DNA of 64,000 bases from an uncultured Candidatus Saccharibacteria bacterium (GCA_964649715.1 CAZYTH010000005.1:1765-65764); one strand, 5' to 3'. Shown: positions 1 through 64,000, counted from the first letter of the stretch. A program made the numbers and translations. The notes: a model not told the origin generated them from the sequence alone.

Positions 1-80
1 CATTATACTTATTACCGTAAACAATCTTAAATAATATTCTTTTCTAATTCTTGTTCTCTCTTTTTGAGTTATCAAATTTA

Positions 81-1187
81 TCATTTCTTTGAAAATTTTT
101 TACAAAAAAAACGTTCGCACCTCTCTTCTTCCTTCAGAGCAAGACCGATGGCTGTTGAAAACTCAAGTGATTTATTTAATTGCATATCAGGAATTTCATC
201 TTTAAAAAGAAAAAGATTCACCCATGGATTTCCAATATCAACAGATATTCCCAAGCTTGAAGATAAATATTCTGAAATACCAGGAATTGATGCCTGAGAA
301 CCACAGAGCAATATCTTACTTATATCTTTTTCGTTACCAGGACTCTTGTGTGCATTCCAGTACCAATAATGTTTTATTATCTCATCACGAAGACTGGAAA
401 TAGAGGGCGCGAGACAAAAAAGGAGTTCTTGATTTTCTGGAGTTCTTAATAGTCCTTTCGAAAATTTTAACTTATTCGCATCGTCTTCACTCAAATTCAT
501 ATTATCCATTATTGCTCTGGTGAAAAAATCACCACCCATTTTCATTGTATATCCAAACCAAACAACTCCTCTGCTAACAATAGACAAAACTGATGTCGTC
601 CTTCCTACACGCACAATCATCATTGTCCCATCGTAGTCTTTTGGAACAAGCGATCTGGCCATTGATTCTGCTTCAACCTCAAAAGAAAGCGGGGTTATCC
701 CAGAGAGATCCATTATTCTCTCGTATGATTCAACTACGGTTTTTGGTAAGACAGCAACACTTATATCAATATACCCCCCAACCCCAGATACTTCGGATAT
801 TACAGAATAGTCAAAAACAAGCTCATCGGGAGAGTAAGGAATATGTTCCTCCAACTGAAGCTCGACGCTTTCTCTAATTTCACTTTTTCTCATATAAGGT
901 AGCCTGAATTTCAAAAAATAAGATTTTTCTTCTGGGAGCGAAATATGTGCCATTCTTATGTTATATTCTTTTTGAATATCTGTAAGGGTCTTTATCATCG
1001 CCTCGTCTTGTCCTTCATTCTCAAAAGGTTGAACACTTCTCTTAAAATGTCTACCCAAGCGAAGACCATCCCTTGTCGGAATAATTTCGACAAACCTAAC
1101 TGAATGGGAACAAATATCCAAGCCCATCGAGGGAAAATCTAAATACTTTGGTACAGGAAAAAATTCCAAAAAAGATTTCTTTACCAT
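81..1187 (-). CDS. pilM: Type IV pilus assembly protein PilM (actin-like ATPase fold)
   Basis: 368 aa ORF. N-terminal GLDIxSHSVRFVEI motif and overall length are typical of PilM/FtsA-like pilus assembly proteins. Confidence 0.75.
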   Translation of the reverse strand: MVKKSFLEFFPVPKYLDFPSMGLDICSHSVRFVEIIPTRDGLRLGRHFKRSVQPFENEGQDEAMIKTLTDIQKEYNIRMAHISLPEEKSYFLKFRLPYMRKSEIRESVELQLEEHIPYSPDELVFDYSVISEVSGVGGYIDISVAVLPKTVVESYERIMDLSGITPLSFEVEAESMARSLVPKDYDGTMMIVRVGRTTSVLSIVSRGVVWFGYTMKMGGDFFTRAIMDNMNLSEDDANKLKFSKGLLRTPENQELLFCLAPSISSLRDEIIKHYWYWNAHKSPGNEKDISKILLCGSQASIPGISEYLSSSLGISVDIGNPWVNLFLFKDEIPDMQLNKSLEFSTAIGLALKEEERCERFFCKKFSKK

Positions 1188-1314
1188 TTATTTAATTATA
1201 ACACGACAAAGAATAGGAACCAATCAAAAAATGATTTTAATTCGATTCATTTTTTATATAGCGACGGCAGACTTATCCGCCAAAACAACAAGACAATTTA
1301 AAATAAATCTATTT

Positions 1315-1704
1315 TCACAAACTAAACTTTTGTTTGTCTATAAAACTTTTCAATATAATGGCAGCGGCGGAAGCATCAAGCATCTCCCCTTTTCCTTGGA
1401 TCCTCTCTGCCTCAGCAGAACTCATAGACTCGTTTTCATAGACAACGTTTAAACCAGTTTCTTTTTCCAAAATATTTTTAAAAACAGCAACCATTCTCAT
1501 AATGCTATTATCTTTACCTTTGTAGTCCAACGATTCTCCTAAAATTATTTTAACCACTTTTTCTCTTTTGCAAATTTCTGTAATTTTTTTTATTAAATCT
1601 TTATTATTCTTTAAAACTGAATGAGGAAATGCAAAAACCCCCGTCTCATCAGACAAAGCAATACCTACTCTTTTTGTACCATAATCTATGCCAAGCAATC
1701 TCAT
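1315..1704 (-). CDS. ruvX: Putative Holliday junction resolvase / pre-16S rRNA nuclease RuvX (YqgF)
   Basis: MRLLGIDYGTKRVGIALSD N-terminal motif is diagnostic of YqgF/RuvX. About 130 aa. Confidence 0.85.
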   Translation of the reverse strand: MRLLGIDYGTKRVGIALSDETGVFAFPHSVLKNNKDLIKKITEICKREKVVKIILGESLDYKGKDNSIMRMVAVFKNILEKETGLNVVYENESMSSAEAERIQGKGEMLDASAAAIILKSFIDKQKFSL

Positions 1705-1766
1705 CCTTTTAATATATAACACAAAAAGAATAAAGGCGAGAAAAAATAATTTCTTTTAAAATCCTT

Positions 1767-2258
1767 TTGTGGTATACTGGATTAGTGTCCGAGTATAAAA
1801 GAAATCCAAATAGTATATGCTCCGTTTGCTCAAAACCAATCTACAAGAGACCCTCACAAATTAAAAAAAATAAAGGAAAAATTTACTGTAGCTCCGTGTG
1901 CTATGGCATGTCCCTGAGAAAAGAAAAACCTTGCATAATTTGTGGTAAATTAATTTTAGCTGGCCTAAACAAAAAAACTTGTAGTAGGAAATGTTCAAAT
2001 AAAAACAGGGCGGGTATAAGATACAAAATTGGAAGACCAAAGGATAAGGTAAGTTCACTGCGAATTATAAAAAGAAGATTAATGAACGACAGAGGAGAAA
2101 AGTGTGAAAAATGTGGTTATGATAAATATGAAATACTACAAATTCATCACAAAAACAGAAACAATAAAGATAATAATTACAAAAATTTAGAAATTATTTG
2201 TCCTAATTGTCATTATGAAGAACATTATTTAGAAAACAGTTGGTTGAGAAAATATTAG
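1767..2258 (+). CDS. HNH endonuclease with N-terminal Cys-rich zinc-ribbon repeats
   Basis: C-terminal ILQIHHKNRNNKDNNYKNLEIICPNCH is an HNH motif. Two CxxC...C motifs lie N-terminal. TTG start assumed from the ORF track. Confidence 0.65.
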   Translation: MWYTGLVSEYKRNPNSICSVCSKPIYKRPSQIKKNKGKIYCSSVCYGMSLRKEKPCIICGKLILAGLNKKTCSRKCSNKNRAGIRYKIGRPKDKVSSLRIIKRRLMNDRGEKCEKCGYDKYEILQIHHKNRNNKDNNYKNLEIICPNCHYEEHYLENSWLRKY

Positions 2259-2312
2259 TTAGATGTTGAAAAATATATAAAAATCAATACACTTATCTAA
2301 TATAATAAAAAA

Positions 2313-2397
2313 GGAGGGTTGCGCCGAATGGTAAGGCACTAGTCTTGAAAACTAGCGGGTGAAAGCCCTTAGAGGTTCGAGTCCTCTACCCTCCGTA
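2313..2397 (+). tRNA. tRNA-Ser (anticodon UGA), class II with long variable arm
   Basis: Folds by hand as a cloverleaf. Acceptor GGAGGGT/ACCCTCC. Anticodon stem CTAGT/ACTAG with loop CTTGAAA. T-arm AGAGG-TTCGAGT-CCTCT. Long variable arm CGGGTGAAAGCCC. Confidence 0.8.
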
Positions 2398-2522
2398 GCG
2401 AAGCGAAGGAGTTTAAAACAAATTTCTTTGCTTTAAAAGAGGACGAGAAGACCTTTTGAGGGTTTTTGTGTTCCGTCGTCTGACGGAGAAATAAAAAATC
2501 CAAAAGGTGTACTGAACATGTA

Positions 2523-2600
2523 ATGTTCGAGTCCCTACCTCTACCTATCGGTAAATAGGTAGAGGTAGACAGGCCTGCCTGTCTGGTAGGCAGGCTCTAC
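2523..2600. repeat. Composite palindromic (MITE-like) element: 14 bp perfect inverted repeat ctacctctacctat/ataggtagaggtag, then GC-rich palindrome gcctgcctg...caggcaggc
   Basis: Seen directly. A related shorter copy lies at 17651-17690. The GC-rich half recurs at 3530-3550, 12466-12502 and 50047-50061. Confidence 0.55.
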
Positions 2601-2701
2601 TTTTCGTAATCAAAAAACAAAACTCACCAAATAGTATATTTTTTGTTTATGTTTACAATGAATATGCTATAATTTGTTAATAGTAAATATCTAATTCAAA
2701 A

Positions 2702-3211
2702 ATGTACAACCAACCAGAAATCATTAATCCAATACCAAGAACGGCTGAAATATCATGGGAGGCCTATGAACACAAGCATCATCATGTGACCAATGACTGG
2801 TTTTGGACTGTTGCTCTTTTGGGTTTTGTAACTTCTCTAGTTTCTATATATTACAGCAATTATCTTCTTGCTATCTTTGCTATTGTCTCAAGTTTTACAA
2901 TAATAATGCTAAAAATTAAAGGGCCTCAGATACTTACAATAAGACTTACACCAAAGGGTATAATCGTTAAAGATTCCCTATACCCATACAACAGAATAGA
3001 ATCATTTTGCATCTATGAACAAGGATGCCATGGCATAAAAAGAACCAACGAACTCTCAATAAAATCAGACAGAACATTCATGCCACAGATAATACTACCA
3101 CTAGGTGAAATAGAGACAGATCTTGTCCGAAACTATCTATCAAGATATTTAATTGAAGAGCATCATGAAATACAGATTGCCGACGTTTTGTCGGAATTTC
3201 TAAAATTTTAA
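2702..3211 (+). CDS. Hypothetical membrane protein (two hydrophobic helices)
   Basis: 169 aa ORF with hydrophobic segments WFWTVALLGFVTSLVSIYY and LLAIFAIVSSFTIIML. No recognisable motif. Confidence 0.45.
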   Translation: MYNQPEIINPIPRTAEISWEAYEHKHHHVTNDWFWTVALLGFVTSLVSIYYSNYLLAIFAIVSSFTIIMLKIKGPQILTIRLTPKGIIVKDSLYPYNRIESFCIYEQGCHGIKRTNELSIKSDRTFMPQIILPLGEIETDLVRNYLSRYLIEEHHEIQIADVLSEFLKF

Positions 3212-3259
3212 TTATTACAAAAAAACGATTGACGGAATCCTCACTTTATTCGAATAATC

Positions 3260-3292
3260 GCCCCGATTATCATCGGGACTTTTTTGTTTTTA
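3260..3292 (+). terminator. Rho-independent terminator (cccgat-tatc-atcggg stem plus T-run)
   Basis: Hairpin followed by acttttttgttttt, immediately downstream of ORF 2702-3211. Confidence 0.5.
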
Positions 3293-3457
3293 TACCCCTC
3301 AGTAGGATATCTTCCTCTACGAGGACTGTATAGCTTTCCCATTCCGATTTCGTTAAAACTCATCGGAATAAGGGAGAAGCTTTTCGATTCCTAACACAAT
3401 GCAAGCAGTTGCATTGTTCTGAGGGCATAATTAACATATGTTAATTTTATTAATTTA

Positions 3458-3529
3458 TGCCCTCAGTAGGAATCGAACCTACGTCAGAAGCTCCGCAAGC
3501 TCCTATTCTATCCATTAAACTATGAGGGC
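3458..3529 (-). tRNA. tRNA-Arg (apparent anticodon GCG)
   Basis: The reverse complement folds as a 72 nt cloverleaf. Acceptor GCCCTCA/TGAGGGC. T-arm GTAGG-TTCGATT-CCTAC. Anticodon loop TTGCGGA. The acceptor 3' side also pairs with an upstream inverted repeat (3420-3430). Confidence 0.6.
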
Positions 3530-3550
3530 GTCAGGCAAGTCAGGCAGGTC
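3530..3550. repeat. GC-rich repeat gtcaggcaagtcaggcaggtc (member of the ggcaggcagg family) abutting the 5' end of tRNA-Arg
   Basis: Seen directly. Shares caggcaggtct with the copy inside fpg. Confidence 0.45.
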
Positions 3551-3658
3551 TAAGAAAAGACTAACTAAATTTACCTCATTAAATATAGGATAATATGCAA
3601 AATAAGTAAAACTGCATTAAGCGCTTTATAGAAGATTAAAAAGTTATCTTTTCTAAAC

Positions 3659-6600
3659 TTATTTATATTCTCTTAGCCAGAAATGTTCATCTTTTATTTT
3701 AATCAAAACTTTTGATGCCCCCTCTGGTCTTAAAAAAGAAAGTGATGAATTTGAACCACTCTGTTGTTTAACCAAAAAGAAACCAATTGCATCTCCTTTA
3801 GAAAAAAGCAAATCATTTATCTTTCCATCATTACGCATACTAAAAGATATTAAGGTATCTGATTTCTCCATGCCAGGGGTATATCTATGTATTTTTGGCA
3901 ATGATTCAAATGTGCCATCACCTTTATTTAAATAAATAATAAGATAACCACGATTACATAATAAGACAATGTCCTTTTTGCCATCATTATTATAATCAAT
4001 TGTAGCGGAACCCAAAATATCTAGAACTAAATCGTCTATATACCTCGTTCCATAATCTTTTCTTTCCTCAAATTCACCGTTGTTTTTTCCTAAGAAAATA
4101 CTAAAAACAGGAGATTGGTAGTCATAATAGACCCCGTTACTTAAACCAGCAGAATATGACGCTACAGCTAAATCAGAAATTCCATCATTGTTAAAATCGG
4201 CAATGATTGGTTTTCCTGGATAAGGTAGCGTGTAATATGTATTTTTCTTTTCTAATTCACCATCTTCATTTCCGAGCATTATTGCAATCGTACTTGTATT
4301 AAAATCAGAAGCAACAACATCACCAAATGTATCATTATTTATTTTGCCCGCTGTTAAGTATGCTTGTGCGACAGAATTGGTTGAGAATTGTTCGTCAAAA
4401 TTTGGATTTCCGTCATTTTTCAAACCGCCATTTTTCAAAACAGTAATTCCTGGAGTCCCCGCCACGATATCAATCTTTCCATCTCCATTTATATCAATAA
4501 TATCCAAATATTGGAAATAAGGAGAGTCTGTTCCAAAATAGATAGGCTGTTTAAATGTATTATCACCCTTGTTCATAACAACCGAAACATTTCTGTCATC
4601 ACCGACAGCAACTATATCAGCCTTTCCGTCACCGTCCAAATCCCCTATTTTTACTTTGCGTAGTCTCCATCCAACTGAAAATTCAGATACATTGTATTTA
4701 AAACCATCGATATTTTCAGTCCCATTTTGATTACTCAAAAAAACAGAAATTGAGGAAGCCTTCTTATTTGCTGTCACAAAATCAGGTATGCTGTCATTGT
4801 TGAAATCATAAATATCAATACCCCATGTTTCAACATCAGTACCATTGCTTCTAATTAATTGTTTAAGTTCTTTATAGTCTAAAGAGCTAGTCGTTTCGCT
4901 ATTTGCCTTAATCAAAGAGACACCATACATAACAACATTATTACCTTCTTTTTTTGTCATTCGAAGCGGAGATGTAAGGACACCCTTTGGATCAAAAGCT
5001 ATCTTTATTTCTTTATCATCATGCTTAACACGAAATCCGATATCAACAAAATCGACAAAAGGCAAACTACAATCTTTTGTTCCTGTCATTAGTTTTGTTT
5101 TTTCACAATTGCTCGTTTGGGTAAAAGTTTCTGTGGTGCATTTTGTTGCAGGATCAGGAGTCCATGTTGTATCAACACAATCCCCAACATTCACGGTCAC
5201 GCTCTTTGAATCACTTCCCCCGGGACCTTCACAAGACAGTGTGAAGGTTTTGCTTTCTCTTAAGCTTCCTGTGGACTGAGAAGAGTCAAGGGTTCCTAAT
5301 GTTCCAGGAGCTAAAGTACCCGACCAACCAGTACCACTTCTTGTACAAGATGTGGCGTTTTTGGCGGTGTATCTGATTGTTGTGGCTGTGTTGTAATCAA
5401 CAAAACCGTGACCAACCGTCAGAGTGACTTCTGGTGGTTTTATGCTTACAGTTTTTGAATCTTCTACTTTTGCACCATTTATTCCAATACATTCAACCTT
5501 GTATGTTTTTGAGGTGGTGAGGTTGCCAGTAGAGAAACTTGATAAACTTGTGTAGCTACTTGACCAATCCCCTGACCAATCCCCAAGTCTCCTACAAGAA
5601 ATAACGTTTGTTGTCGTGTATGTTAGTGTTGCTGGCGTATTATAATCAACGAGTTCTTTGTCGACTGTGAAGTTTAAAGTTGGTGAATCTAAAGGCAAAC
5701 TACAATCTTTTGTTCCACTAATACCTGTTCTAGTCGAACCACACTCTGTACCCGTTTGGGTGAAAGTTTCTGTAGTGCATCTTGTTGCAGGGTCAGGAGT
5801 CCATGTTGTATCAACACAAGCCCCGACATTCACGGTCACGCTCTTTGAATCACTTCCCCCGGGACCTTCACAAGACAGTGTGAAGGTTTTGCTTTCTCTT
5901 AAGCTTCCTGTGGACTGAGAAGAGTCAAGGGTTCCTAATGTTCCAGGAGCTAAAGTACCCGACCAACCAGTACCACTTCTTGTACAAGATGTGGCGTTTT
6001 TGGCGGTGTATCTGATTGTTGTGGCTGTGTTGTAATCAACAAAACCGTGACCAACCGTCAGAGTGACTTCTGGTGGTTTTATGCTTACAGTTTTTGAATC
6101 TTCTACTTTTGCACCATTTATTCCAATACATTCAACCTTGTATGTTTTTGAGGTAAAAAGATTACCAGTAGGGAAACCTGATGCACTTGTGTAACTACCT
6201 GACCAATCCCCAAGTCTCCTACAAGAAGTAACGTTTGTTGTCGTGTATGTTAATTTTGTTGATGTATTGTAATCGACTGAATCGTTCTCGACTATGAAAT
6301 TTAGAGTTGGGGCTCCTGGTTCTGCAACAGAAACAACTACCTCTTTTTCAACATCACTACCTCCTGGGCCAGAACAATTCAGTCTGTAGGTTTTGCTTTC
6401 TGTTAAGCTTCCTGTGTCCCAAGAAGAGCTAAGTGCCCCTGATGATGCATTAGGAGGTAACGAGCCACTCCAATCTCCGCTTTTTGTACAGGATGTTGCG
6501 TTTTTAGCTGTATATTTAAGATTGGTTTTTTCTCCATAATTAAGATTTTGTTTAGTAGCCTCTAATGTAACAACTGGAGGGTTTATACCTATTATTACGT

Positions 6601-8455
6601 CCTTCTGCTCTTTATTATCCTTAGAATCTAAACAGACTAATACAAATTTATATTCGGCCTTTAAATCGCCCGTATATTTAGAATTAGGTGAGGTATGAGA
6701 ACCATTCGATAACGTTAGATAACCATCATTACTACCGTTCTTTGTAAAGTAACAGCTTTTGGCATTTTTAACAGTATACCTAAGGTATGTGGCTTTATTA
6801 AAATCAACCTTTTCTGCGTCAGTTGTTAACGTAACCTCTGGGGCGTTTGAATACAGAGTTACTTCCTGCTTCACATCTCTCCCCCCGGGACCATCACAAG
6901 TTAGTGTAAATGTTGTTTGTTCTTTTATTGAACCAACATTTGTACTTAGGTTTACAAAAGAACCAGTTGTTGCTGAAGGATTTAAAGAGCCTTTCCAAGA
7001 ATCGTTTCCAGTTCTTGTACAAGAGGTGGCATTTTTAACACTGTATGTAAGGGTTACGGTATCTTTATAATCATAATTTATTTTATTGTCTTTAGCGCTT
7101 AACGAAACCTCTGGAGCGTTTATGCTTATGGTCACTTCCTTTTCTCCAGCGTCTCCTCCTGGTCCTGAACAGTTTAATTTAAATGTTGTACCAACCTTTA
7201 AGTTTCCTGTGGTTATGCTTCCAATTGCAATAGAGCTAAGAATAAGATTATTGTATGTACCACCGCTTAGTTTACAGGATGTGGCGTTTTTGGATGTATA
7301 TTTAAGAGTGGTGGCTTTACCATATTCAACGCTACTATCAACAACCGTCAGTGTGGATTCTGGAGCGTTTATACTTACGGTTTTTGTATCTTCTACTTTA
7401 TTACCATTAATTCCAGTACATTCAACCTTGTATGTTTTTGAGGTGGTGAGGTTGCCAGTAGTTACATTCGTGGCGCTTATCCCAGAGCCAGTCCATCCGT
7501 CGCTTCTCTTACAAGAAGCAGCATTTGTTGTCTTGTATGATAACGTTGTTGATGTATTGTAATCGACTGAATCTTCCTCGACTGTGAAGTTTAGAGTTGG
7601 ATCATTTATCGTTACCGTGGTTTCTGCACTAATATCCTGATTTAAACTATTTTTACAATTTATTTTGAAGGTTTTTTGTTCTTTTATCTCTGGAGAAGGC
7701 CTCGATAATACGGTTTGGTTTGTCCCTATGACTTCACTCCAATTGCTTGTACAACTCTTCGCATTTTTTGTTTCCCAACTAAGATTCACTTTTTCCCCTG
7801 AATTGACTTTATCCCTGTCAGATTTAATTGTAACAGTCACTGGGTTTTGTACAGGACCTTCAAAAGGAGGATTTTCCTCTACGGGAGTATTTGTCGTCGC
7901 ACCATAAACATTGATAAGGAAATCTGGAATAGTTCCACAATTTCTCCACGCACAATCAATATAAGCGGAAGTATTAGGATAACAATAAGCTACTCTGTAA
8001 GAATTTGCAGATATTTTTCGAGAACCATTAATATTCTCTACTGTCCAAGTTTTCGTGTAAGTATTGGACTGATTAGCACTTCTCCCAACCCCCTCTCTGT
8101 TTGATCCGTTTGAGCACAAACTGGTTCCAAATACATCATAAAAACCATAGAGGTCGCTTCTAATGCCCTGAACAGGCGTAGACATAGGTATTACTCCTGT
8201 GGCTGATTCTGTAATGGTGCAAGTAATCTTACTAAGAGCCTTAACACTAGCACCCGATCGAATCACATTTTCATTTGCATCTTTGCAGGTAATTGACGCT
8301 ACAAAACCGTCACCACATTTATTTGTTTCGCCCGCAGAAGGATGTTTCTGCCCAACCTCTCTGCATTCCGCTGCTTCCCCTGTTGCTGGAAAAAAAATAA
8401 ACAAAAAACAAATAAAAGAAAAAAATAAGATAAGTTTTTTTAGATTAATTTTCAT
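3659..8455 (-). CDS. Giant secreted surface protein (1598 aa): signal peptide, several Ig-like ~100 aa repeats with conserved Cys pairs, C-terminal FG-GAP/VCBS-like repeats
   Basis: N-terminal MKINLKKLILFFSFICFLFIFFPATGEA signal peptide. Repeated LNFTV..VDYN..T.L.Y..NA.SC...W.G...K.Y.L.C.GPGG modules. C-terminal DGDGKADIV, INGDGKIDIV and NNDGKKDIV motifs typical of FG-GAP beta-propeller repeats. Confidence 0.7.
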   Translation of the reverse strand: MKINLKKLILFFSFICFLFIFFPATGEAAECREVGQKHPSAGETNKCGDGFVASITCKDANENVIRSGASVKALSKITCTITESATGVIPMSTPVQGIRSDLYGFYDVFGTSLCSNGSNREGVGRSANQSNTYTKTWTVENINGSRKISANSYRVAYCYPNTSAYIDCAWRNCGTIPDFLINVYGATTNTPVEENPPFEGPVQNPVTVTIKSDRDKVNSGEKVNLSWETKNAKSCTSNWSEVIGTNQTVLSRPSPEIKEQKTFKINCKNSLNQDISAETTVTINDPTLNFTVEEDSVDYNTSTTLSYKTTNAASCKRSDGWTGSGISATNVTTGNLTTSKTYKVECTGINGNKVEDTKTVSINAPESTLTVVDSSVEYGKATTLKYTSKNATSCKLSGGTYNNLILSSIAIGSITTGNLKVGTTFKLNCSGPGGDAGEKEVTISINAPEVSLSAKDNKINYDYKDTVTLTYSVKNATSCTRTGNDSWKGSLNPSATTGSFVNLSTNVGSIKEQTTFTLTCDGPGGRDVKQEVTLYSNAPEVTLTTDAEKVDFNKATYLRYTVKNAKSCYFTKNGSNDGYLTLSNGSHTSPNSKYTGDLKAEYKFVLVCLDSKDNKEQKDVIIGINPPVVTLEATKQNLNYGEKTNLKYTAKNATSCTKSGDWSGSLPPNASSGALSSSWDTGSLTESKTYRLNCSGPGGSDVEKEVVVSVAEPGAPTLNFIVENDSVDYNTSTKLTYTTTNVTSCRRLGDWSGSYTSASGFPTGNLFTSKTYKVECIGINGAKVEDSKTVSIKPPEVTLTVGHGFVDYNTATTIRYTAKNATSCTRSGTGWSGTLAPGTLGTLDSSQSTGSLRESKTFTLSCEGPGGSDSKSVTVNVGACVDTTWTPDPATRCTTETFTQTGTECGSTRTGISGTKDCSLPLDSPTLNFTVDKELVDYNTPATLTYTTTNVISCRRLGDWSGDWSSSYTSLSSFSTGNLTTSKTYKVECIGINGAKVEDSKTVSIKPPEVTLTVGHGFVDYNTATTIRYTAKNATSCTRSGTGWSGTLAPGTLGTLDSSQSTGSLRESKTFTLSCEGPGGSDSKSVTVNVGDCVDTTWTPDPATKCTTETFTQTSNCEKTKLMTGTKDCSLPFVDFVDIGFRVKHDDKEIKIAFDPKGVLTSPLRMTKKEGNNVVMYGVSLIKANSETTSSLDYKELKQLIRSNGTDVETWGIDIYDFNNDSIPDFVTANKKASSISVFLSNQNGTENIDGFKYNVSEFSVGWRLRKVKIGDLDGDGKADIVAVGDDRNVSVVMNKGDNTFKQPIYFGTDSPYFQYLDIIDINGDGKIDIVAGTPGITVLKNGGLKNDGNPNFDEQFSTNSVAQAYLTAGKINNDTFGDVVASDFNTSTIAIMLGNEDGELEKKNTYYTLPYPGKPIIADFNNDGISDLAVASYSAGLSNGVYYDYQSPVFSIFLGKNNGEFEERKDYGTRYIDDLVLDILGSATIDYNNDGKKDIVLLCNRGYLIIYLNKGDGTFESLPKIHRYTPGMEKSDTLISFSMRNDGKINDLLFSKGDAIGFFLVKQQSGSNSSLSFLRPEGASKVLIKIKDEHFWLREYK
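5061..6369. repeat. Intragenic tandem duplication (two units of about 640-655 bp) inside the giant surface protein gene. The core 5152-5515 and 5791-6154 is near-identical (364 bp, 2-3 mismatches).
   Basis: Direct comparison of the two stretches. A more divergent third copy of the repeat end lies near 7391-7462. Confidence 0.8.
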
Positions 8456-8505
8456 TTTTTATATGTTTTATTAAGGTTTGCAGAGAACGCATTGAGAACA
8501 CAAAA

Positions 8506-9327
8506 TTATAAATCAGTTACTAACCACAACCTTCCCTCCTCCATTGTCGGAAGATCAGCTTGTGTTTGTGCTTTTGTTTTTTTCTCTATTATTAATCCAC
8601 CTCGAGTATTGGTAACACCCAAAACATTAGCTGTCTTATTGACCAAAAGAGAACCTGCTTCTAAAATTTCTTTTATCAAAACGTTGCCTCCTGGATTTTT
8701 ATTTTCTATGTACTCGTAAACAACGCCGTTTGATAAAGTCTTTTCTTCCGATTCCCAAAAACCAGTTTCAGAACTACTGCATACCCAGCTTCCCGCTGTA
8801 CTGCCTGCAGGTTTCTGATACTTCAAGACTTGACCGTCTGAACAAGCAGCTTGAGGGAAACTCAATATTTTTTTTATTTCAACAGCCCAATTATTAACAG
8901 TGTCTCCTACTCCTGGTGTTATACTTATACAACTGTCCCCCAAACAAAAACCTTCTGCCTTAACCTTGCCACCGACTGTAAGTTTTTCAAACAAATTCTT
9001 CCAGTTATTTTTTGCTTTTGCTTCGTTTATAAACACATTACCTGTATTTTCATTTTTTATATTTGGTGTTGTGCTTATTTTTGACCAAAAACTAGATCCA
9101 CCTGGCGTAAAACTCTGAGTACAACTTACTTCAGCTCCAGCACTATCGTATATACAAAACTTAGTGGCACCTATCATAGCTTTCTTGATTTGGTCGCTTG
9201 TCCCCACATTTATTGGGGGCTCTGTGTTGCCTCCAGGAGGGACTTCTGTCGGTTGAGACCATGCAGCAAAGGATGTCCCTGAGAAGAACATCAGGGCTAA
9301 AATGATTAGAGTTTTTATTTTATTCAT
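8506..9327 (-). CDS. Hypothetical secreted protein (signal peptide)
   Basis: 273 aa. N-terminal MNKIKTLIILALMFFSGTSFA signal-peptide-like sequence. No recognisable domain. Confidence 0.45.
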   Translation of the reverse strand: MNKIKTLIILALMFFSGTSFAAWSQPTEVPPGGNTEPPINVGTSDQIKKAMIGATKFCIYDSAGAEVSCTQSFTPGGSSFWSKISTTPNIKNENTGNVFINEAKAKNNWKNLFEKLTVGGKVKAEGFCLGDSCISITPGVGDTVNNWAVEIKKILSFPQAACSDGQVLKYQKPAGSTAGSWVCSSSETGFWESEEKTLSNGVVYEYIENKNPGGNVLIKEILEAGSLLVNKTANVLGVTNTRGGLIIEKKTKAQTQADLPTMEEGRLWLVTDL

Positions 9328-9361
9328 TTTGATTATTCTACTAATTTAATAAATTTTTTAA

Positions 9362-9679
9362 TTATTGTAAGAGTGACTCTAGTATCTTTGCCCTTTCTTC
9401 CTCCTGGGCCTTCTTGTCTATATTGCTCACTGGGGTGTCTTCTTTGAGAAGCTCTTGGACAATATCGTTTCTTTCCTCTTCGGTTAATATTTGTGATGGA
9501 ACTCCTTCGTCTTTCAAGAGTTCTTCTATCAGAGCATCTCTTTCTTTCTCCTTTTGGAGTAGAGCGTCTTCTTCAGAAATCTTTGTGCTTTGTATGAAGT
9601 AAAAGAAAATGAATAATAGGGAGAGAGTTAACAGTAAAGCTAAAAATACCCACAATATTTTTTTGTTGTTTTCTTGCAT
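9362..9679 (-). CDS. Small membrane-anchored acidic coiled-coil protein
   Basis: 105 aa. One N-terminal TM segment (ILWVFLALLLTLSLLFIFFYF), then a Glu/Lys-rich tail. Confidence 0.4.
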   Translation of the reverse strand: MQENNKKILWVFLALLLTLSLLFIFFYFIQSTKISEEDALLQKEKERDALIEELLKDEGVPSQILTEEERNDIVQELLKEDTPVSNIDKKAQEEERAKILESLLQ

Positions 9680-9837
9680 ATGCGTTTATTGTACCACCCC
9701 CCCCCTCTATTGGCAAAGCAAGTTATCCACAGATTGGGGTTGATTATTTTTAGTTTAAAACATAGGAAAATATATCTGACGTAATGCAAAATCCCCCACA
9801 CCAATCTTTAGTGCGGGGGATTTTAAAGTTTCTTTAA

Positions 9838-10107
9838 TTACTTTGTAGAAACCCTTTTTATCATTTTTACAAGTTTGGATTTCTTTCGATTCGCGTTATT
9901 TTTCTTGATGACTCCCCTCTTGGCAGCTTTATCAATGGCCTTATAAGCTCCAGACAAAAGATTTCTAGCACCCTCGGCATCTTTCTTTGCTACAAGTTTC
10001 TTTATCTCTTTTATGGAATCTTTCATCACCCCAGTTCTCCTTAAATTAAAAACTCTCTTCTTAGAAGATGACTTAATCGCTTTCTTTGCTGACTTTGTTA
10101 TTGCCAT
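9838..10107 (-). CDS. rpsT: 30S ribosomal protein S20
   Basis: 89 aa Lys/Ala-rich protein. MAITKSAKKAIKSS...KAIDKAAKRGVIKKNNANRKKSKL matches the S20 pattern. Confidence 0.8.
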   Translation of the reverse strand: MAITKSAKKAIKSSSKKRVFNLRRTGVMKDSIKEIKKLVAKKDAEGARNLLSGAYKAIDKAAKRGVIKKNNANRKKSKLVKMIKRVSTK

Positions 10108-10268
10108 TTTTTTATGTTTTATGATTTAGGATTTATAATTTATGAACAAAAAACGCAAATCCAAACGTTTTTTAAGATATTATAATACATTTACGCAAAA
10201 AGCAAGGGTTTGTCTATCGGTGAAATAAATAAGTGCAAAAAAAGAAAAAATATGCGAAACTTAAAATT

Positions 10269-10841
10269 ATGATAAAACAGATTAGCGGTAAAATTTCCCA
10301 TATTGGCGATAAATTCATTGTAATAGATGTTTTGGGTATCGGATTTAAGGTTTTTGTCAGTTCAGACACTCTTTTTGAGATGGAAAACAAAACAGAACAA
10401 GAAATAAAACTTTGGACTTATTTATCTGTAAAAGAAGACTCTCTTGACCTATACGGATTCCTAAAGCAAGATGACCTCGATTTTTTTGAAAAAATAATAT
10501 CTGTGTCAGGGATTGGACCCAAAAAAGGAATTGCCATAATGGGAGTAGCTCCTGCAAAAACTCTCAAAAAGGCAATAGCGGAAAAAGATTTATCTTATTT
10601 AACTCAGGTTTCTGGCATAGGAAGGAAAAATGCCGAAAAAATAGTACTCGAACTAAGAGACAAAATTGGCGATATTTCTGAAGAGGGTACTTCCCTAAAA
10701 GACAGTAGCGATGTGATGCTTGCAATAAAATCTCTCGGATATGGATCTTCTGAAACAAGGGAGGCGATGAAAAATATTCCGACAAATATAAAAGGGGTTT
10801 CGGAAAAAATAAAATGGGTATTAAAGGAATTAGGAAAGTGA
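10269..10841 (+). CDS. ruvA: Holliday junction DNA helicase RuvA
   Basis: MIKQISGKISHIGDKFIVIDVLGIGFKVFVS N-terminal OB domain. Two HhH motifs (VSGIGPKKGIAIMG, VSGIGRKNAEKIVLELRDK). Start taken at the internal ATG at 10269. Confidence 0.8.
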   Translation: MIKQISGKISHIGDKFIVIDVLGIGFKVFVSSDTLFEMENKTEQEIKLWTYLSVKEDSLDLYGFLKQDDLDFFEKIISVSGIGPKKGIAIMGVAPAKTLKKAIAEKDLSYLTQVSGIGRKNAEKIVLELRDKIGDISEEGTSLKDSSDVMLAIKSLGYGSSETREAMKNIPTNIKGVSEKIKWVLKELGK

Positions 10842-10920
10842 GTTTAAAAGTTATAATTTTTAAACTTTCAAATTTAAAAACTTTATAACATTATAACTTT
10901 CAACTTTATAACCAAATATC

Positions 10921-12250
10921 ATGGATAAAATACTTTCTAAAATAAAAAATAAAATTCCGAAGAGCTTTCTTGAAAAAATTAGACCAGCTTATCATTACTC
11001 TCTAGCTCTACTGGGCAACACAATATACAACTCCCCCTCAAAAGAAATATTTGTGATCGGGATAACGGGAACAAAAGGAAAATCCACCACAGTTGAGATC
11101 TTGAGTGCGATATTAGAGGAAGCAGGTTACAAAACAGCGGTTGCTTCCACCGTCAGGTTCAAGATAGACAAAGACAGCAAGTCCAACCTCCTAAAAATGA
11201 CAATGCCTGGAAGATTTTTTATTCAAAAATTTTTAAGAGAAGCCGTTGTCGCTGGTTGTGAATACGCAATAATAGAAATGACCTCTGAGGGTGCGAAGAA
11301 CTTCAGACATAAATTTGTTGAACTTAATTCTCTGATATTTACAAATATATCACCCGAACACATTGAGTCTCACGGATCATATGAAAAATATCTTGGGGCA
11401 AAACTATCCATCGCCAAACAGCTAGAATCTTCTGGAAAACCAAGTCGCTCTATTATCGCAAACGGCGACGACGAGGAATCTGATAAATTCTTTAAAATAA
11501 ATGTTCCCAACAAAATAGCGTTTTCTCTTGCGGAAGCAAAACCATTTACCCTAGAAAAAGAATATTCTGATATAAACATCTTCGGAGAAAGAGTTATCAC
11601 AAAATTACCAGGAGAATTCAATGTGATGAACATACTTGCGGCATCCACCTTCGCAAGAAGCCAGGGAATATCGCCGACTATAATAAAAAATGCGATAGAA
11701 AAAATAAAAAATATTCCGGGAAGAGTTGAAAAAATTGAAATAAATTCTAAAGATAAAAGATGAAAGTGGCAAAGAAATTGGAATTGGAACATTTCCTGAT
11801 TTTAGCGTAATCGTTGATTATGCACACACGGCTGATTCATTAGAAAAACTTTATAAAGTTTTTAAGCGAGAAAAAAGAATCTGTGTCCTTGGGAGTTGTG
11901 GAGGAGGACGAGACAAATGGAAAAGACCTAAAATGGGATCCGTTGCAGAAAATTATTGTGATGAAATAATCTTAACCGACGAAGATCCTTACGACGAAGA
12001 TCCGGAGGAAATAATTAGAGAAGTTGCGAAAGGAATCAAAAACAAAAAACCAAAAATTATTTTAGATAGAAGAGAGGCAATCAGAGAAGCACTCTCATGT
12101 GCGAAAAAAGGTGATGTTGTTCTTATAACAGGTAAGGGAACCGATCCATGTATAATGAAAAAAAATGGAGAAAAAATTTCATGGAGCGACAAGGAAGTGA
12201 CAGAGGAAGAATTAGTTAAGCTGGCAATTGAGAGAACGGTGAACAAATAA
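10921..12250 (+). CDS. Mur ligase family protein (MurE-like UDP-N-acetylmuramoyl-tripeptide ligase), apparent frameshift near 11745-11765
   Basis: GITGTKGKSTT P-loop. Mur-ligase core ...FTNISPEHIESHGSYEKYLGAKLSIAKQ...IPGRVEKIEI. The conserved VIVDYAHTADSLEKL motif is only in the +1 frame (11765 onward), which continues into ORF 11933-12250 (C-terminal Mur ligase domain). The frame switch is at an A-rich tract aaagataaaagatgaaag. Confidence 0.65.
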
Positions 12251-12263
12251 ATTAAAAATTATC

Positions 12264-12280
12264 AATTACGAATTACGAAT
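12264..12280. repeat. Copy of dispersed AT-rich repeat caattacgaattacgaat
   Basis: Seen directly. Same motif at 43142-43160, 43510-43528 (inverted), 49474-49505, 49544-49555 (inverted), 49990-50023 and 58538-58556 (inverted, inside uvrD). Confidence 0.6.
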
Positions 12281-12379
12281 TTTTCAAAAAGAGAATAATG
12301 ATTGTGAGGAAATTATAAAAATAATAGGAAAAATTCGAACAACTGTCAGAGATAATTCTTAATTTTTAATTAAACTAAA

Positions 12380-13333
12380 TTGCCTGAACTTCCCGAAGTT
12401 ACAACAATAGTCTCCGGACTAAATAAAAGAGTAAAAGGTCTTATCATAAAAGACGTCTGGACTGACCTGCCTAAACGGCAGGCAGGTCTGCCTGCCGGCA
12501 GGAAAGTTGGGCTACGCAAGCAAGATCTTCTGACAATAAAAAATCCTGAATATTACAAAAATTTCAAAAAAGAAGTCGCAGGAAAAAAAATAATCGTTTG
12601 TGAAAGGATAGGAAAAAATATTTTAATGCACTTGTCCGGTAACACGACTATTCTCTTCCACATGAAAATGACAGGGCACTTGCTTTGCGGAAAATGGATT
12701 TCCGTCAAAGGTGAAAAAAATGCGTGGAAGCCAGAGAACAAAAACTCCCCTCTTTGTGATCCGTACAATAGATTTATTCATATAATTTTCTATCTAGATA
12801 ACGGCAAAATGCTCGCGCTTTCTGATATGAGAAAATTTGCTAAAGTGACATTGCTTAAAAAAGAAAATGAAAAAGAGTTTTCAGAAATAAAAAAAATTGG
12901 TCCTGACCCTTTAAAAATAAATTTAAAAAAATTTAGGGAACTTATAAGGAAAAAACCAACGGGAAAAATAAAACAGGTTTTAATGGATCAAGAATTAATT
13001 TCAGGCATAGGAAATATTTATTCAGACGAAATACTTTGGGCAACTGGAATACATCCGTTGGAGAAAATAAAAAAAATTACAGATGAAAAAATAAAAATGA
13101 TGTATGAAACAACTAAAAAAATTTTAACAGAATCAATAAATTATGGAGGAGATTCTATGTCTGATTTTAGAAACATTGACGGAGAAAAAGGAAATTACCA
13201 GAAACACCACAAGGCATACAGACAGACAGGAAAACCTTGTCCCAAAAGAGACGGGGGGAAAATTGTGAAAACAAAAGTTGGGGGAAGAAGCGCGCACTAT
13301 TGTAATGTGCACCAATCACTTCAGCATAAATAA
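12380..13333 (+). CDS. mutM: Formamidopyrimidine-DNA glycosylase (Fpg/MutM), TTG start, carrying an in-frame palindromic-repeat insertion
   Basis: N-terminal (M)PELPEVTTIV. C-terminal zinc finger CPKRDGGKIVKTKVGGRSAHYCNVHQ. H2TH region present. Residues ...DLPKRQAGLPAGRKVGLRK... are encoded by the GC-rich palindromic repeat at 12466-12502. Confidence 0.85.
   Translation: MPELPEVTTIVSGLNKRVKGLIIKDVWTDLPKRQAGLPAGRKVGLRKQDLLTIKNPEYYKNFKKEVAGKKIIVCERIGKNILMHLSGNTTILFHMKMTGHLLCGKWISVKGEKNAWKPENKNSPLCDPYNRFIHIIFYLDNGKMLALSDMRKFAKVTLLKKENEKEFSEIKKIGPDPLKINLKKFRELIRKKPTGKIKQVLMDQELISGIGNIYSDEILWATGIHPLEKIKKITDEKIKMMYETTKKILTESINYGGDSMSDFRNIDGEKGNYQKHHKAYRQTGKPCPKRDGGKIVKTKVGGRSAHYCNVHQSLQHK
12466..12502. 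repeat. GC-rich palindromic repeat (cctgcc-taaac-ggcagg, then cctgccggcagg) inserted in frame within fpg
   Basis: Seen directly. Member of the cctgcctgcc/ggcaggcagg family. Confidence 0.6.
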
Positions 13334-13421
13334 AATAACTGTGTAACATAAAAATTTGTGCTAATAATTTAAAAAAAGTTTTACATTTTTATCTATATTT
13401 TTTATCTTTGATATTTAATTT

Positions 13422-13946
13422 TTAAATTTTTAAAATTCTGAATAACGCCACTGCTGTAGCGACAGCCACATTAAGAGATTCTTTTTTGCCACTCATTGGT
13501 ATCTCTATTTTTTCATCAGAGATTTTTAATATTTTTTTTGAAACACCGTCCACCTCATTCCCTACAATAAGGGCAAGGGGGTATTTTGGTTTAAATTTTT
13601 TATAATCAATAGAATCCTCCGACTGTTCTAGTGAAACTATTTTTATTCCTTGTTTCTTCATTTTGGTAAGAAGGCGAGAAACTGAAAAAACTTTTTCCCA
13701 CAGGAGAAACTCATCTCCCCCCAAAGATACCTTTTTCAGTTCTTTATTCTCTCTCCCAAATTTATCAAGTGGAGCAGGTGTGTAACCGCACAGAAAAACT
13801 TTTGAAACACCGGCGCAGTCGGCTATGCGAAACAAAGAACCAACATTAAAATTGCTTCTTATGTTATCTAATATCAAATAGACCTCTCTTTTCCTTTTTT
13901 CCTTTTGCAATGAAGGCAAAAAACTTCTTTTGTTTTTGTTTGTCAT
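13422..13946 (-). CDS. SpoU/TrmH-family RNA 2'-O-methyltransferase
   Basis: C-terminal motifs LIVGNEVDGVS and ESLNVAVATAVALFRI are typical of SPOUT methyltransferases. Confidence 0.7.
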   Translation of the reverse strand: MTNKNKRSFLPSLQKEKRKREVYLILDNIRSNFNVGSLFRIADCAGVSKVFLCGYTPAPLDKFGRENKELKKVSLGGDEFLLWEKVFSVSRLLTKMKKQGIKIVSLEQSEDSIDYKKFKPKYPLALIVGNEVDGVSKKILKISDEKIEIPMSGKKESLNVAVATAVALFRILKI

Positions 13947-13996
13947 AATGGTAAAATGAAATTATAAATATATAAATATTAGATAATAAATAAAAC

Positions 13997-14395
13997 ATGC
14001 CAGAGATATTTTCACAAGTGTTAGGATATAAAAAAATTTTTAGTATCTTTCCCGAATTATATAACTATAAAGAATTCTCCCCTCTCCTTCTTAGGGTCAC
14101 CCTCGCTACCACACTAATTGTTGTCGGCTGGAAATTTTTTTCAAAAAAAACTGGTTGGCGTGGAGTTAACGTTGTTATAGGAATAGTTGAGATAGGAACA
14201 GGGGTCTTGCTCGTACTAGCAGCGTACACTCAACTCGCCGCTTTACTCTCTGTAATAATATCCATTATGAGCATAATCGCTGGCATAAGAAAGGGGGAAG
14301 GATATTTTTTTTGGCAACATCTACTAACGCTGGCAATTTCTATATCTCTGCTTCTTACCGGACCCGGGATTATGTCTCTGGACTTACCCCTTTAA
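13997..14395 (+). CDS. Small multi-pass membrane protein (DoxX-like)
   Basis: 132 aa, four hydrophobic helices. Assignment to DoxX is by topology only. Confidence 0.4.
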   Translation: MPEIFSQVLGYKKIFSIFPELYNYKEFSPLLLRVTLATTLIVVGWKFFSKKTGWRGVNVVIGIVEIGTGVLLVLAAYTQLAALLSVIISIMSIIAGIRKGEGYFFWQHLLTLAISISLLLTGPGIMSLDLPL

Positions 14396-14441
14396 CAATC
14401 TCCAAAATTCCACCAACATATGGTGGAATTTTTTTACCTGT

Positions 14442-15848
14442 TTGACACTCGCCACCAGCAAAGATAGGATAAAAAGAAATAGTTATTTGAAAATACTGAC
14501 AAACATCGAAAAGGAGGTTTTTGTGGATAACTGGTTAGAATTGGATTACAAAAGTCCAAGCGCTGAGGAAATCTTTTGCATAAAATTTTTTGACAGATTT
14601 ATTATTGGTCAACAAAGAGCGAAAGAAAAAATCGCTTCAAATTTAGCCACATGGAAACATGGACTTTCAGACAAAGACAAACCTGCTTCAATTCTCCTTC
14701 TTCCAGGACCTTCTGGCGTCGGAAAAACATATCTTGTCCGTGTCTTTGCAAAACTTCTTATCGGAGATATGAACGCCTTCACCAGAATAGACTGCTCAAA
14801 TCTTCAAGAAAGTCACACCATCTCTCGTCTCCTTGGTTCCCCTCCCGGATATGTTGGATACAGTGAGGAATCCGAGATTTCTCAAGAGAAACTTGACCGC
14901 CACTATGAAGACAGGCATCCACAAAAACCAACAGCGGAAGAAAAAAGAAAACTAGAAGAATTAAACGACAAACTTTTTGAGCTTGCTCAAGAAGTTGACG
15001 ATCTTCAGTTTAAACTCTCCGAAGAAAAAGATGTAATAAAAAAAAATGAGCTTTCCAAGCGGATAAAGGCTAAACAGAGAGAATTCTTAGATATTCACAA
15101 AAAGCAAGAAGAATTTATCAAAAGATCCGAAAAAAACAAAGCAAGATGTCCTTCTATCCTTCTATTCGACGAGATTGAAAAGATTCATCCAGCGATCACA
15201 AGAGCCCTGCTTCCTATCTTTGATACAGGTGAAACAAAACTTGCGAATGGGAAAATAGTTAACTTTAGGAATTGTTTCATCTTTATGACCTCCAATATCG
15301 GAGCAAGAAAACTTGCCGACATGCAAAGGGGCAAAGGAAAGATAGGAATCTTCACAGAAACAACTCAAAAAGAAAAAGAAGAAGATAAAAACATCTACCA
15401 AACGGTAATCGAAGAAATTACTCACTCCGAACACTTCCCGACAGAGCTTATTGGACGAATTGGCAAAGAGAATATTGTGATATTCCATTCTCTAAAAGAA
15501 TCTGGAATCAGAAATATCATTGAGCTTCAGATAAAAGAGATGGAGAGAAAAATTCAAATTGCCTCTCCCGGAACAAAGCTAATTTTTTCTCAACCATTAA
15601 AAGATTTTCTTTTTACAGAAACACAAGATCCCGTGAACAAAGCCCTCGGAGCCAGACCTATTGAAAATGTGATTAAGTCAAAGATACTAAATCCTCTAAT
15701 GAATCTGATTATTAAAGGTGAAGAAGGCGGAATCATTCCCGGAGACATAATAAAAATTGATATAAAAGAATTCACGAAAAACGGAGCAAAAAAGAGTAAG
15801 GTCGTTATTGAAAAAGTAAAAGATCAAAATAGAATTGACATCATTTGA
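14442..15848 (+). CDS. Stand-alone AAA+ ATPase related to the ClpA/ClpB second nucleotide-binding domain (D2), with an inserted coiled coil of about 85 aa
   Basis: IIGQQRAKEKIASNLATWKHGLSDKDKPASILLLPGPSGVGKTYL and LLGSPPGYVGYSEE match Clp D2. Walker B ILLFDEIEK lies about 100 residues later, versus about 17 in ClpB. Sensor region FMTSNIGA and C-terminal IGRIGKENIVIFHSL are conserved. TTG start per ORF track. Confidence 0.7.
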   Translation: MTLATSKDRIKRNSYLKILTNIEKEVFVDNWLELDYKSPSAEEIFCIKFFDRFIIGQQRAKEKIASNLATWKHGLSDKDKPASILLLPGPSGVGKTYLVRVFAKLLIGDMNAFTRIDCSNLQESHTISRLLGSPPGYVGYSEESEISQEKLDRHYEDRHPQKPTAEEKRKLEELNDKLFELAQEVDDLQFKLSEEKDVIKKNELSKRIKAKQREFLDIHKKQEEFIKRSEKNKARCPSILLFDEIEKIHPAITRALLPIFDTGETKLANGKIVNFRNCFIFMTSNIGARKLADMQRGKGKIGIFTETTQKEKEEDKNIYQTVIEEITHSEHFPTELIGRIGKENIVIFHSLKESGIRNIIELQIKEMERKIQIASPGTKLIFSQPLKDFLFTETQDPVNKALGARPIENVIKSKILNPLMNLIIKGEEGGIIPGDIIKIDIKEFTKNGAKKSKVVIEKVKDQNRIDII

Positions 15849-15851
15849 TGG

Positions 15852-15882
15852 CAAAAAGGAGACCAAAAGGTCTCCTTTTTTT
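15852..15882 (+). terminator. Rho-independent terminator (ggagacc-aaaa-ggtctcc plus T7)
   Basis: Perfect 7 bp stem and T-run directly after the AAA+ gene stop. Confidence 0.7.
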
Positions 15883-15966
15883 AATGCGTCCACCATCAAA
15901 GTCATTAGGTAAACTCAATCCAATTAAATAATCAAATCTTAAACCAAGAAGTAAATTTGGATATTT

Positions 15967-17490
15967 TTATTCTGTATATCTTATTCTTTTTTTGAGCTTC
16001 TCAAATAGCACATTTATTTTGACCTGAAAATATCTTTTTTCTTTTTCATAATCTGGATTGGTCTTCCTGTTTTCGTCTAGAATAAGATTATCCCCTAAAA
16101 TTTTTTCTATTTCAGACAATCTCCACAATAGTCTATAAATATTATCAATCTTTTTATTTAATTCCCTTTTTTTATTAATAGAAATTTCAGATAAATCGCT
16201 GTCCTTCAATTCCGCTTTCTGTGCTTTTAATTCTTCTAATGAATTACTTAGTCGTTCCCTTGGGTTTAGTGAATTAACCTCTTGCGCAATCTGTTCTATT
16301 GATAAATAATTCTGTTCTATCGATCCATTTTCCAAGGACTCTTGAATCCTTCTTTCTGTTTCCATGGTAATTTTATCCTTTTTGGTGGCGACGTCCTCTT
16401 GTTTGGGTGTTTCTTTCTTGTTTAGTTTTTTGCAATATTCTTCAATTTTTTCCGATGAGATGAGTTCTCTTAATACCCCTCTTATTATTCTTTTTTTCAT
16501 GTCAAAATTATCTGCTTCCGGACCTCCTGGAGGCATTCCCGCATTGACCCAATCTTTATATCTAGCCATCAAGTGACGCAGAGGTATTATGACCAAAACA
16601 AGATCGTCCACTTTTTTCTCTAAAGTAAGCGACATTTTCTGTTTGGACATTTCTGTTTGTTTGCCCTTTTTCTCCCCTACATCTTTGTTGGTATTTATCG
16701 TAAATTGTATACCTGTGCTTTTGGAATCAGATTCGACGTCAACTCCTCTTAGCCTATTTTTTGTTTCTACAATAAAATCTATTTTATATTCAACATCCTC
16801 AAAAAAATCTACATCTTTTACATCAAATTCCGCTTCATGATCGATTTCCAACTTCTTTAAAATTGTTTTAACAAGTTTTTCGGCTACAAATCCGCCTCTC
16901 TCTAGACTTTCTTTTTTATTTTCAGGTAGCCTTGTTCCGTATGCTTGCTTTTTTCCTTCATCAGTAAATCCGCTGCTGTGTTCGTTTATCGCTATTTGTT
17001 CGTCCAATAATTCTCCGATTAGAGACGAAGTTCTTTCTACGATATATCTCTTTCTTACATCGCGTGGAACAGTAAGAGGATCGAGATTATAATCATTGCC
17101 CCAATCATAATCTGTAAAAATTGTACCCAGAGTTACTCTTATGTCACCCACAAAATAAAAGTCTCCTTCTTTTTTAACATTTCGAACGTTTCTGCCCTCA
17201 ACCTCTTCTATTTCTACCAACTCATTGTTGTCTATTTTTCTAAGATTTTCCCTGAGACCTTTCATTATCTCTAATTTTTTTTCTTGAATCTCATATATTT
17301 CTGTCTGTTTTTCCGGGGTATTCAAAAAATACTCAGATCTGCTTTCGATGAGTTTAATTTTGTCTCTCAGTATCTCCGGGTCTTTCTCTCTAAATTCACC
17401 TTTTATATTTTTGCCATAATCTCTTAGAGCTATTTTTTCAAAAAATTCTCTCATATTTTTTATTAAATTTTTATTGTTATACTTTAGCAA
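15967..17490 (-). CDS. Hypothetical coiled-coil protein (507 aa)
   Basis: Long ORF with coherent, charged, Lys/Glu-rich composition and heptad-like segments. No recognisable catalytic motif. Confidence 0.45.
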   Translation of the reverse strand: MLKYNNKNLIKNMREFFEKIALRDYGKNIKGEFREKDPEILRDKIKLIESRSEYFLNTPEKQTEIYEIQEKKLEIMKGLRENLRKIDNNELVEIEEVEGRNVRNVKKEGDFYFVGDIRVTLGTIFTDYDWGNDYNLDPLTVPRDVRKRYIVERTSSLIGELLDEQIAINEHSSGFTDEGKKQAYGTRLPENKKESLERGGFVAEKLVKTILKKLEIDHEAEFDVKDVDFFEDVEYKIDFIVETKNRLRGVDVESDSKSTGIQFTINTNKDVGEKKGKQTEMSKQKMSLTLEKKVDDLVLVIIPLRHLMARYKDWVNAGMPPGGPEADNFDMKKRIIRGVLRELISSEKIEEYCKKLNKKETPKQEDVATKKDKITMETERRIQESLENGSIEQNYLSIEQIAQEVNSLNPRERLSNSLEELKAQKAELKDSDLSEISINKKRELNKKIDNIYRLLWRLSEIEKILGDNLILDENRKTNPDYEKEKRYFQVKINVLFEKLKKRIRYTE

Positions 17491-17650
17491 AAATAACTAA
17501 ATTTATAAATAAATTTAAAAAACACCCACAATTAAAATTTCAATATTATCTCCTGCGAGAAAGAATTTTTAAGCCCAGCAGAATTATTCCAATATATGGA
17601 CAGTCCAATCGTCGGATCCACCTTGGGTGGATACTCAGTCTGGTTTCGAA

Positions 17651-17690
17651 CTGCCTCTACCTATTGGTAGACAGGTTCCGGCAGGCAGGC
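17651..17690. repeat. Shorter copy of the composite palindromic element (ctgcctctacctattggtagacagg ... ggcaggcaggc)
   Basis: Aligns with 2535-2595. Preceded by a tRNA T-arm-like ggtttcgaact segment. Confidence 0.5.
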
Positions 17691-17727
17691 TAACGAAAGC
17701 TATGGGTAATGGCTTTCTCTGGGCAGA

Positions 17728-17752
17728 CAAAAATCCGCTCATCGCGGATTGT
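17728..17752 (-). terminator. Hairpin aatccgc-tcatc-gcggatt directly downstream of the tRNA-Lys 3' end
   Basis: 7 bp stem followed by a short T-run on the minus strand. Probable tRNA transcript terminator or processing hairpin. Confidence 0.35.
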
Positions 17753-17755
17753 TTG

Positions 17756-17828
17756 TGCGCCCAGCAGGATTCGAACCTGCGACCATTTGCTTAAAAGGCA
17801 ACTGCTCTACCAACTGAGCTATGGGCGC
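17756..17828 (-). tRNA. tRNA-Lys (anticodon UUU)
   Basis: Reverse complement GCGCCCATAGCTCAGTTGGTAGAGCAGTTGCCTTTTAAGCAAATGGTCGCAGGTTCGAATCCTGCTGGGCGCA is near-identical in architecture to E. coli tRNA-Lys. Anticodon loop CTTTTAA. Confidence 0.85.
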
Positions 17829-17891
17829 ATTTAATAACTAATGTGTAAAAAACAATAACAAAATTATCGCTACCTGTCCAATGACAACACG

Positions 17892-17916
17892 ATGAGCGAG
17901 GTTGAACCTCACTCAT
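17892..17916. repeat. REP-like 25 bp imperfect palindrome atgagcgaggttgaacctcactcat overlapping the RAYT stop codon
   Basis: Seen directly. Related copies at 18395-18419 (reverse complement) and 18627-18651 (direct). Confidence 0.7.
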
Positions 17917-18622
17917 CATTTTGTTCCATAATTAAATCTATGTCTCCATCATTCTTATTGTCCCTAATCCAATCTTCCATTTCTTTTTTATACTTCGCTT
18001 CCCCGCCAAGATAACCACTCATCCATTCTCGCGATGTAACAGATGGAAAATTTTTTATTCCTATATAATCTAAATAGCTACTCCATCTATAGTGATTCAA
18101 TTGTTCTATTTTTTCGGATGGCAATCCCTTGGATTTCTTTATGGGGTTATTGTGTATATAAAAAGGCAACCAACCAAAATGAGCTTCTTTTTTTATGTGG
18201 ACCGCCTTAAATCTTCCCTGAAACAAACCCCCCACTCTCTCATATTTTTGATTAAAATACATAGTATATCCAGTCCCCAGTTTCTGCATAAATTTTACGA
18301 TTCCATTCTCTTGTCTTTGTTTCAAAACCAAATGAAAATGATTGGGCATCAATGTAAAAATAATAACATCAACCAACCTTTTTCTATTCTTCACAAATGA
18401 GTGAGGTTCAACCTCGCTCATTGATCTATTATGTTCAATGTCACGACCTAAATTCTGAACTGGGGAATTATTATTAAATTCATAAAGACAGTGAATAAAT
18501 CTAAGATGGTCCTGCTTATCTAAAAAGATGTTTCTTTTTTCTACACCCCTATTATAAATGTGATAGAATTCATCTTCTATAAATTCCGGTTTTTTCTTTG
18601 CCATAAACAAGAATACTATCAT
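17909..18622 (-). mobile_element. REP-associated tyrosine transposase (RAYT; IS200-like Y1 HUH transposase)
   Basis: EFYHIYNRGVEKRNIFLD N-terminal motif. HUH motif MPNHFHLVL. Catalytic Tyr region GYTMYFNQKYERVGGLFQGRFK. Bracketed by REP palindromes in the RAYT arrangement. Confidence 0.75.
18395..18419. repeat. REP-like palindrome copy inside the RAYT coding sequence (encodes MSEVEPHS in frame)
   Basis: Exact reverse complement of the 17892-17916 copy. Confidence 0.7.
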
Positions 18623-18626
18623 CCTT

Positions 18627-18651
18627 ATGAGCGAGGTTCAACCTCACTCAT
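18627..18651. repeat. REP-like palindrome copy 5 bp upstream of the RAYT start codon
   Basis: Differs from the 17892-17916 copy only at the central base. Confidence 0.7.
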
Positions 18652-18730
18652 AAAATAGGAAAAGAAAAAAGGCGTTCGGTTTAAAACCGAAACGCCCTGT
18701 GTAGGCTTTCGCCCGATGTGTGTGTGAAGA

Positions 18731-19198
18731 CTACTTCTTCTTCTTGCCGCCCTTACCCTTGTTCTTCTTGTTCTTGCCCCCATCGGAGGAGCCGCCCTTC
18801 CCTTTCTTCTGCTTCGGGGGCTTCACCTTGGGATGCCAAGTGCCGTTGGCCTTCCCCGCTTCGATGCCGGCCCAACGAGCCGGCTTGGCCTTGGACTTTT
18901 TCTTCGACCCAACGCGGGAACGATTCAGGATTGACGGTCGATACTCCTCCTGAATCAAACCCTTGATGTAGGCCGAGTGGATTCGACGAACCTGAAAAGC
19001 CTCCCTTTCCTCGGCGTCGAAAATCGCGCCGTTCTGGACTTCGATGATGTTGCCGAGCGTGAAGTCCTTGTTGACGGTCTGAACCTTCCAGTCTCCTTCA
19101 TTGTCGGGAAGATTGGAGAGATTCTCGAGAATAATCCCGAGACCCTCAAACACCGAGAGGAAAAACTTGATTACCTCACCGACACGGAAGTTCACCAT
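18731..19198 (-). CDS. Hypothetical protein (155 aa) with GC3-rich codon usage and a Lys/Gly-rich C-terminal tail (KKKSKAKPA...KGKGGKKKK)
   Basis: Coherent ORF in a GC-rich segment. Consensus sigma70 promoter and AAAAGGAGGG ribosome-binding site upstream. Basic tail suggests nucleic-acid binding. No family recognised. Confidence 0.55.
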   Translation of the reverse strand: MVNFRVGEVIKFFLSVFEGLGIILENLSNLPDNEGDWKVQTVNKDFTLGNIIEVQNGAIFDAEEREAFQVRRIHSAYIKGLIQEEYRPSILNRSRVGSKKKSKAKPARWAGIEAGKANGTWHPKVKPPKQKKGKGGSSDGGKNKKNKGKGGKKKK

Positions 19199-19245
19199 AA
19201 AAATAGCCCTCCTTTTAAAATTTTGATGTTCTTAATTCTCTTTTA

Positions 19246-19274
19246 ATTATATACCTTTATTATGAATCTGTCAA
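19246..19274 (-). promoter_or_regulatory. Consensus sigma70 promoter TTGACA-17-TATAAT for the 155 aa gene
   Basis: Minus strand reads ggtggtgTTGACAgattcataataaaggtaTATAATtaaaag, about 45 nt upstream of ribosome-binding site AAAAGGAGGG and the ATG at 19198. Confidence 0.6.
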
Positions 19275-19435
19275 CACCACCAAATAAAATTGTCTAAAAT
19301 ACAGATAATCAACGACTATCATCCCTTTTGTCATTCCCGACTTGATCGGGAATCCAGAAATTGTCTTTGAAACTGGATCCCCGTTTTCACGGGGATGACA
19401 ACTAAAACCGAGTCGCACTAAGAAAAAACATGCAA

Positions 19436-19492
19436 CCCTGATTGGATAAAAATATATTCATCTAAAATGAATATATTTTTATCCAATCAGGG
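19436..19492 (-). terminator. 26 bp perfect inverted repeat with 5 nt loop, followed on the minus strand by ttgcatgtttttt
   Basis: ccctgattggataaaaatatattcat-ctaaa-atgaatatatttttatccaatcaggg. Unusually long stem. Could also be a protein-binding palindrome. Confidence 0.5.
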
Positions 19493-19502
19493 TAAAGAAA
19501 AA

Positions 19503-19529
19503 GGCGCTGAAGCTTGAGAGCTTAGCGCC
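19503..19529 (-). terminator. Rho-independent terminator (ggcgctaagctc-tcaa-gcttcagcgcc plus TTTTTCTTT) after the 292 aa gene
   Basis: Hairpin plus T-run on the minus strand, 50 nt after the stop at 19581. A smaller hairpin ggagatg-gac-atctcc (19540-19560) precedes it. Confidence 0.55.
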
Positions 19530-19580
19530 TGAAATGGACATTTTGTTGATGGAGATGTCCATCTCCGATTCTGCACTAGG

Positions 19581-20459
19581 TTACTTCTTGTTGGTCGGGC
19601 GGAGTTTGGATAGAAGGTTGGCAACCACCGGAACCTTCTCGATCTGTGCCCTGAATCCCTCATCCATCCACTTGAAGTGAGCGAACAGGAATCCGCCGTT
19701 ACCGTTCTGATTCTTGCGCCGTTCCAAGATCGGAACATCGCGCTCGAGACCGAGCTCCACCTTGCCTTCAACGAGCTGAAGAGTCCGGACCTTGGCCCAG
19801 ATCTCCCCATCGAAGCCTGACTTGGTGGAGATTACCGCACAGGGGCCCGCCGACCCGTGGATGTGGAGTTCTCCCCGAATGACACGAGGCCAGTCGAAGA
19901 TTTCCTTTCCGTCGGCGAGTTTCTTCTTCTTGGTGAAGCCACGGGAACCCCATTGCCAGCGAGCCTCGGAGATGGGCAGGGTGATCAGGATCTCGGAGAT
20001 CCGCTTGGCCAACTTCAGCTTAAGCTGGTCAGCGACGGCCTTGGGCAGGATCCGGAATTCGCTACGGGAAAGACTGACCGGAACGCCCTCGGAGGTCTCG
20101 GCCTCCATCTGACCATCGGCCTTGACCGAGATCAAGACCAGGTGACCGCACTTGACCGCAGCACCGACATAGCCGGACCGCGGATCGATGGGGGGCAGCT
20201 CCTTCAGAGTGCCGTCTTCCATCTTCTTCTGGCGGCGGATGTTGGCCATGCCGTAGAGACCGTTGAGCTCGAACTGCTCGATCGGGCGAAGGGAGGTCTT
20301 CTGGACCGCCTCCATGACCTGGTCGGTGCCGGCGATCTGAAGATCGACGAGATCTTCGGTTTCCTTGAGGATGAACATGGGCTTGGCGGATGGATCGTCC
20401 TTGAAGGCGACCCATTCCAACACGAACCGTGGTCTGCTGTTCTGATTCTTGTTCTCCAT
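19581..20459 (-). CDS. Hypothetical protein (292 aa) with GC3-rich codon usage
   Basis: Long ORF with protein-like composition. Opposite-strand ORFs are Asp/Gly/Leu-rich antisense artefacts. Ribosome-binding site AAAGGAGGG lies 8 nt before the ATG. No family recognised. Confidence 0.55.
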   Translation of the reverse strand: MENKNQNSRPRFVLEWVAFKDDPSAKPMFILKETEDLVDLQIAGTDQVMEAVQKTSLRPIEQFELNGLYGMANIRRQKKMEDGTLKELPPIDPRSGYVGAAVKCGHLVLISVKADGQMEAETSEGVPVSLSRSEFRILPKAVADQLKLKLAKRISEILITLPISEARWQWGSRGFTKKKKLADGKEIFDWPRVIRGELHIHGSAGPCAVISTKSGFDGEIWAKVRTLQLVEGKVELGLERDVPILERRKNQNGNGGFLFAHFKWMDEGFRAQIEKVPVVANLLSKLRPTNKK

Positions 20460-20763
20460 AACAATTGCCCTCCTTTGGGCTTCGAAATTCAGAATGTACC
20501 CTTTCGCTAAACTACCTCTTCCTCCAAAGAAGATTTGATTAAGCGAAGGACACGCGCACGGCCGGGTGAAATTCCACGGCCAATTTTTAGAACAGTTTCC
20601 CTTCCTCCTTTTTCATTTAACATAGAATTGACATCGCTTTCCTTGTGACGGAATTTCTCCCGCCCAAGATGGCAGTGCCGAGTCCGGATGTTGTTGTTGA
20701 CTTAATCCACCTCCTTCTTTTTGAAATAACCTTTATTGCAATGAACAAACTTGATTTTGGTTT

Positions 20764-20792
20764 ATAATACACAAAACTATATTTTTGTCAAG
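20764..20792 (-). promoter_or_regulatory. Near-consensus sigma70 promoter TTGACA-17-TATTAT that would give a ~300 nt GC-rich 5' leader for the 292 aa gene
   Basis: Minus strand reads gtcTTGACAaaaatatagttttgtgTATTATaaacc. Confidence 0.45.
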
Positions 20793-20840
20793 ACAAATTT
20801 GCGATAATCTAAAATAACGGCTTAAAATAAAAATTTTTAG

Positions 20841-20918
20841 GAAACCGGGTTAATTAAGGTTATAAATATAGAATTCTTTAGCCAAAAAAATTAGCAGTGG
20901 TAATTCATTAACCCGGTT
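20841..20918. repeat. 14 bp perfect inverted repeat gaaaccgggttaat ... attaacccggtttc separated by about 50 bp, abutting the holA stop
   Basis: Seen directly at 20841-20854 and 20905-20918. Confidence 0.5.
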
Positions 20919-20928
20919 TCTTCTTGTT

Positions 20929-21666
20929 TTACAGATTTAGGATAAAACCCTCAAGGGCGTTATCAAATTCAGCCACCCCTCTTCTTGAGTCGTGATACAA
21001 AGATACAAGGTCACCATATAATTTTTTTAATTCTTCTTCACTAAAATTTTTGGAGTATTTTTTGGCCTTCATCAAAACAAAAGGGGCTATCTTTAGTTTT
21101 TCCACCGCCCTATCGCCTTTGTCTTCAGCAATCTTTGCCAAAAGCATATTTTTCACCTGCCAAACAAACTTCCAAAAAACTTCCTCGGGAGCGATGTCTT
21201 CTCTAATGGCTTTCTGATACAAAACCCATATTTTCTTTTTATCTTTTTCTCCGAAAGCGTCTGATATAGAAAAAATATTAAAACCCCTATCTTCCTTTTC
21301 TAGCCCGATTGGCAAATCAAAAGTAAAAATTTTCTCCGCACCCTTGGCTAGTTTAATGAAATCACCCTTTTTTATATTATCTTCAACAAAAATAAAAATG
21401 TTCGGAGAAGATCTAATCTCGTCTAATCTATCCAAAACAACTTCCTTCGCTTCATCATTTTTAAAAATATCCTCACAAATAATGAGAAATTTATCGGAAA
21501 AAAGACTTTGGCTACCTAAATGACCCAAAAAAGAACCTTTATCAAAAACATCCTCTGTGAATCTAAAAATATTTGAGTGAGGATTTTTCTTAAAAAAAGA
21601 TTCAACCGTCGTCTTTAATTTGGCGTGACTTTTTATTGTATCTTTGCCGTGAAATAAATACAGCAT
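20929..21666 (-). CDS. holA: DNA polymerase III delta subunit (HolA)
   Basis: MLYLFHGKDTIKSHAKL N-terminus and 245 aa size. Sits upstream of polA in a replication gene context. Moderate similarity pattern to HolA. Confidence 0.6.
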   Translation of the reverse strand: MLYLFHGKDTIKSHAKLKTTVESFFKKNPHSNIFRFTEDVFDKGSFLGHLGSQSLFSDKFLIICEDIFKNDEAKEVVLDRLDEIRSSPNIFIFVEDNIKKGDFIKLAKGAEKIFTFDLPIGLEKEDRGFNIFSISDAFGEKDKKKIWVLYQKAIREDIAPEEVFWKFVWQVKNMLLAKIAEDKGDRAVEKLKIAPFVLMKAKKYSKNFSEEELKKLYGDLVSLYHDSRRGVAEFDNALEGFILNL

Positions 21667-21745
21667 GTTTATAATGTTATCAAGTTATCAAGTTCATAAA
21701 GTTGTCGAGTTCACCGAAGGCGAAACTTTATAACATTATAACTTT

Positions 21746-24181
21746 TTAGCTTTCAACTTCTTTTAAATCTCCCCAGTTGTCCCCTACCGAAGCATCCACA
21801 AGTAACGGTAAATTAATTGAAACAGCATTTTCCATTGCGTGCTTTATCAAAGCAACGTTGTTGTTCAAGTGCTCGTCATCCTTAACCTCAAAAAGGAGCT
21901 CATCATGGACCTGAAGCAATAAGTGAACGCTGTCTTTTAACTTTTTCTCCTCAAGTTTTTTGTCCACATGAGAGATGGCGAGCTTGATTATATCACCCGT
22001 CGCACTCCCCTGAATAGGTGCATTCATAGCCATTCTCTCCGCCTCGCTTCTGATATATGGCAAGTGCGAATTAATCTCGGGAAAATATCTTCGCCTCCCA
22101 AAGTAGGTGGTTGTATAACCCCGACTTCTTGCCTCCGATTTAATTCTTTCAAAATATTCACGAACTCTTGGAAATTTATTGAAATATTCGTTGTAAAATT
22201 TCTCAGCCTCCTCTGTGGTGGTTCCAAGATTTTTCTTTAATGCCCTAACACCCATCCCGTATATAATACCAAAATTTATAACTTTGGCCTGCCTCCTCAT
22301 TTCTTTTGTGACGTCGCCCTCCGCAACACCAAATACTTTCGAAGCCACGCTTGCATGAATGTCTTTTCCATCCCTGAACGTCTGAATAAGCACCTCGTCC
22401 TCAGTGAGCCAGGCAAGAACCCTCATCTCTATTTGAGAATAGTCAAAAGCGCATATTTTATAACCTTTGGACGAGATAAATGCACGTCTCACCTCAGAAC
22501 CAAACTCTCCTCTCGCCGGAATGTTTTGCAAATTCGGATCGGTTGAAGACATTCTTCCTGTGGTTGTTCCCGTCTGATTTAAATGTGTATGAAGACGGCC
22601 ATTCTCGTCGACTTTTTCGGGGAGATTGTCTACATAAGTTGAAAGCAATTTTTGAAGGCCCCTATATTCAAGGATATCGGCAATTATCGGATGAACATCT
22701 TTTAGTTTTTCAAGCTCTGACTCTCTCGTCGATATCGAACCGCCTGCCGTTTTTTTTATTCCCTTTTTTGACAAAGCCATCTTTACAAAAAGTATTTCCC
22801 CTAACTGTTTTGGTGAATTTATGTTAAATTCCACACCTGCGTGCTTCCATATCTTAGCTTCGTAATCTGAAAGTCTCTTGTGATAGTCAACCGAAATATC
22901 TTTCAAATATTTTGTATCAAGAAGTATCCCTCTGTTTTCCGCATCTTCAATTATTTTTATTAAAGGTAACTCTATTTCATCATAAACCCTCCCAAGTCCA
23001 TCCTCTTTCATCCTTTCCAACAGTTTCTTTTCAACAACGTCAAAATCCTTACTGTCGGCAAATACATAGAGGTCTTCTGTCTTCGGATCGGTCTTGCTTG
23101 AGTCTATGAGCCAAAGAGCAATAAAGGCTTTTTTGAGACGAATGGGGTTTATTTCTATTTCATTTATATCTGAATTCACAGTTTCTGTGTTAGAACTCTC
23201 ACTTGGACTCCCGGAGTCCAAGTGATCAAACTTGCCAAGAAGCTCGTCCAAACGGCCAGGCAAAGTGCGGAACTCAAGATCAGTAAATATCTGTTTTGCA
23301 CTAGATACAACGAGAGACTCTTTCCATGTTTTTTGGGGTATTTCAAAATCTAAAGGCACGTCTCTTTTTATGGTCGCAAGTTTTTTTGAAAAAAATGCTT
23401 CTTCTTCACCATTTTTTAAGAGTTCTATCATTCGGGTCTTTATTCCAGCCTGCTCAAATTTTTTCTCACCATCTTTTTTGTTCAGAATCTCATAAATATT
23501 TTCAATAGTTCCAAAACTTTTTATAAGATTCTCAGCAGTTTTTTCTCCTATTCCCTTTATGCCGATAATATTATCCGACGGATCACCACGAAGACCCTTG
23601 AAATCACTCATGTATTTCGGAGAAAAACCGTACCTCTCCTCTATTCCCTTTTCGTCGTAAATAATTGTATCTTTTATTCCTTTATGAAGTGTATAGACAA
23701 CAACTTCATCATCTTCAATAAGTTGAGTGGTATCCAAGTCTCCGGAAGCGATAACAATCTGCACCTTACCACCATCAACCTTCATGTCTTTTACGTTCTC
23801 AGCAATCGTACCAATAAGATCGTCTGCCTCAAAACCCTCTTTCTCGTAATAAGGAATATTAAAAGCTTTAAATACTTCTCTTGATCTAATTATTTGCTCT
23901 ATAAGTGCGTCATCGGTCTTTTTTCTTCCAGCTTTATATCCATCGTACATTTCTTTTCTAAATGTAGGCTTGGGAAGATCGTAACAAGCTATAATATAAT
24001 CCGGTTTAAGATCACCGATAATCTTTATAATCATTAAAGACAACCCATAAAGCGCACCAGTGGGTTCACCTTTTGAAGTCGTAAAATCAGGAAGAGCGTG
24101 GTATGCACGATGAAGTATGGCATGAACATCCAACAACACCAGACGTTTCTTGTATTGTTTTTTAATTACCTTATGTTCCAT
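21746..24181 (-). CDS. polA: DNA polymerase I
   Basis: N-terminal 5'-3' exonuclease motifs (LLDVHAILHRAYHAL, GIKGIGEKTA). Polymerase motifs RRQAKVINFGIIYGMG and LLQVHDELLFEV. Confidence 0.9.
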   Translation of the reverse strand: MEHKVIKKQYKKRLVLLDVHAILHRAYHALPDFTTSKGEPTGALYGLSLMIIKIIGDLKPDYIIACYDLPKPTFRKEMYDGYKAGRKKTDDALIEQIIRSREVFKAFNIPYYEKEGFEADDLIGTIAENVKDMKVDGGKVQIVIASGDLDTTQLIEDDEVVVYTLHKGIKDTIIYDEKGIEERYGFSPKYMSDFKGLRGDPSDNIIGIKGIGEKTAENLIKSFGTIENIYEILNKKDGEKKFEQAGIKTRMIELLKNGEEEAFFSKKLATIKRDVPLDFEIPQKTWKESLVVSSAKQIFTDLEFRTLPGRLDELLGKFDHLDSGSPSESSNTETVNSDINEIEINPIRLKKAFIALWLIDSSKTDPKTEDLYVFADSKDFDVVEKKLLERMKEDGLGRVYDEIELPLIKIIEDAENRGILLDTKYLKDISVDYHKRLSDYEAKIWKHAGVEFNINSPKQLGEILFVKMALSKKGIKKTAGGSISTRESELEKLKDVHPIIADILEYRGLQKLLSTYVDNLPEKVDENGRLHTHLNQTGTTTGRMSSTDPNLQNIPARGEFGSEVRRAFISSKGYKICAFDYSQIEMRVLAWLTEDEVLIQTFRDGKDIHASVASKVFGVAEGDVTKEMRRQAKVINFGIIYGMGVRALKKNLGTTTEEAEKFYNEYFNKFPRVREYFERIKSEARSRGYTTTYFGRRRYFPEINSHLPYIRSEAERMAMNAPIQGSATGDIIKLAISHVDKKLEEKKLKDSVHLLLQVHDELLFEVKDDEHLNNNVALIKHAMENAVSINLPLLVDASVGDNWGDLKEVES

Positions 24182-24243
24182 AGAAATAAATCAAAATTTA
24201 AAATTATTTTTCCCTTTAATATTTTTATTTGTCATTTTGATTT

Positions 24244-24699
24244 TTAGATGACTTCCAGTCTTCTTGTCTCCGAGTCCACAAATTCAAACAGTATCTTTCT
24301 ATGTCCCTTTGGCATATGACCGCCAATCTTCTCCGGCCACTCAATAAAAATTATATTTTTTCTATCTGAAATAATATTTTTCCAGTCCAAAGGAATTATC
24401 TCATCGGGAGTTTCAAGACGATAAGCGTCGATGTGTATCATATTTTTAAAGTGAAAGTGGTCTTTCAGGGGATATCTTTTTTGTAAGACAAAAGTTGGAC
24501 TTATTATATTATCCTTAACCCCAAAAGTCTTTGCTATCCCTTGAACAAAAGATGTTTTTCCTGATCCCAAATCCCCATGAAGACCAATTACCGTAGCTCC
24601 TGAAGGCATTTGTCCATTTTTCAAAAGCGCATTCAAAGAAAAAACGAATTCCTCCGCAACCTTTTGTGTTTCTCCAAGATTTTTTGTGGTTATCTTCAT
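24244..24699 (-). CDS. tsaE: tRNA threonylcarbamoyladenosine biosynthesis protein TsaE
   Basis: LHGDLGSGKTSFVQGIAKTFGV ... ISPTFVL ... HIDAYRL matches the TsaE/YjeE signature. Confidence 0.8.
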   Translation of the reverse strand: MKITTKNLGETQKVAEEFVFSLNALLKNGQMPSGATVIGLHGDLGSGKTSFVQGIAKTFGVKDNIISPTFVLQKRYPLKDHFHFKNMIHIDAYRLETPDEIIPLDWKNIISDRKNIIFIEWPEKIGGHMPKGHRKILFEFVDSETRRLEVI

Positions 24700-24887
24700 T
24701 AAAATTAATACTATCATTTTTTAAACAAATTCAAAGCAGAAAATAATTGTGAAATTTTTAAACAAAAGTGATAAAATAGTAACTGTCAAGACTTTACATT
24801 ATTTTTTGTTTTTGTCCTGTTAGTAAAAAATTTGTTAATTAAGATAAAATGAGTAGGATGTAATTAAGAGTAAGAAAAAAAATAAAA

Positions 24888-26585
24888 ATGAGTGATTTTG
24901 ACGACATACAAGGACAAAAGAAATTAGAGGATATAAAAATTCGGGAAGCCGAAGAGTTGGCTCAAATTCTATCAGGAAGATATAGCATCCCTTATGTTGA
25001 CCTAAGCTCTATCTCAATAAACACTGATGCTCTCAGAATAATAGAAGAACCCATTGCCAGAGACTCAAAAATAGCTGGATTTCAAATGACCGGCAAAAAG
25101 ATAAGTCTAGCTGTACTATCCCCCGCAAATCCAAAAGTTGATACTGTTTTAAACAATGTTCGAGAAAGAGGTTTTGAACCCGTGCTTTTTATAAGCTCAG
25201 AAAAAAGCCTTGAAAGAGCGTGGGAAAGATATAGCGAGATATCAAAAGCGGCTGAAACAAAAGCTGGACTTATTGATGTCTCAAAAGAATTGCTTACCGA
25301 AATACTTGAAAAAACAAAAGGGGTTGAGGACATAAAGAAACAAATAGAAGAACTAACTAAAGACAATAAAACCCAAGGAGTATCTAGAATACTTGAAATC
25401 ATCATTGCTGGTGCTCTCGCAACAAAAGCCTCAGATATTCACATGGAACCCCAAGAAGAATCAGTGAGATTAAGATATCGACTGGACGGTATTCTTCATG
25501 ATATAGATTTTTTCAGTCATCATGTATATAAACTTATCGTTTCAAGAATAAAATTAATTTCTGCACTCAAGCTTAATGTTAAAAAAAGCTCTCAAGATGG
25601 AAGGTTTACGATAGGAACACAAAACAAAGACATTGAAGTAAGAACATCCGTTCTTCCCGGGGTCTATGGCGAGACCATTGTTATGAGACTTCTTGATCCA
25701 GACTCTATATCAATAGATCTTGAAATGATGGGAATTGAAGAAAAACTTCTTCGAATATTCAACGACGAAATAAAAAAACCAAACGGTCTTATTCTAACAA
25801 CAGGACCAACCGGTTCCGGAAAAACCACGACTCTTTATGCTTTTTTAAGAAAGGTCAATGATCCAGGTAATAAAATAATCACAATCGAAGATCCTGTGGA
25901 ATATCACATGAAAGGAGTTTCTCAGACTCAAGTCAGTGAAGATGGCGGATACACTTTCCTTGAAGGTCTTCGAGCGGCTCTTCGTCAAGATCCCGATATC
26001 ATTATGGTAGGAGAAATAAGGGACTCAGAAACGGCAAAAATCGCCATAAACTCAGCTTTAACAGGACATCTGGTATTCTCTACCCTTCACACAAATGACG
26101 CAGCTGGAGCGATTCCAAGACTAGTGGACCTTGGAATAAATTCAAAAATCATTGGCTCGGCCCTTACTCTTGCAATAGCACAAAGACTTGTAAGAAAACT
26201 TTGCGCTAACTGTAAAAAAGCAGTTCCACCAAATCCCGAAGAAAGTAAAATAATCAACATTGTATCCAAATTGATAAAAGAAAAAAGACCAGAGATTGAA
26301 GTTCCAGAAGGGAAAGAAATATGGGTCGCAGGAGATGGATGTGAAATATGCAATGGGGTCGGATATAAGGGCAGGACTGGTGTCTTTGAGGCAATAATGG
26401 TTGATCCTGATGTCACAAGAGTTATTACAGATAAAGTTAACGACAGAGAAATTAAAGATGCTTCAAAAAAACAGGGAATCTTGGATATGAGGGAACACGG
26501 AATACTAAAAGTATTGCAAGGAATAACATCAATAGAAGAATTAGAAAGAGTCGTCCAGTTAAAGTTAGCAGAAGAAAGTTATTAG
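24888..26585 (+). CDS. pilB: Type IV pilus / type II secretion ATPase (PilB/GspE family)
   Basis: Walker A LILTTGPTGSGKTTTLYAF. Motif GEIRDSETAKIAINSALTGHLVFSTLHTNDAAGAIPRL. C-terminal CxxC...CxxC zinc motif. Confidence 0.85.
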   Translation: MSDFDDIQGQKKLEDIKIREAEELAQILSGRYSIPYVDLSSISINTDALRIIEEPIARDSKIAGFQMTGKKISLAVLSPANPKVDTVLNNVRERGFEPVLFISSEKSLERAWERYSEISKAAETKAGLIDVSKELLTEILEKTKGVEDIKKQIEELTKDNKTQGVSRILEIIIAGALATKASDIHMEPQEESVRLRYRLDGILHDIDFFSHHVYKLIVSRIKLISALKLNVKKSSQDGRFTIGTQNKDIEVRTSVLPGVYGETIVMRLLDPDSISIDLEMMGIEEKLLRIFNDEIKKPNGLILTTGPTGSGKTTTLYAFLRKVNDPGNKIITIEDPVEYHMKGVSQTQVSEDGGYTFLEGLRAALRQDPDIIMVGEIRDSETAKIAINSALTGHLVFSTLHTNDAAGAIPRLVDLGINSKIIGSALTLAIAQRLVRKLCANCKKAVPPNPEESKIINIVSKLIKEKRPEIEVPEGKEIWVAGDGCEICNGVGYKGRTGVFEAIMVDPDVTRVITDKVNDREIKDASKKQGILDMREHGILKVLQGITSIEELERVVQLKLAEESY

Positions 26586-26932
26586 TTTTTTTACAAAATT
26601 AATAAAACCCGCCGAGTGGCAGGTTTTATTACACAGAATTTATAGAGAATTTGATTCTCTAAGCAATTCTTTTAATATAGAATTAAAAGTTAGATAATTT
26701 TTGAAGGATGGTCTCAGTAATTTCACTCAAAAGGTGAGTACCAAGGCGTCCTCCTCAAAAAATCATTTAAACCTGGAGGTTTTATTGCTTAGAGAATCAA
26801 GGTCTCTATTTGTAAAATATCAAAATTTTGCAAATTACAGGAATTACAGGCAAGATATGTTAATAACAGATAAAAGTATTTTTGTAAACCTTTATCCAAC
26901 CTGTTCGGGAATCCTATCATAATAAAATAAAA

Positions 26933-27994
26933 ATGTCAAGTAAATCATCAAAATCTGGCCCAAATAAAGATTATTTTGATGGAGAAGAAAAAGATAAAGT
27001 TGTGTCCTCTGATTTTAAAAATGAGGTCTTTTTAGACAGCACCCTAAGACCTGAAAAATGGGATGAATACATAGGACAAAACCCTATAAAAGAAAATCTA
27101 AAAATACTTCTCGATGCTGCAAAAGCCAGAAAACACCCTCCCGAGCACCTACTCTTCTATGGTCCTCCTGGTCTTGGAAAAACAACCTTGGCTCACCTAA
27201 TCTCAAAAGAAAACAATTCTCAACTAAAAATAACGTCAGGACCTGCAATAGAAAAAGTAGGAGACCTGGCCTCCTTGCTTACAAATCTTTCTGCAGGAGA
27301 CATACTATTTGTCGACGAGATACACAGATTAAATAAAATGATAGAAGAAGTTCTTTATCCTGCAATGGAATCTGGGGTTTTGAATATAATAATTGGTAAG
27401 GGTCCTTCTGCCAGAACAATACAACTTGAGCTACCTCCTTTCACACTGGTGGCTGCCACAACAAAAATAGCGCTACTGTCCTCCCCTCTACGATCACGAT
27501 TCTCTGGAGGAACTTTTAGACTTGAATTCTACACCAACGAAGAAGTAGAGAAGATAATCACAAGATCTGCTAATATCCTTGAGGTAGAAATAGAAAAAGA
27601 AGCTACCGAGGAGATAGCAAAAAGAAGCAGGTTTACGCCACGCATAGCGAATCATTTGCTTAAGAGGTGTCGTGATTTTGCACAAGTCAAAGGAACTATT
27701 TTGAATAAAAATACCGTAAAAGAAGCACTTTCTCTTTTGGGAATCGATCATGCGGGATTGAATACAACCGATAAAAAAATACTTGAAACGATTATAAATA
27801 AATTTGCAGGTGGCCCCGTTGGGCTTAGTACTATTGGAGCAGCCATATCCGAAGAAACTGATACAATAGAAGAAGTTAATGAACCATATCTTATACAATT
27901 GGGATTTATCGAAAGAACACCAAGAGGTCGTTCCGCGACAAGAAAAGCATACGAACACATAGGAGCTGATTTCCCCAAAAATAAACTGTTTTAA
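26933..27994 (+). CDS. ruvB: Holliday junction branch-migration helicase RuvB
   Basis: LLFYGPPGLGKTTLAHLIS Walker A. DEIHRL Walker B. RuvB C-terminal winged-helix region. Confidence 0.9.
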   Translation: MSSKSSKSGPNKDYFDGEEKDKVVSSDFKNEVFLDSTLRPEKWDEYIGQNPIKENLKILLDAAKARKHPPEHLLFYGPPGLGKTTLAHLISKENNSQLKITSGPAIEKVGDLASLLTNLSAGDILFVDEIHRLNKMIEEVLYPAMESGVLNIIIGKGPSARTIQLELPPFTLVAATTKIALLSSPLRSRFSGGTFRLEFYTNEEVEKIITRSANILEVEIEKEATEEIAKRSRFTPRIANHLLKRCRDFAQVKGTILNKNTVKEALSLLGIDHAGLNTTDKKILETIINKFAGGPVGLSTIGAAISEETDTIEEVNEPYLIQLGFIERTPRGRSATRKAYEHIGADFPKNKLF

Positions 27995-28229
27995 ACAATT
28001 TATTCGATTTATGATTTATGAAAAATCCCTCACGATTATTCGCAAGGGATAATTTTCCGCTCGTGGCGGAAAAGAATTAAAGAAAAAAGGTAAAAGGATT
28101 AGTAGGAAACTGCTTGCCCTCTCACCAACCTCTCCACTGAGAGTTTTTAGTGAATGCGGGAAGCCGTAGGCGAGTTCGGATACCTAACTCGGCCAATCAT
28201 GAACTCTAATCGAGATTGGTGACTGGGGA

Positions 28230-29021
28230 TTAGGAAACTACTGCACGAGCCCGCAAGCGCGAGAACGAATCGCTGGTGCGGCACCAATCCACGTAGAACT
28301 TGCCAGCGCTCCAGCCCGCGCCCGGGACGCTGCCATCGGAATAGCGGGAGCCGCTACAGAGGGTAGTGCTGTTGATGTCCAAGTGGTGTTTGGTAAGCCG
28401 GAAGTAGAAGAGCTCGAGAAGACGGCGCTCGAGGAGGGTCATGGTCTGGATCTTTTGTTTCTCGATATCGAGAGCCGAAAGATTCTTGAGATCTTTGGGC
28501 ACTTCGATGGAGTCTTTGATCCAGATGGCATAGGACTTCGTGATGTTTCTCTCTTCCTTGCCCTGGTCCATGTCCTTGTCGAGATCGTCGCCGTACTTCC
28601 AGGTGGACATACCGAGCTTCTTCTCGCCGTCAGAGATCATTTTGTGTGTCAGTGACTTGGTGATGAACATCAGGAAGTCGAAACCTTGTTTGTAGTCCGG
28701 GATATCCTCCCTTTCTTTCAGGTCCAAGCCGAGAACTTCCTTATAGAATTTCTTCCAGATCCACTGGAATTCGTCAGGAACATTGACCATCTGTCCACCA
28801 AGGATGGCAGACATCTTGGGTGTGAAAGTGGCCAGCACTTTCTTGCCGAGAATCGCCTCTCGAAGTCGGGCAATCCTTTCGGGTTGTTTCATACCAATGA
28901 AGGCTTGCAGTTCTTCGGGTGTGACCTCATTGTAGACAACCGAGAGAGCTTTTAGAACTGCGCAGTCAACTTCTCGCGCGAGTCCTCCTTGCTTTTGGAC
29001 ATTCCCGTTTTGCTTGGGCAT
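28230..29021 (-). CDS. Unknown-family protein P1 (263 aa), paralog of the two downstream genes, with foreign GC3-rich codon usage
   Basis: Shares W.KFY.K.LG.D, acidic cluster ... K.YAIW(I/V)(K/R)D, TLLE and TLC.GS.Y motifs with ORFs 29315-30142 and 30139-31035. The coding sequence is about 55% GC while its flanks are AT-rich. Confidence 0.6.
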   Translation of the reverse strand: MPKQNGNVQKQGGLAREVDCAVLKALSVVYNEVTPEELQAFIGMKQPERIARLREAILGKKVLATFTPKMSAILGGQMVNVPDEFQWIWKKFYKEVLGLDLKEREDIPDYKQGFDFLMFITKSLTHKMISDGEKKLGMSTWKYGDDLDKDMDQGKEERNITKSYAIWIKDSIEVPKDLKNLSALDIEKQKIQTMTLLERRLLELFYFRLTKHHLDINSTTLCSGSRYSDGSVPGAGWSAGKFYVDWCRTSDSFSRLRARAVVS

Positions 29022-29096
29022 TTCCTTTCTCCTTTTTAAAAGAACTTACTTGGGTCTCGCCAAGTCAATCGCGAAAAACACTTTCGCTTTATCGGA

Positions 29097-29125
29097 AGAT
29101 TACAGTAGATTGGTCGGTCTGTCAA
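29097..29125 (-). promoter_or_regulatory. Sigma70-like promoter TTGACA-17-TAATCT for P1
   Basis: Minus strand reads aaggTTGACAgaccgaccaatctactgTAATCTtccg, about 75 nt upstream of the ATG at 29021. Confidence 0.5.
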
Positions 29126-29146
29126 CCTTTGTCCTCCACTCATACT

Positions 29147-29162
29147 TAATGTAGTATAGAAA
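29147..29162. promoter_or_regulatory. Candidate operator: palindrome tacta-atg-tagta within shared 16-mer taatgtagtatagaaa upstream of P1
   Basis: Identical 16-mer at 31124-31139 upstream of the P3-P2 operon. 5 bp inverted repeat with 3 nt spacer. Confidence 0.45.
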
Positions 29163-29276
29163 AGTAGTCGTTAGTTTTTAGTTGATAGTTTTTAGAAAAA
29201 CAGACAATTTTTTACTGTCGCAATACCACTGAGGTTTTTTAAAATACGCACATTCATAAATATAGGTTTAATATAG

Positions 29277-29302
29277 AAAACCCCGCAATTAATGCGGGGT
29301 TT
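29277..29302 (-). terminator. Terminator hairpin aaaccccgc-aattaat-gcggggttt after the P3-P2 operon
   Basis: Perfect 9 bp stem. T-rich tract follows on the minus strand. Confidence 0.6.
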
Positions 29303-29314
29303 CAGACCTAAAAA

Positions 29315-30142
29315 TCACTTAGAAACAACTTCTCGTATCCTAAGACGGTGATCTTTTGTGTCTAGTTTAAAAGGATGAATAACAAGTAGATTAGTTCTTG
29401 TGAGCATCATTGGACAAAATTCTTGATAACTCACAGTAGGAACAAATTCTCTCTTTGTCTCTTTGTCGTAGTAAACACTACCAACACAAAAAGTTTGTGA
29501 ATCAACATCTAAATGTTCCCCTGTTTCTTCAAAATACTTAAGATGGAAAATAAGTCTTTCCAAAAGATTGATGCTGTTTATTCCAAGACTCAGCGACATT
29601 TCAGGGCTTAGTTGACGATGTGCACTATCAGACCATTCACAATCCCTAACCCAAATTGCATAAGCTGATGTTGGTTTTCTTACACTAACGCAATCAATAT
29701 CAACTTCAGCAGGAATTCTATTTTCATAACTAAACAGGCTGATATTTTTAAACAACCCAACATTGTTTCCTCTAAAAACTCGAAAAACATGTTCAAGAAT
29801 TAAATCCTTTGGAATGATAATAAGCCTATCAAATCCCTTTCTTAGTTCAGGTATGTTCTCTTTTAAAAAAACAAGATCAATTCCAAAATATTTCCTATAA
29901 AACCTTTTCCAATCTTCAATCAAAATTTCTATTTCATCGAGTATTTTTGTTCCGACGCAACAAGTAATGAGAAATTCTCTAAAACTTTTACGAAAAGACT
30001 CCGGGTTATTTCTTGCTCTTGTTAAAACTTTTTCAATAATATCCTCTTCTTTTGGTAGAGATTTCAATATTGTGATATCAAAATCTCTAAAATTTTTGAT
30101 ACACTTAGACACAAAGGCACCAATATTTTCACTTACCTTCAT
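29315..30142 (-). CDS. Unknown-family protein P2 (275 aa), tandem paralog
   Basis: Motifs EDWKRFYRKYFGIDL, VDIDCVSVRKPTSAYAIWVRD, NLLERLIF, TFCVGSVYYD. Its start overlaps the P3 stop by 4 bp (operon). Confidence 0.6.
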   Translation of the reverse strand: MKVSENIGAFVSKCIKNFRDFDITILKSLPKEEDIIEKVLTRARNNPESFRKSFREFLITCCVGTKILDEIEILIEDWKRFYRKYFGIDLVFLKENIPELRKGFDRLIIIPKDLILEHVFRVFRGNNVGLFKNISLFSYENRIPAEVDIDCVSVRKPTSAYAIWVRDCEWSDSAHRQLSPEMSLSLGINSINLLERLIFHLKYFEETGEHLDVDSQTFCVGSVYYDKETKREFVPTVSYQEFCPMMLTRTNLLVIHPFKLDTKDHRLRIREVVSK

Positions 30143-31035
30143 TTGTCAATCTCCTTAAATTCAATTACAGAGCGTGCTCGTATCTTTATTTGATATGCCT
30201 CATCAAGAGAAATAATTATACTTTGATTAGACTCGTCAAACTGTTTGTATTGAACTCCTTTTATAGTGAGACGGGTTCCATTCATATATACGATAGGAAC
30301 AAAAACATTCCACAAAGGAATATTTGAAACATTTTCTATATCCTTCTTGTAAACGGTACCCAAACACAATGTGGCTCCATTGCAATCAAGAATATTTTTT
30401 TTATTCTCGTCTAAACATTTCGCAAACAAAACAAAGTATTCCAAAAGAGTTATTCCATTTATTCCTATCCGACTTAGCAAATCTGGATAACCCTGAAGAC
30501 TGTTTTCTGCATCTAACTCATCTTTAACCCAAACAGCATAACCTTTTTGCTTGGAATTTCTAACATTTTCTGTGATTTCATCAAAATCATCTGTCTTTGT
30601 ACTCATACTCCACCTAAAACAAGGGATAAACTCCACCAAAAAAGAATACATTCTTTCTGTTGTCATCCCCTTGGGAATCATCAGAAGCCTACTGTAGCCA
30701 GGATTTTTTTTTGGAATAAGAATATCGGAAAGAAATTCTGGTCTTATACCAAAATATTTTTGATAAAACATCTTCCAATCCAATACGATATACTCTATGT
30801 CACGTTCCGTAAAAGGAATAAAGGTTTTTTGGATAATAGAAATTATTTCTATTATCCTAGAAACTTCACCTGGAGAAATCTTTTGATTACAATTTATCTC
30901 TTTCTTCAAAACAATCAAGGATTCCTTTATTATTAGTAAGGTGGTGTCTGAAACCTGAATTTTCTCGTTCATTTGTACATCCTTATTTTCAAGGTTCTTT
31001 TTTATAACAAAAGCAAAAATAAGACTTTTAAGCAA
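30139..31035 (-). CDS. Unknown-family protein P3 (298 aa), tandem paralog
   Basis: Motifs LDWKMFYQKYFGIRP, DDFDEITENVRNSKQKGYAVWVKDE, TLLEYFVLF, TLCLGTVYKKD. Confidence 0.6.
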   Translation of the reverse strand: MLKSLIFAFVIKKNLENKDVQMNEKIQVSDTTLLIIKESLIVLKKEINCNQKISPGEVSRIIEIISIIQKTFIPFTERDIEYIVLDWKMFYQKYFGIRPEFLSDILIPKKNPGYSRLLMIPKGMTTERMYSFLVEFIPCFRWSMSTKTDDFDEITENVRNSKQKGYAVWVKDELDAENSLQGYPDLLSRIGINGITLLEYFVLFAKCLDENKKNILDCNGATLCLGTVYKKDIENVSNIPLWNVFVPIVYMNGTRLTIKGVQYKQFDESNQSIIISLDEAYQIKIRARSVIEFKEIDK

Positions 31036-31123
31036 GGGAAAAGAATAATATCTAAATTATCGGTAATTAAAAGTTAATGTATATAAAATTAAATAATTTA
31101 ATACTTGATTAGCCTTACCGTAC

Positions 31124-31139
31124 TAATGTAGTATAGAAA
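31124..31139. promoter_or_regulatory. Second copy of the operator-like 16-mer taatgtagtatagaaa, between divergent P3 and yebC
   Basis: Identical to 29147-29162. Lies about 90 nt upstream of the P3 start. Confidence 0.45.
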
Positions 31140-31169
31140 GACAGTCAAATTAAAAGCTTAAAAAATTTT

Positions 31170-31709
31170 ATGAGTGGTCATAACAAATTTTCAAAAATAA
31201 AACACAAAAAAGGTGCAGAAGATGCAAAAAAAAGCAAAGCTTTCGCAATGATGTCCAAGAAGATAACAGTTGAGTCTCGTATTGCTAAGGGCGATAAAAA
31301 CTCTCCAGGTCTTAGAAAGGTGATCGAGAATGCACGCAAAATTAACATGCCGAACGACAAAATTGATACTGCCATAGCCAAGGGAATTGGCGCAGGTGGA
31401 GCAGAAATGCAAAATGTAATGTATGAAGCCTATGGGCCAGGAGGATCTGCTATAATAATTACGGGCATAACCGACAACAAAAACAGAATGACTCCAGAAA
31501 TTAAGCACTTACTTTCTGCAAACGGGGGAACATTGGGAGGAGAAGGATCGGTTATCTGGGCATTTCAAAAGAAAGAAGATGAGTGGGAATCAACGATGCC
31601 ATTAGAATTACCCGAGAAAGACAGAGGGTCCTTAATTAATTTGTTAGAAATAATTGACGAACACGAAGACGTAGAAAGTATATATACAAACATCTCCAAT
31701 TTAGAATAA
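31170..31709 (+). CDS. yebC: YebC/PmpR-family probable transcriptional regulator (short form, 179 aa)
   Basis: MSGHNKFSKIKHKKGAEDAKKSKAF ... MYEAYGPGGSAIIITGITDNKNRMTPEIKHLLSANGGTLGGEGSV matches the YebC N-terminal and middle domains. Gene order yebC-ruvC as in many bacteria. Confidence 0.75.
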   Translation: MSGHNKFSKIKHKKGAEDAKKSKAFAMMSKKITVESRIAKGDKNSPGLRKVIENARKINMPNDKIDTAIAKGIGAGGAEMQNVMYEAYGPGGSAIIITGITDNKNRMTPEIKHLLSANGGTLGGEGSVIWAFQKKEDEWESTMPLELPEKDRGSLINLLEIIDEHEDVESIYTNISNLE

Positions 31710-31820
31710 ATTGGAGATGGATTTATGGTTCATGGTTAAAGATTTATGAAAAAAATCCCAAGTAAACAATGCGTAATTCTCGCGGAGGCGGAGATAACAG
31801 AAAAATTAGTTTAATGTTTT

Positions 31821-32309
31821 ATGAAAATTATTGGTGTTGATCCTGGCTATGATAAATTTGGAGTGGCTATTATAGAAAAAAAAACGGGAAAAGAATTTCT
31901 TATTTATTCTAATTGTATAAGAACATCACCCAAACTACCTTTAAACGACCGTATCTATGAAATAGGAAAACAATTTAACGAACTAATCAAAAAATATAGC
32001 CCGGATGTACTTGCAATAGAAAAGCTATTTTTCACTACCAATCAAAAAACAGCCATGGGAGTATCAGAAGCCAAGGGTGTTGCTACTTATATAGCGAAAA
32101 ACAACGGTTTAGAAGTCTTTGAGTTCACTCCCCTTCAAATAAAAATCGCAGTAGTCGGATATGGAAAAGCGGAAAAGAACCAAGTTTCAAAAATGATCCC
32201 ATTTCTAATAAAAAATTGGACTGATATAAACAAAAAGAAAATTGAGGATGATGAATATGATGCGATAGCAGTCGCACTTACGTGTTCGGCAACAAACAGA
32301 CAAACTTGA
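31821..32309 (+). CDS. ruvC: Crossover junction endodeoxyribonuclease RuvC
   Basis: MKIIGVDPGYDKFGVAIIE N-terminal catalytic Asp motif. 162 aa. Located after yebC. Confidence 0.8.
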   Translation: MKIIGVDPGYDKFGVAIIEKKTGKEFLIYSNCIRTSPKLPLNDRIYEIGKQFNELIKKYSPDVLAIEKLFFTTNQKTAMGVSEAKGVATYIAKNNGLEVFEFTPLQIKIAVVGYGKAEKNQVSKMIPFLIKNWTDINKKKIEDDEYDAIAVALTCSATNRQT

Positions 32310-32443
32310 CATAATCGTTTATTTTTAATTTTATCTTGTTTTTCTATGTTTTACTTTTTGACTTTTTTTAAAAAAAATTATTATTATGTAGTGAAGAAGA
32401 TAAATTTTAATTTAGAAAATTATTTTTGGTCATTAAAATAACC

Positions 32444-32662
32444 ATGCCAAAATCAAATAACAAAAAAAAAGACGATGGGGACGAGGAGAAAAAACAAACA
32501 ACAGAAGAAGAAGTTGACGAATATGAAGGAAGTAATGATCCAGAATTAGTAGAAGCAGTGTTAGACGAAGTGTTTCCCGAAGAAGACTTAGGATTAGGAT
32601 GTGATCTCGATAGGCTAGGATTAGGCCTCGATAACGGGATCAAAGAAAGTGATTATATTTAA
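32444..32662 (+). CDS. Small acidic hypothetical protein
   Basis: ORF with MPKSNNKKK start, Asp/Glu-rich, followed by a strong terminator. Coding status uncertain. Confidence 0.3.
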   Translation: MPKSNNKKKDDGDEEKKQTTEEEVDEYEGSNDPELVEAVLDEVFPEEDLGLGCDLDRLGLGLDNGIKESDYI

Positions 32663-32672
32663 AATCAAAAAA

Positions 32673-32702
32673 ATACCCGCAAAAAAGCGGGTATTTTTTA
32701 TT
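32673..32702. terminator. Bidirectional terminator atacccgc-aaaaaa-gcgggtat flanked by A-run and T-run
   Basis: Perfect 8 bp stem between convergent ORFs 32444-32662 (+) and 32710-33294 (-). Confidence 0.65.
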
Positions 32703-32709
32703 TCTAAAA

Positions 32710-33294
32710 TTATATATAAACTTTAACTTTTTTAAATCTATCGTCGCTATTTAAAACATCGCGTATCGCATCAGCAATATCTTTTAACTTCTTTTCATAA
32801 TCTTTTTCGGAAGGATCTGGGGCGCCCTCTTTCATAACAATTAAAACATTGGCTTTTTGAAATTCTTTGTCCTTCATTGAAACATCTATTGTTATCAAAA
32901 AACTATCCCCCTCTTTCCTTTTTATTTCAAAAAAAGCATCGACTCCATGTTTTAAATCAAGAGGAGTTTTAACAGAAGAATAAAAATAAACATCTTCACT
33001 GTCCTCTATATCTAATTCTTCCATCAAAGTTGCGTGGAGGTCATTTGCAAATCTTTCTTTGGGATTTGTCGGACCAACCTCCTCATCTTCCGGATATTCT
33101 TTTTGAACTTTCTTTGCAAAATTAACCGAATCATGATAATTCAAATATCCGCTCTCCTCATATTCGTAGATTTCCTCTTGGGTCAGCTTAAGGCCACTAA
33201 GAGCCTCTTTTATTCTACCCGCTTCTATCTCCCCAAAAACCTCAGACTCAAGAAGTCCTCCTGTATATCCACTAATTTTATTTGGATCAAACAT
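32710..33294 (-). CDS. Hypothetical acidic protein (194 aa)
   Basis: Coherent ORF. No recognisable motifs. Confidence 0.4.
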   Translation of the reverse strand: MFDPNKISGYTGGLLESEVFGEIEAGRIKEALSGLKLTQEEIYEYEESGYLNYHDSVNFAKKVQKEYPEDEEVGPTNPKERFANDLHATLMEELDIEDSEDVYFYSSVKTPLDLKHGVDAFFEIKRKEGDSFLITIDVSMKDKEFQKANVLIVMKEGAPDPSEKDYEKKLKDIADAIRDVLNSDDRFKKVKVYI

Positions 33295-33398
33295 TTTTTA
33301 TTACAATCTAGTATAATAATCCATTATAAACAAAGAACATAAATAATTCTAACAATATAAATTTAGACAACCCTCCACAAAACACGACAAAAAAGGAA

Positions 33399-33818
33399 GT
33401 GGTAAAAACAGCTGAAAAAATTAAGCCTCTTTATACGGCACTGTTTGTAAATGATATTTCATCCCTGCTCAATAAATATCCTCCAAAACACGGAAAAAAA
33501 TTCGGCCACCACTCCACGATTGCTTTCAAACCCGGCTCTCTCGATGGCATAAGCGTAGGCGAAAAATTAACAATGAAAATAATAGGACGTGTTTCCGATG
33601 AGAAAGGAGATGCTCTCTTGGTTGAAAATCCAAAATCAACGAATAATCATCCACACATAACACTATCATGCGCCGAAGGTGTCTCCCCTGTGTACTCAAA
33701 TGAATTAATTGAAAAAGCGATCACATCAAATACAGTAGAATATTTTGATAACCCTGAAGAAATTGACGTAACGGAAGGTTATTTTGACGGCAAAAAAGAT
33801 GTTTTGGAGACCAAATAA
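33399..33818 (+). CDS. Putative 2H phosphoesterase superfamily protein (LigT-like minimal fold)
   Basis: Two H-x-[ST]-x motifs (GHHSTIAF and HPHITLS) about 57 residues apart. Small size leaves the assignment tentative. Confidence 0.4.
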   Translation: MVKTAEKIKPLYTALFVNDISSLLNKYPPKHGKKFGHHSTIAFKPGSLDGISVGEKLTMKIIGRVSDEKGDALLVENPKSTNNHPHITLSCAEGVSPVYSNELIEKAITSNTVEYFDNPEEIDVTEGYFDGKKDVLETK

Positions 33819-33893
33819 AGGTGATTACTAACAGATTATCTTGTGCCATAAAGCACAACAATCCAGACCTCTCCTTTTCTACTCTGTTTTCAT

Positions 33894-34496
33894 TTATTTT
33901 ATTATCTCAATAATTTTATGACCAACATGATAAGGACCGAATCCTTTAATTAAAACAGCGTCAGCTTCTTCTTTAATAAGTAACTTGTCCGGCCATTCAT
34001 GGACAAAGTTCATCTCAAAAGGGGTGTTTCCAATAGTATATTCCGCTTTTTTTAAAACAACTTCTCCTTCTGTGGCTCCTTCAAGGAGGTGCTCTTTCGT
34101 GATTCTATAAACATCATCGTCTTTTATCATTATTACATTACCCATAACAGGCTGCGGTTTTATTTCAAAATAATCTGAACCAATCTTTTGCCTCTTAAAT
34201 CTTAAACACTCTCCCGTCTTAAGAATGAAATAAGTGGAACCGTTTTCCGTTTTAAAAATCCTCGACAGAGACTCTTTCGATTCCATTAGTTTTTCAATAA
34301 ACTCAGCCAAGACTTGTTCTTTTTTATTTTGTAACAGACTAAAGTCTATTTTTTTATTAAAATAGTCTTCCTCTACCTGTTCCATATCAGTCTCATACTG
34401 TTCATAAAGACTATTTACATCGTCTAAAGAGAGGGGTTTCTTTTCCTCTTCAGTCTTTCTTGTTTCTGTTTTTTGAAAATTCTCTTCTTTTCTCAT
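33894..34496 (-). CDS. Hypothetical protein (200 aa)
   Basis: Coherent ORF. No recognisable motifs. Confidence 0.4.
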   Translation of the reverse strand: MRKEENFQKTETRKTEEEKKPLSLDDVNSLYEQYETDMEQVEEDYFNKKIDFSLLQNKKEQVLAEFIEKLMESKESLSRIFKTENGSTYFILKTGECLRFKRQKIGSDYFEIKPQPVMGNVIMIKDDDVYRITKEHLLEGATEGEVVLKKAEYTIGNTPFEMNFVHEWPDKLLIKEEADAVLIKGFGPYHVGHKIIEIIK

Positions 34497-34498
34497 TT

Positions 34499-35671
34499 TT
34501 ACACAATTCGCACAAACTTCTTTTTGCCAACTTTAACGATTATCGGTAATTTTTCAATCTTCATATTAAAGTCTGTGATTTTTTGGCCGTCTATTGAGAT
34601 TGCCCCCTCCCCCACAAGCCTTCTAAAGTCTGATTTTGAAGAAACAAGGCTCTTCAGAAGCAACATTTCCGACAAAAGGTCCCCCATCTCACCTTTTATC
34701 TCATCCATCTCGTCGGGAGTCTCTTTCTTTTGAAAAGTTTTCACGAATTCTTTTTCCGCCCTTTTTGCTTTTTTGTCACCATAATAAACTTTTACTATTT
34801 CATATGCCAACCTCATTTTTATATCTCTCGGATTCTTTCCTTCATTTATTTCTTTTCTCATTATTCCTACTTCATCTAAAGAAATATCTGTGCAAAGCTC
34901 AAAACCATTCCACATCATACTGTCCTCCCAACTCATTATTTTTCCATACATCATACTCGGCTCATCCATAAGGGTTATCATATTCCCCTCTGTTTTTCCC
35001 ATTTTTTTACCTGAATTGTCCGTCAAAAGCTTCATTGTTAACACAAACTTTTCCTTGTTTTTAATTTCTTTAAGCAAATTTCTGCCAACAAGCATATTAA
35101 ATGTTTGATCGTTTCCGCCTATCTCTCCATCTACTTCCATAAAAACACTGTCATAACCCTGCATAAGAGGATAAAGAAATTCATGCAAAAATATCGGCTT
35201 TCCTTCTCTCATCCTCGTCTCAAACATATCTCTTTCAAGCATCTGACTAACCGTCATTTTTGAAGCTAAAGAAAGAACCTCCTCAAAATTCATTTTAGAA
35301 AGCCATTTTGAATTAAATTTTAATTCCGCGGGATTTTCTCCTTTAAAATTCAAGAAAACTGATGCTTGTTTTTTGTATCTTTTGCAATTTTGAAGAACCT
35401 CTCCTCTTGTGAGCTGATGTCTCACGGCAGATTTATCAGTAGGGTCTCCTATCATCGCTGTAAAATCACCAATGAGAAGAATTACCTTGTGTCCTAAATC
35501 CTGAAATTGTTTTAGTTTCTTAAGAGCAATCGCATGACCCATGTGTAAAGTAGGGCCTGTAGGGTCTATTCCCAGATAAACAGTCAATCTTTCTCTCCCA
35601 CTGAGCCTTGATTTCAAAAAATCTTCCGATGGAAAGATTGCCTCAACTCCTCTTTTTAATAAATTATCCAT
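34499..35671 (-). CDS. tyrS: Tyrosyl-tRNA synthetase
   Basis: HIGH motif (PTGPTLHMGHAIAL). KMSKS motif (KMGKTEGN). C-terminal S4-like domain. Confidence 0.9.
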   Translation of the reverse strand: MDNLLKRGVEAIFPSEDFLKSRLSGRERLTVYLGIDPTGPTLHMGHAIALKKLKQFQDLGHKVILLIGDFTAMIGDPTDKSAVRHQLTRGEVLQNCKRYKKQASVFLNFKGENPAELKFNSKWLSKMNFEEVLSLASKMTVSQMLERDMFETRMREGKPIFLHEFLYPLMQGYDSVFMEVDGEIGGNDQTFNMLVGRNLLKEIKNKEKFVLTMKLLTDNSGKKMGKTEGNMITLMDEPSMMYGKIMSWEDSMMWNGFELCTDISLDEVGIMRKEINEGKNPRDIKMRLAYEIVKVYYGDKKAKRAEKEFVKTFQKKETPDEMDEIKGEMGDLLSEMLLLKSLVSSKSDFRRLVGEGAISIDGQKITDFNMKIEKLPIIVKVGKKKFVRIV

Positions 35672-35866
35672 AATTTTATTATTTTTATATATATTTAACT
35701 ATCTAAATTTAACATAAATTAAAACCGTTCGCATTTTGTCATAATGAAATAAATGTGTTATTGTTACCCAAATCTTATTTAAGTTATCATTTAAAAACAA
35801 TCTCAAAAAGGCTGTGTATAACTTTTTAAAAATAATAAACAAAAAGTGCTAGAATATTAAGAAAAC

Positions 35867-38413
35867 ATGAACAAAAGAAAAAAATATTCAATCTATATTA
35901 AAAAACTTTTCAAAGAGCTTCTAAAAAAATCAATAATTGTTGGAGCTATTATGTTTTTTACCTTTTCAGGAGGGGTAATAATATGGATAGCTAATTTAAA
36001 AATACCTGATTTTAATGCTTTTGAGAGTAGAAAAATTTCGCAATCCACAAAAATATACGACAAAACGGGAAAAATACTCCTCTATGATATTCACCAAAAC
36101 ATAAAAAGAACCATTGTGTCGTACGAGAACATTTCAAAGGATATAAAAAATGCCACCGTGGCAATAGAAGACTCTGATTTTTATAACCATAAAGGAATAA
36201 AAATTAATGCGATTTTAAGGGCGGTTTATGTAAACCTAACATCAGGTTCCGCAAAGCAAGGCGGTTCTACAATTACTCAACAAGTTGTTAAAAATACTCT
36301 TTTAACAACCGAAAAAAGCATAACAAGAAAAATAAAAGAATGGTTCCTTGCGTTAAAACTAGAGAAAGTGATGAACAAAGAACAAATACTCTCTTTGTAT
36401 TTAAATGAATCACCTTACGGAGGAACAATATATGGAGTTGAAGAGGCAACAATGAGGTTTTTCAACAAAAAATCGAATGAAGTTACTTTGGCTGAATCTG
36501 CTTACATAGCGGCTTTGCCTCAAGCTCCTACCTATTACTCCCCCTATGGATCAAACAAAAAAGATCTAGACAAAAGAAAGGATCTTGTTTTAGACAGAAT
36601 GGCAGAACTTGGTTTTATAACAAAAAAAGAAGGAGAAGAAGCAAAAAAAGAAGAAGTAAAATTTATACCAAAAGAAGATCAAGGAACAATAAAAGCACCA
36701 CATTTCGTTGAATATGTAAGAGCTTATCTTGAAAAAAAATATGGAAAAGAAGAGCTAGAAACTGCTGGATTAAATATAGTCACAACTCTTGATTGGGAAC
36801 TTCAAAAACAAGCTGAGGAAATTTTGGTTAAATATGGAAAAGAAAATGAAGAAAAATTCAACGCAAAAAATGCAGGAATGGTGGCAATGGATCCAAAAAC
36901 AGGGCAAATTTTAGTTATGATTGGTTCAAGAGATTACTTTGATACCGAAAACGACGGAAATTTTAATGTTGCGCTCGGACACAGACAACCTGGTTCTTCT
37001 TTTAAACCTTTTGTTTATGCAACCGCCTTCAAAAAAGGCTATACACCAGAAACAGTTTTATTTGACCTTGAAACTGAATTCCAAACAACCTGTTCCCCTG
37101 AAGGAGAACCGCTTTATCCCAGTGTTAAACAAGAAGATTGCTATATGCCAAAAAACTATGACGATACTTTCAGAGGACCAATTTCTTTAAAAAACGCACT
37201 CGCACAATCAATAAATATTCCCGCAATAAAACTTTTGTACCTCGCGGGAATAAATGATTCAATAAAAACAGCAAGAGATATGGGTATAACAGGATTAACA
37301 GATGCAAGACAGTATGGACTAACACTGGTTTTGGGGGGAGGAGAAGTAACTTTACTTGATATGACTGGAGCATATTCTGTTTTTGCAAATGACGGCATTA
37401 AAAATCCAACAACACCAATATTAAAAATAACTAATTCAGCAGGAAAAGTAATAGAAGAATACACAGATAATGGAAGAAGGGTTATAGATGCAAACGTTGC
37501 AAGAAATATATCAGATATTCTTTCTGATGTAGAGGCAAAAATACCAGCATACAGTGAAAGCTCCCCTGTTATATTTAAAGACCGCCAGGTGGCCGTAAAG
37601 ACGGGTACAACGAACGATACCAGGGATGCTTGGGTCATGGGCTATACCCCAAACTTTGTTTTAGGTGTATGGGTTGGAAACAACGACAACTCACCAATGG
37701 TTAAAAAAGTAGCAGGTATGATAACAGCTCCAATGTGGAGAGCTTTTTTTGATAAAGCAACAGAAAAATTACCAGAAGAAAAATTCCAAAAAGCTGAATC
37801 TGTTGATGAAACAAAATTAAAACCTGTTTTAAAGGGTATTTGGAAAGGGGGAATAGAATACACCATAGACAAAGCATCTCAAAAAATAGCCACGGAATTC
37901 ACTCCGGAAGAATTAAAAGAAAAAAAAGTAATGACTGATGTTCATTCTATACTTTACTGGGTTAACAAAAACGATCCCTTAGGAGAAAAACCATCTGATC
38001 CAAAACAAGATCCTCAATTTACTCTCTGGGAAACACCAATAACAAGATGGGCTTCTATGCAAGGTATTTTAAATGAAACATCTTTCATTATTCCCCAAGA
38101 GGTTGACGACATGCATGGACCTGATTTTGCACCAAAAAGTTTCATTATTTCGCCCAACACAAACATTGAATACAGTATTGACCAACCCTTAAACATCTAT
38201 TTTCAAACCACTCAAGGAAAATTTCCTGTGGCACAAGCAGATTTTTTTATAAATAATACTTACATTGGATCTTCAAATAGCCAACCATTCAACCTACTGA
38301 TTCTTCCTTCAGAAATACCTAACATTAAAGAGAATAATGAACTAAAAATAACCATTTATGATAGCGTAAGGAACTCCAACGAAATCTCTCTTATCTTTAA
38401 AGTAGCTATTTAA
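35867..38413 (+). CDS. Class A penicillin-binding protein (transglycosylase + transpeptidase, PBP1A-type)
   Basis: N-terminal TM. Glycosyltransferase motifs EDSDFYNHKGI and QGGSTITQQVVKN. Transpeptidase SxxK region (GSSFKPFVY), SxN and KTG(T) motifs. Confidence 0.85.
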   Translation: MNKRKKYSIYIKKLFKELLKKSIIVGAIMFFTFSGGVIIWIANLKIPDFNAFESRKISQSTKIYDKTGKILLYDIHQNIKRTIVSYENISKDIKNATVAIEDSDFYNHKGIKINAILRAVYVNLTSGSAKQGGSTITQQVVKNTLLTTEKSITRKIKEWFLALKLEKVMNKEQILSLYLNESPYGGTIYGVEEATMRFFNKKSNEVTLAESAYIAALPQAPTYYSPYGSNKKDLDKRKDLVLDRMAELGFITKKEGEEAKKEEVKFIPKEDQGTIKAPHFVEYVRAYLEKKYGKEELETAGLNIVTTLDWELQKQAEEILVKYGKENEEKFNAKNAGMVAMDPKTGQILVMIGSRDYFDTENDGNFNVALGHRQPGSSFKPFVYATAFKKGYTPETVLFDLETEFQTTCSPEGEPLYPSVKQEDCYMPKNYDDTFRGPISLKNALAQSINIPAIKLLYLAGINDSIKTARDMGITGLTDARQYGLTLVLGGGEVTLLDMTGAYSVFANDGIKNPTTPILKITNSAGKVIEEYTDNGRRVIDANVARNISDILSDVEAKIPAYSESSPVIFKDRQVAVKTGTTNDTRDAWVMGYTPNFVLGVWVGNNDNSPMVKKVAGMITAPMWRAFFDKATEKLPEEKFQKAESVDETKLKPVLKGIWKGGIEYTIDKASQKIATEFTPEELKEKKVMTDVHSILYWVNKNDPLGEKPSDPKQDPQFTLWETPITRWASMQGILNETSFIIPQEVDDMHGPDFAPKSFIISPNTNIEYSIDQPLNIYFQTTQGKFPVAQADFFINNTYIGSSNSQPFNLLILPSEIPNIKENNELKITIYDSVRNSNEISLIFKVAI

Positions 38414-38672
38414 AACGAATATCTTTTATCGTTTTGTCTTTTGAAATATTTATTATTTTATCTATTATTCTGTCTCTTTTTATAAATATTTCACTCTTAA
38501 CGACTGGGGGTGGATTTTTAAGATAAACAATCCCGTTTTTTATTGAAATATCTTTTGGTGTTATTTCAAAACCTATATATTCTTTTATAACAGAGGAGGA
38601 TGCTTCTCTTGTTGCGATATCCGGTCTACCAAATCTTTGAAATTTTTTAAGAAAAGATGATATTTGCAACAT
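38406..38672 (-). CDS. Small DUF721-like protein downstream of dnaN
   Basis: 88 aa basic protein at the usual position of DUF721/DciA-like genes in dnaA-dnaN loci. Motif-level match is weak. Confidence 0.4.
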   Translation of the reverse strand: MLQISSFLKKFQRFGRPDIATREASSSVIKEYIGFEITPKDISIKNGIVYLKNPPPVVKSEIFIKRDRIIDKIINISKDKTIKDIRFK

Positions 38673-38702
38673 TTTTTATAAATTAATTACCGTTTTATAT
38701 CT

Positions 38703-39803
38703 TTACTTTATCATTGGCATCAAAAGGTACATAAAAGAATCATTGCCTACTGGTTTTATTATTACAGGCCTCTGGTGTCCATTGAAAGTAATAACAACAC
38801 TATCTTCCTTAATACTACTGAGACATTCCAATATAAATTTGGCGTTGAAACTCATATCTATCTCTTCACCCTCTAAAGTAGCATCAACCCTTGTAACGCT
38901 TTCTCCTTTGTCTTGATTCTTTGAACTAACTTCAAACAGAGAATCAGATGGTATTATTTTAAAATTAACTTGGTTGAATTTATCGGAAAAAATGTTTGAT
39001 ATTTTTATAGAATCTATCAGTTCTTCTTTCAAAATAACTACTTCTGTTTTCTTTCCTTTTGGGATTATTTGTCTATAATCAGGAAAAATACCCCCGACAA
39101 CCCTTGATGTAAAATAAAGGCCTGAGGAGACAACCGACATTTGATTTTTGTTAAAAATAAGTTCTATATCCTCATTGTGGTTTTCTAAAATTCTAACCAA
39201 CTCATTTGCATTTTTTATAGGTATTATTGAAGATGAAAAACCTGTAGTATTACCTATATCTATTCTTTTTTCAGCTAACCTTGAAGAATCTGTTGATACA
39301 AAATAAAGGTAACCACCGTCAAAATAAATATAAACACTTGATATTTCAGGTTTTATGTCTGAAACCAGTGCTGAATAAGAAACCGATTTTATTCCCTCTA
39401 TTAGCTTGAAAGGACTTAATTTTAAAGATTCTTCTTTTTCTATCCTAGGAATAAGAGGAAATTCATCTGAAGGAAAACTCTTTATTAAGGTTGAATTTCT
39501 TTTTGTTGATACAGATAAATTATTGTTTAGAGATTCCATCTTAACAGTATCGTCACCATCCAACATCTGCAAAAATCCGCTCAATAAGTAAGCTGGAACA
39601 GCAACACTTCCTGGTTTTTCCACTCTTGAAGAAATATTAACCTCAAGACCAATATCAAGATTGGTTGCTTTAAGTGTAAGTGTTTTTTCTTTTGCTTCCA
39701 GAAGTATTGATTCTAGTATAGGTAAAGAGAGATTTTTACCAGAAATCTTTCCTACTTGAAAAACAGCTTCTTTTAATTTTTCTTTTGAACAATCAATTTT
39801 CAT
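38703..39803 (-). CDS. dnaN: DNA polymerase III beta subunit (sliding clamp)
   Basis: MKIDCSKEKLKEAVFQVGKISGKNLSLPILESILLEA matches the DnaN N-terminus. 366 aa. Immediately downstream of dnaA. Confidence 0.85.
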   Translation of the reverse strand: MKIDCSKEKLKEAVFQVGKISGKNLSLPILESILLEAKEKTLTLKATNLDIGLEVNISSRVEKPGSVAVPAYLLSGFLQMLDGDDTVKMESLNNNLSVSTKRNSTLIKSFPSDEFPLIPRIEKEESLKLSPFKLIEGIKSVSYSALVSDIKPEISSVYIYFDGGYLYFVSTDSSRLAEKRIDIGNTTGFSSSIIPIKNANELVRILENHNEDIELIFNKNQMSVVSSGLYFTSRVVGGIFPDYRQIIPKGKKTEVVILKEELIDSIKISNIFSDKFNQVNFKIIPSDSLFEVSSKNQDKGESVTRVDATLEGEEIDMSFNAKFILECLSSIKEDSVVITFNGHQRPVIIKPVGNDSFMYLLMPMIK

Positions 39804-40178
39804 TTTTTATAGATAGTAATGTGTTTATAATTCATCAAGCACTTTCTACTAATTTATATTAAATTATTTATTATATATAAAACTACTATTATTATTAGAA
39901 CTGTTGATATGTTGATAAATCGATTAAGTTATTACTGCTAAACGTTTTTTTTGAAGAACAACTGTGGAATAACAGGGCAAAAGGTTACATATAAAAAGTG
40001 GAGAAGAAAAAGATAAAATATTTGTTAAAAGTTTTAAACAACTTTTCCACTCTTTTGTCGTCAGGTAATACATACAAAATTCACATCTTTTTCCACAAAG
40101 TTATCAACAGAAAGAATACAGTTTGATAAAGAACAACGAACCCAAACGTTTACATATCCACTATTTGTTTTTGGTATT
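39804..40178. promoter_or_regulatory. Candidate oriC: AT-rich dnaA-dnaN intergenic region with degenerate DnaA boxes and an AT-rich unwinding tract
   Basis: Box-like 9-mers ttatcaaca (40101), tgttgataa (39910), atatccact (40154), tgtggaata (39963). Very AT-rich tract 39860-39900. Position between dnaA and dnaN. Confidence 0.5.
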
Positions 40179-41615
40179 TTAAATAGAGGCGGATAAAGAC
40201 ATCTTATTATCTGAACCAAAAAGAAGAGTCTTTATTTGTTCTATTTCTCCCAAAAGCGTATCGTTGTTTTTTATCTCTTCTTTTATTTTTTCACATGCGT
40301 GGATAACAGTTGTATGATCTCTACCCCCCATTTTTTGTCCTATATGAGGGTAAGAATAATTCATATCCTCCCTTAAAATATACATTCCAATTTGTCTTGG
40401 TTTAACAACCTCCCTTCTTCTTGTTTTTTCGTATAAGAATTTTTCTTCGATATTGTAAAACTCAGAGATTGCTTTCATAATTTCGCTAATAGAAACGGTT
40501 TTTTGTCTTTTGACGTTGTTTTTTATGAGACCCCTTACGTCGCTTATTGTTAATTCTTTATTTTTTAATTGAGACTGACAAATAACAGTATTTAAAACAC
40601 CCTCAAGCTCTCTTATACTTTCTTGTATATTGACGGCAATAAAATCTATCAGATCGTTTGATAGCGATTTGTTCATTTGTTTTAGTTTTGTTTTTAGGAT
40701 AGCAACCCTTGATTCATATTCGGGTTTAGAGATATCAACAGTCATTCCACCCTCAAATCTTGATTTCAGTCTTTCCTCTAGATTTTGTATTAATTTTGGC
40801 GGTTTATCGGAAGAGTATATTATTTGTTTGTTGCTGTTATAGAAATCATTAAAAAGATGAAAAACTTCTTCTTGTGTTTTATCTTTTCCACCAAAAAATT
40901 GAACATCGTCTATTATTAATGCGTCGTATTTTCTGTATTTTTCCTTGAATTGGTTTATGGTGTTGTTTTGCATTGCGCTAACAAGTTCTACGGTGTACCT
41001 TTCTGATGTCATATAAAAAACGGTTTTCCCATCTTTTTTTAAGGAATTACCGACAGCTTGTATGAGATGAGTCTTACCTAGTCCTGTTCCACCATAAATA
41101 TAGAGAGGGTTGTAGTCCATTCCCGGTCTTTTTATTACTGTTTGGGCGGCAGCAAAAGCTAGTTCGTTGAAAGGTCCTATTATAAAGTTATCAAAGATGT
41201 ATTTTGGGTTCAGATTGTCTTCTCTGTTTACATAAGGTTCATTTAGCTTTAATTGAGGGACATCTTTTTTTTGAGATTCCTCGGGGGTTTCTCTTTGGTT
41301 GGTTTTTATTGTTTCGTCTTTGCTTATTATGTACTCCACCCCTCTTGTATGTGGAGAAACATCCCTCAATGCTTTTACTATAAATTTATGATATTTGTTT
41401 GATAACCAATCTTTTACAAAAGCATTTGGGACGGCGAGGAAAATGGTTCCATCTTCCTGTTTTATTATATAGGTGTTTTTAAACCAAGTACTAAAATTGG
41501 CTTTAGATACTATTGTCTCTATCTCAACAAGAGCATCATTCCAGATTTTCTTGTTCTCGTCCTCACAGACAATATTATTGGTTTCATTCATAAGGTAAAT
41601 TATATTCTTGCCCAC
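40179..41615 (-). CDS. dnaA: Chromosomal replication initiator protein DnaA
   Basis: Walker A NPLYIYGGTGLGKTHLIQAVGN. AAA+ and C-terminal DNA-binding domain (...DHTTVIHACEKI...). Confidence 0.9.
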   Translation of the reverse strand: MGKNIIYLMNETNNIVCEDENKKIWNDALVEIETIVSKANFSTWFKNTYIIKQEDGTIFLAVPNAFVKDWLSNKYHKFIVKALRDVSPHTRGVEYIISKDETIKTNQRETPEESQKKDVPQLKLNEPYVNREDNLNPKYIFDNFIIGPFNELAFAAAQTVIKRPGMDYNPLYIYGGTGLGKTHLIQAVGNSLKKDGKTVFYMTSERYTVELVSAMQNNTINQFKEKYRKYDALIIDDVQFFGGKDKTQEEVFHLFNDFYNSNKQIIYSSDKPPKLIQNLEERLKSRFEGGMTVDISKPEYESRVAILKTKLKQMNKSLSNDLIDFIAVNIQESIRELEGVLNTVICQSQLKNKELTISDVRGLIKNNVKRQKTVSISEIMKAISEFYNIEEKFLYEKTRRREVVKPRQIGMYILREDMNYSYPHIGQKMGGRDHTTVIHACEKIKEEIKNNDTLLGEIEQIKTLLFGSDNKMSLSASI

Positions 41616-41648
41616 AAAAAAAGAAACTAGACTTTTCTGTTAATAGCA

Positions 41649-41668
41649 TGTGGATTATGTGTGGATAA
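41649..41668. promoter_or_regulatory. Two adjacent DnaA boxes upstream of dnaA (tgtggatta and consensus tgtggataa)
   Basis: Seen directly. atgtggattatgtgtggataac lies about 35 bp upstream of the dnaA start. Confidence 0.6.
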
Positions 41669-41793
41669 CCCTCAAGAACTGTTGATATCTATCCCATTGC
41701 TTTTTTTCTGTTTTTCTGCTAACTCAGAAAAAACAGAAAAATATCATTATTTAGAGGGTCCTTAAAAAATATTTTTTTTGTTATTTTTTAACA

Positions 41794-41822
41794 TTGATTA
41801 TTTTAAATTTTTGTTTTATACT
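41794..41822 (+). promoter_or_regulatory. Sigma70-like promoter TTGATT-17-TATACT upstream of rpmH
   Basis: acaTTGATTattttaaatttttgtttTATACTacaaccc ATG. Confidence 0.45.
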
Positions 41823-41829
41823 ACAACCC

Positions 41830-41964
41830 ATGTCAAAAACATACAATCCAAAGAAACTTAAGAGGAGTAAAACCCACGGTTTTTTAAAGAGAAAAAGTTC
41901 TGTTGGGGGGAAGAAGACTCTTTTGAGGAGAAGAAGAAAAGGCAGAAGTAAGATTGCGCTTTAA
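41830..41964 (+). CDS. rpmH: 50S ribosomal protein L34
   Basis: 44 aa MSKTYNPKKLKRSKTHGFLKRKSSVGGKKTLLRRRRKGRSKIAL matches L34. Below the ORF-track length cutoff, so found by hand. Confidence 0.85.
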   Translation: MSKTYNPKKLKRSKTHGFLKRKSSVGGKKTLLRRRRKGRSKIAL

Positions 41965-42048
41965 TTTGTCTTACCTAAGAATCAAGTGAAAATTACGAGC
42001 CAAATGGTTCGTAGTTTTGTTTTTTGATATAATTAAGCAACCAATAAT

Positions 42049-42372
42049 ATGGATTTTAAAACAAACAAAGAACTTTTTGATTATGTTTTCAAAAAAGGCG
42101 GTGGTGTCTACTCCCCTTTTTTATCCTTAAAGTTTTTTAACTCAACTGTTTCTAAGAAAAATAAATTTTTTTTTGTGGTATCTTCAAAAATTTCTAAGAA
42201 AGCGACTGTAAGAAATCTGTTTAAGAGAAGGGGTCGGAATATCATTGCTAAAAACATAAAAGGAGGTGTTTCTGGTATATTTTTTGCAAAGAAAGGTATT
42301 TCAGAGCTTACTTTTTCTCAACTTGAGAGCGAAATGATCTCTTTATTAAAAAGAGCGAAAGTGTTAGGATAA
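42049..42372 (+). CDS. rnpA: Ribonuclease P protein component
   Basis: Basic 107 aa protein with ...FFVVSSKISKKATVRNLFKRRGRNI... (RNR motif region) between rpmH and yidC. Confidence 0.75.
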   Translation: MDFKTNKELFDYVFKKGGGVYSPFLSLKFFNSTVSKKNKFFFVVSSKISKKATVRNLFKRRGRNIIAKNIKGGVSGIFFAKKGISELTFSQLESEMISLLKRAKVLG

Positions 42373-42410
42373 GCAAATCGTTATTTTTTTTATTAAAATA
42401 ATACTTTTAA

Positions 42411-43130
42411 ATGCTTGATTTTATATTTAATATCTTTTATTACCCTCTTTATAATGGACTCATATTTCTTACCGCTATTGTTCCTGGAAATGACATTGGT
42501 ATTGCTATTATATTTTTAACGATATTCACGAAGGTTGCTATACTCCCTCTTTCTCATAGTTCCATAAAAACGCAGAAAAAAATGAAAGAAATAGAGCCTC
42601 ATATAAAAAAGATAAAAGAAGAACACAAAGATGACCAAGAAAAGCAAGCTTTAAAAATAATGAATCTATACAAAGAACATGGAGTGAATCCTTTCTCAAG
42701 TATTTTGATGCTTTTTATACAGCTCCCGATGTTCATTGCTCTTTATTATACCTTTAGCCATGACATAGACATCGCATCTCCCGTAATTTTTTCTTTTAAT
42801 CTTGTTCCACCAGCGATAAACACACTTTTTCTTGGTTTTTTAGAATTATCTAAAAGCAATCTCCTTCTAGCTTTGTTTGTTGGTATTACTCAGTTTATTC
42901 AAACACAACTTTCTGTTCCTAAAATACCAAAAAGCCAAGAAAAAAACCCATCTTTTGCTGATGATTTTGCAAAAAGTATGAATTGGCAGGTTAAATACTT
43001 TCTTCCCTTTTTTATAACTTATATTGCTAGTAAACTAAACGCAGGTGTTTCCTTGTTTTGGATAACGAGTAATCTTTTTGGAATAGCGCACGAGCTGTTT
43101 GTGAAGAAAAAAGCGGAAGATCTAAAATAA
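42411..43130 (+). CDS. yidC: Membrane protein insertase YidC (short form)
   Basis: Multi-TM 239 aa protein with the conserved YidC core (...VNPFSSILMLFIQLPMFIALYYTF...). Canonical rpmH-rnpA-yidC order. Confidence 0.8.
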   Translation: MLDFIFNIFYYPLYNGLIFLTAIVPGNDIGIAIIFLTIFTKVAILPLSHSSIKTQKKMKEIEPHIKKIKEEHKDDQEKQALKIMNLYKEHGVNPFSSILMLFIQLPMFIALYYTFSHDIDIASPVIFSFNLVPPAINTLFLGFLELSKSNLLLALFVGITQFIQTQLSVPKIPKSQEKNPSFADDFAKSMNWQVKYFLPFFITYIASKLNAGVSLFWITSNLFGIAHELFVKKKAEDLK

Positions 43131-43141
43131 ATTAGAAATTG

Positions 43142-43160
43142 CCAATTACGAATTACGAAT
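43142..43160. repeat. Left arm of perfect 19 bp inverted repeat ccaattacgaattacgaat flanking the four-helix-bundle gene
   Basis: Reverse complement is found at 43510-43528. Confidence 0.75.
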
Positions 43161-43518
43161 GAAGGAAAATATTATTCAAAAGAAGAGTTACGATTTTGCA
43201 TTAAAAATAGTCGGTATATATCAAAATTTAGTAAAAAACAACAAAGAATTTGTTCTTTCGAAGCAATTACTGAGAAGCGGAACCTCAATCGGTGCTAATA
43301 TTGAAGAGGCAATCGGAGCTCAATCTAGAAAAGATTTTTATTCAAAGCTCAGTATAGCCTATAAAGAAGCAAGGGAAACCAAATATTGGGTAAGAATACT
43401 TTGTGATAGCGACATGTTGTCTACCAATGAGGCTGGTTTGTTGTTGAATGATCTCGAAGAGATACTAAAAATCATAGGAAAAATTCAAAAAACCGTTAAA
43501 GATGGTTTTAATTCGTAA
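43159..43518 (+). CDS. Four-helix-bundle protein (23S rRNA intervening-sequence protein / DGR Avd-like family)
   Basis: 119 aa. KKSYDFALKIVGIY ... SGTSIGANIEEA ... KDFYSKLSIAYKEARETKYWV matches the TIGR02436-type four-helix-bundle family. Confidence 0.7.
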   Translation: MKENIIQKKSYDFALKIVGIYQNLVKNNKEFVLSKQLLRSGTSIGANIEEAIGAQSRKDFYSKLSIAYKEARETKYWVRILCDSDMLSTNEAGLLLNDLEEILKIIGKIQKTVKDGFNS

Positions 43519-43528
43519 TTCGTAATTG
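43510..43528. repeat. Right arm (attcgtaattcgtaattgg) of the 19 bp inverted repeat
   Basis: Perfect reverse complement of 43142-43160. Confidence 0.75.
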
Positions 43529-43540
43529 GTAATTTCTAAT

Positions 43541-44830
43541 TTATTTCAGCTTCACGACCCAAGCAGTGCCGTCTTTTTTGTTTATGAATGCAAAAAAGTC
43601 TTCGTTTTCGCTTAAAATTGGTTCTATAATATCTATCTCTACTCCCCCTAGCTTCTCTTTGTCTATAATTATCCTAGCGGTAGCACTGCTGGTGTCTATT
43701 TGCCAAATTGTATCTGAGAAAGATGAGATTCCCTGATACCATGATTCGGGATATTTTGAACCTAATACTACATTAGGAACTCCACAATAAATTATATTTT
43801 CATCACCTTTACTAAAGACGCATTTTTCAGGAAGAGTTTTTAAAGGGAAAGAATTGGTTGCACCATCCACTTGATTAAAAAAGTATGTCATAAAACCTGT
43901 CCCTACGGTTTCGGAATAGATAACGTTATTATTTTTTGGGCTTATTTTTGTAGTAAGGCCAGAAATATCCCCGATAACCTTTTGGAAATTATTTGTTCCG
44001 TTCACAGATAAAGAATAAAGTTGCCCTAAGGCAGAAGAAGAAGGTTTTGTCGCCAAGGAAATTATTTTGTCTGATTCCCAAGACACACTCCACTCTTTAA
44101 GAGGAGAACTCCATATTTGAGTTTTCGGACTAGAAAGTGGGTCTGAATTAAATTCTCCTATAGTACCAACCACAGAGCCTCCATTGTTTATTAAGTAAAA
44201 TACTTTGTCTTTGTCTGGAGAAACAGCGAAACCAAGTGTATTTGAAGGAAGAATGGTTCCGTTTAGTTTGCCTACACCTGACTCAACAGTTACCTCTGTT
44301 TCAGAAGATGGTTCTATTGTGCCATATATCGTTTGAAGGATGTTGTTTATTCCCTCAAGTCTTCTTAATATTAAATTCTGGCCGTTTTTCCCCCACGAAG
44401 TATCTACTATCCCCGTGATAGTTGTGTTTGTTATTTTTGTTGGAATATTTTCACTAAAAGACATATCTTTTATGTGTCCTGTTCCTTTCTCTATAAAACG
44501 AAGCGAAGGCTCTCCTTCGTTTTTGTTCACAAAAGTTATTCCTGCCACAGAGACACTTGTCATTTTTTTAATACTGCCAGGAATTCTTGTTTCATAGTCG
44601 TCTATTGTTTGATCGTTCTGATTTATAAAATCTGAACTTTCATTTTTTGTTGTATTTCCGTTTATTTTTCCGCTACTTGGAAAATAGTTCGTGTCTTCAT
44701 TTGTCGGCGGTTGAGGTTCTCCTGAAGAAGGAAATTGTTCCCCTCTTTGAAGATACCAAACAGTCCCTCCTACAGAGGCAACTATTAAAAGAGAAATTAT
44801 TACCACAAAGATAGTTGTCCTTTTGTTCAT
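43541..44830 (-). CDS. Membrane-anchored extracytoplasmic hypothetical protein
   Basis: Likely start MNKRTTIFVVIISLLIVASVGG (one TM), then a Ser/Thr/Gly/Asn-rich beta-rich domain. The upstream His/Gln-rich extension in the ORF track is probably non-coding. Confidence 0.45.
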   Translation of the reverse strand: MNKRTTIFVVIISLLIVASVGGTVWYLQRGEQFPSSGEPQPPTNEDTNYFPSSGKINGNTTKNESSDFINQNDQTIDDYETRIPGSIKKMTSVSVAGITFVNKNEGEPSLRFIEKGTGHIKDMSFSENIPTKITNTTITGIVDTSWGKNGQNLILRRLEGINNILQTIYGTIEPSSETEVTVESGVGKLNGTILPSNTLGFAVSPDKDKVFYLINNGGSVVGTIGEFNSDPLSSPKTQIWSSPLKEWSVSWESDKIISLATKPSSSALGQLYSLSVNGTNNFQKVIGDISGLTTKISPKNNNVIYSETVGTGFMTYFFNQVDGATNSFPLKTLPEKCVFSKGDENIIYCGVPNVVLGSKYPESWYQGISSFSDTIWQIDTSSATARIIIDKEKLGGVEIDIIEPILSENEDFFAFINKKDGTAWVVKLK

Positions 44831-44849
44831 CTTTTTAAATTTTAATTTA

Positions 44850-45305
44850 TTAAAAAGCACCAGTACTCCCTCCACCTGCAGGTGCTCCTGGTGTTGGTTG
44901 TGGATTTGATGTTCCTGGTGTTGTGGCTGTTTCACAATTAGCATCTGACGCACTTAAATCCATCTTAACCAAATTAGGATTTACTGTATTTAAGATAAGA
45001 TAGCCTGTAAGAGCTATAACAAGCCCTATTATTGCGTTGGTGATTCTTTCTTTTGCCTTGCCTTTATTACTATCACTTGCCCACGATGTAGTGTACTCAA
45101 CTCCTCCTATGACTATCATTAGTATTGCAGACAAAACAGCAAAGCCAAGAGCATACCAATAGATAGCTTGTATGTATTTACCTGGGTTTGTGACTGTCTC
45201 CCCTGTAAACCCTTTTATCGGTTCCAGAAGCTTATATGATGATTGAGCAAGAGAAAAAGATGTCGGTATTGTCATTAGGATTGAAAATAAAAAAAGTTTT
45301 GTCAT
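44850..45305 (-). CDS. Putative type IV secretion pilin-like protein (VirB2/TrbC-like topology)
   Basis: 151 aa. Signal peptide plus two hydrophobic helices (YWYALGFAVLSAILMIVIGG and AIIGLVIALTGYLILN). Gly/Pro-rich tail. Located in the type IV secretion-like cluster. Confidence 0.4.
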   Translation of the reverse strand: MTKLFLFSILMTIPTSFSLAQSSYKLLEPIKGFTGETVTNPGKYIQAIYWYALGFAVLSAILMIVIGGVEYTTSWASDSNKGKAKERITNAIIGLVIALTGYLILNTVNPNLVKMDLSASDANCETATTPGTSNPQPTPGAPAGGGSTGAF

Positions 45306-45315
45306 TTTTTTGACA

Positions 45316-46320
45316 TTAAAATTTAAATAAATTCGGTGACGATTTTACCATAAGGGAATTGTTCGTCGACTGGAACAACCTTTTTATGTTTTTTATTGAA
45401 ACGTTTATTAAGGATGTTGTTTCCTCTGAAGACTCGCTTCTTAGTGTTATTATTTTTGGTGTTCCTTCGTTTGGGGTTATGCCTTTTTCATTCATTGTCC
45501 AAGTGAACTCAAGATTTTTGTCGGTCGGTGTGTCGGGGTAAGAGAAGAAATAAGGTTCAGCTCTTATGTTAATCTCTCTTTCAGATAAATTTGTTTGTAG
45601 GTTTAAGGCATTTAGATAGTTTGTCCCATCGGCTGGCTTGTCTTCGTAAAAAATTATTAAAGGTTCTTCTGGCTTTATTTTTATTTCTTTTTCCGCCACA
45701 ATATCTCCTTTGGAATTTGTTGCAATAACAGAGACTTTGGTATCACCAAAAGGACTTCCCATTGTAATCTTTTCGCTAGTTTTTCCATATCCCTTGCTTA
45801 TTCTTGATGAGTTTGCAAACCATTCATAGGTAAGATCATCAGGTGAAATCCTTGTGCCTTTTTCCGATAGGAAAAAAGGGACAGCAACAACTTTTACAGT
45901 GCTTTTTGGGGATGCGCCAGCCTTTCCCTTGTAAAGTGGTGGAACATAGGTATCTGCTTCCCACACAATATCAACATCAGCAGGATTTACAGACATTGTT
46001 TTTTCGATTTCTTTTCCATCTCCTTTAAAAACCCCACGGACGACAGTGTTTGAGCCGTTTTTTCCCGTTTGAAAAGAAAATTCTTTTCTGCCAACCCCCT
46101 CTTTCTCAAGTGAGCCGTTAATGTACCAATAAATATGAGCGTTATTGAGGTCCATTTCGTAACTTATGGCACTTACTTTTACATTCGTGAAACTTCCCGG
46201 ATTTTTTGGAGTAATGTTAAAGCCCACTTCACCTCCAATACTCCTGTTTACAACTAAGGCGTTTGAAAAGAATGGAACGAGGGCAAATATTATTGATGCT
46301 ATTTTTATATATTTTTTCAT
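45316..46320 (-). CDS. Secreted hypothetical protein (signal peptide, 334 aa)
   Basis: MKKYIKIASIIFALVPFFSNA signal peptide. Beta-rich composition. Confidence 0.45.
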   Translation of the reverse strand: MKKYIKIASIIFALVPFFSNALVVNRSIGGEVGFNITPKNPGSFTNVKVSAISYEMDLNNAHIYWYINGSLEKEGVGRKEFSFQTGKNGSNTVVRGVFKGDGKEIEKTMSVNPADVDIVWEADTYVPPLYKGKAGASPKSTVKVVAVPFFLSEKGTRISPDDLTYEWFANSSRISKGYGKTSEKITMGSPFGDTKVSVIATNSKGDIVAEKEIKIKPEEPLIIFYEDKPADGTNYLNALNLQTNLSEREINIRAEPYFFSYPDTPTDKNLEFTWTMNEKGITPNEGTPKIITLRSESSEETTSLINVSIKNIKRLFQSTNNSLMVKSSPNLFKF

Positions 46321-46371
46321 ATACCCTCTTAAATTTTAATAATAAAACTTTTAAATTATCTGTTTCAAAGA

Positions 46372-46965
46372 TTAAGCTGTTTCTGTTTGAAGGTTTGTTT
46401 CTGGGATTTCGTTTGTTTGCGTTTGTGGAACTCGTGAAAGTGAATTTTCGTATTGAGGATAACCACTTACGGCCCCAAGTGCCCTGTTTGCCCACATTTT
46501 TTGATTTACGCTTAGATTTGAACCTGCTATTTTTCCGCCTAGTTTACCTGAGATCGCCCCTGTTAAACTACTACCTCTTTCATAATTTAATTTTGCCCGA
46601 TATATCATAAATGTCCATGTGGGGAGAATACTTCCAACTATTGGTATCGTCTCTACAAACCAGCTTATCATCAGTGTGACAAAAAACTTAGCTCCAAGTC
46701 CTTTGTTTGACCAAATAATTGCCCACATAACGAAAGTTAACCCTGCAAATATATTTAAGGTAATTGTAGCCCCCCCAAGAAGAAAGAAATCAACGATCAA
46801 ACAAAGAAAACCGCAAAAATCAAAAAAATAGGATGCCAGGAAAAGAAGAACCCAATCTCCTTTATTCATTTTGCCTTTTGATTCGTTCATTATCCCTAAT
46901 TTATTAACTTTTTGGTTCTCATTCCCACCCCCGATTAAGATGACATCCACAAATTTATAAACCAA
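46372..46965 (-). CDS. Multi-pass membrane protein, type IV secretion-associated by context
   Basis: Four or more hydrophobic helices. Gly-rich C-terminal region. Function unknown. Confidence 0.4.
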   Translation of the reverse strand: MVYKFVDVILIGGGNENQKVNKLGIMNESKGKMNKGDWVLLFLASYFFDFCGFLCLIVDFFLLGGATITLNIFAGLTFVMWAIIWSNKGLGAKFFVTLMISWFVETIPIVGSILPTWTFMIYRAKLNYERGSSLTGAISGKLGGKIAGSNLSVNQKMWANRALGAVSGYPQYENSLSRVPQTQTNEIPETNLQTETA

Positions 46966-46980
46966 ACTTGATAACTCGTC

Positions 46981-48780
46981 TTACTCACTTGCCTTCAACT
47001 CCGCTTTTGCCTTCTTTATCGCCAGAAGTTGTGATGGATCGGATGTAATGATTTGATCCTCTGTATAAGAAGAAATGACTTTAATCGCCACGTGTTTAAG
47101 ACCAGCAAAGAATATCCCCTCCCCGACATTTGATTCAAGCAAGAGATATTTTTCTTCATCTGTTAGGTTGAAAGTTTTTTTGACTATATCTATTGAAGCT
47201 GGTGATTGTTTGAAAAGTATTTGCATTGAAGAGTTGGTAATAATAGGGACTCCGTATGGAGATTCAAGAAAATCTTTCACGTCCTGGGTTATTGTGGTAA
47301 GACCAAGGAAATATTTTCTTCCTCTTTTTGCAAGACTGAAAAGGAAAGATGCTGTGTCGGGGGATTTCATCATCCACCACGCCTCATCTATAATAAGCAT
47401 TCTTTTTCTAAGTTCTCTTCTTACTGATCCCCAGATATTATTCATGACAATATGCATTGCTACCGGTTTTAGTTCATCTTCCATATCCCTAACTGAAAAA
47501 ACGACAAATTTTTTGTTTATATCAACGTTTGTTGGTCTGTTTAAAAATCCTGCCCATGTTCCTTGTGTGAATTTTAGAAGTCTTTGTGCAAGAGAAGCTC
47601 CTCCTTCCATTCCAGCCAATACCAGCTCTAAGTCGGAAAGAAGCGGAGGTGTGGTGCCTGAAAAATCACTGTCGGCTGTTATGTCTTTGAGCGCGTATGT
47701 TTCCCTTATCGCATTATCCATTATCGCATCTTCTTCGGGCGTCATACCAGAAAGCATTATTCGAAAGAGACCGACAAGGTTTATGATATGGGAACGTAGT
47801 ACATCGGAAGATGATTCGTCTTCTCTCACAAATGGCAGGTCAAAAGGATTTATGTGGTGTTCTGATGTTAAAGAAATATTGAAATATCTTCCACCCACCG
47901 CTTCTGCCAGGAATTCATACTCCCTCTCAGGGTCAATAACAATAACATCAACATCAAACATAAGCGATCTAAGTATTTCAAGTTTTGTGAAATAAGATTT
48001 TCCTGATCCTGACTTTGCAAAAATTACGGAATTGTAGTTTTCCAGAGAGAATCTATCAAAAAGTATTAAACCTGAATTGTGTCTGTTTATTCCATAAAGG
48101 ATTCCTTTGTTTGATGTGAGGTCAAAAGAAATAAATGGAAAAACGCTAGATAATGGAGAGGAGTTTAGTTTCGTGTTTACTTGAAGCCTGTCTGACGCTA
48201 TCGGAATTACACTATTGAATCCTTCTTCTTGCTGAAAAAGAGCGGGTTTTATATAAACAAGACGAGATTCCATCATTGTTTTCACTTCTGCTTCTACTTT
48301 ATTCAATTCCTCTTCGTTACTTGCGTATAGCGTTATATAAAGCCCGACATCAAATATTTTTTCTCTTGCTTGTTGGAGTAGGTCTCGGAGAGTTTCAATA
48401 TCTTGAAAAGCTGTATCTAAGATAGGGTCTCTTACCATACCCTTTGCCTCGTTTGCGTGTATTTGGCTCTGTACTTCAGCCAGTTTTTTCTGGAGTTGTC
48501 TCAAAACAAGAGAGGTATCTATCGGATGAATGATTACAGAAACATCAAATATTTTGTCTAAATTTATTATCGGAGAGAACCAATTTTCGGAAAGAAAACG
48601 AGGATAAGAAATAACATAAAATGTTCTAGCCACTTTCTCCCCTATTTTTATGTTGTTTGATCCAACCTCAAGAGCAGATGGAGAGATGACATCCCTTAAC
48701 TCTAAAACTCCGCTTGAATAAATATCTTGTGGTAAGATGGCTTCTATTTTATTATCTTTATTTTTTCCAAAAAAATCCAT
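46981..48780 (-). CDS. Type IV secretion ATPase VirB4/TrbE/TraE family, ATPase part (599 aa)
   Basis: Walker A IFAKSGSGKSYFTK. Walker B MLIIDEAWWMM. Conserved VirB4 middle region (...ILPQDIYSSGVLELRD...FYVISYPRF...). Confidence 0.8.
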   Translation of the reverse strand: MDFFGKNKDNKIEAILPQDIYSSGVLELRDVISPSALEVGSNNIKIGEKVARTFYVISYPRFLSENWFSPIINLDKIFDVSVIIHPIDTSLVLRQLQKKLAEVQSQIHANEAKGMVRDPILDTAFQDIETLRDLLQQAREKIFDVGLYITLYASNEEELNKVEAEVKTMMESRLVYIKPALFQQEEGFNSVIPIASDRLQVNTKLNSSPLSSVFPFISFDLTSNKGILYGINRHNSGLILFDRFSLENYNSVIFAKSGSGKSYFTKLEILRSLMFDVDVIVIDPEREYEFLAEAVGGRYFNISLTSEHHINPFDLPFVREDESSSDVLRSHIINLVGLFRIMLSGMTPEEDAIMDNAIRETYALKDITADSDFSGTTPPLLSDLELVLAGMEGGASLAQRLLKFTQGTWAGFLNRPTNVDINKKFVVFSVRDMEDELKPVAMHIVMNNIWGSVRRELRKRMLIIDEAWWMMKSPDTASFLFSLAKRGRKYFLGLTTITQDVKDFLESPYGVPIITNSSMQILFKQSPASIDIVKKTFNLTDEEKYLLLESNVGEGIFFAGLKHVAIKVISSYTEDQIITSDPSQLLAIKKAKAELKASE

Positions 48781-48819
48781 GTTTCAAAATTAAAATTTAA
48801 AAATCAAAAGGTTATAAAA

Positions 48820-49467
48820 TTATACCTTGGGAACACCGCCTTGTTCATCGGGATTGAATATTTTGTAAAATAGTTCTATCAACTCCTCTGTTCCTAAAGG
48901 GACCGATCTTACACCGCTTCTACTTAATCCTTGTGTAACAACGCTAACTCTTTGCTCTATCTGTGTCCTGTTTTCTTCGAAAGTAAGTAATTCTTGCCTT
49001 TTTTCTTCTCTTGAATCTTTTCCTCCACCAAAGATGCTGAAGATTTTAGAAGAAGCTCCGCTTGCAGATTGCATCACAGGTGGTGAATATGGAACGACAA
49101 CATAGAAAGATTTTTCCATTATGTTTACTCCTTCTGTAAAACCCCTGATGAAATTTATATATTCTCTTAATTGTATTTTGAGAAGCTCGCTTGGTTGAGA
49201 GCTCATTTTTTCTGACATTGAAGATAGATATGGTCTTATGTCCAATCTTCTTGATTGGATTAGTATTTGAACGGTAAAATCAAGTGAGTTAAGGAAGTTT
49301 TGGTATTGCATTATTATCGCTTGTTGTTCGTCGGATGATTTGAGAGCGAAGTTCAGTGAAGAGCACATAAATATCATAAGCATAGTTCCATCTTTCAGGA
49401 CGACTATCCCATCTCTTATTTCTTTTATTGGAACGAAATCTTGTGTGCTTTTATTATTATCGGCCAT
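48820..49467 (-). CDS. Separate ORF encoding a VirB4-type N-terminal domain (215 aa)
   Basis: IPIKEIRDGIVVLKDGTMLMIFMCSSLNFALKSSDEQQAIIMQYQNFLNSLDF matches the N-terminal domain of Gram-positive-type VirB4/TraE proteins. Lies 39 nt upstream of the ATPase ORF on the same strand. Confidence 0.6.
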   Translation of the reverse strand: MADNNKSTQDFVPIKEIRDGIVVLKDGTMLMIFMCSSLNFALKSSDEQQAIIMQYQNFLNSLDFTVQILIQSRRLDIRPYLSSMSEKMSSQPSELLKIQLREYINFIRGFTEGVNIMEKSFYVVVPYSPPVMQSASGASSKIFSIFGGGKDSREEKRQELLTFEENRTQIEQRVSVVTQGLSRSGVRSVPLGTEELIELFYKIFNPDEQGGVPKV

Positions 49468-49473
49468 ATATTC

Positions 49474-49555
49474 AATTACGAATTTTTAATTACTAATTAC
49501 GAATTAAACTTTTTCTTTTCTTTATTTTATCATCAATCATTATTAATTCGTAATT
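49474..49555. repeat. Cluster of aattacgaat-family repeats (two direct, one inverted) in the spacer between the VirB4 N-domain ORF and the PrgI-like gene
   Basis: caattacgaat 49474-49484, ctaattacgaatt 49493-49505, aattcgtaatta 49544-49555. Confidence 0.6.
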
Positions 49556-49982
49556 ATTTTATTTTCTCCTGTATATCTAAACTCCATGCGATGTCTTTAA
49601 GTTTGCCTGATGTAAGTTTTGGCGTTGCGGTCTTTGGTGATGACGCTTTCCCTATAAGTTGATCAAGGTCGTCAGCTTCTTTTTTTATAACCGTTGCTTC
49701 TTTTTTCCAGAGGTATCTCTTTCCCGAAAGGGTGAAGCTAAACCACGCTTGGACTATGTCTATAAACGGTCTATCGTTCACTTTATAGTAAGCCAGAGCA
49801 ACAGCAAATGCGATAAAAGGAAGAACGATTATATATGATATAGATCCAATATACGGTTCAAGTATTCTGTACAGCCCATAACCACCACCAAAACCACCCA
49901 AAAGATAAAGGAATTGTTTGAAGGTGAAAGGTCCTACGACCTTATCCTCTACTTCTATGAATTGTGGGACTTGGAACTGCAT
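49554..49982 (-). CDS. PrgI-family protein (VirB3-like type IV secretion component)
   Basis: MQFQVPQFIEVEDKVVGPFTFKQFLYLLGG N-terminus typical of the PrgI family, followed by two TM helices. Confidence 0.6.
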   Translation of the reverse strand: MQFQVPQFIEVEDKVVGPFTFKQFLYLLGGFGGGYGLYRILEPYIGSISYIIVLPFIAFAVALAYYKVNDRPFIDIVQAWFSFTLSGKRYLWKKEATVIKKEADDLDQLIGKASSPKTATPKLTSGKLKDIAWSLDIQEKIK

Positions 49983-49989
49983 ATATAAT

Positions 49990-50061
49990 CAATTATGAAT
50001 TAATAATTACGAATTACGAATTTTCTTGTACCATTGCTTTATATTTCCTGCCTGCCGGCAG
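49990..50061. repeat. Spacer containing both repeat families: aattatgaattaataattacgaattacgaat (49990-50023) and cctgcctgccggcag (50047-50061)
   Basis: Seen directly. Confidence 0.6.
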
Positions 50062-50084
50062 TTCGTTTTTTTTGTTCTACGCTT

Positions 50085-50762
50085 TTACATCATTTCCCTA
50101 TAGGGATCTGGTGCAATTCCTCCTCCTCCCACCCTTACATCTGTCTCTGTTTTTGGTATTTCTGTCGGTTCGTTTATCTTCTTCTCTAAAATATCCATTC
50201 CGCTAGTTGCTTGAAATCCGAGAATGCTCGTGTCTTGTTTTTTTGTTTCGGTTATTTTGCCTTCTAAGATATCCATCGTTTTTCTGGGCACATTTAAACT
50301 CTCTCTTTCTACTTTTTTCATAATGTTTGATTGTGTCTCTGTCTTCTCTCCTACTGTAAAAACTTTTTGTCCTGCGTGTATGGCTCGCAAAGATTCCTTA
50401 ACTTTGGCGAATATTTTTTCGTTTATTTCCATAACGATATTGCTTGCTTTATTTTTGTCTATACCGAGTCTGGCTACTATACTGCCAACAAATTCCATTG
50501 GGTCGGATACTCCGAGAAGGACAAGTCCTGTCTCCTGCCCTAAAATTGCTGTTTGGTCGACGTGGAGATTGTATTTCTTGCTTGTTTCAAATATCGCTTC
50601 GGCTGAATCAACAGAAGCTATGGCGTCTTTCAGATCTTCGGGCAAGTTATCAAAAATATCGTTCAGCTTATTCCTGTCGTGATTTAAAACAGGCCCACCT
50701 TTATTTAAGGCGATAGTCGGTCCTGATTTGTAAATATTTAATTCATCGTTTTTGAGAATCAT
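50085..50762 (-). CDS. Hypothetical protein (225 aa), type IV secretion locus
   Basis: Coherent ORF. No motifs recognised. Confidence 0.4.
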   Translation of the reverse strand: MILKNDELNIYKSGPTIALNKGGPVLNHDRNKLNDIFDNLPEDLKDAIASVDSAEAIFETSKKYNLHVDQTAILGQETGLVLLGVSDPMEFVGSIVARLGIDKNKASNIVMEINEKIFAKVKESLRAIHAGQKVFTVGEKTETQSNIMKKVERESLNVPRKTMDILEGKITETKKQDTSILGFQATSGMDILEKKINEPTEIPKTETDVRVGGGGIAPDPYREMM

Positions 50763-53291
50763 TTATGGATTGTTTATTATTGATTCTAATTCTGCCACCT
50801 TTGTTCTTAATTCATCCCTTTTTGAAATAAGAGATGGATCTGATCCGCCAGCGACAATAAGATCAGATTCGGCTTTGGTAAGCTGTCTTTTTGTGTCTGG
50901 AAGATTTTTTCTCGCCTCTATTTTATCTGCCATCTTTTTCCTACCTACTTCTTTAAGTTTTTTCAAATCATCCTTGTCAAATGCTTCTGCAGCCTCATCT
51001 GTATCTAGTATCGAGTCCTCTAATTCGGCAGCATTCTTAGCACTCATGGATTTTAGGGCTTTAATTTTCTTATCTTTCGTGTCATAAGAATTCCAATTTC
51101 CTTGAACAACATCCAACTCTACGTGTTTTCTCCCTCTGTAGTTTCTTTCGTTTGAATGAACTGTATTCTTAAGTGCAATTAACTGATCTGGTTTAAGATT
51201 GCCTTTTTCTTCTAAAGCCTTGATTTGGGCCTCGTCAAGCCACTGTGCTATTTTCCCGTTGTTTTCCATCAGTTTCTTTATACCAAGATCAAGTATTTTG
51301 TCACCCCTGAACAGTGAAAGACCTTCTCTGATTTCTTTTTCTATTCCCTTTTTTGCATTATCCAAATTTCCGTTATGCTTTTCGTCAGCATATTCTTTAA
51401 ATTCTTTTCTTGCTTTTTCCTCGGCTTTGACTAATCCCAGATTATTATCTCTTGCATAATTATCTTTTTGTTCTTGCGTCATATTATCCCAGTCGACCAA
51501 ACTAGAAACTCTTTGCATTTCTTTTTTCTTTTGTTCTATTTCCTGTTTCGCTTTATACGCTTTTTCGGCTTTTTCTCCTGCTTCTCTTTCACCTTTTGTT
51601 TCCATAATTTCAAAACCTGTTCCGGTTTTTACTAGTTCGGAAATTGTTGAACCAGGAGAAGTGACTTTTTCTTTGATTGATTCTCCAAGCATTCCAGCTT
51701 TCGTGCTTATTTTTTCAGCAACGGGTTTGCCTATATTTTTACTCCAATCATTTTGGATATTTGCCCAAGCACCTGATGTGACTCTGCCTTCTTTATCTTT
51801 TACCTCTTCATCTCTATCTCTTATGCCCCTATAAACACTTCTTGCCGAACCTGCACCCACCATAGCCGCACCAGTTGCAAGACCAATAGTCGCGCCTGTG
51901 GCCCATTTGCCGAATTTTTCAGCACCTGACGCGCCAGTGGCTCCCATCTTTTTTGCCATTATGATTGAGGAGAATAGGAAGCCCAAGATTATTATGTGGG
52001 AAAAAATAGTATCAACAGAACCACCCAAGATAGGTATTTTCCAACCTTTATTTATTGATGATATTAAATCACCACAGACAATAAGTTTCATTGTTATGTA
52101 TATTCCAAGCATAAAGGCTGGAGCGAAAAACGCCTGATTGATGAGATTTTCCCAATAACCGCTACTTATTTTTCCTGAAATAGACTTGGGGGCGACCATT
52201 GCTATCCACGGAAGCGGAGACAGTATAAGTGCAATAATTAGACTTATAATTCTCACAATAAAAAGTGCAGAGGCAAAAAACAACACAAAAAGGAAAACAA
52301 TCATAAAGACGGTGGTCATTAGTGCATTTATAGAGATGGCTCCAACAGAGGGAACATCTTTTAACTCAGAGTCTCCTTTTTCCGCAGCAGCCTGACCTGA
52401 TGCAAGTTGTTGTTTTAAGCTTAGTCTCTCTATAAATACGCTAGTAAGATTGCCATTTGGTCCACCTCGTGCTTTGTCGTAGAAATACACAGCAAAAACG
52501 TTTGAAACATCTATTATGATGCCTGTTATTGCCATGCTAAAATTTATCATAACAACAGCGAATATTAGTGTGCTGATCATTTTTTTCCAATTTACACTGT
52601 CAAGACTTAAAATTGTTCCAATCGCAATATACATCATAATCATGAGGGCAAACATATTTACGAGGTCCCTCAACACTTTCCATGCAGATATAACCACATC
52701 CTTTTGTGCAAAACTAGCCATTTCGTTTATTGAGACCTCGACCACAAAGGTGAAAATTTCTGATACAACCCACGTTACCCCAGAAAGTATGTAGAGGAAA
52801 AAGCCCAAGATTCTGGCAAAAGCTTCTCGAAGACAAGCCATTGAAAACGACCCTTCTCCAAACCAGCCTGGTTCGCAGGTGTCTGGCAATTTACCCCCAG
52901 AAGAGACTATTGCCTTTTTTGCTTTCAGTAATTCATCTATTTCAGCTATTCTTTCGTCAATACCTCCACGAGCTCTAACTTTTAAATCCAAGTCAACTCT
53001 TTCTTCTTTTAATTTATCAATCTCTTTTTGAATAGTAGCCTTCTGTAATTTCTCTGTAATTTCTTGTTGCTTCTTTTTTATTTCATCCTTTTCTTTTATT
53101 AATTCATCTCTCTTTTTTTCATTGGATGTTATCTGACTCTTTGCTGTTACAACCTCTTCTCCAGCACTTGTATCTATATAAACATCTGCGCTTACAAAAT
53201 TTGAGCTTAAAGAGAGCAAAAGCAATAAAAACAAAACAGCAAAAGACGTTGATGCTATTTTCTTTATTTTATTGTTTCCGAAAAAGTTCAT
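50763..53291 (-). CDS. VirB6-like polytopic membrane protein with N- and C-terminal coiled-coil extensions (842 aa)
   Basis: Signal/TM at the N-terminus. At least six hydrophobic helices centrally (for example VFMIVFLFVLFFASALFIVRIISLIIALILSPLPWIAMVAP). Long charged coiled-coil regions. Position next to PrgI and VirB4. Confidence 0.55.
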   Translation of the reverse strand: MNFFGNNKIKKIASTSFAVLFLLLLLSLSSNFVSADVYIDTSAGEEVVTAKSQITSNEKKRDELIKEKDEIKKKQQEITEKLQKATIQKEIDKLKEERVDLDLKVRARGGIDERIAEIDELLKAKKAIVSSGGKLPDTCEPGWFGEGSFSMACLREAFARILGFFLYILSGVTWVVSEIFTFVVEVSINEMASFAQKDVVISAWKVLRDLVNMFALMIMMYIAIGTILSLDSVNWKKMISTLIFAVVMINFSMAITGIIIDVSNVFAVYFYDKARGGPNGNLTSVFIERLSLKQQLASGQAAAEKGDSELKDVPSVGAISINALMTTVFMIVFLFVLFFASALFIVRIISLIIALILSPLPWIAMVAPKSISGKISSGYWENLINQAFFAPAFMLGIYITMKLIVCGDLISSINKGWKIPILGGSVDTIFSHIIILGFLFSSIIMAKKMGATGASGAEKFGKWATGATIGLATGAAMVGAGSARSVYRGIRDRDEEVKDKEGRVTSGAWANIQNDWSKNIGKPVAEKISTKAGMLGESIKEKVTSPGSTISELVKTGTGFEIMETKGEREAGEKAEKAYKAKQEIEQKKKEMQRVSSLVDWDNMTQEQKDNYARDNNLGLVKAEEKARKEFKEYADEKHNGNLDNAKKGIEKEIREGLSLFRGDKILDLGIKKLMENNGKIAQWLDEAQIKALEEKGNLKPDQLIALKNTVHSNERNYRGRKHVELDVVQGNWNSYDTKDKKIKALKSMSAKNAAELEDSILDTDEAAEAFDKDDLKKLKEVGRKKMADKIEARKNLPDTKRQLTKAESDLIVAGGSDPSLISKRDELRTKVAELESIINNP

Positions 53292-53294
53292 TTT

Positions 53295-55964
53295 TTATGG
53301 CAAAAGATTTATTGTTGTAAACTTTGAGATTTGTTCTCCCGCTTCGTTTATGCAACTCATTCTATATGTATAGTTTCTGTCAAAGGTGCCCGTTGTTCTT
53401 TTTATGGTTAAGGTGTCGCCAGATGAACTCACTGTATATTTTTTAAATTCTTCTTTTTTGATGTGGTCGGTCTCACTGGTGATAGCCACCCAGAGTCTGT
53501 TTACAATATCTGATCCATCGGGTGTTTCGTCGGTTAAGTTCGCTTGGATATTTAAACTATAACCATTAAGAGTTAGAAATATTGAGTCGTTTGCACTAAG
53601 TCCAGTGATATTTGGTTTGTAGGTGAGGGTCTGTGTTAAGGTGTTCTGACCTATTGTAAATGTATTAGTAGGGATTTGCACTATTGTTCCACCTTCACCA
53701 CTTGCACTTATTTCATATGTAAATATTGAAGGGTGATAGATATCAAAGGTGCCAATTATATTGCTTTCAAAATCCTCATCTTTTTGTATGAGTATTGTTT
53801 TTGTGGTGGAGGCGATATGTTTTCCATTTTCTAAGGTGCTCCATGTCGGCCAGTCCGTCTTGGTCATGCAAGAAATACTGTTTTCGGCCTCATAAAATAT
53901 TTCCGTCTTTTTTATTCCGTTTTTTAGGTCTTCGGTATTGCTTTCAATTTTTAACGTTGGTGCTTCTGGTTCATAATATATTTCTTCGTCACCATAAGAT
54001 TGATCTGGCTCGTCATTGTCAGCACCCGAAAGTCCTGAAAAAAGTTGACTTAAGTAGGAGAGCCAATCTGTGCCACCACTTGTGCCACCAGCACTTCCAC
54101 CACCTCCAGAGGTAGCACCCCCTCCTCCGCCAGATGTTTGTCCGCCACTTGTTTCCATTGTTACTCCCGAGACAGATGAACCACCGCTTCCACTAGATAA
54201 TGGAGAGACACCATCCTTTCTTTTGTCTTCTTCGCTCTCATCAGTGTTTAGAGTTACGTGTATTGGTGCGTCATTCAGAAGAGACGCTCTGTCGGCGACT
54301 AGTTTTGCGGCAATCAATATGGATTCATCGGTGCAGTGTTTTTTGCCATCATATTCAAAAGAATTTATGCATTCAGTCACCGCTGTTATCCCCCCAAATG
54401 GAGCCCAAGTTTGTTCCGCTCGACTCTTATATTCTTCTTCAAATTTATTCTTTATGTCTAAATTAATAAAGAATTGTCCTGGTCCATTGTTTCTGGAATC
54501 AGCTATTTCAAATAAATTACTAAAATTTTGAGATGGGTCTTGGGGAGGATTTTGGATAGAAGCTTTTGTGTCGATGGTAGGTTTTGTTGAGGCCAGATAG
54601 AAAGCTTCTTCATCTTTTTTTATTTCCACCTGTTCCCCAATGGCTTGGGCAATGAGTGTTTTATTTCCTTCGGGTATTTGGGATTTATTTGAATCTAGGA
54701 GATATAATAAAAGGTTGTTGGCAACTTCTTTTGACTCTTGAACCCATTCTTTTAGGGTCACAACCATATTTTTTGTTGGCCCTTGACCTATATCGTTTGA
54801 AGGAGTTCTTCCCTCTTTCATGAATTTTTGATAGTCATCTCTTTCTTTTTTTATGGCCTCCCTTGCCTCTTTAGCTGCTTCTGGATCGTCCTCCCTCTCC
54901 TTCTTTAGAAGGTCTTTTTGTATCGCTAAGATTTTTTCTGTATCCTCGCATATTTTTTGGGTAATGTGTCTGGTTTGTGTGGTCATATTTGCGAGTTGTT
55001 TGGTATAACCAAGAAGAGCTCCTGCTTGCTCTATTACGGGAACACCGTTACTCCCGCTGTCTCCTTGCGAATTTTGTGAGTTATTGCAGACGTTTTGTCC
55101 TGTTTCTTGTCCGTCTTTGATAATATTGTTGTTTTCACTCATTTGTTCAGAAGCACTGTTTACTGTTTCAACGGACTTAACCCCTTGTCCGCCTGCTCCT
55201 ACAACTTCTGCCATCATTCCGCTAGCTCCAGCGCTTGCTCCTGTAATTTGGGATGGAACTCTGTTGCTGTTTGCAAAACCTCCAAGTACGCCCTGAAGAG
55301 AGGAGGCTGAATTCATTATTCCGTTTCCCATCCCAGAAATCATCCCAATTCCCTGTTTGAATTCTGAGGGAATTGTAAAGCCAACCAAACTACCCACTCT
55401 TTCTAGCGTTTGTATTATTTGGGCAGGATTTGCATCTCCCTTACCAAGATTTTTGATGTCGTCAATTAACCCCAAAACAGCTGGAATTTTTCCCACTGTA
55501 TTCATTAAACCGTACACACTTTCAGCTTTATTTATTTGGCCTAAAGTATTATCGATTTTTTCAAATGTTTGTTTTTCTGCTGTGCTAAGCTGGTCGAGTG
55601 CTTCTCGCGCTTTTCTTTTTTTGTCTGCTATTCCTGGTATGTCATAATCAAATAATTTATCAGGACCGTTTATTATTGTTTCGAGCCCTGTCTTTGTAAC
55701 TTCAAATCCTTGTTTTGCAGTAACTCTAACGTTTTTATCTAAATACTCTTTTATTTTTGTTGTGGAGCTTAAATCAATACCAGCATTTTTCCCAGCATTT
55801 AAATAACCTTCTATCGTGCTTGTGTCATAGCCGAAGCTTTTTGCTGCGGATAATATTGAATTGGTATTGTAAGCAAATGTAAAAAGTGGGAAAAGAAAAG
55901 ATATGAACAATATCAGAACAACTGTGAGTCTTATTTTTCTAATTTTTAAAATTCCCCTTTTCAT
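53295..55964 (-). CDS. Large secreted protein (889 aa) with Gly-rich linker, type IV secretion-associated
   Basis: N-terminal TM/signal. Helical N-terminal half. SGGGGGATSGGGGSAGGTSGG linker. Beta-rich C-terminal domain. Candidate surface or adhesin component. Confidence 0.45.
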   Translation of the reverse strand: MKRGILKIRKIRLTVVLILFISFLFPLFTFAYNTNSILSAAKSFGYDTSTIEGYLNAGKNAGIDLSSTTKIKEYLDKNVRVTAKQGFEVTKTGLETIINGPDKLFDYDIPGIADKKRKAREALDQLSTAEKQTFEKIDNTLGQINKAESVYGLMNTVGKIPAVLGLIDDIKNLGKGDANPAQIIQTLERVGSLVGFTIPSEFKQGIGMISGMGNGIMNSASSLQGVLGGFANSNRVPSQITGASAGASGMMAEVVGAGGQGVKSVETVNSASEQMSENNNIIKDGQETGQNVCNNSQNSQGDSGSNGVPVIEQAGALLGYTKQLANMTTQTRHITQKICEDTEKILAIQKDLLKKEREDDPEAAKEAREAIKKERDDYQKFMKEGRTPSNDIGQGPTKNMVVTLKEWVQESKEVANNLLLYLLDSNKSQIPEGNKTLIAQAIGEQVEIKKDEEAFYLASTKPTIDTKASIQNPPQDPSQNFSNLFEIADSRNNGPGQFFINLDIKNKFEEEYKSRAEQTWAPFGGITAVTECINSFEYDGKKHCTDESILIAAKLVADRASLLNDAPIHVTLNTDESEEDKRKDGVSPLSSGSGGSSVSGVTMETSGGQTSGGGGGATSGGGGSAGGTSGGTDWLSYLSQLFSGLSGADNDEPDQSYGDEEIYYEPEAPTLKIESNTEDLKNGIKKTEIFYEAENSISCMTKTDWPTWSTLENGKHIASTTKTILIQKDEDFESNIIGTFDIYHPSIFTYEISASGEGGTIVQIPTNTFTIGQNTLTQTLTYKPNITGLSANDSIFLTLNGYSLNIQANLTDETPDGSDIVNRLWVAITSETDHIKKEEFKKYTVSSSGDTLTIKRTTGTFDRNYTYRMSCINEAGEQISKFTTINLLP

Positions 55965-56792
55965 TTATTTTATCAAATTTATATACAAATTGATTTGTTC
56001 TTCCGGGCCGAATTCTATCTTTTTTTCAGAAAAGAATTTGTTGATCTGGTTTATATTTAAAACAAGTTCATCCGTTTCCCTCTTGAAGTCGTTTACGGTT
56101 GCGATTACGGTATCTGGACTTTCGAGTGCAAGGGATAACAATAGGTCTATATATGATATTTTTGCGCAATTATTCACCAGTTTTAAATGTTGTGATGATA
56201 TTTCGTTTGGAACTTGCATTCCCAAGAGGGTTTCTGCAACGACTTTATGAAGCTCGCTCATAATTCTTATTTTTTCAAAGTCTTGAGAGTTGCCTGTTTG
56301 TATAGCCTGCATCACGAGATAACCTTCGTTTGGGAGGTTTGTTAGGGAGTAGGGTTTTAATGCTGTAACAAGGTCTTTTGCATACTTTTTGTAAACAGCA
56401 TCGTTTTTATCGTAAACGATGTTAAGATTAGAGAATTTATAGGAAATAAAACCCTTTTTGGTGACTGAGTTTGATATTGAAGCAGTATTATCTGACGTTT
56501 GCCTTGTGTAGGTTGGCTCGCTTTTTTTTGTTGTTTCTTCTTCTTCCTCTTCTATCCAATGCCATTTATTTGTCGTTTCTTGATCGTTTTCTTTAGATAA
56601 TGATGTATTTTCCCTTGAGAAAACAAGTACATTTCCCCTTTTTTCAATTTTTTCTATCGCGTCCACCTCTTTATCTATTGCTATGTTTTTGTCTGCAGTT
56701 CCATTTTCAGAAAAGACAAACCACGCTCCAAACAAAAGGAGAATTATTCCTGCTCTCTTCGCAAATTTGTTACTTGGTAGATATTCCATCAA
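55965..56792 (-). CDS. Membrane-anchored hypothetical protein (275 aa)
   Basis: One N-terminal TM (AGIILLLFGAWFVF), then an acidic stretch EEEEEE. Confidence 0.4.
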   Translation of the reverse strand: MMEYLPSNKFAKRAGIILLLFGAWFVFSENGTADKNIAIDKEVDAIEKIEKRGNVLVFSRENTSLSKENDQETTNKWHWIEEEEEETTKKSEPTYTRQTSDNTASISNSVTKKGFISYKFSNLNIVYDKNDAVYKKYAKDLVTALKPYSLTNLPNEGYLVMQAIQTGNSQDFEKIRIMSELHKVVAETLLGMQVPNEISSQHLKLVNNCAKISYIDLLLSLALESPDTVIATVNDFKRETDELVLNINQINKFFSEKKIEFGPEEQINLYINLIK

Positions 56793-56969
56793 AATTGGGA
56801 ACAGTTAGAAACATCCCCAATTTATTATACCACCTTCTCTGAATGAATAGTATAGTCTTTTTTTAAAAAACTGTGGATAAGTCTGTAATTGAAGATAGAC
56901 GGTTTAAATTTAAACTTGGACTCCGGGTTTCCAAGTATTTTGCTTGGAAACCCGGAGTCCAAGTACCCG

Positions 56970-57776
56970 CTACTGAGAAGACAAACAGAGCCAGTCTTCT
57001 AGTTTCATATCCTCGGCTCTTTTTTTTGGATCTATGTTGCAATTTTTGAGTGCATTTTCGGCTTCCCCCCTACTTTCAAAAACATTTTCTAGGTTTCCTA
57101 ATATCATTTTTCTTTTTTGGCCGAATCCTGCATGTAATATTTTAAAAAATCTAGCCTCTGTTTCTCCTTCAATCTTAGGATCTAAATTTTTTTGCGAAAG
57201 GTCAATTAAGAGTATGGCGGAATCTACATTTGGAGATGGAAAAAAAGAACCTCTTTTAACGGTTTCTATTAATTTTGGATTACCATAGGCTTTTACACTT
57301 ATAGAAAGGATGCTTTCTTTATTATTTCTGGCCACAATCCTCTCAGCTACTTCTTTTTGGACAAGAAGTATCATTTTTTGAGGTTTATTTTTGGTTGTAA
57401 GAAATTTTTTGATGAAATGTCCTGTAATATAGTATGGAATGTTGGCAACTATTTTATACCCATTTTTAAGTTCAACATGGTTTTCTGGAGAAAAATAAAG
57501 AATGTCGCCATTTATTATTTCTAGTTGTCTCGTTTCTAGATTTTTTGAGAAATTTTCATTCAAAAAATCCACAAGGGTGGAATCTTTTTCTATCGCTATT
57601 ATTTTCTTAGGGTTTTTCTTTAAAAGGAATCTTGTTAAGGCGCCTTTTCCTGGTCCAACCTCAAGAACAATGTCCTCTGTATTTATTTCTGCTGTTTCGG
57701 TAATCTTCTGTAGGGCGCTCTCTGAAGTGAGAAAATTCTGCCCTAGCGACTTTTTTGGTCTTATTTTTTCTTCCAT
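56970..57776 (-). CDS. rsmA: 16S rRNA (adenine1518-N6/adenine1519-N6)-dimethyltransferase RsmA/KsgA
   Basis: SLGQNFL motif. SAM-binding VLEVGPGKGALT. Confidence 0.85.
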   Translation of the reverse strand: MEEKIRPKKSLGQNFLTSESALQKITETAEINTEDIVLEVGPGKGALTRFLLKKNPKKIIAIEKDSTLVDFLNENFSKNLETRQLEIINGDILYFSPENHVELKNGYKIVANIPYYITGHFIKKFLTTKNKPQKMILLVQKEVAERIVARNNKESILSISVKAYGNPKLIETVKRGSFFPSPNVDSAILLIDLSQKNLDPKIEGETEARFFKILHAGFGQKRKMILGNLENVFESRGEAENALKNCNIDPKKRAEDMKLEDWLCLSSQ

Positions 57777-57840
57777 ATTTGGTATTTTAGCATTTATTTA
57801 CAGTGATATAAAATTAGAATAAAAATTCCCACTTTGGTTT

Positions 57841-59862
57841 TTATTTTAAGCAGTCCCAAATTATGTCATCTTCTGAAGTATTTTTATAGATATTTCCTCC
57901 ATAATTTCTAGAGTCAAAACATTTTTCATTTTTTTCTACAGAAACAATAGAGTCGTCTAGATCAGGCAAAAATTCAGAGGGCAGGTTCATTTGTCTGGTT
58001 CCAAATATCATTCGTGACGAGGAATAAGACAAGAAAAGTTTTTCCTTTGCCCTTGTAACAGCAACGTAAAAAAGTCGTCTTTCTTCTTCTGGGTCGCTTG
58101 AATCATCATCTCCAAAGCTTCTGTGCGGAAAAAGGTTGTCTTCGAGACCAACGATAAAAACATTTTTGAATTCAAGCCCCTTTGATGCATGAACAGTCAT
58201 TAATCGTACTCCCTCTTTCTTTTTTTTGTCCATAATGGCATCTTGGTCAGACATAAGAGATGTATCGGTTAAGAATTTATCAAGTGCTTCTTCAATTGGA
58301 AGATTGTCATATTTTGTGGCAATGTTTGCCAACTCCAAGATGTTTCCTAAACGGTCTATTCCCTCTTCTTTGCCATCTTCTTTAAGCATCACATCCATTC
58401 CTGTTTCTTTTACAATAAATTTTATCGCTTGAGGCAGTTTTTCTTTTAATATTGTTTCGCGAATTTTTTCCATTTTTCTAGCAAAATCAATCACTTTCTC
58501 TCTCATTTTTTCCGGAAGAGAGGCCTCATTCTTTAATAATTCGTAATTCGTAATTGATAATTGATAATTCAACCCGAGAATTTTTTCGAGGGATGTTTTC
58601 CCTATACCTCGTGGAGGAACATTTATGATTCTCCCAAACGATTCTTTGTCTTTTGGATTTAGAGAAAACTTTATAAAAGCAATTATATCTTTTACTTCTT
58701 TTCTTTCATAAAATCGCGTGCCAAGAATTTGATAAGGAGTCCCTGTTTTTAAAAAATTTTCTTCAAGAATGCGAGACTGGAAGTTCGCTCTATAAAGGAC
58801 GGCTATTTCTTCCGGTTTCACGTTGCCTTTTGAGATTATCTCTTTGCATTTTTTTACAACGAAACCTGCTTCATCGTATTCGTCTATGGCTTCAAATAAA
58901 GTTATTTTCTCACCATCTTCGTTTCTCGTGAATAAATTCTTTTCTTTGCGTAACTTGTTTCTTTGAATAACACGATTTGCTAGATCGAGTATTGTCTTGG
59001 TTGAGCGGTAATTCTCTTCCAAAAGGACGGTTTTAGCTCCCGGGAAATTATTTTCAAAATCAAGAATATTTTTGAAGTCGGCATATCTCCAGCTGTATAT
59101 CGCTTGATCACTATCACCCACAACACAAATATTCCCGTGTTTCTCGGCAAGCAGTCGCGAGAGTTCATATTGTGAGGTGTTGGTATCTTGATATTCATCT
59201 ATATGGATATATTTCCAGAGGTCTTGATAACGATCTAATATTTCTTTTTTATTTTTTAGAAGAAGGACACTTTTTTGTATTAGGTCATCAAAATCGTAAG
59301 ATTCATTTTCGGTAAGCATATCCTCGTATTTTCTCCATATTTTTGCGACCATGTCTTTGAAATAACCACTTTTTGATTCGTTTTGGTAGTTTTCAATGCT
59401 TTGCATTTTGTTTTTGCCTCTGGAAATTGCATTGCGAATTGATTTTATATTGATTTCTTTTGGATCAAAACCAAGATCTTTTGCGGATCTCTTGAGAAAA
59501 GAGATTGTTCCATCGTCGTCTAAAATTGAAAAATACCTACTCCTCCCGATTGTGGATGCGTTCTCTTTTAATATTCGGACACCTAAAGAGTGGAAAGTAC
59601 TTATAAAAGGAATATTGCTAAAACCTGTGTTCATTGGAAGGAGTATTCTTACGCGGTCGGACATTTCTTTTGCTGCTTTGTTTGTGAAAGTTACTGCAAG
59701 AATATTTTTCGGTTCCACTCCCGAATTTATTAGATTTGCTATTCTGTGAACTATTGTTTTTGTTTTCCCTGCTCCTGCCCCTGCGACAATAAGAAGAGGA
59801 CCGTTTTTGTGTAAAACGGCTTCTTTTTGTCTCTCGTTTAGATTATTTGAGTGTTCCTGCAT
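57841..59862 (-). CDS. uvrD: ATP-dependent DNA helicase UvrD/PcrA, containing an in-frame aattacgaat-repeat insertion
   Basis: LNERQKEAVLHKNGPLLIVAGAGAGKTKTIVHRIANL (motifs Q and I). Helicase motifs through to VTRAKEKLFLSY. Residues ...LGLNYQLSITNYELLKNE... are encoded by the repeat at 58538-58556. Confidence 0.85.
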   Translation of the reverse strand: MQEHSNNLNERQKEAVLHKNGPLLIVAGAGAGKTKTIVHRIANLINSGVEPKNILAVTFTNKAAKEMSDRVRILLPMNTGFSNIPFISTFHSLGVRILKENASTIGRSRYFSILDDDGTISFLKRSAKDLGFDPKEINIKSIRNAISRGKNKMQSIENYQNESKSGYFKDMVAKIWRKYEDMLTENESYDFDDLIQKSVLLLKNKKEILDRYQDLWKYIHIDEYQDTNTSQYELSRLLAEKHGNICVVGDSDQAIYSWRYADFKNILDFENNFPGAKTVLLEENYRSTKTILDLANRVIQRNKLRKEKNLFTRNEDGEKITLFEAIDEYDEAGFVVKKCKEIISKGNVKPEEIAVLYRANFQSRILEENFLKTGTPYQILGTRFYERKEVKDIIAFIKFSLNPKDKESFGRIINVPPRGIGKTSLEKILGLNYQLSITNYELLKNEASLPEKMREKVIDFARKMEKIRETILKEKLPQAIKFIVKETGMDVMLKEDGKEEGIDRLGNILELANIATKYDNLPIEEALDKFLTDTSLMSDQDAIMDKKKKEGVRLMTVHASKGLEFKNVFIVGLEDNLFPHRSFGDDDSSDPEEERRLFYVAVTRAKEKLFLSYSSSRMIFGTRQMNLPSEFLPDLDDSIVSVEKNEKCFDSRNYGGNIYKNTSEDDIIWDCLK
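58538..58556. repeat. aattcgtaattcgtaattg repeat copy inside the uvrD coding sequence
   Basis: Translates in frame as SITNYEL on the minus strand. Confidence 0.6.
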
Positions 59863-59864
59863 TT

Positions 59865-60089
59865 TTAATTGGCCTCAGAATTTTTTTTTGATTCTATCTC
59901 TTGTTCAACACTCTCTAATTCGCTCTTTTTATTCTCTATCTCTTTATTTATTTCCTCAAGTTTTGTTTTTGAGTTTTCGCTTGCCTCACTTATTGTTTCG
60001 AAGTCTCTTATTAGTTCTTCTATTTTTGGCAACAATTCTTTTGTCTGTCTTATTGTTTCTTTCATTTTATATATTATGTCTGCGTTCAT
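59865..60089 (-). CDS. Small coiled-coil hypothetical protein (74 aa)
   Basis: Glu/Lys-rich heptad pattern. Its stop abuts the uvrD start. Coding status uncertain. Confidence 0.3.
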   Translation of the reverse strand: MNADIIYKMKETIRQTKELLPKIEELIRDFETISEASENSKTKLEEINKEIENKKSELESVEQEIESKKNSEAN

Positions 60090-60221
60090 ATTTTATATAT
60101 TTTATCCTATTAATTTGTTTTGATGTTATCACACAAATCATTTCCAGAGAAATTTTTACAATGTTGTGGTATTTTTCTAAAAAAGATATTATTTAGGTAT
60201 AAAAATATTAATGAATTTTAA

Positions 60222-61907
60222 ATGAAAAATCCCGAAGAATTTATTCGAAAAACAAGAGAGGAGAAAAGTTTCAAAGGCTCTACTAAAGATGATTTTTTGA
60301 ATGGACTACTGGTTCGGGCGAAGGGCGCGGAAGGTGCAGACAGAAAAGAAGTTGAAAAAAAGCAAAAAAACGTACATTTTTCAAATGATCCAAAGGATAT
60401 GGAAGCGGTGTTTGAAGGAGTAGAGCCTGCATTAGATGATTCTGGTGGTGGAGATGGCGTCTCTAAAGTGGCAGAAACTGAAAAAGATGATAATTTGACG
60501 AAAAACAAGGAATTAGAAGATTTTGATGCCGATAAAGTAGCGGATAGACTCTTTGAGATACAAAAGATATTGAAAGATCAGGAAGGTTTGGTCGCCTGGG
60601 CTCCAGAAGATAGAAAAAAAATGATCGGTTTTTTTGAAAAGAATAAATTGATAAAAGAAGAAAAAGAATTAAAAGATAAGATTGATATGCTTGCTGGATT
60701 GATTCCAAATGTTCCAGTTGATCGTTCTGAGCCTCCTGCTCCCTTGAGAAAAAGAGGTCGGCCAAAAAAACCAAATCTCACTGATAAGGAAAAAGAGGAA
60801 ATAGCACAGAAATGGGATTCACAGGACAAAAAGGAGGCAGAGATACTTGAGTATAGAAAAAAAATTGATGAAAAGATTAAAAAGAAATTAAATCTAACAG
60901 AAGAACAAATAAAAATACTTGAAGATGGAGGGAGCGTCACTGTTGAAAATGAAGATAATTTTTCTGAGAATGAGGAAGAAACGAATGATATAAATAACGA
61001 AAGAATTGAATCAGGAATAAGGAGTAAAAAAGGGAAAAAACAAGAAAATAATAAAAGAGTTAAAGAAACTGCTACTCAAAAGATTGAAACAGGCAAGGAA
61101 AATGTTTCTCAAAAAATAGAAGAAATAAAAGGTGTTATTAATAAAGAGTTTGGAGGGGAACCAAAAGAGCCAAAAACGCGAAAAGAACAAATAGAAGTAA
61201 AGGAGAAAGAGTTGATTGAATTGAACAGCACAGAACAGGAGTTGGGTGGCGAGATAAGTTCTAGAAAAGATAAATATAAAGAATTGTTTGAGAGCGACAA
61301 TGTTTGGCGAAATCTTATTAATGGTTGGTGGTTTGAGACTGATACCAAAGAGCAATTAGAAAATGAGATATCTGTTTTAGAAAACGAAAAGAAGGTAATT
61401 AAAGAGGTTATTTCTAGTTTGAAGTCTGAAATAAAGGATTTAAAAAAAGATTATATTGATTCAAGATTGAAAGATATTAAAAATAACGAAAAAGACAGAG
61501 GAGATTCTGGGTACGTTGAACAGGTTTCTGGTGGATATGAGGCAAAAACAGAAGAACTTAGTGGTGTAAATCGTGAGATAGCTTCTTCTGCGGAAGGAAT
61601 TTTTTCTTCAGTTAATGAAAAAAAAGATTTTTTAAATAAGCTAAAAGATAAAAAGAGCAAAATTGAGGAAGAAATTATTATATATGAGATAGAAAATTCT
61701 GATAGTAAAGAAATTTTAGAAAAGATAGAAAAAAAAGAGGATGAGACGTTGAATGAAATTGATGGTTTGAAAATGAATAAAGGCAAAATAAAGAGTGGAG
61801 ATATAGAGCATTCCGAATATGAAAAAAGCATCAAGAGACTTGAGGATAGAATGAAGAAATTGGGTGAGTTAAAGGGTAAAATTTATAAGGAAGCAGGAAT
61901 TATTTAA
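60222..61907 (+). CDS. Coiled-coil protein with AT-hook-like RKRGRPKKP motif (561 aa)
   Basis: Highly charged Glu/Lys-rich sequence with long heptad stretches. GRP-containing basic motif. Possibly DNA-binding. Confidence 0.45.
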   Translation: MKNPEEFIRKTREEKSFKGSTKDDFLNGLLVRAKGAEGADRKEVEKKQKNVHFSNDPKDMEAVFEGVEPALDDSGGGDGVSKVAETEKDDNLTKNKELEDFDADKVADRLFEIQKILKDQEGLVAWAPEDRKKMIGFFEKNKLIKEEKELKDKIDMLAGLIPNVPVDRSEPPAPLRKRGRPKKPNLTDKEKEEIAQKWDSQDKKEAEILEYRKKIDEKIKKKLNLTEEQIKILEDGGSVTVENEDNFSENEEETNDINNERIESGIRSKKGKKQENNKRVKETATQKIETGKENVSQKIEEIKGVINKEFGGEPKEPKTRKEQIEVKEKELIELNSTEQELGGEISSRKDKYKELFESDNVWRNLINGWWFETDTKEQLENEISVLENEKKVIKEVISSLKSEIKDLKKDYIDSRLKDIKNNEKDRGDSGYVEQVSGGYEAKTEELSGVNREIASSAEGIFSSVNEKKDFLNKLKDKKSKIEEEIIIYEIENSDSKEILEKIEKKEDETLNEIDGLKMNKGKIKSGDIEHSEYEKSIKRLEDRMKKLGELKGKIYKEAGII

Positions 61908-61917
61908 TAATAAAAAG

Positions 61918-62133
61918 ATGGGAAGTAATGAAAATGCACTAAGGGGCAAAGTTTTTAATCAAGAACATCGATTGAAACAAATAGATGTAGCTCTTAGGGA
62001 AATCAATAATGAAATAAAGAAGAATGAGGAATCTGCGAGGGAAAATTTGACAGATGCTCTCATCGCCAAAAATGCTCATTTAAATTCTTTAAAAAGAAAA
62101 TTGATTTCAGAAAGGAGCGAAATTCCAAAATAA
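61918..62133 (+). CDS. Small coiled-coil hypothetical protein
   Basis: 71 aa ORF immediately after the previous gene. Coding status uncertain. Confidence 0.3.
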   Translation: MGSNENALRGKVFNQEHRLKQIDVALREINNEIKKNEESARENLTDALIAKNAHLNSLKRKLISERSEIPK

Positions 62134-62242
62134 TTTTTAAAAACCATTCTTTTAATTTAAAGAGTGGTTTTTTTATTGACTATCTTTTTAGTTCAAAGAT
62201 ATGTTATTATTTATGCATTAGTATATTTAAGGAAATTATAAA

Positions 62243-62641
62243 ATGGAGGGAGACCCACAAAATAAAATAGAATCGGAGATTGCGGAACTAACAAAACAGA
62301 TTGAAGAAAAAAGAAGGATTTTGGAATCTAATAAAGGGATAATCGAAGAGAAAGAGATCGTGAGACAAGCCATAGGAGAGAAGATAGCAGAATCTACATC
62401 GGCACCACGTTCTTCTTCTGTAAAACCGATAACTCTTAGCGGTACATCTAGTTATCTTGATAGTGTTGATAAGGAAACTGAGGAGAAAGTTAACTCTCTT
62501 TTGCAGATTTTTACCAAAAAAGGTCTAAAAGCAGCCATAAAAGAACTTGAAGGAGCTGATTTTTTTGTTGTTGATGCTTTCCACGATGCTCTTACCGACA
62601 AAATGTATGAACAACTAAAAGAAAAAGGCTTAGTCGCATAA
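62243..62641 (+). CDS. Hypothetical protein (132 aa)
   Basis: Coherent ORF upstream of the coupling-protein gene. Confidence 0.35.
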   Translation: MEGDPQNKIESEIAELTKQIEEKRRILESNKGIIEEKEIVRQAIGEKIAESTSAPRSSSVKPITLSGTSSYLDSVDKETEEKVNSLLQIFTKKGLKAAIKELEGADFFVVDAFHDALTDKMYEQLKEKGLVA

Positions 62642-62651
62642 TTTTATAATA

Positions 62652-64000
62652 ATGTTTAATTTTTACTATATTTTAATTGCATTGGTCGCGGTTATTGTTG
62701 TTTATCTTCTTTTGAAAAAGAGAACAACTTTTAATTCTTTAAATTTAGTTCTTCTTTCTGTTCGGTTGCCGAGGAATAAAGATGCGGAAGGAAAAGAAGA
62801 TAAGAATTTTTTGAGTCAGATAAACCTTTCTGAACAGCTTTTTTCTGCTCTTGCATCAATATCGGAACCTTTTGTTTTTGAAGCTTCCGTAAAAAATGCC
62901 GAACAACAGATATATTTTTATGTTGCAGTTCCTAAGAGGTCTGTTGATTTTGCCTCAAGACAGATACAAGGGCTTTTCCCTGAGGCGAAAGTAGAAAAGG
63001 TGCCCGATTATTCCATATTTGGTCCTAATTGTTCTGTTGTTGGTGGTGAATTACAACTTCGTGATAGCTATATCTTGCCACTAAGAACATATAAAGAGGC
63101 CGAAGTAGATACTTTCTCCCCTATCATAAGCACGTTGTCTAAACTTGATGAGGTTGGGCAAGGGGCGTCCATACAACTTGTTTTCAGACCGGCAGAAAGG
63201 GGAATAAAAGAAAATATTGTGAGTGCTCTAAAAGAAATAAAGAACGGAAAGACAATTGATAAAATATTGAGAGAGAGGTCCGCAACTTTTGTAGATGACA
63301 TAAAAGTAGGTTTTAAGGAACTGATATTTGGGAAACCGTCAAAGAGTGAAGATGAACAATCCAAACCAAAGACGATAGATGAAGAAGCTTTAAAGGCTGT
63401 TCAATCAAAAACGAACAAGCAACTTTATCGCTTAAACATAAGATTATTGGCTTCTGCGAACTCCAATGACTCTGCTGAGGATATTTTGCTTTCTATGGCC
63501 GGATCTTTTTCGCAATTTTCTGCACCAAACAGGAACGAATTAAGGCTTTTAAAAGCCTCTACCAAGGGTCTTAGGAAGTTGGTTTATAAATACACTTTTC
63601 GTGAATTTGATATTGGTAGTTCAGTCATATTGAATACAGAGGAGATCGCAAGTATTTTACACTTACCGACATCATCTACAGATGTCCCGAGGATCTGGTG
63701 GCTTAGATCAAAGGAGGCTCCTCCGCCGGAAAACTTACCGACAGAAGGTGTCGTGCTTGGGGAAAGTGTTTTTAGGGGTGATATCCGTCAGGTGAGGATG
63801 ACGGACGATGACAGAAGAAGGCACCTATATGTAATAGGACAAACAGGAACAGGTAAGTCTGTATTTCAACAAAATCTTATTGTCCAGGACATGAAGGCAG
63901 GAAAAGGTCTCTGTGCTATAGATCCACACGGGACACTAATCGCCGATATACTAGAAAGAGTTCCAAAGGAGAGGATAAACGATGTGATTGTCTTTGACCC
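62652..64000 (+). CDS. Type IV secretion coupling protein (VirD4/TraG/TraD family), 3' end outside the window
   Basis: ORF found by hand, open to the window end. N-terminal TM (YYILIALVAVIVVYLLL). Walker A HLYVIGQTGTGKSVF. Motif CAIDPHGTL, typical of TraG/VirD4 coupling ATPases. Confidence 0.65.
   Translation, partial: MFNFYYILIALVAVIVVYLLLKKRTTFNSLNLVLLSVRLPRNKDAEGKEDKNFLSQINLSEQLFSALASISEPFVFEASVKNAEQQIYFYVAVPKRSVDFASRQIQGLFPEAKVEKVPDYSIFGPNCSVVGGELQLRDSYILPLRTYKEAEVDTFSPIISTLSKLDEVGQGASIQLVFRPAERGIKENIVSALKEIKNGKTIDKILRERSATFVDDIKVGFKELIFGKPSKSEDEQSKPKTIDEEALKAVQSKTNKQLYRLNIRLLASANSNDSAEDILLSMAGSFSQFSAPNRNELRLLKASTKGLRKLVYKYTFREFDIGSSVILNTEEIASILHLPTSSTDVPRIWWLRSKEAPPPENLPTEGVVLGESVFRGDIRQVRMTDDDRRRHLYVIGQTGTGKSVFQQNLIVQDMKAGKGLCAIDPHGTLIADILERVPKERINDVIVFD

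Follow-up and report, generated by a model that had tools for sequence, protein, structure and literature searches.

What kind of type IV secretion system (T4SS), if a working one at all, is encoded by a block of minus-strand genes in which VirB4 homology falls on two ORFs, and what does it do for the cell? The locus was examined through family, structure and homolog searches and by comparison with related loci; the window denotes the whole 64-kb stretch of DNA analysed. The locus is very probably the core chromosomal T4SS of a Patescibacteria (Paceibacteria-type) bacterium and part of the MPF-FATA-derived "Patescibacteria clade", with membership assigned from similarity and context (VirB4 matches, neighbourhood). 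As such it is already known: the origin-proximal T4SS cluster of ultra-small Patescibacteria (CPR) has been published (PMC12102498, PMC10633639) and reviewed (PMC12857230).

Gene layout and neighbourhood

All minus-strand ORFs that the initial annotation had placed between 44850 and 56792 were found at those positions (Table 1), while its lower limit was moved, as the operon probably extends downstream to 43541. Eleven co-oriented genes, from 56792 to 43541, thus appear to form one operon beginning after the rsmA terminator, an organisation deduced from gene spacing and a single terminator-like hairpin. A T-rich tail follows the perfect 22-bp palindromic stem of this hairpin, which ranks first among the terminator-like sites of the region and has one relative in the window, at 23201–23223. 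The element TGGTATAAT, identified by eye, is a candidate part of the putative T4SS promoter in the same border spacer.

Table 1. Features of the T4SS block and of the linked ATPase module, in window coordinates.
Feature	Position	Strand	Remarks
VirD4/TraG-type ATPase (coupling-protein homolog)	62652..64000	+	Runs off the window; first 449 aa present
132-aa protein, conserved partner gene	62243..62641	+	Immediately upstream of the VirD4-type ATPase
Border spacer	56793..56969	-	Terminator-like hairpin after rsmA (56914-56964), then candidate promoter for T4SS genes
First block gene, membrane-anchored mostly helical protein, 274-275 aa	55965..56792	-	N-terminal hydrophobic stretch
Hypervariable anchored/secreted 889-aa protein	53295..55964	-	N-terminal TM/signal segment
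Extended VirB6-like channel protein, 842 aa	50763..53291	-	Homolog PF04610/PF19590 matches; AlphaFold and Foldseek
Soluble 225-aa protein (p225)	50085..50762	-	No TM segment
Two internal spacers with (AATTACG)n heptamers	49468-49553 and 49983-50084	.	Flank PrgI gene, one per side
PrgI/VirB3-like small membrane protein, 142 aa	49554..49982	-	PF12666, 44.3 bits vs cut-off 27
TrsD-like protein, 215 aa	48820..49467	-	NF045971 model positions 2-121; NF041427 TrsD/TraD match
VirB4 ATPase, 599 aa	46981..48780	-	NF045971, 364 bits vs cut-off 325; PF19044, PF12846, PF01935
Small polytopic membrane protein, ORF 197 aa	46372..46965	-	At least 2 TM segments
Secreted 334-aa protein (p334)	45316..46320	-	Signal peptide
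VirB2-like T4SS pilin, 151 aa	44850..45305	-	PF18895, 34.1 bits vs cut-off 26.6
Secreted/anchored beta-rich protein, last block gene (p470)	43541..44830	-	N-terminal TM/signal segment; outside earlier coordinates

The spacers of the locus had been described as loaded with two dispersed repeat families, which was borne out for the two heptamer-bearing internal spacers and for the hairpin of the border spacer, but not for the remaining spacers, which measure 0–51 nt and carry no repeats. The (AATTACG)n family (17 matches vs 0.5 expected) forms the inverted ends of an IVS-protein gene cassette at 43122–43549, and relatives carry an IVS-protein gene inserted at spacers equivalent to those beside PrgI. 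Judged from sequence, the spacer repeats resemble the terminal repeats of a small cassette with a "23S rRNA IVS protein" gene, which is found repeatedly within the operon in relatives.

Within the window, the cluster is flanked by dnaA, rnpA, yidC and rsmA. The order rsmA…T4SS…yidC–rnpA–dnaA recurs among related loci, and most block genes keep their order in Paceibacteria-type genomes, in line with the comparative check that the initial annotation had proposed. Among 82 related loci, homologs on the same strand and in fixed order were found for TrsD (82), PrgI (79), p334 (78), p470 (65), the pilin (62), VirB6 (61), yidC (59), dnaA (56) and p225 (53). The block is chromosomal, lies near the origin and is vertically conserved. 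Identity to the nearest relative falls from VirB4 (90%) through TrsD (79%), PrgI (61%), the pilin (44%) and VirB6 (38%) to the 889-aa protein (27%), a gradient that fits conserved cytoplasmic motors combined with fast-evolving, putatively exposed parts; between close relatives, VirB4 is also more conserved than dnaA (90% vs 70%). An IS200-like transposase gene lies elsewhere in the window.

Across rsmA and uvrD from the block sits a linked two-gene module composed of the 132-aa protein and the VirD4-type ATPase. Both intervening genes were confirmed, as was a coiled-coil/AT-hook protein, whose 561 residues include the AT-hook RKRGRPKK.

Components of the machine

Profile searches of the locus proteins, which had been suggested along with the initial annotation, returned T4SS families for the pilin, VirB4, TrsD and PrgI; together with VirB6 and the VirD4-type ATPase, six parts were assignable, so VirB4 is not the sole T4SS component. 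No membrane or secreted protein of the locus was assigned to a different system, and five of the eleven block proteins have no assignable family. Family searches matched no relaxase, as initially reported, and no integrase in any major ORF of the 64-kb window, and no outer-membrane core gene (VirB7, VirB9, VirB10) in any locus protein. Neither a VirB8-like protein (PrgL/TraM) nor a VirB1-like hydrolase was matched by Pfam, NCBIfam or PDB profiles among the unassigned window proteins.

The VirB4 ORF covers positions 181–733 of the 752 in the NF045971 model, and its closest family is the monoderm CD1110 type, matched above the NCBIfam cut-off. All 8,000 scored homolog candidates were significant, and the best 120 are about 600 aa long (552–645), are 75–92% identical, and belong to Patescibacteria, Paceibacterota or Vogelbacteria where named. 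The TrsD-like ORF shows homology to the N-terminal portion of a full-length VirB4, and a TAA stop and 39 spacer nucleotides separate it from the VirB4 ORF, which has its own ATG. In all 82 related loci, a same-strand TrsD homolog (median identity 56%) immediately precedes virB4, and one ortholog (L001) carries PF26593 TraC-like. The "split VirB4" of the initial annotation therefore holds as two ORFs and fails as a broken gene: because the two genes are adjacent and co-oriented in 82/82 loci and VirB4 homologs are about 600 aa long, fission or pseudogenisation in this genome was excluded, and on sequence comparison the pair TrsD plus ~600-aa VirB4 is the normal two-gene arrangement of the lineage.

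PrgI, as annotated, passed its family cut-off. The 842-aa protein had been called VirB6-like with coiled coil, which was substantiated by homologs and by a predicted-fold match to the R388 T4SS: the window protein itself gave no direct HMM family match, and in an alignment of its homologs, 13 of 36 sequences matched PF04610 (TrbL/VirB6). Its AlphaFold model reaches a pLDDT of 75.8 and exceeds 90 over most of the TM core, and the top Foldseek match in the PDB is 8rtd_L of the R388 T4SS, with a probability of 0.99. The predicted order of parts is a signal peptide, a coiled coil, a core of six TM helices (residues ~150–450) and a helical C-terminal domain of ~400 aa.

The pilin-like protein was likewise upheld by its family match; it also matches NF045849 (pilin-like conjugal transfer protein; E = 2.4e-5) and has a signal peptide, two TM helices and a C-terminal tail rich in Pro/Thr/Gly. 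The 334-aa protein is probably built of Ig-like domains, given a weak profile match to the Ig domains of phage T4 Hoc (E = 2e-4). For p470, an ORF of 470 aa (429 aa if translation starts at Met42), only non-significant matches to TolB beta-propellers were obtained. The 889-aa protein, annotated as secreted with a poly-Gly linker, has an N-terminal signal/anchor, Gly-rich linkers, visible in the translation, and a beta-rich C-terminal domain; Pfam, NCBIfam and structure searches gave no match, and only 21 cluster representatives were found among 1.84 billion. An ORF of 300–1256 aa occupies its position in 49 relatives, nearly all with a hydrophobic N-terminus, and the protein is a candidate surface or host-contact component.

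Of the other block proteins, the 197-aa ORF, with a true start probably at Met26 or Met33, evolves fast: among the 82 loci, only the nearest relative, L007, matches (39% identity over residues 37–146), and a gene of ~130–155 aa occupies its position in L001, L002 and L007. The p225 protein has no PDB or Pfam relative and bears a C-terminal Asp-Pro-Tyr (D219, P220, Y221) that is invariant in an alignment of 41 sequences. The first block gene, which more probably starts at the ATG at 56789, is weakly conserved (7/82 loci; 32% identity in L007), and its profile has no PDB relative; the annotated membrane anchor is present as its N-terminal hydrophobic stretch.

The VirD4-like ATPase was corroborated in that full-length homologs, of ~780 aa, pass the Pfam cut-offs for T4SS-DNA_transf, TrwB_AAD_bind and TraG-D_C; a homolog that is 56% identical (P0162) scores 40.3, 37.2 and 23.6 bits with PF02534, PF10412 and PF12696, all above cut-offs. 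The part in the window comprises one TM helix, a DUF8128 domain and the Walker A region, and it departs from the canonical coupling-protein N-terminus, in which a short membrane anchor is followed directly by the nucleotide-binding domain. The N-terminal domain is predicted to be VirB4-like, and the best PDB matches of the predicted structure of the N-terminal part are R388 T4SS chains. In 5/5 relatives, whatever the wider context, the gene just upstream of the ATPase encodes a homolog of the 132-aa protein (29–44% identity). In three relatives (L003, L005, L089), a LysM-Peptidase_M23 protein is encoded downstream of the VirD4-type gene, a position that here falls past the window end.

Relation to known systems

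The component set described for Patescibacteria by Quinonero-Coronel et al. 2025 (PMC12102498), namely VirB4, TrsD, PrgI/VirB3, VirB6 and a VirB2-like pilin, is shared by the locus, with a separate TrsD and a PF18895 pilin as in that clade and in S. epibionticum SEML1_0006-0019 (PMC10633639). Common features are also the lack of a relaxase (relaxases are rare with Patescibacteria T4SSs; PMC12102498), a VirD4 homolog apart from virB4, and an origin-proximal site by dnaA, rnpA and ksgA/rsmA, the neighbourhood published for Paceibacteria (dnaA, rnpA, ksgA; PMC12102498). In contrast to the pilin arrays of Saccharimonadia and Microgenomatia, a single pilin gene is present here, and, unlike in other Patescibacteria-clade T4SSs, no peptidase or lysozyme genes lie directly downstream of virB4. 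The VirD4-type gene is within ~11 genes of virB4, which PMC12102498 gives for a minority only, and the VirB4-like N-domain of the ATPase, the 132-aa partner and the inserted IVS-protein cassettes are absent from that description.

With the MPF-FATA conjugative T4SSs (pGO1/pSK41 Trs, pIP501 Tra, pCF10 Prg/Pcf, C. difficile CTn2), the locus shares a CD1110-type VirB4, a PrgI-type VirB3, a TrbL/VirB6-type channel protein and the absence of an outer-membrane core complex, and, as in pGO1, virB4 follows a TrsD-like gene. Unlike these systems, which are mobile elements, it is a chromosomal core locus with no relaxase/oriT and no PrgB-type adhesin; neither a VirB8-like protein (PrgL/TraM) nor a VirB1-like hydrolase could be recognised in the window, and a VirB2-like pilin, which those systems lack, is present. 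Such a pilin is shared with the MPF-T systems (R388/Agrobacterium VirB-VirD4), and R388 chains are the best PDB matches for both the predicted VirB6-like protein and the ATPase N-terminal part; however, VirB5, VirB7, VirB9, VirB10 and VirB11 are absent here, the host has a single membrane, and the resemblance in sequence is marginal. Archaeal Ced and Helicobacter ComB are likewise T4SS-derived machines without a relaxase, but no CedA-type or ComB-specific components were detected, and the weak CedB/CedD matches of the ATPase homologs cover the P-loop only, far below cut-offs.

Function and competing explanations

We take the function to be contact-dependent macromolecule transfer between a host cell and the ultra-small episymbiont, which would require it to grow on that host, and not self-transfer of a mobile element. 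In the Saccharibacterium Southlakia epibionticum, Tn-seq showed that epibiotic growth requires the homologous cluster and its pilins (Wang et al. 2023; PMC10633639), a result that comes from Saccharimonadia, another class than Paceibacteria. Following homologous T4SSs, VirB4 and the separately encoded TrsD N-domain-like protein would constitute the cytoplasmic motor, PrgI/VirB3 would dock it at the membrane, and the extended VirB6 would provide the membrane channel platform; the pilin may polymerise into a short pilus or conduit, unusual in a single-membrane T4SS, and the Ig-like 334-aa, beta-rich 429-aa and hypervariable 889-aa proteins would build or decorate the extracellular part and contact the host bacterium.

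DNA uptake, conjugation and effector delivery had all been offered initially. In a rough estimate of the substrate, protein or effector export with pilus-mediated contact comes close to an even chance, import of host DNA or other macromolecules is possible but doubtful, and conjugation is very improbable; a DNA substrate would fit the VirD4-type ATPase and the neighbouring UvrD/PcrA helicase and would shift this balance. If the same machine chiefly imported or exchanged DNA (or a nucleotide source), like Ced or ComB, the ATPase, the 132-aa partner protein and the helicase would process DNA with no relaxase involved; no relaxase was found in the window. Import of DNA or other macromolecules is favoured by the authors of PMC12102498, the full-length ATPase homolog weakly matches CedD and CedB in the Walker A region, and the ATPase is linked to the T4SS through rsmA-uvrD here and in 3/5 relatives examined. 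This linkage is, however, missing in the other 2/5 and may reflect conserved origin-proximal order, the Ced matches lie far below cut-offs, and in the Saccharibacterium studied the coupling-protein homolog is non-essential though the T4SS is essential, and comEC-dependent DNA uptake is dispensable (PMC12102498, PMC12857230). Conjugative self-transfer, with the locus as the apparatus of an integrated element or plasmid remnant, could draw on the homology of its parts to single-membrane conjugation machinery (CD1110-type VirB4, TrsD, PrgI, VirD4-like) and on the IS200-like transposase, but the window holds no relaxase, integrase or replication gene, dozens of genomes keep the block between rsmA, yidC, rnpA and dnaA in an unchanged order, VirB4 conservation exceeds that of dnaA, and, according to the published phylogeny, inheritance within classes is mainly vertical (PMC12102498).

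Two further explanations were weighed. That the gene at 62652 encodes a second ATPase of VirB4 architecture, a motor paralog and not a coupling protein or substrate receptor, is unlikely: the C-terminal half of its homologs passes the VirD4/TraG/TrwB cut-offs, the family profile finds TrwB and DotL but not VirB4 in the PDB, and its N-domain has no profile similarity to TrsD; given the ancient paralogy of VirB4 and VirD4, hybrid features need not mean that the role has changed. A decaying, non-functional remnant, for which VirB4 homology over two ORFs and repeats in two spacers might speak, has a negligible probability, since it is already refuted by the conservation data: the TrsD-VirB4 pair is present in 82/82 related loci, all ORFs are intact and tightly packed, and VirB4 retains its high identity across the best 120 of the 8,000 homologs.

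Layout of the block and the published system

The window has a low G+C content of about 35%, and family scans showed it to carry a small bacterial genome's housekeeping genes: polA, ruvABC, tyrS and a class A penicillin-binding protein along with those tabulated below. On the minus strand, 11 co-oriented ORFs separated by gaps of 0–102 nt run from 56792 to 43541. An ORF check reproduced exactly the coordinates that the initial annotation had given for nine genes; the flanking rsmA, uvrD and AT-hook were confirmed too, the last of these inside a 561-aa coiled-coil protein. The block had been placed at 44850–56792; it probably reaches past that start by one further gene, which encodes a secreted 429-aa protein, as judged from gene order and homologs across the loci of relatives. 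Pfam and NCBIfam scans of the major ORFs across all 64 kb turned up neither a relaxase nor an integrase nor a component of an outer-membrane core, in line with the earlier remark that no relaxase is visible, and an RNA-gene search returned no RNA genes in the T4SS (type IV secretion system) region. Two genes for type IV pili, pilM and pilB (T2SSE ATPase), adjoin neither each other nor the T4SS.

Coordinates of features in the window
Feature	Coordinates	Strand	Remarks
pilM	81–1187
FG-GAP repeat protein	3659–8455		1598 aa
Mur ligase middle and C-terminal domains	10921–11763, 11933–12250		separate ORFs, ~170 nt apart
Decayed cassette copy	12245–12371		keeps 3' fragment of IVS-protein gene
IS200-like transposase region	17892–18651		adjoins tRNA-Lys
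IS200-like Y1 transposase ORF	17909–18622
25-nt palindromic repeat copies	17892–17916, 18397–18421, 18627–18651		three copies, with IS200-like ORF
Palindrome related to rsmA hairpin	23201–23223		inside polA ORF
pilB	24888–26585
dnaN	38703–39803
dnaA	40179–41615
rnpA and yidC	42049–43130
IVS-protein cassette	43122–43549		42-nt inverted repeats of AATTACG, 93% complementary, bracket the gene
23S rRNA IVS-protein gene (PF05635)	43159–43518		360 nt
Secreted 429-aa protein gene	43541–44830	minus	added to block
Heptamer repeats, PrgI–TrsD spacer	49468–49555		without gene
Heptamer repeats, p225–PrgI spacer	49986–50021		without gene
Border spacer	56793–56969
rsmA hairpin	56914–56964		perfect, 22 bp, after rsmA stop codon
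uvrD/pcrA	57841–59862	minus
Heptamer repeat in uvrD/pcrA	58532–58562		13-codon in-frame insertion LNYQLSITNYELL
132-aa protein gene	62243–62641	plus	directly upstream of ATPase
VirD4-type ATPase	from 62652	plus	extends past window end

The locus matches the published Patescibacteria T4SS point for point; the finding is thus correct and already known. In the survey of Quinonero-Coronel et al. (2025, PMC12102498), VirB4 was present in 2,417 of 3,035 Patescibacteria genomes, mostly within a single clade inside the MPF-FATA class, with TrsD as its commonest companion and PrgI/VirB3, VirB6 and VirB2-like PF18895 pilins near virB4. Relaxases were very few in that set, VirD4 homologs lay mostly far from virB4, and the Paceibacteria neighbourhood comprised dnaA, dnaN, rnpA, ksgA and rpmH. 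In a Saccharibacterium, the only organism tested, Tn-seq showed the homologous cluster with its pilins to be essential for epibiotic growth on a host cell (Wang et al. 2023, PMC10633639). A 2025 review discusses the system as an addition to the T4SS superfamily (PMC12857230).

Components, the two-gene VirB4 and conservation

The pilin-like and PrgI-family proteins of the initial annotation both passed their Pfam cut-offs: the 151-aa pilin, with a predicted signal peptide and two hydrophobic helices, scored 34.1 bits against PF18895 (T4SS_pilin; cut-off 26.6), and the 142-aa PrgI scored 44.3 bits against PF12666 (cut-off 27). Direct Pfam and NCBIfam scans gave nothing significant for the 842-, 889-, 334-, 275-, 225- and 197-aa proteins. 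Profile searches against PDB sequences yielded a weak Ig-like match for p334 (window proteins are named here by ORF length), TolB matches below significance for p470 and nothing but low-complexity matches for p889; p225 and p275 had no relatives there.

The giant VirB6-like membrane protein (842 aa) was borne out through its homologs and a structure model. Homologs bear the TrbL/VirB6 domains PF04610 and PF19590, and 13 of 36 aligned sequences, each scanned singly, matched PF04610. For its AlphaFold model (pLDDT 75.8, membrane core mostly above 90), a single match stood out in the PDB: chain L of 8RTD, the inner-membrane and stalk part of the R388 T4SS (probability 0.99, E 0.16). We take this chain to be TrwI/VirB6, the only polytopic protein of such size in the R388 assembly; a VirB6-family homolog had no match among PDB sequences, so that the R388 subunit was not confirmed by sequence, and the VirB6 profile returned coiled-coil noise only. 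A signal peptide and a coiled coil are predicted to precede six membrane helices, which are followed by a ~400-residue helical extension, and the protein is an "extended VirB6" as defined in PMC12857230.

The 599-aa VirB4 matched the NCBIfam CD1110-type VirB4 model (364 against 325 bits) over positions 181–733 of 752, while the 215-aa protein encoded upstream covered positions 2–121 of the same model and also matched the TrsD/TraD family. A TAA stop and 39 nt separate the two ORFs, and virB4 has its own ATG. A search for VirB4 homologs scored 8,000 candidates, all of them significant; the top 120 measured about 600 aa (552–645) at 75–92% identity, and the sources named among these were Patescibacteria, Paceibacterota or Vogelbacteria. 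Since an exact look-up of the window VirB4 in public contigs gave no record, gene context was drawn from relatives: 80 related loci were fetched from species-representative genomes, giving, with earlier loci, 82 VirB4-bearing loci, which were compared with all window proteins by tblastn. Every locus had a TrsD-like gene immediately upstream of virB4 and in the same orientation, with measured ORFs of 209–222 aa and one of 272 aa, so the arrangement is fixed in the lineage. VirB4 is therefore indeed encoded as two ORFs, as first described, but these are the standard form and not a break. A pseudogenised VirB4 is ruled out by this conservation. Mycoplasma-style recoding of TGA as Trp was likewise rejected as the cause of the split, since the stop codon reads TAA and two genes are the universal form. 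The pair parallels TrsD–TrsE of staphylococcal pGO1, judging from the NCBIfam match and PMC12102498.

Conservation of the locus across relatives and identity to L007, the nearest relative (UBA12445)
Protein	Loci with same-strand, fixed-order homolog (of 82)	Identity to L007
VirB4		90%
TrsD	82	79%
dnaA	56	70%
yidC	59	68%
rsmA	38 (count limited by 10-kb flank)	65%
PrgI	79	61%
p225	53	53%
p470	65	46%
p334	78	45%
pilin	62	44%
p197		39%
VirB6-like	61	38%
p275		32%
p889		27%
uvrD	25 (count limited by 10-kb flank)

The comparison confirmed that the locus is conserved, with a clear gradient of identity across its proteins. In one relative, the called genes read rsmA, DUF192, 282 aa, 1256 aa, 770 aa, 168 aa, PrgI, TraC-like (213 aa), VirB4, 153 aa, 257 aa, 139 aa and 399 aa; next come yidC, rnpA and dnaA. 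Just 21 cluster representatives of the 889-aa protein turned up in a set of 1.84 billion proteins, and its position was occupied in 49 relatives by an ORF of 300–1256 aa, nearly always with a hydrophobic N-terminus. From these sequences, we read it as a probable exposed component, conserved in position and hypervariable in sequence.

Proposed function and the VirD4-type ATPase

The component identities come from searches, and their assembly is modelled on homologous systems. VirB4 and TrsD would form the cytoplasmic motor, which PrgI/VirB3 would anchor to the membrane; the extended VirB6 would act as channel platform, the VirB2-like pilin would build a pilus or conduit, and the secreted and hypervariable proteins may make up the outer, host-facing part. 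The most likely function is contact-dependent exchange with a host bacterium rather than conjugation, because relaxase and integrase are absent from the window, the housekeeping context around the block is conserved, VirB4 has changed less than dnaA, and within classes the published tree points to vertical inheritance. On its context and the lack of a relaxase in the window, an integrated conjugative element is rejected as very unlikely. Such an exchange could plausibly be an export of proteins or an import of DNA or other macromolecules.

The VirD4-like coupling ATPase, incomplete in the window, was supported through full-length homologs (~780 aa), which passed the Pfam cut-offs for T4SS-DNA_transf, TrwB_AAD_bind and TraG-D_C; the family profile matched TrwB and DotL among solved structures. 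Of five relatives examined, three (loci L003, L005 and L089) share the order T4SS, rsmA, uvrD, small gene, ATPase, and two more distant ones lack this linkage. The 132-aa gene has a homolog in all five (29–44% identity) and thus forms a conserved module with the ATPase; the 561-aa AT-hook protein had no homolog in the same loci. An hhalign comparison of the TrsD and ATPase profiles found no similarity (probability 5%), so the VirB4-like N-domain is a resemblance at fold level only; a literature search on DUF8128 gave nothing useful. It is conceivable, if improbable, that the ATPase is a distinct kind of T4SS motor, composed of an anchor, the VirB4-like N-domain (DUF8128) and a VirD4/TraG-type domain, always paired with the ~130-aa partner and linked to UvrD/PcrA in the closest relatives, which with the T4SS moves DNA without a relaxase, for example in host DNA import. 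If true, this would account for the way in which bacteria unable to make nucleotides live off their hosts. Downstream of the ATPase, a LysM–Peptidase_M23 gene was observed in L003 (13911–14903), L005 (16987–18000) and L089 (12625–13674), the equivalent position here being past the window end; its product is possibly a cell-wall-opening (VirB1-like) partner.

In the huge, mainly uncultivated radiation of the Patescibacteria, this T4SS is among the few envelope machines that are conserved, and the locus represents no new kind of system but a clean, complete Paceibacteria example. VirB4, TrsD and PrgI are its frozen parts; the fast-evolving ones, and hence the candidates for host recognition, are the pilin, VirB6 and the 889-aa protein. 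Together with the non-canonical form of the ATPase, with its VirB4-like front and fixed small partner, this division could guide structural and genetic work in cultivable relatives.

Repeats, the IVS-protein cassette and further observations

Spacers in the locus had been described as loaded with two dispersed repeat families. This held in part. The (AATTACG)n heptamers, with 17 occurrences in the window against 0.5 expected, lie in the PrgI–TrsD and p225–PrgI spacers, in the inverted repeats of the IVS-protein cassette, in its decayed copy and in uvrD; the palindrome of the border hairpin, which looks like a terminator, has one relative elsewhere. The heptamer insertion in uvrD is missing from three homologs. 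Six relatives (L085, L042, L011, L081, L012 and L047) have an IVS-protein gene within spacers of the T4SS, on the same strand as the operon; that of L085 is 66% identical to the window copy and has the same exact 17-mers as flanks, and the exact 17-mer occurred in only one of 89 fetched loci and not in the nearest relative. Most simply, the spacer repeats are leftover ends of a small IVS-protein cassette, which looks either mobile or repeatedly inserted. A literature search on the IVS-protein family gave nothing useful. A scan for sigma-70 promoters gave no excess of sites over shuffled sequence, and no promoter is therefore claimed from it.

Elsewhere, the decayed heptamer cassette lies directly downstream of the Mur ligase ORF pair, whose two-ORF state could be a true split, a frameshift or an insertion. 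The FG-GAP protein, whose gene has internal DNA repeats with a 639-nt period and 97–100% identity between copies, is possibly a large, variable protein of the cell surface.
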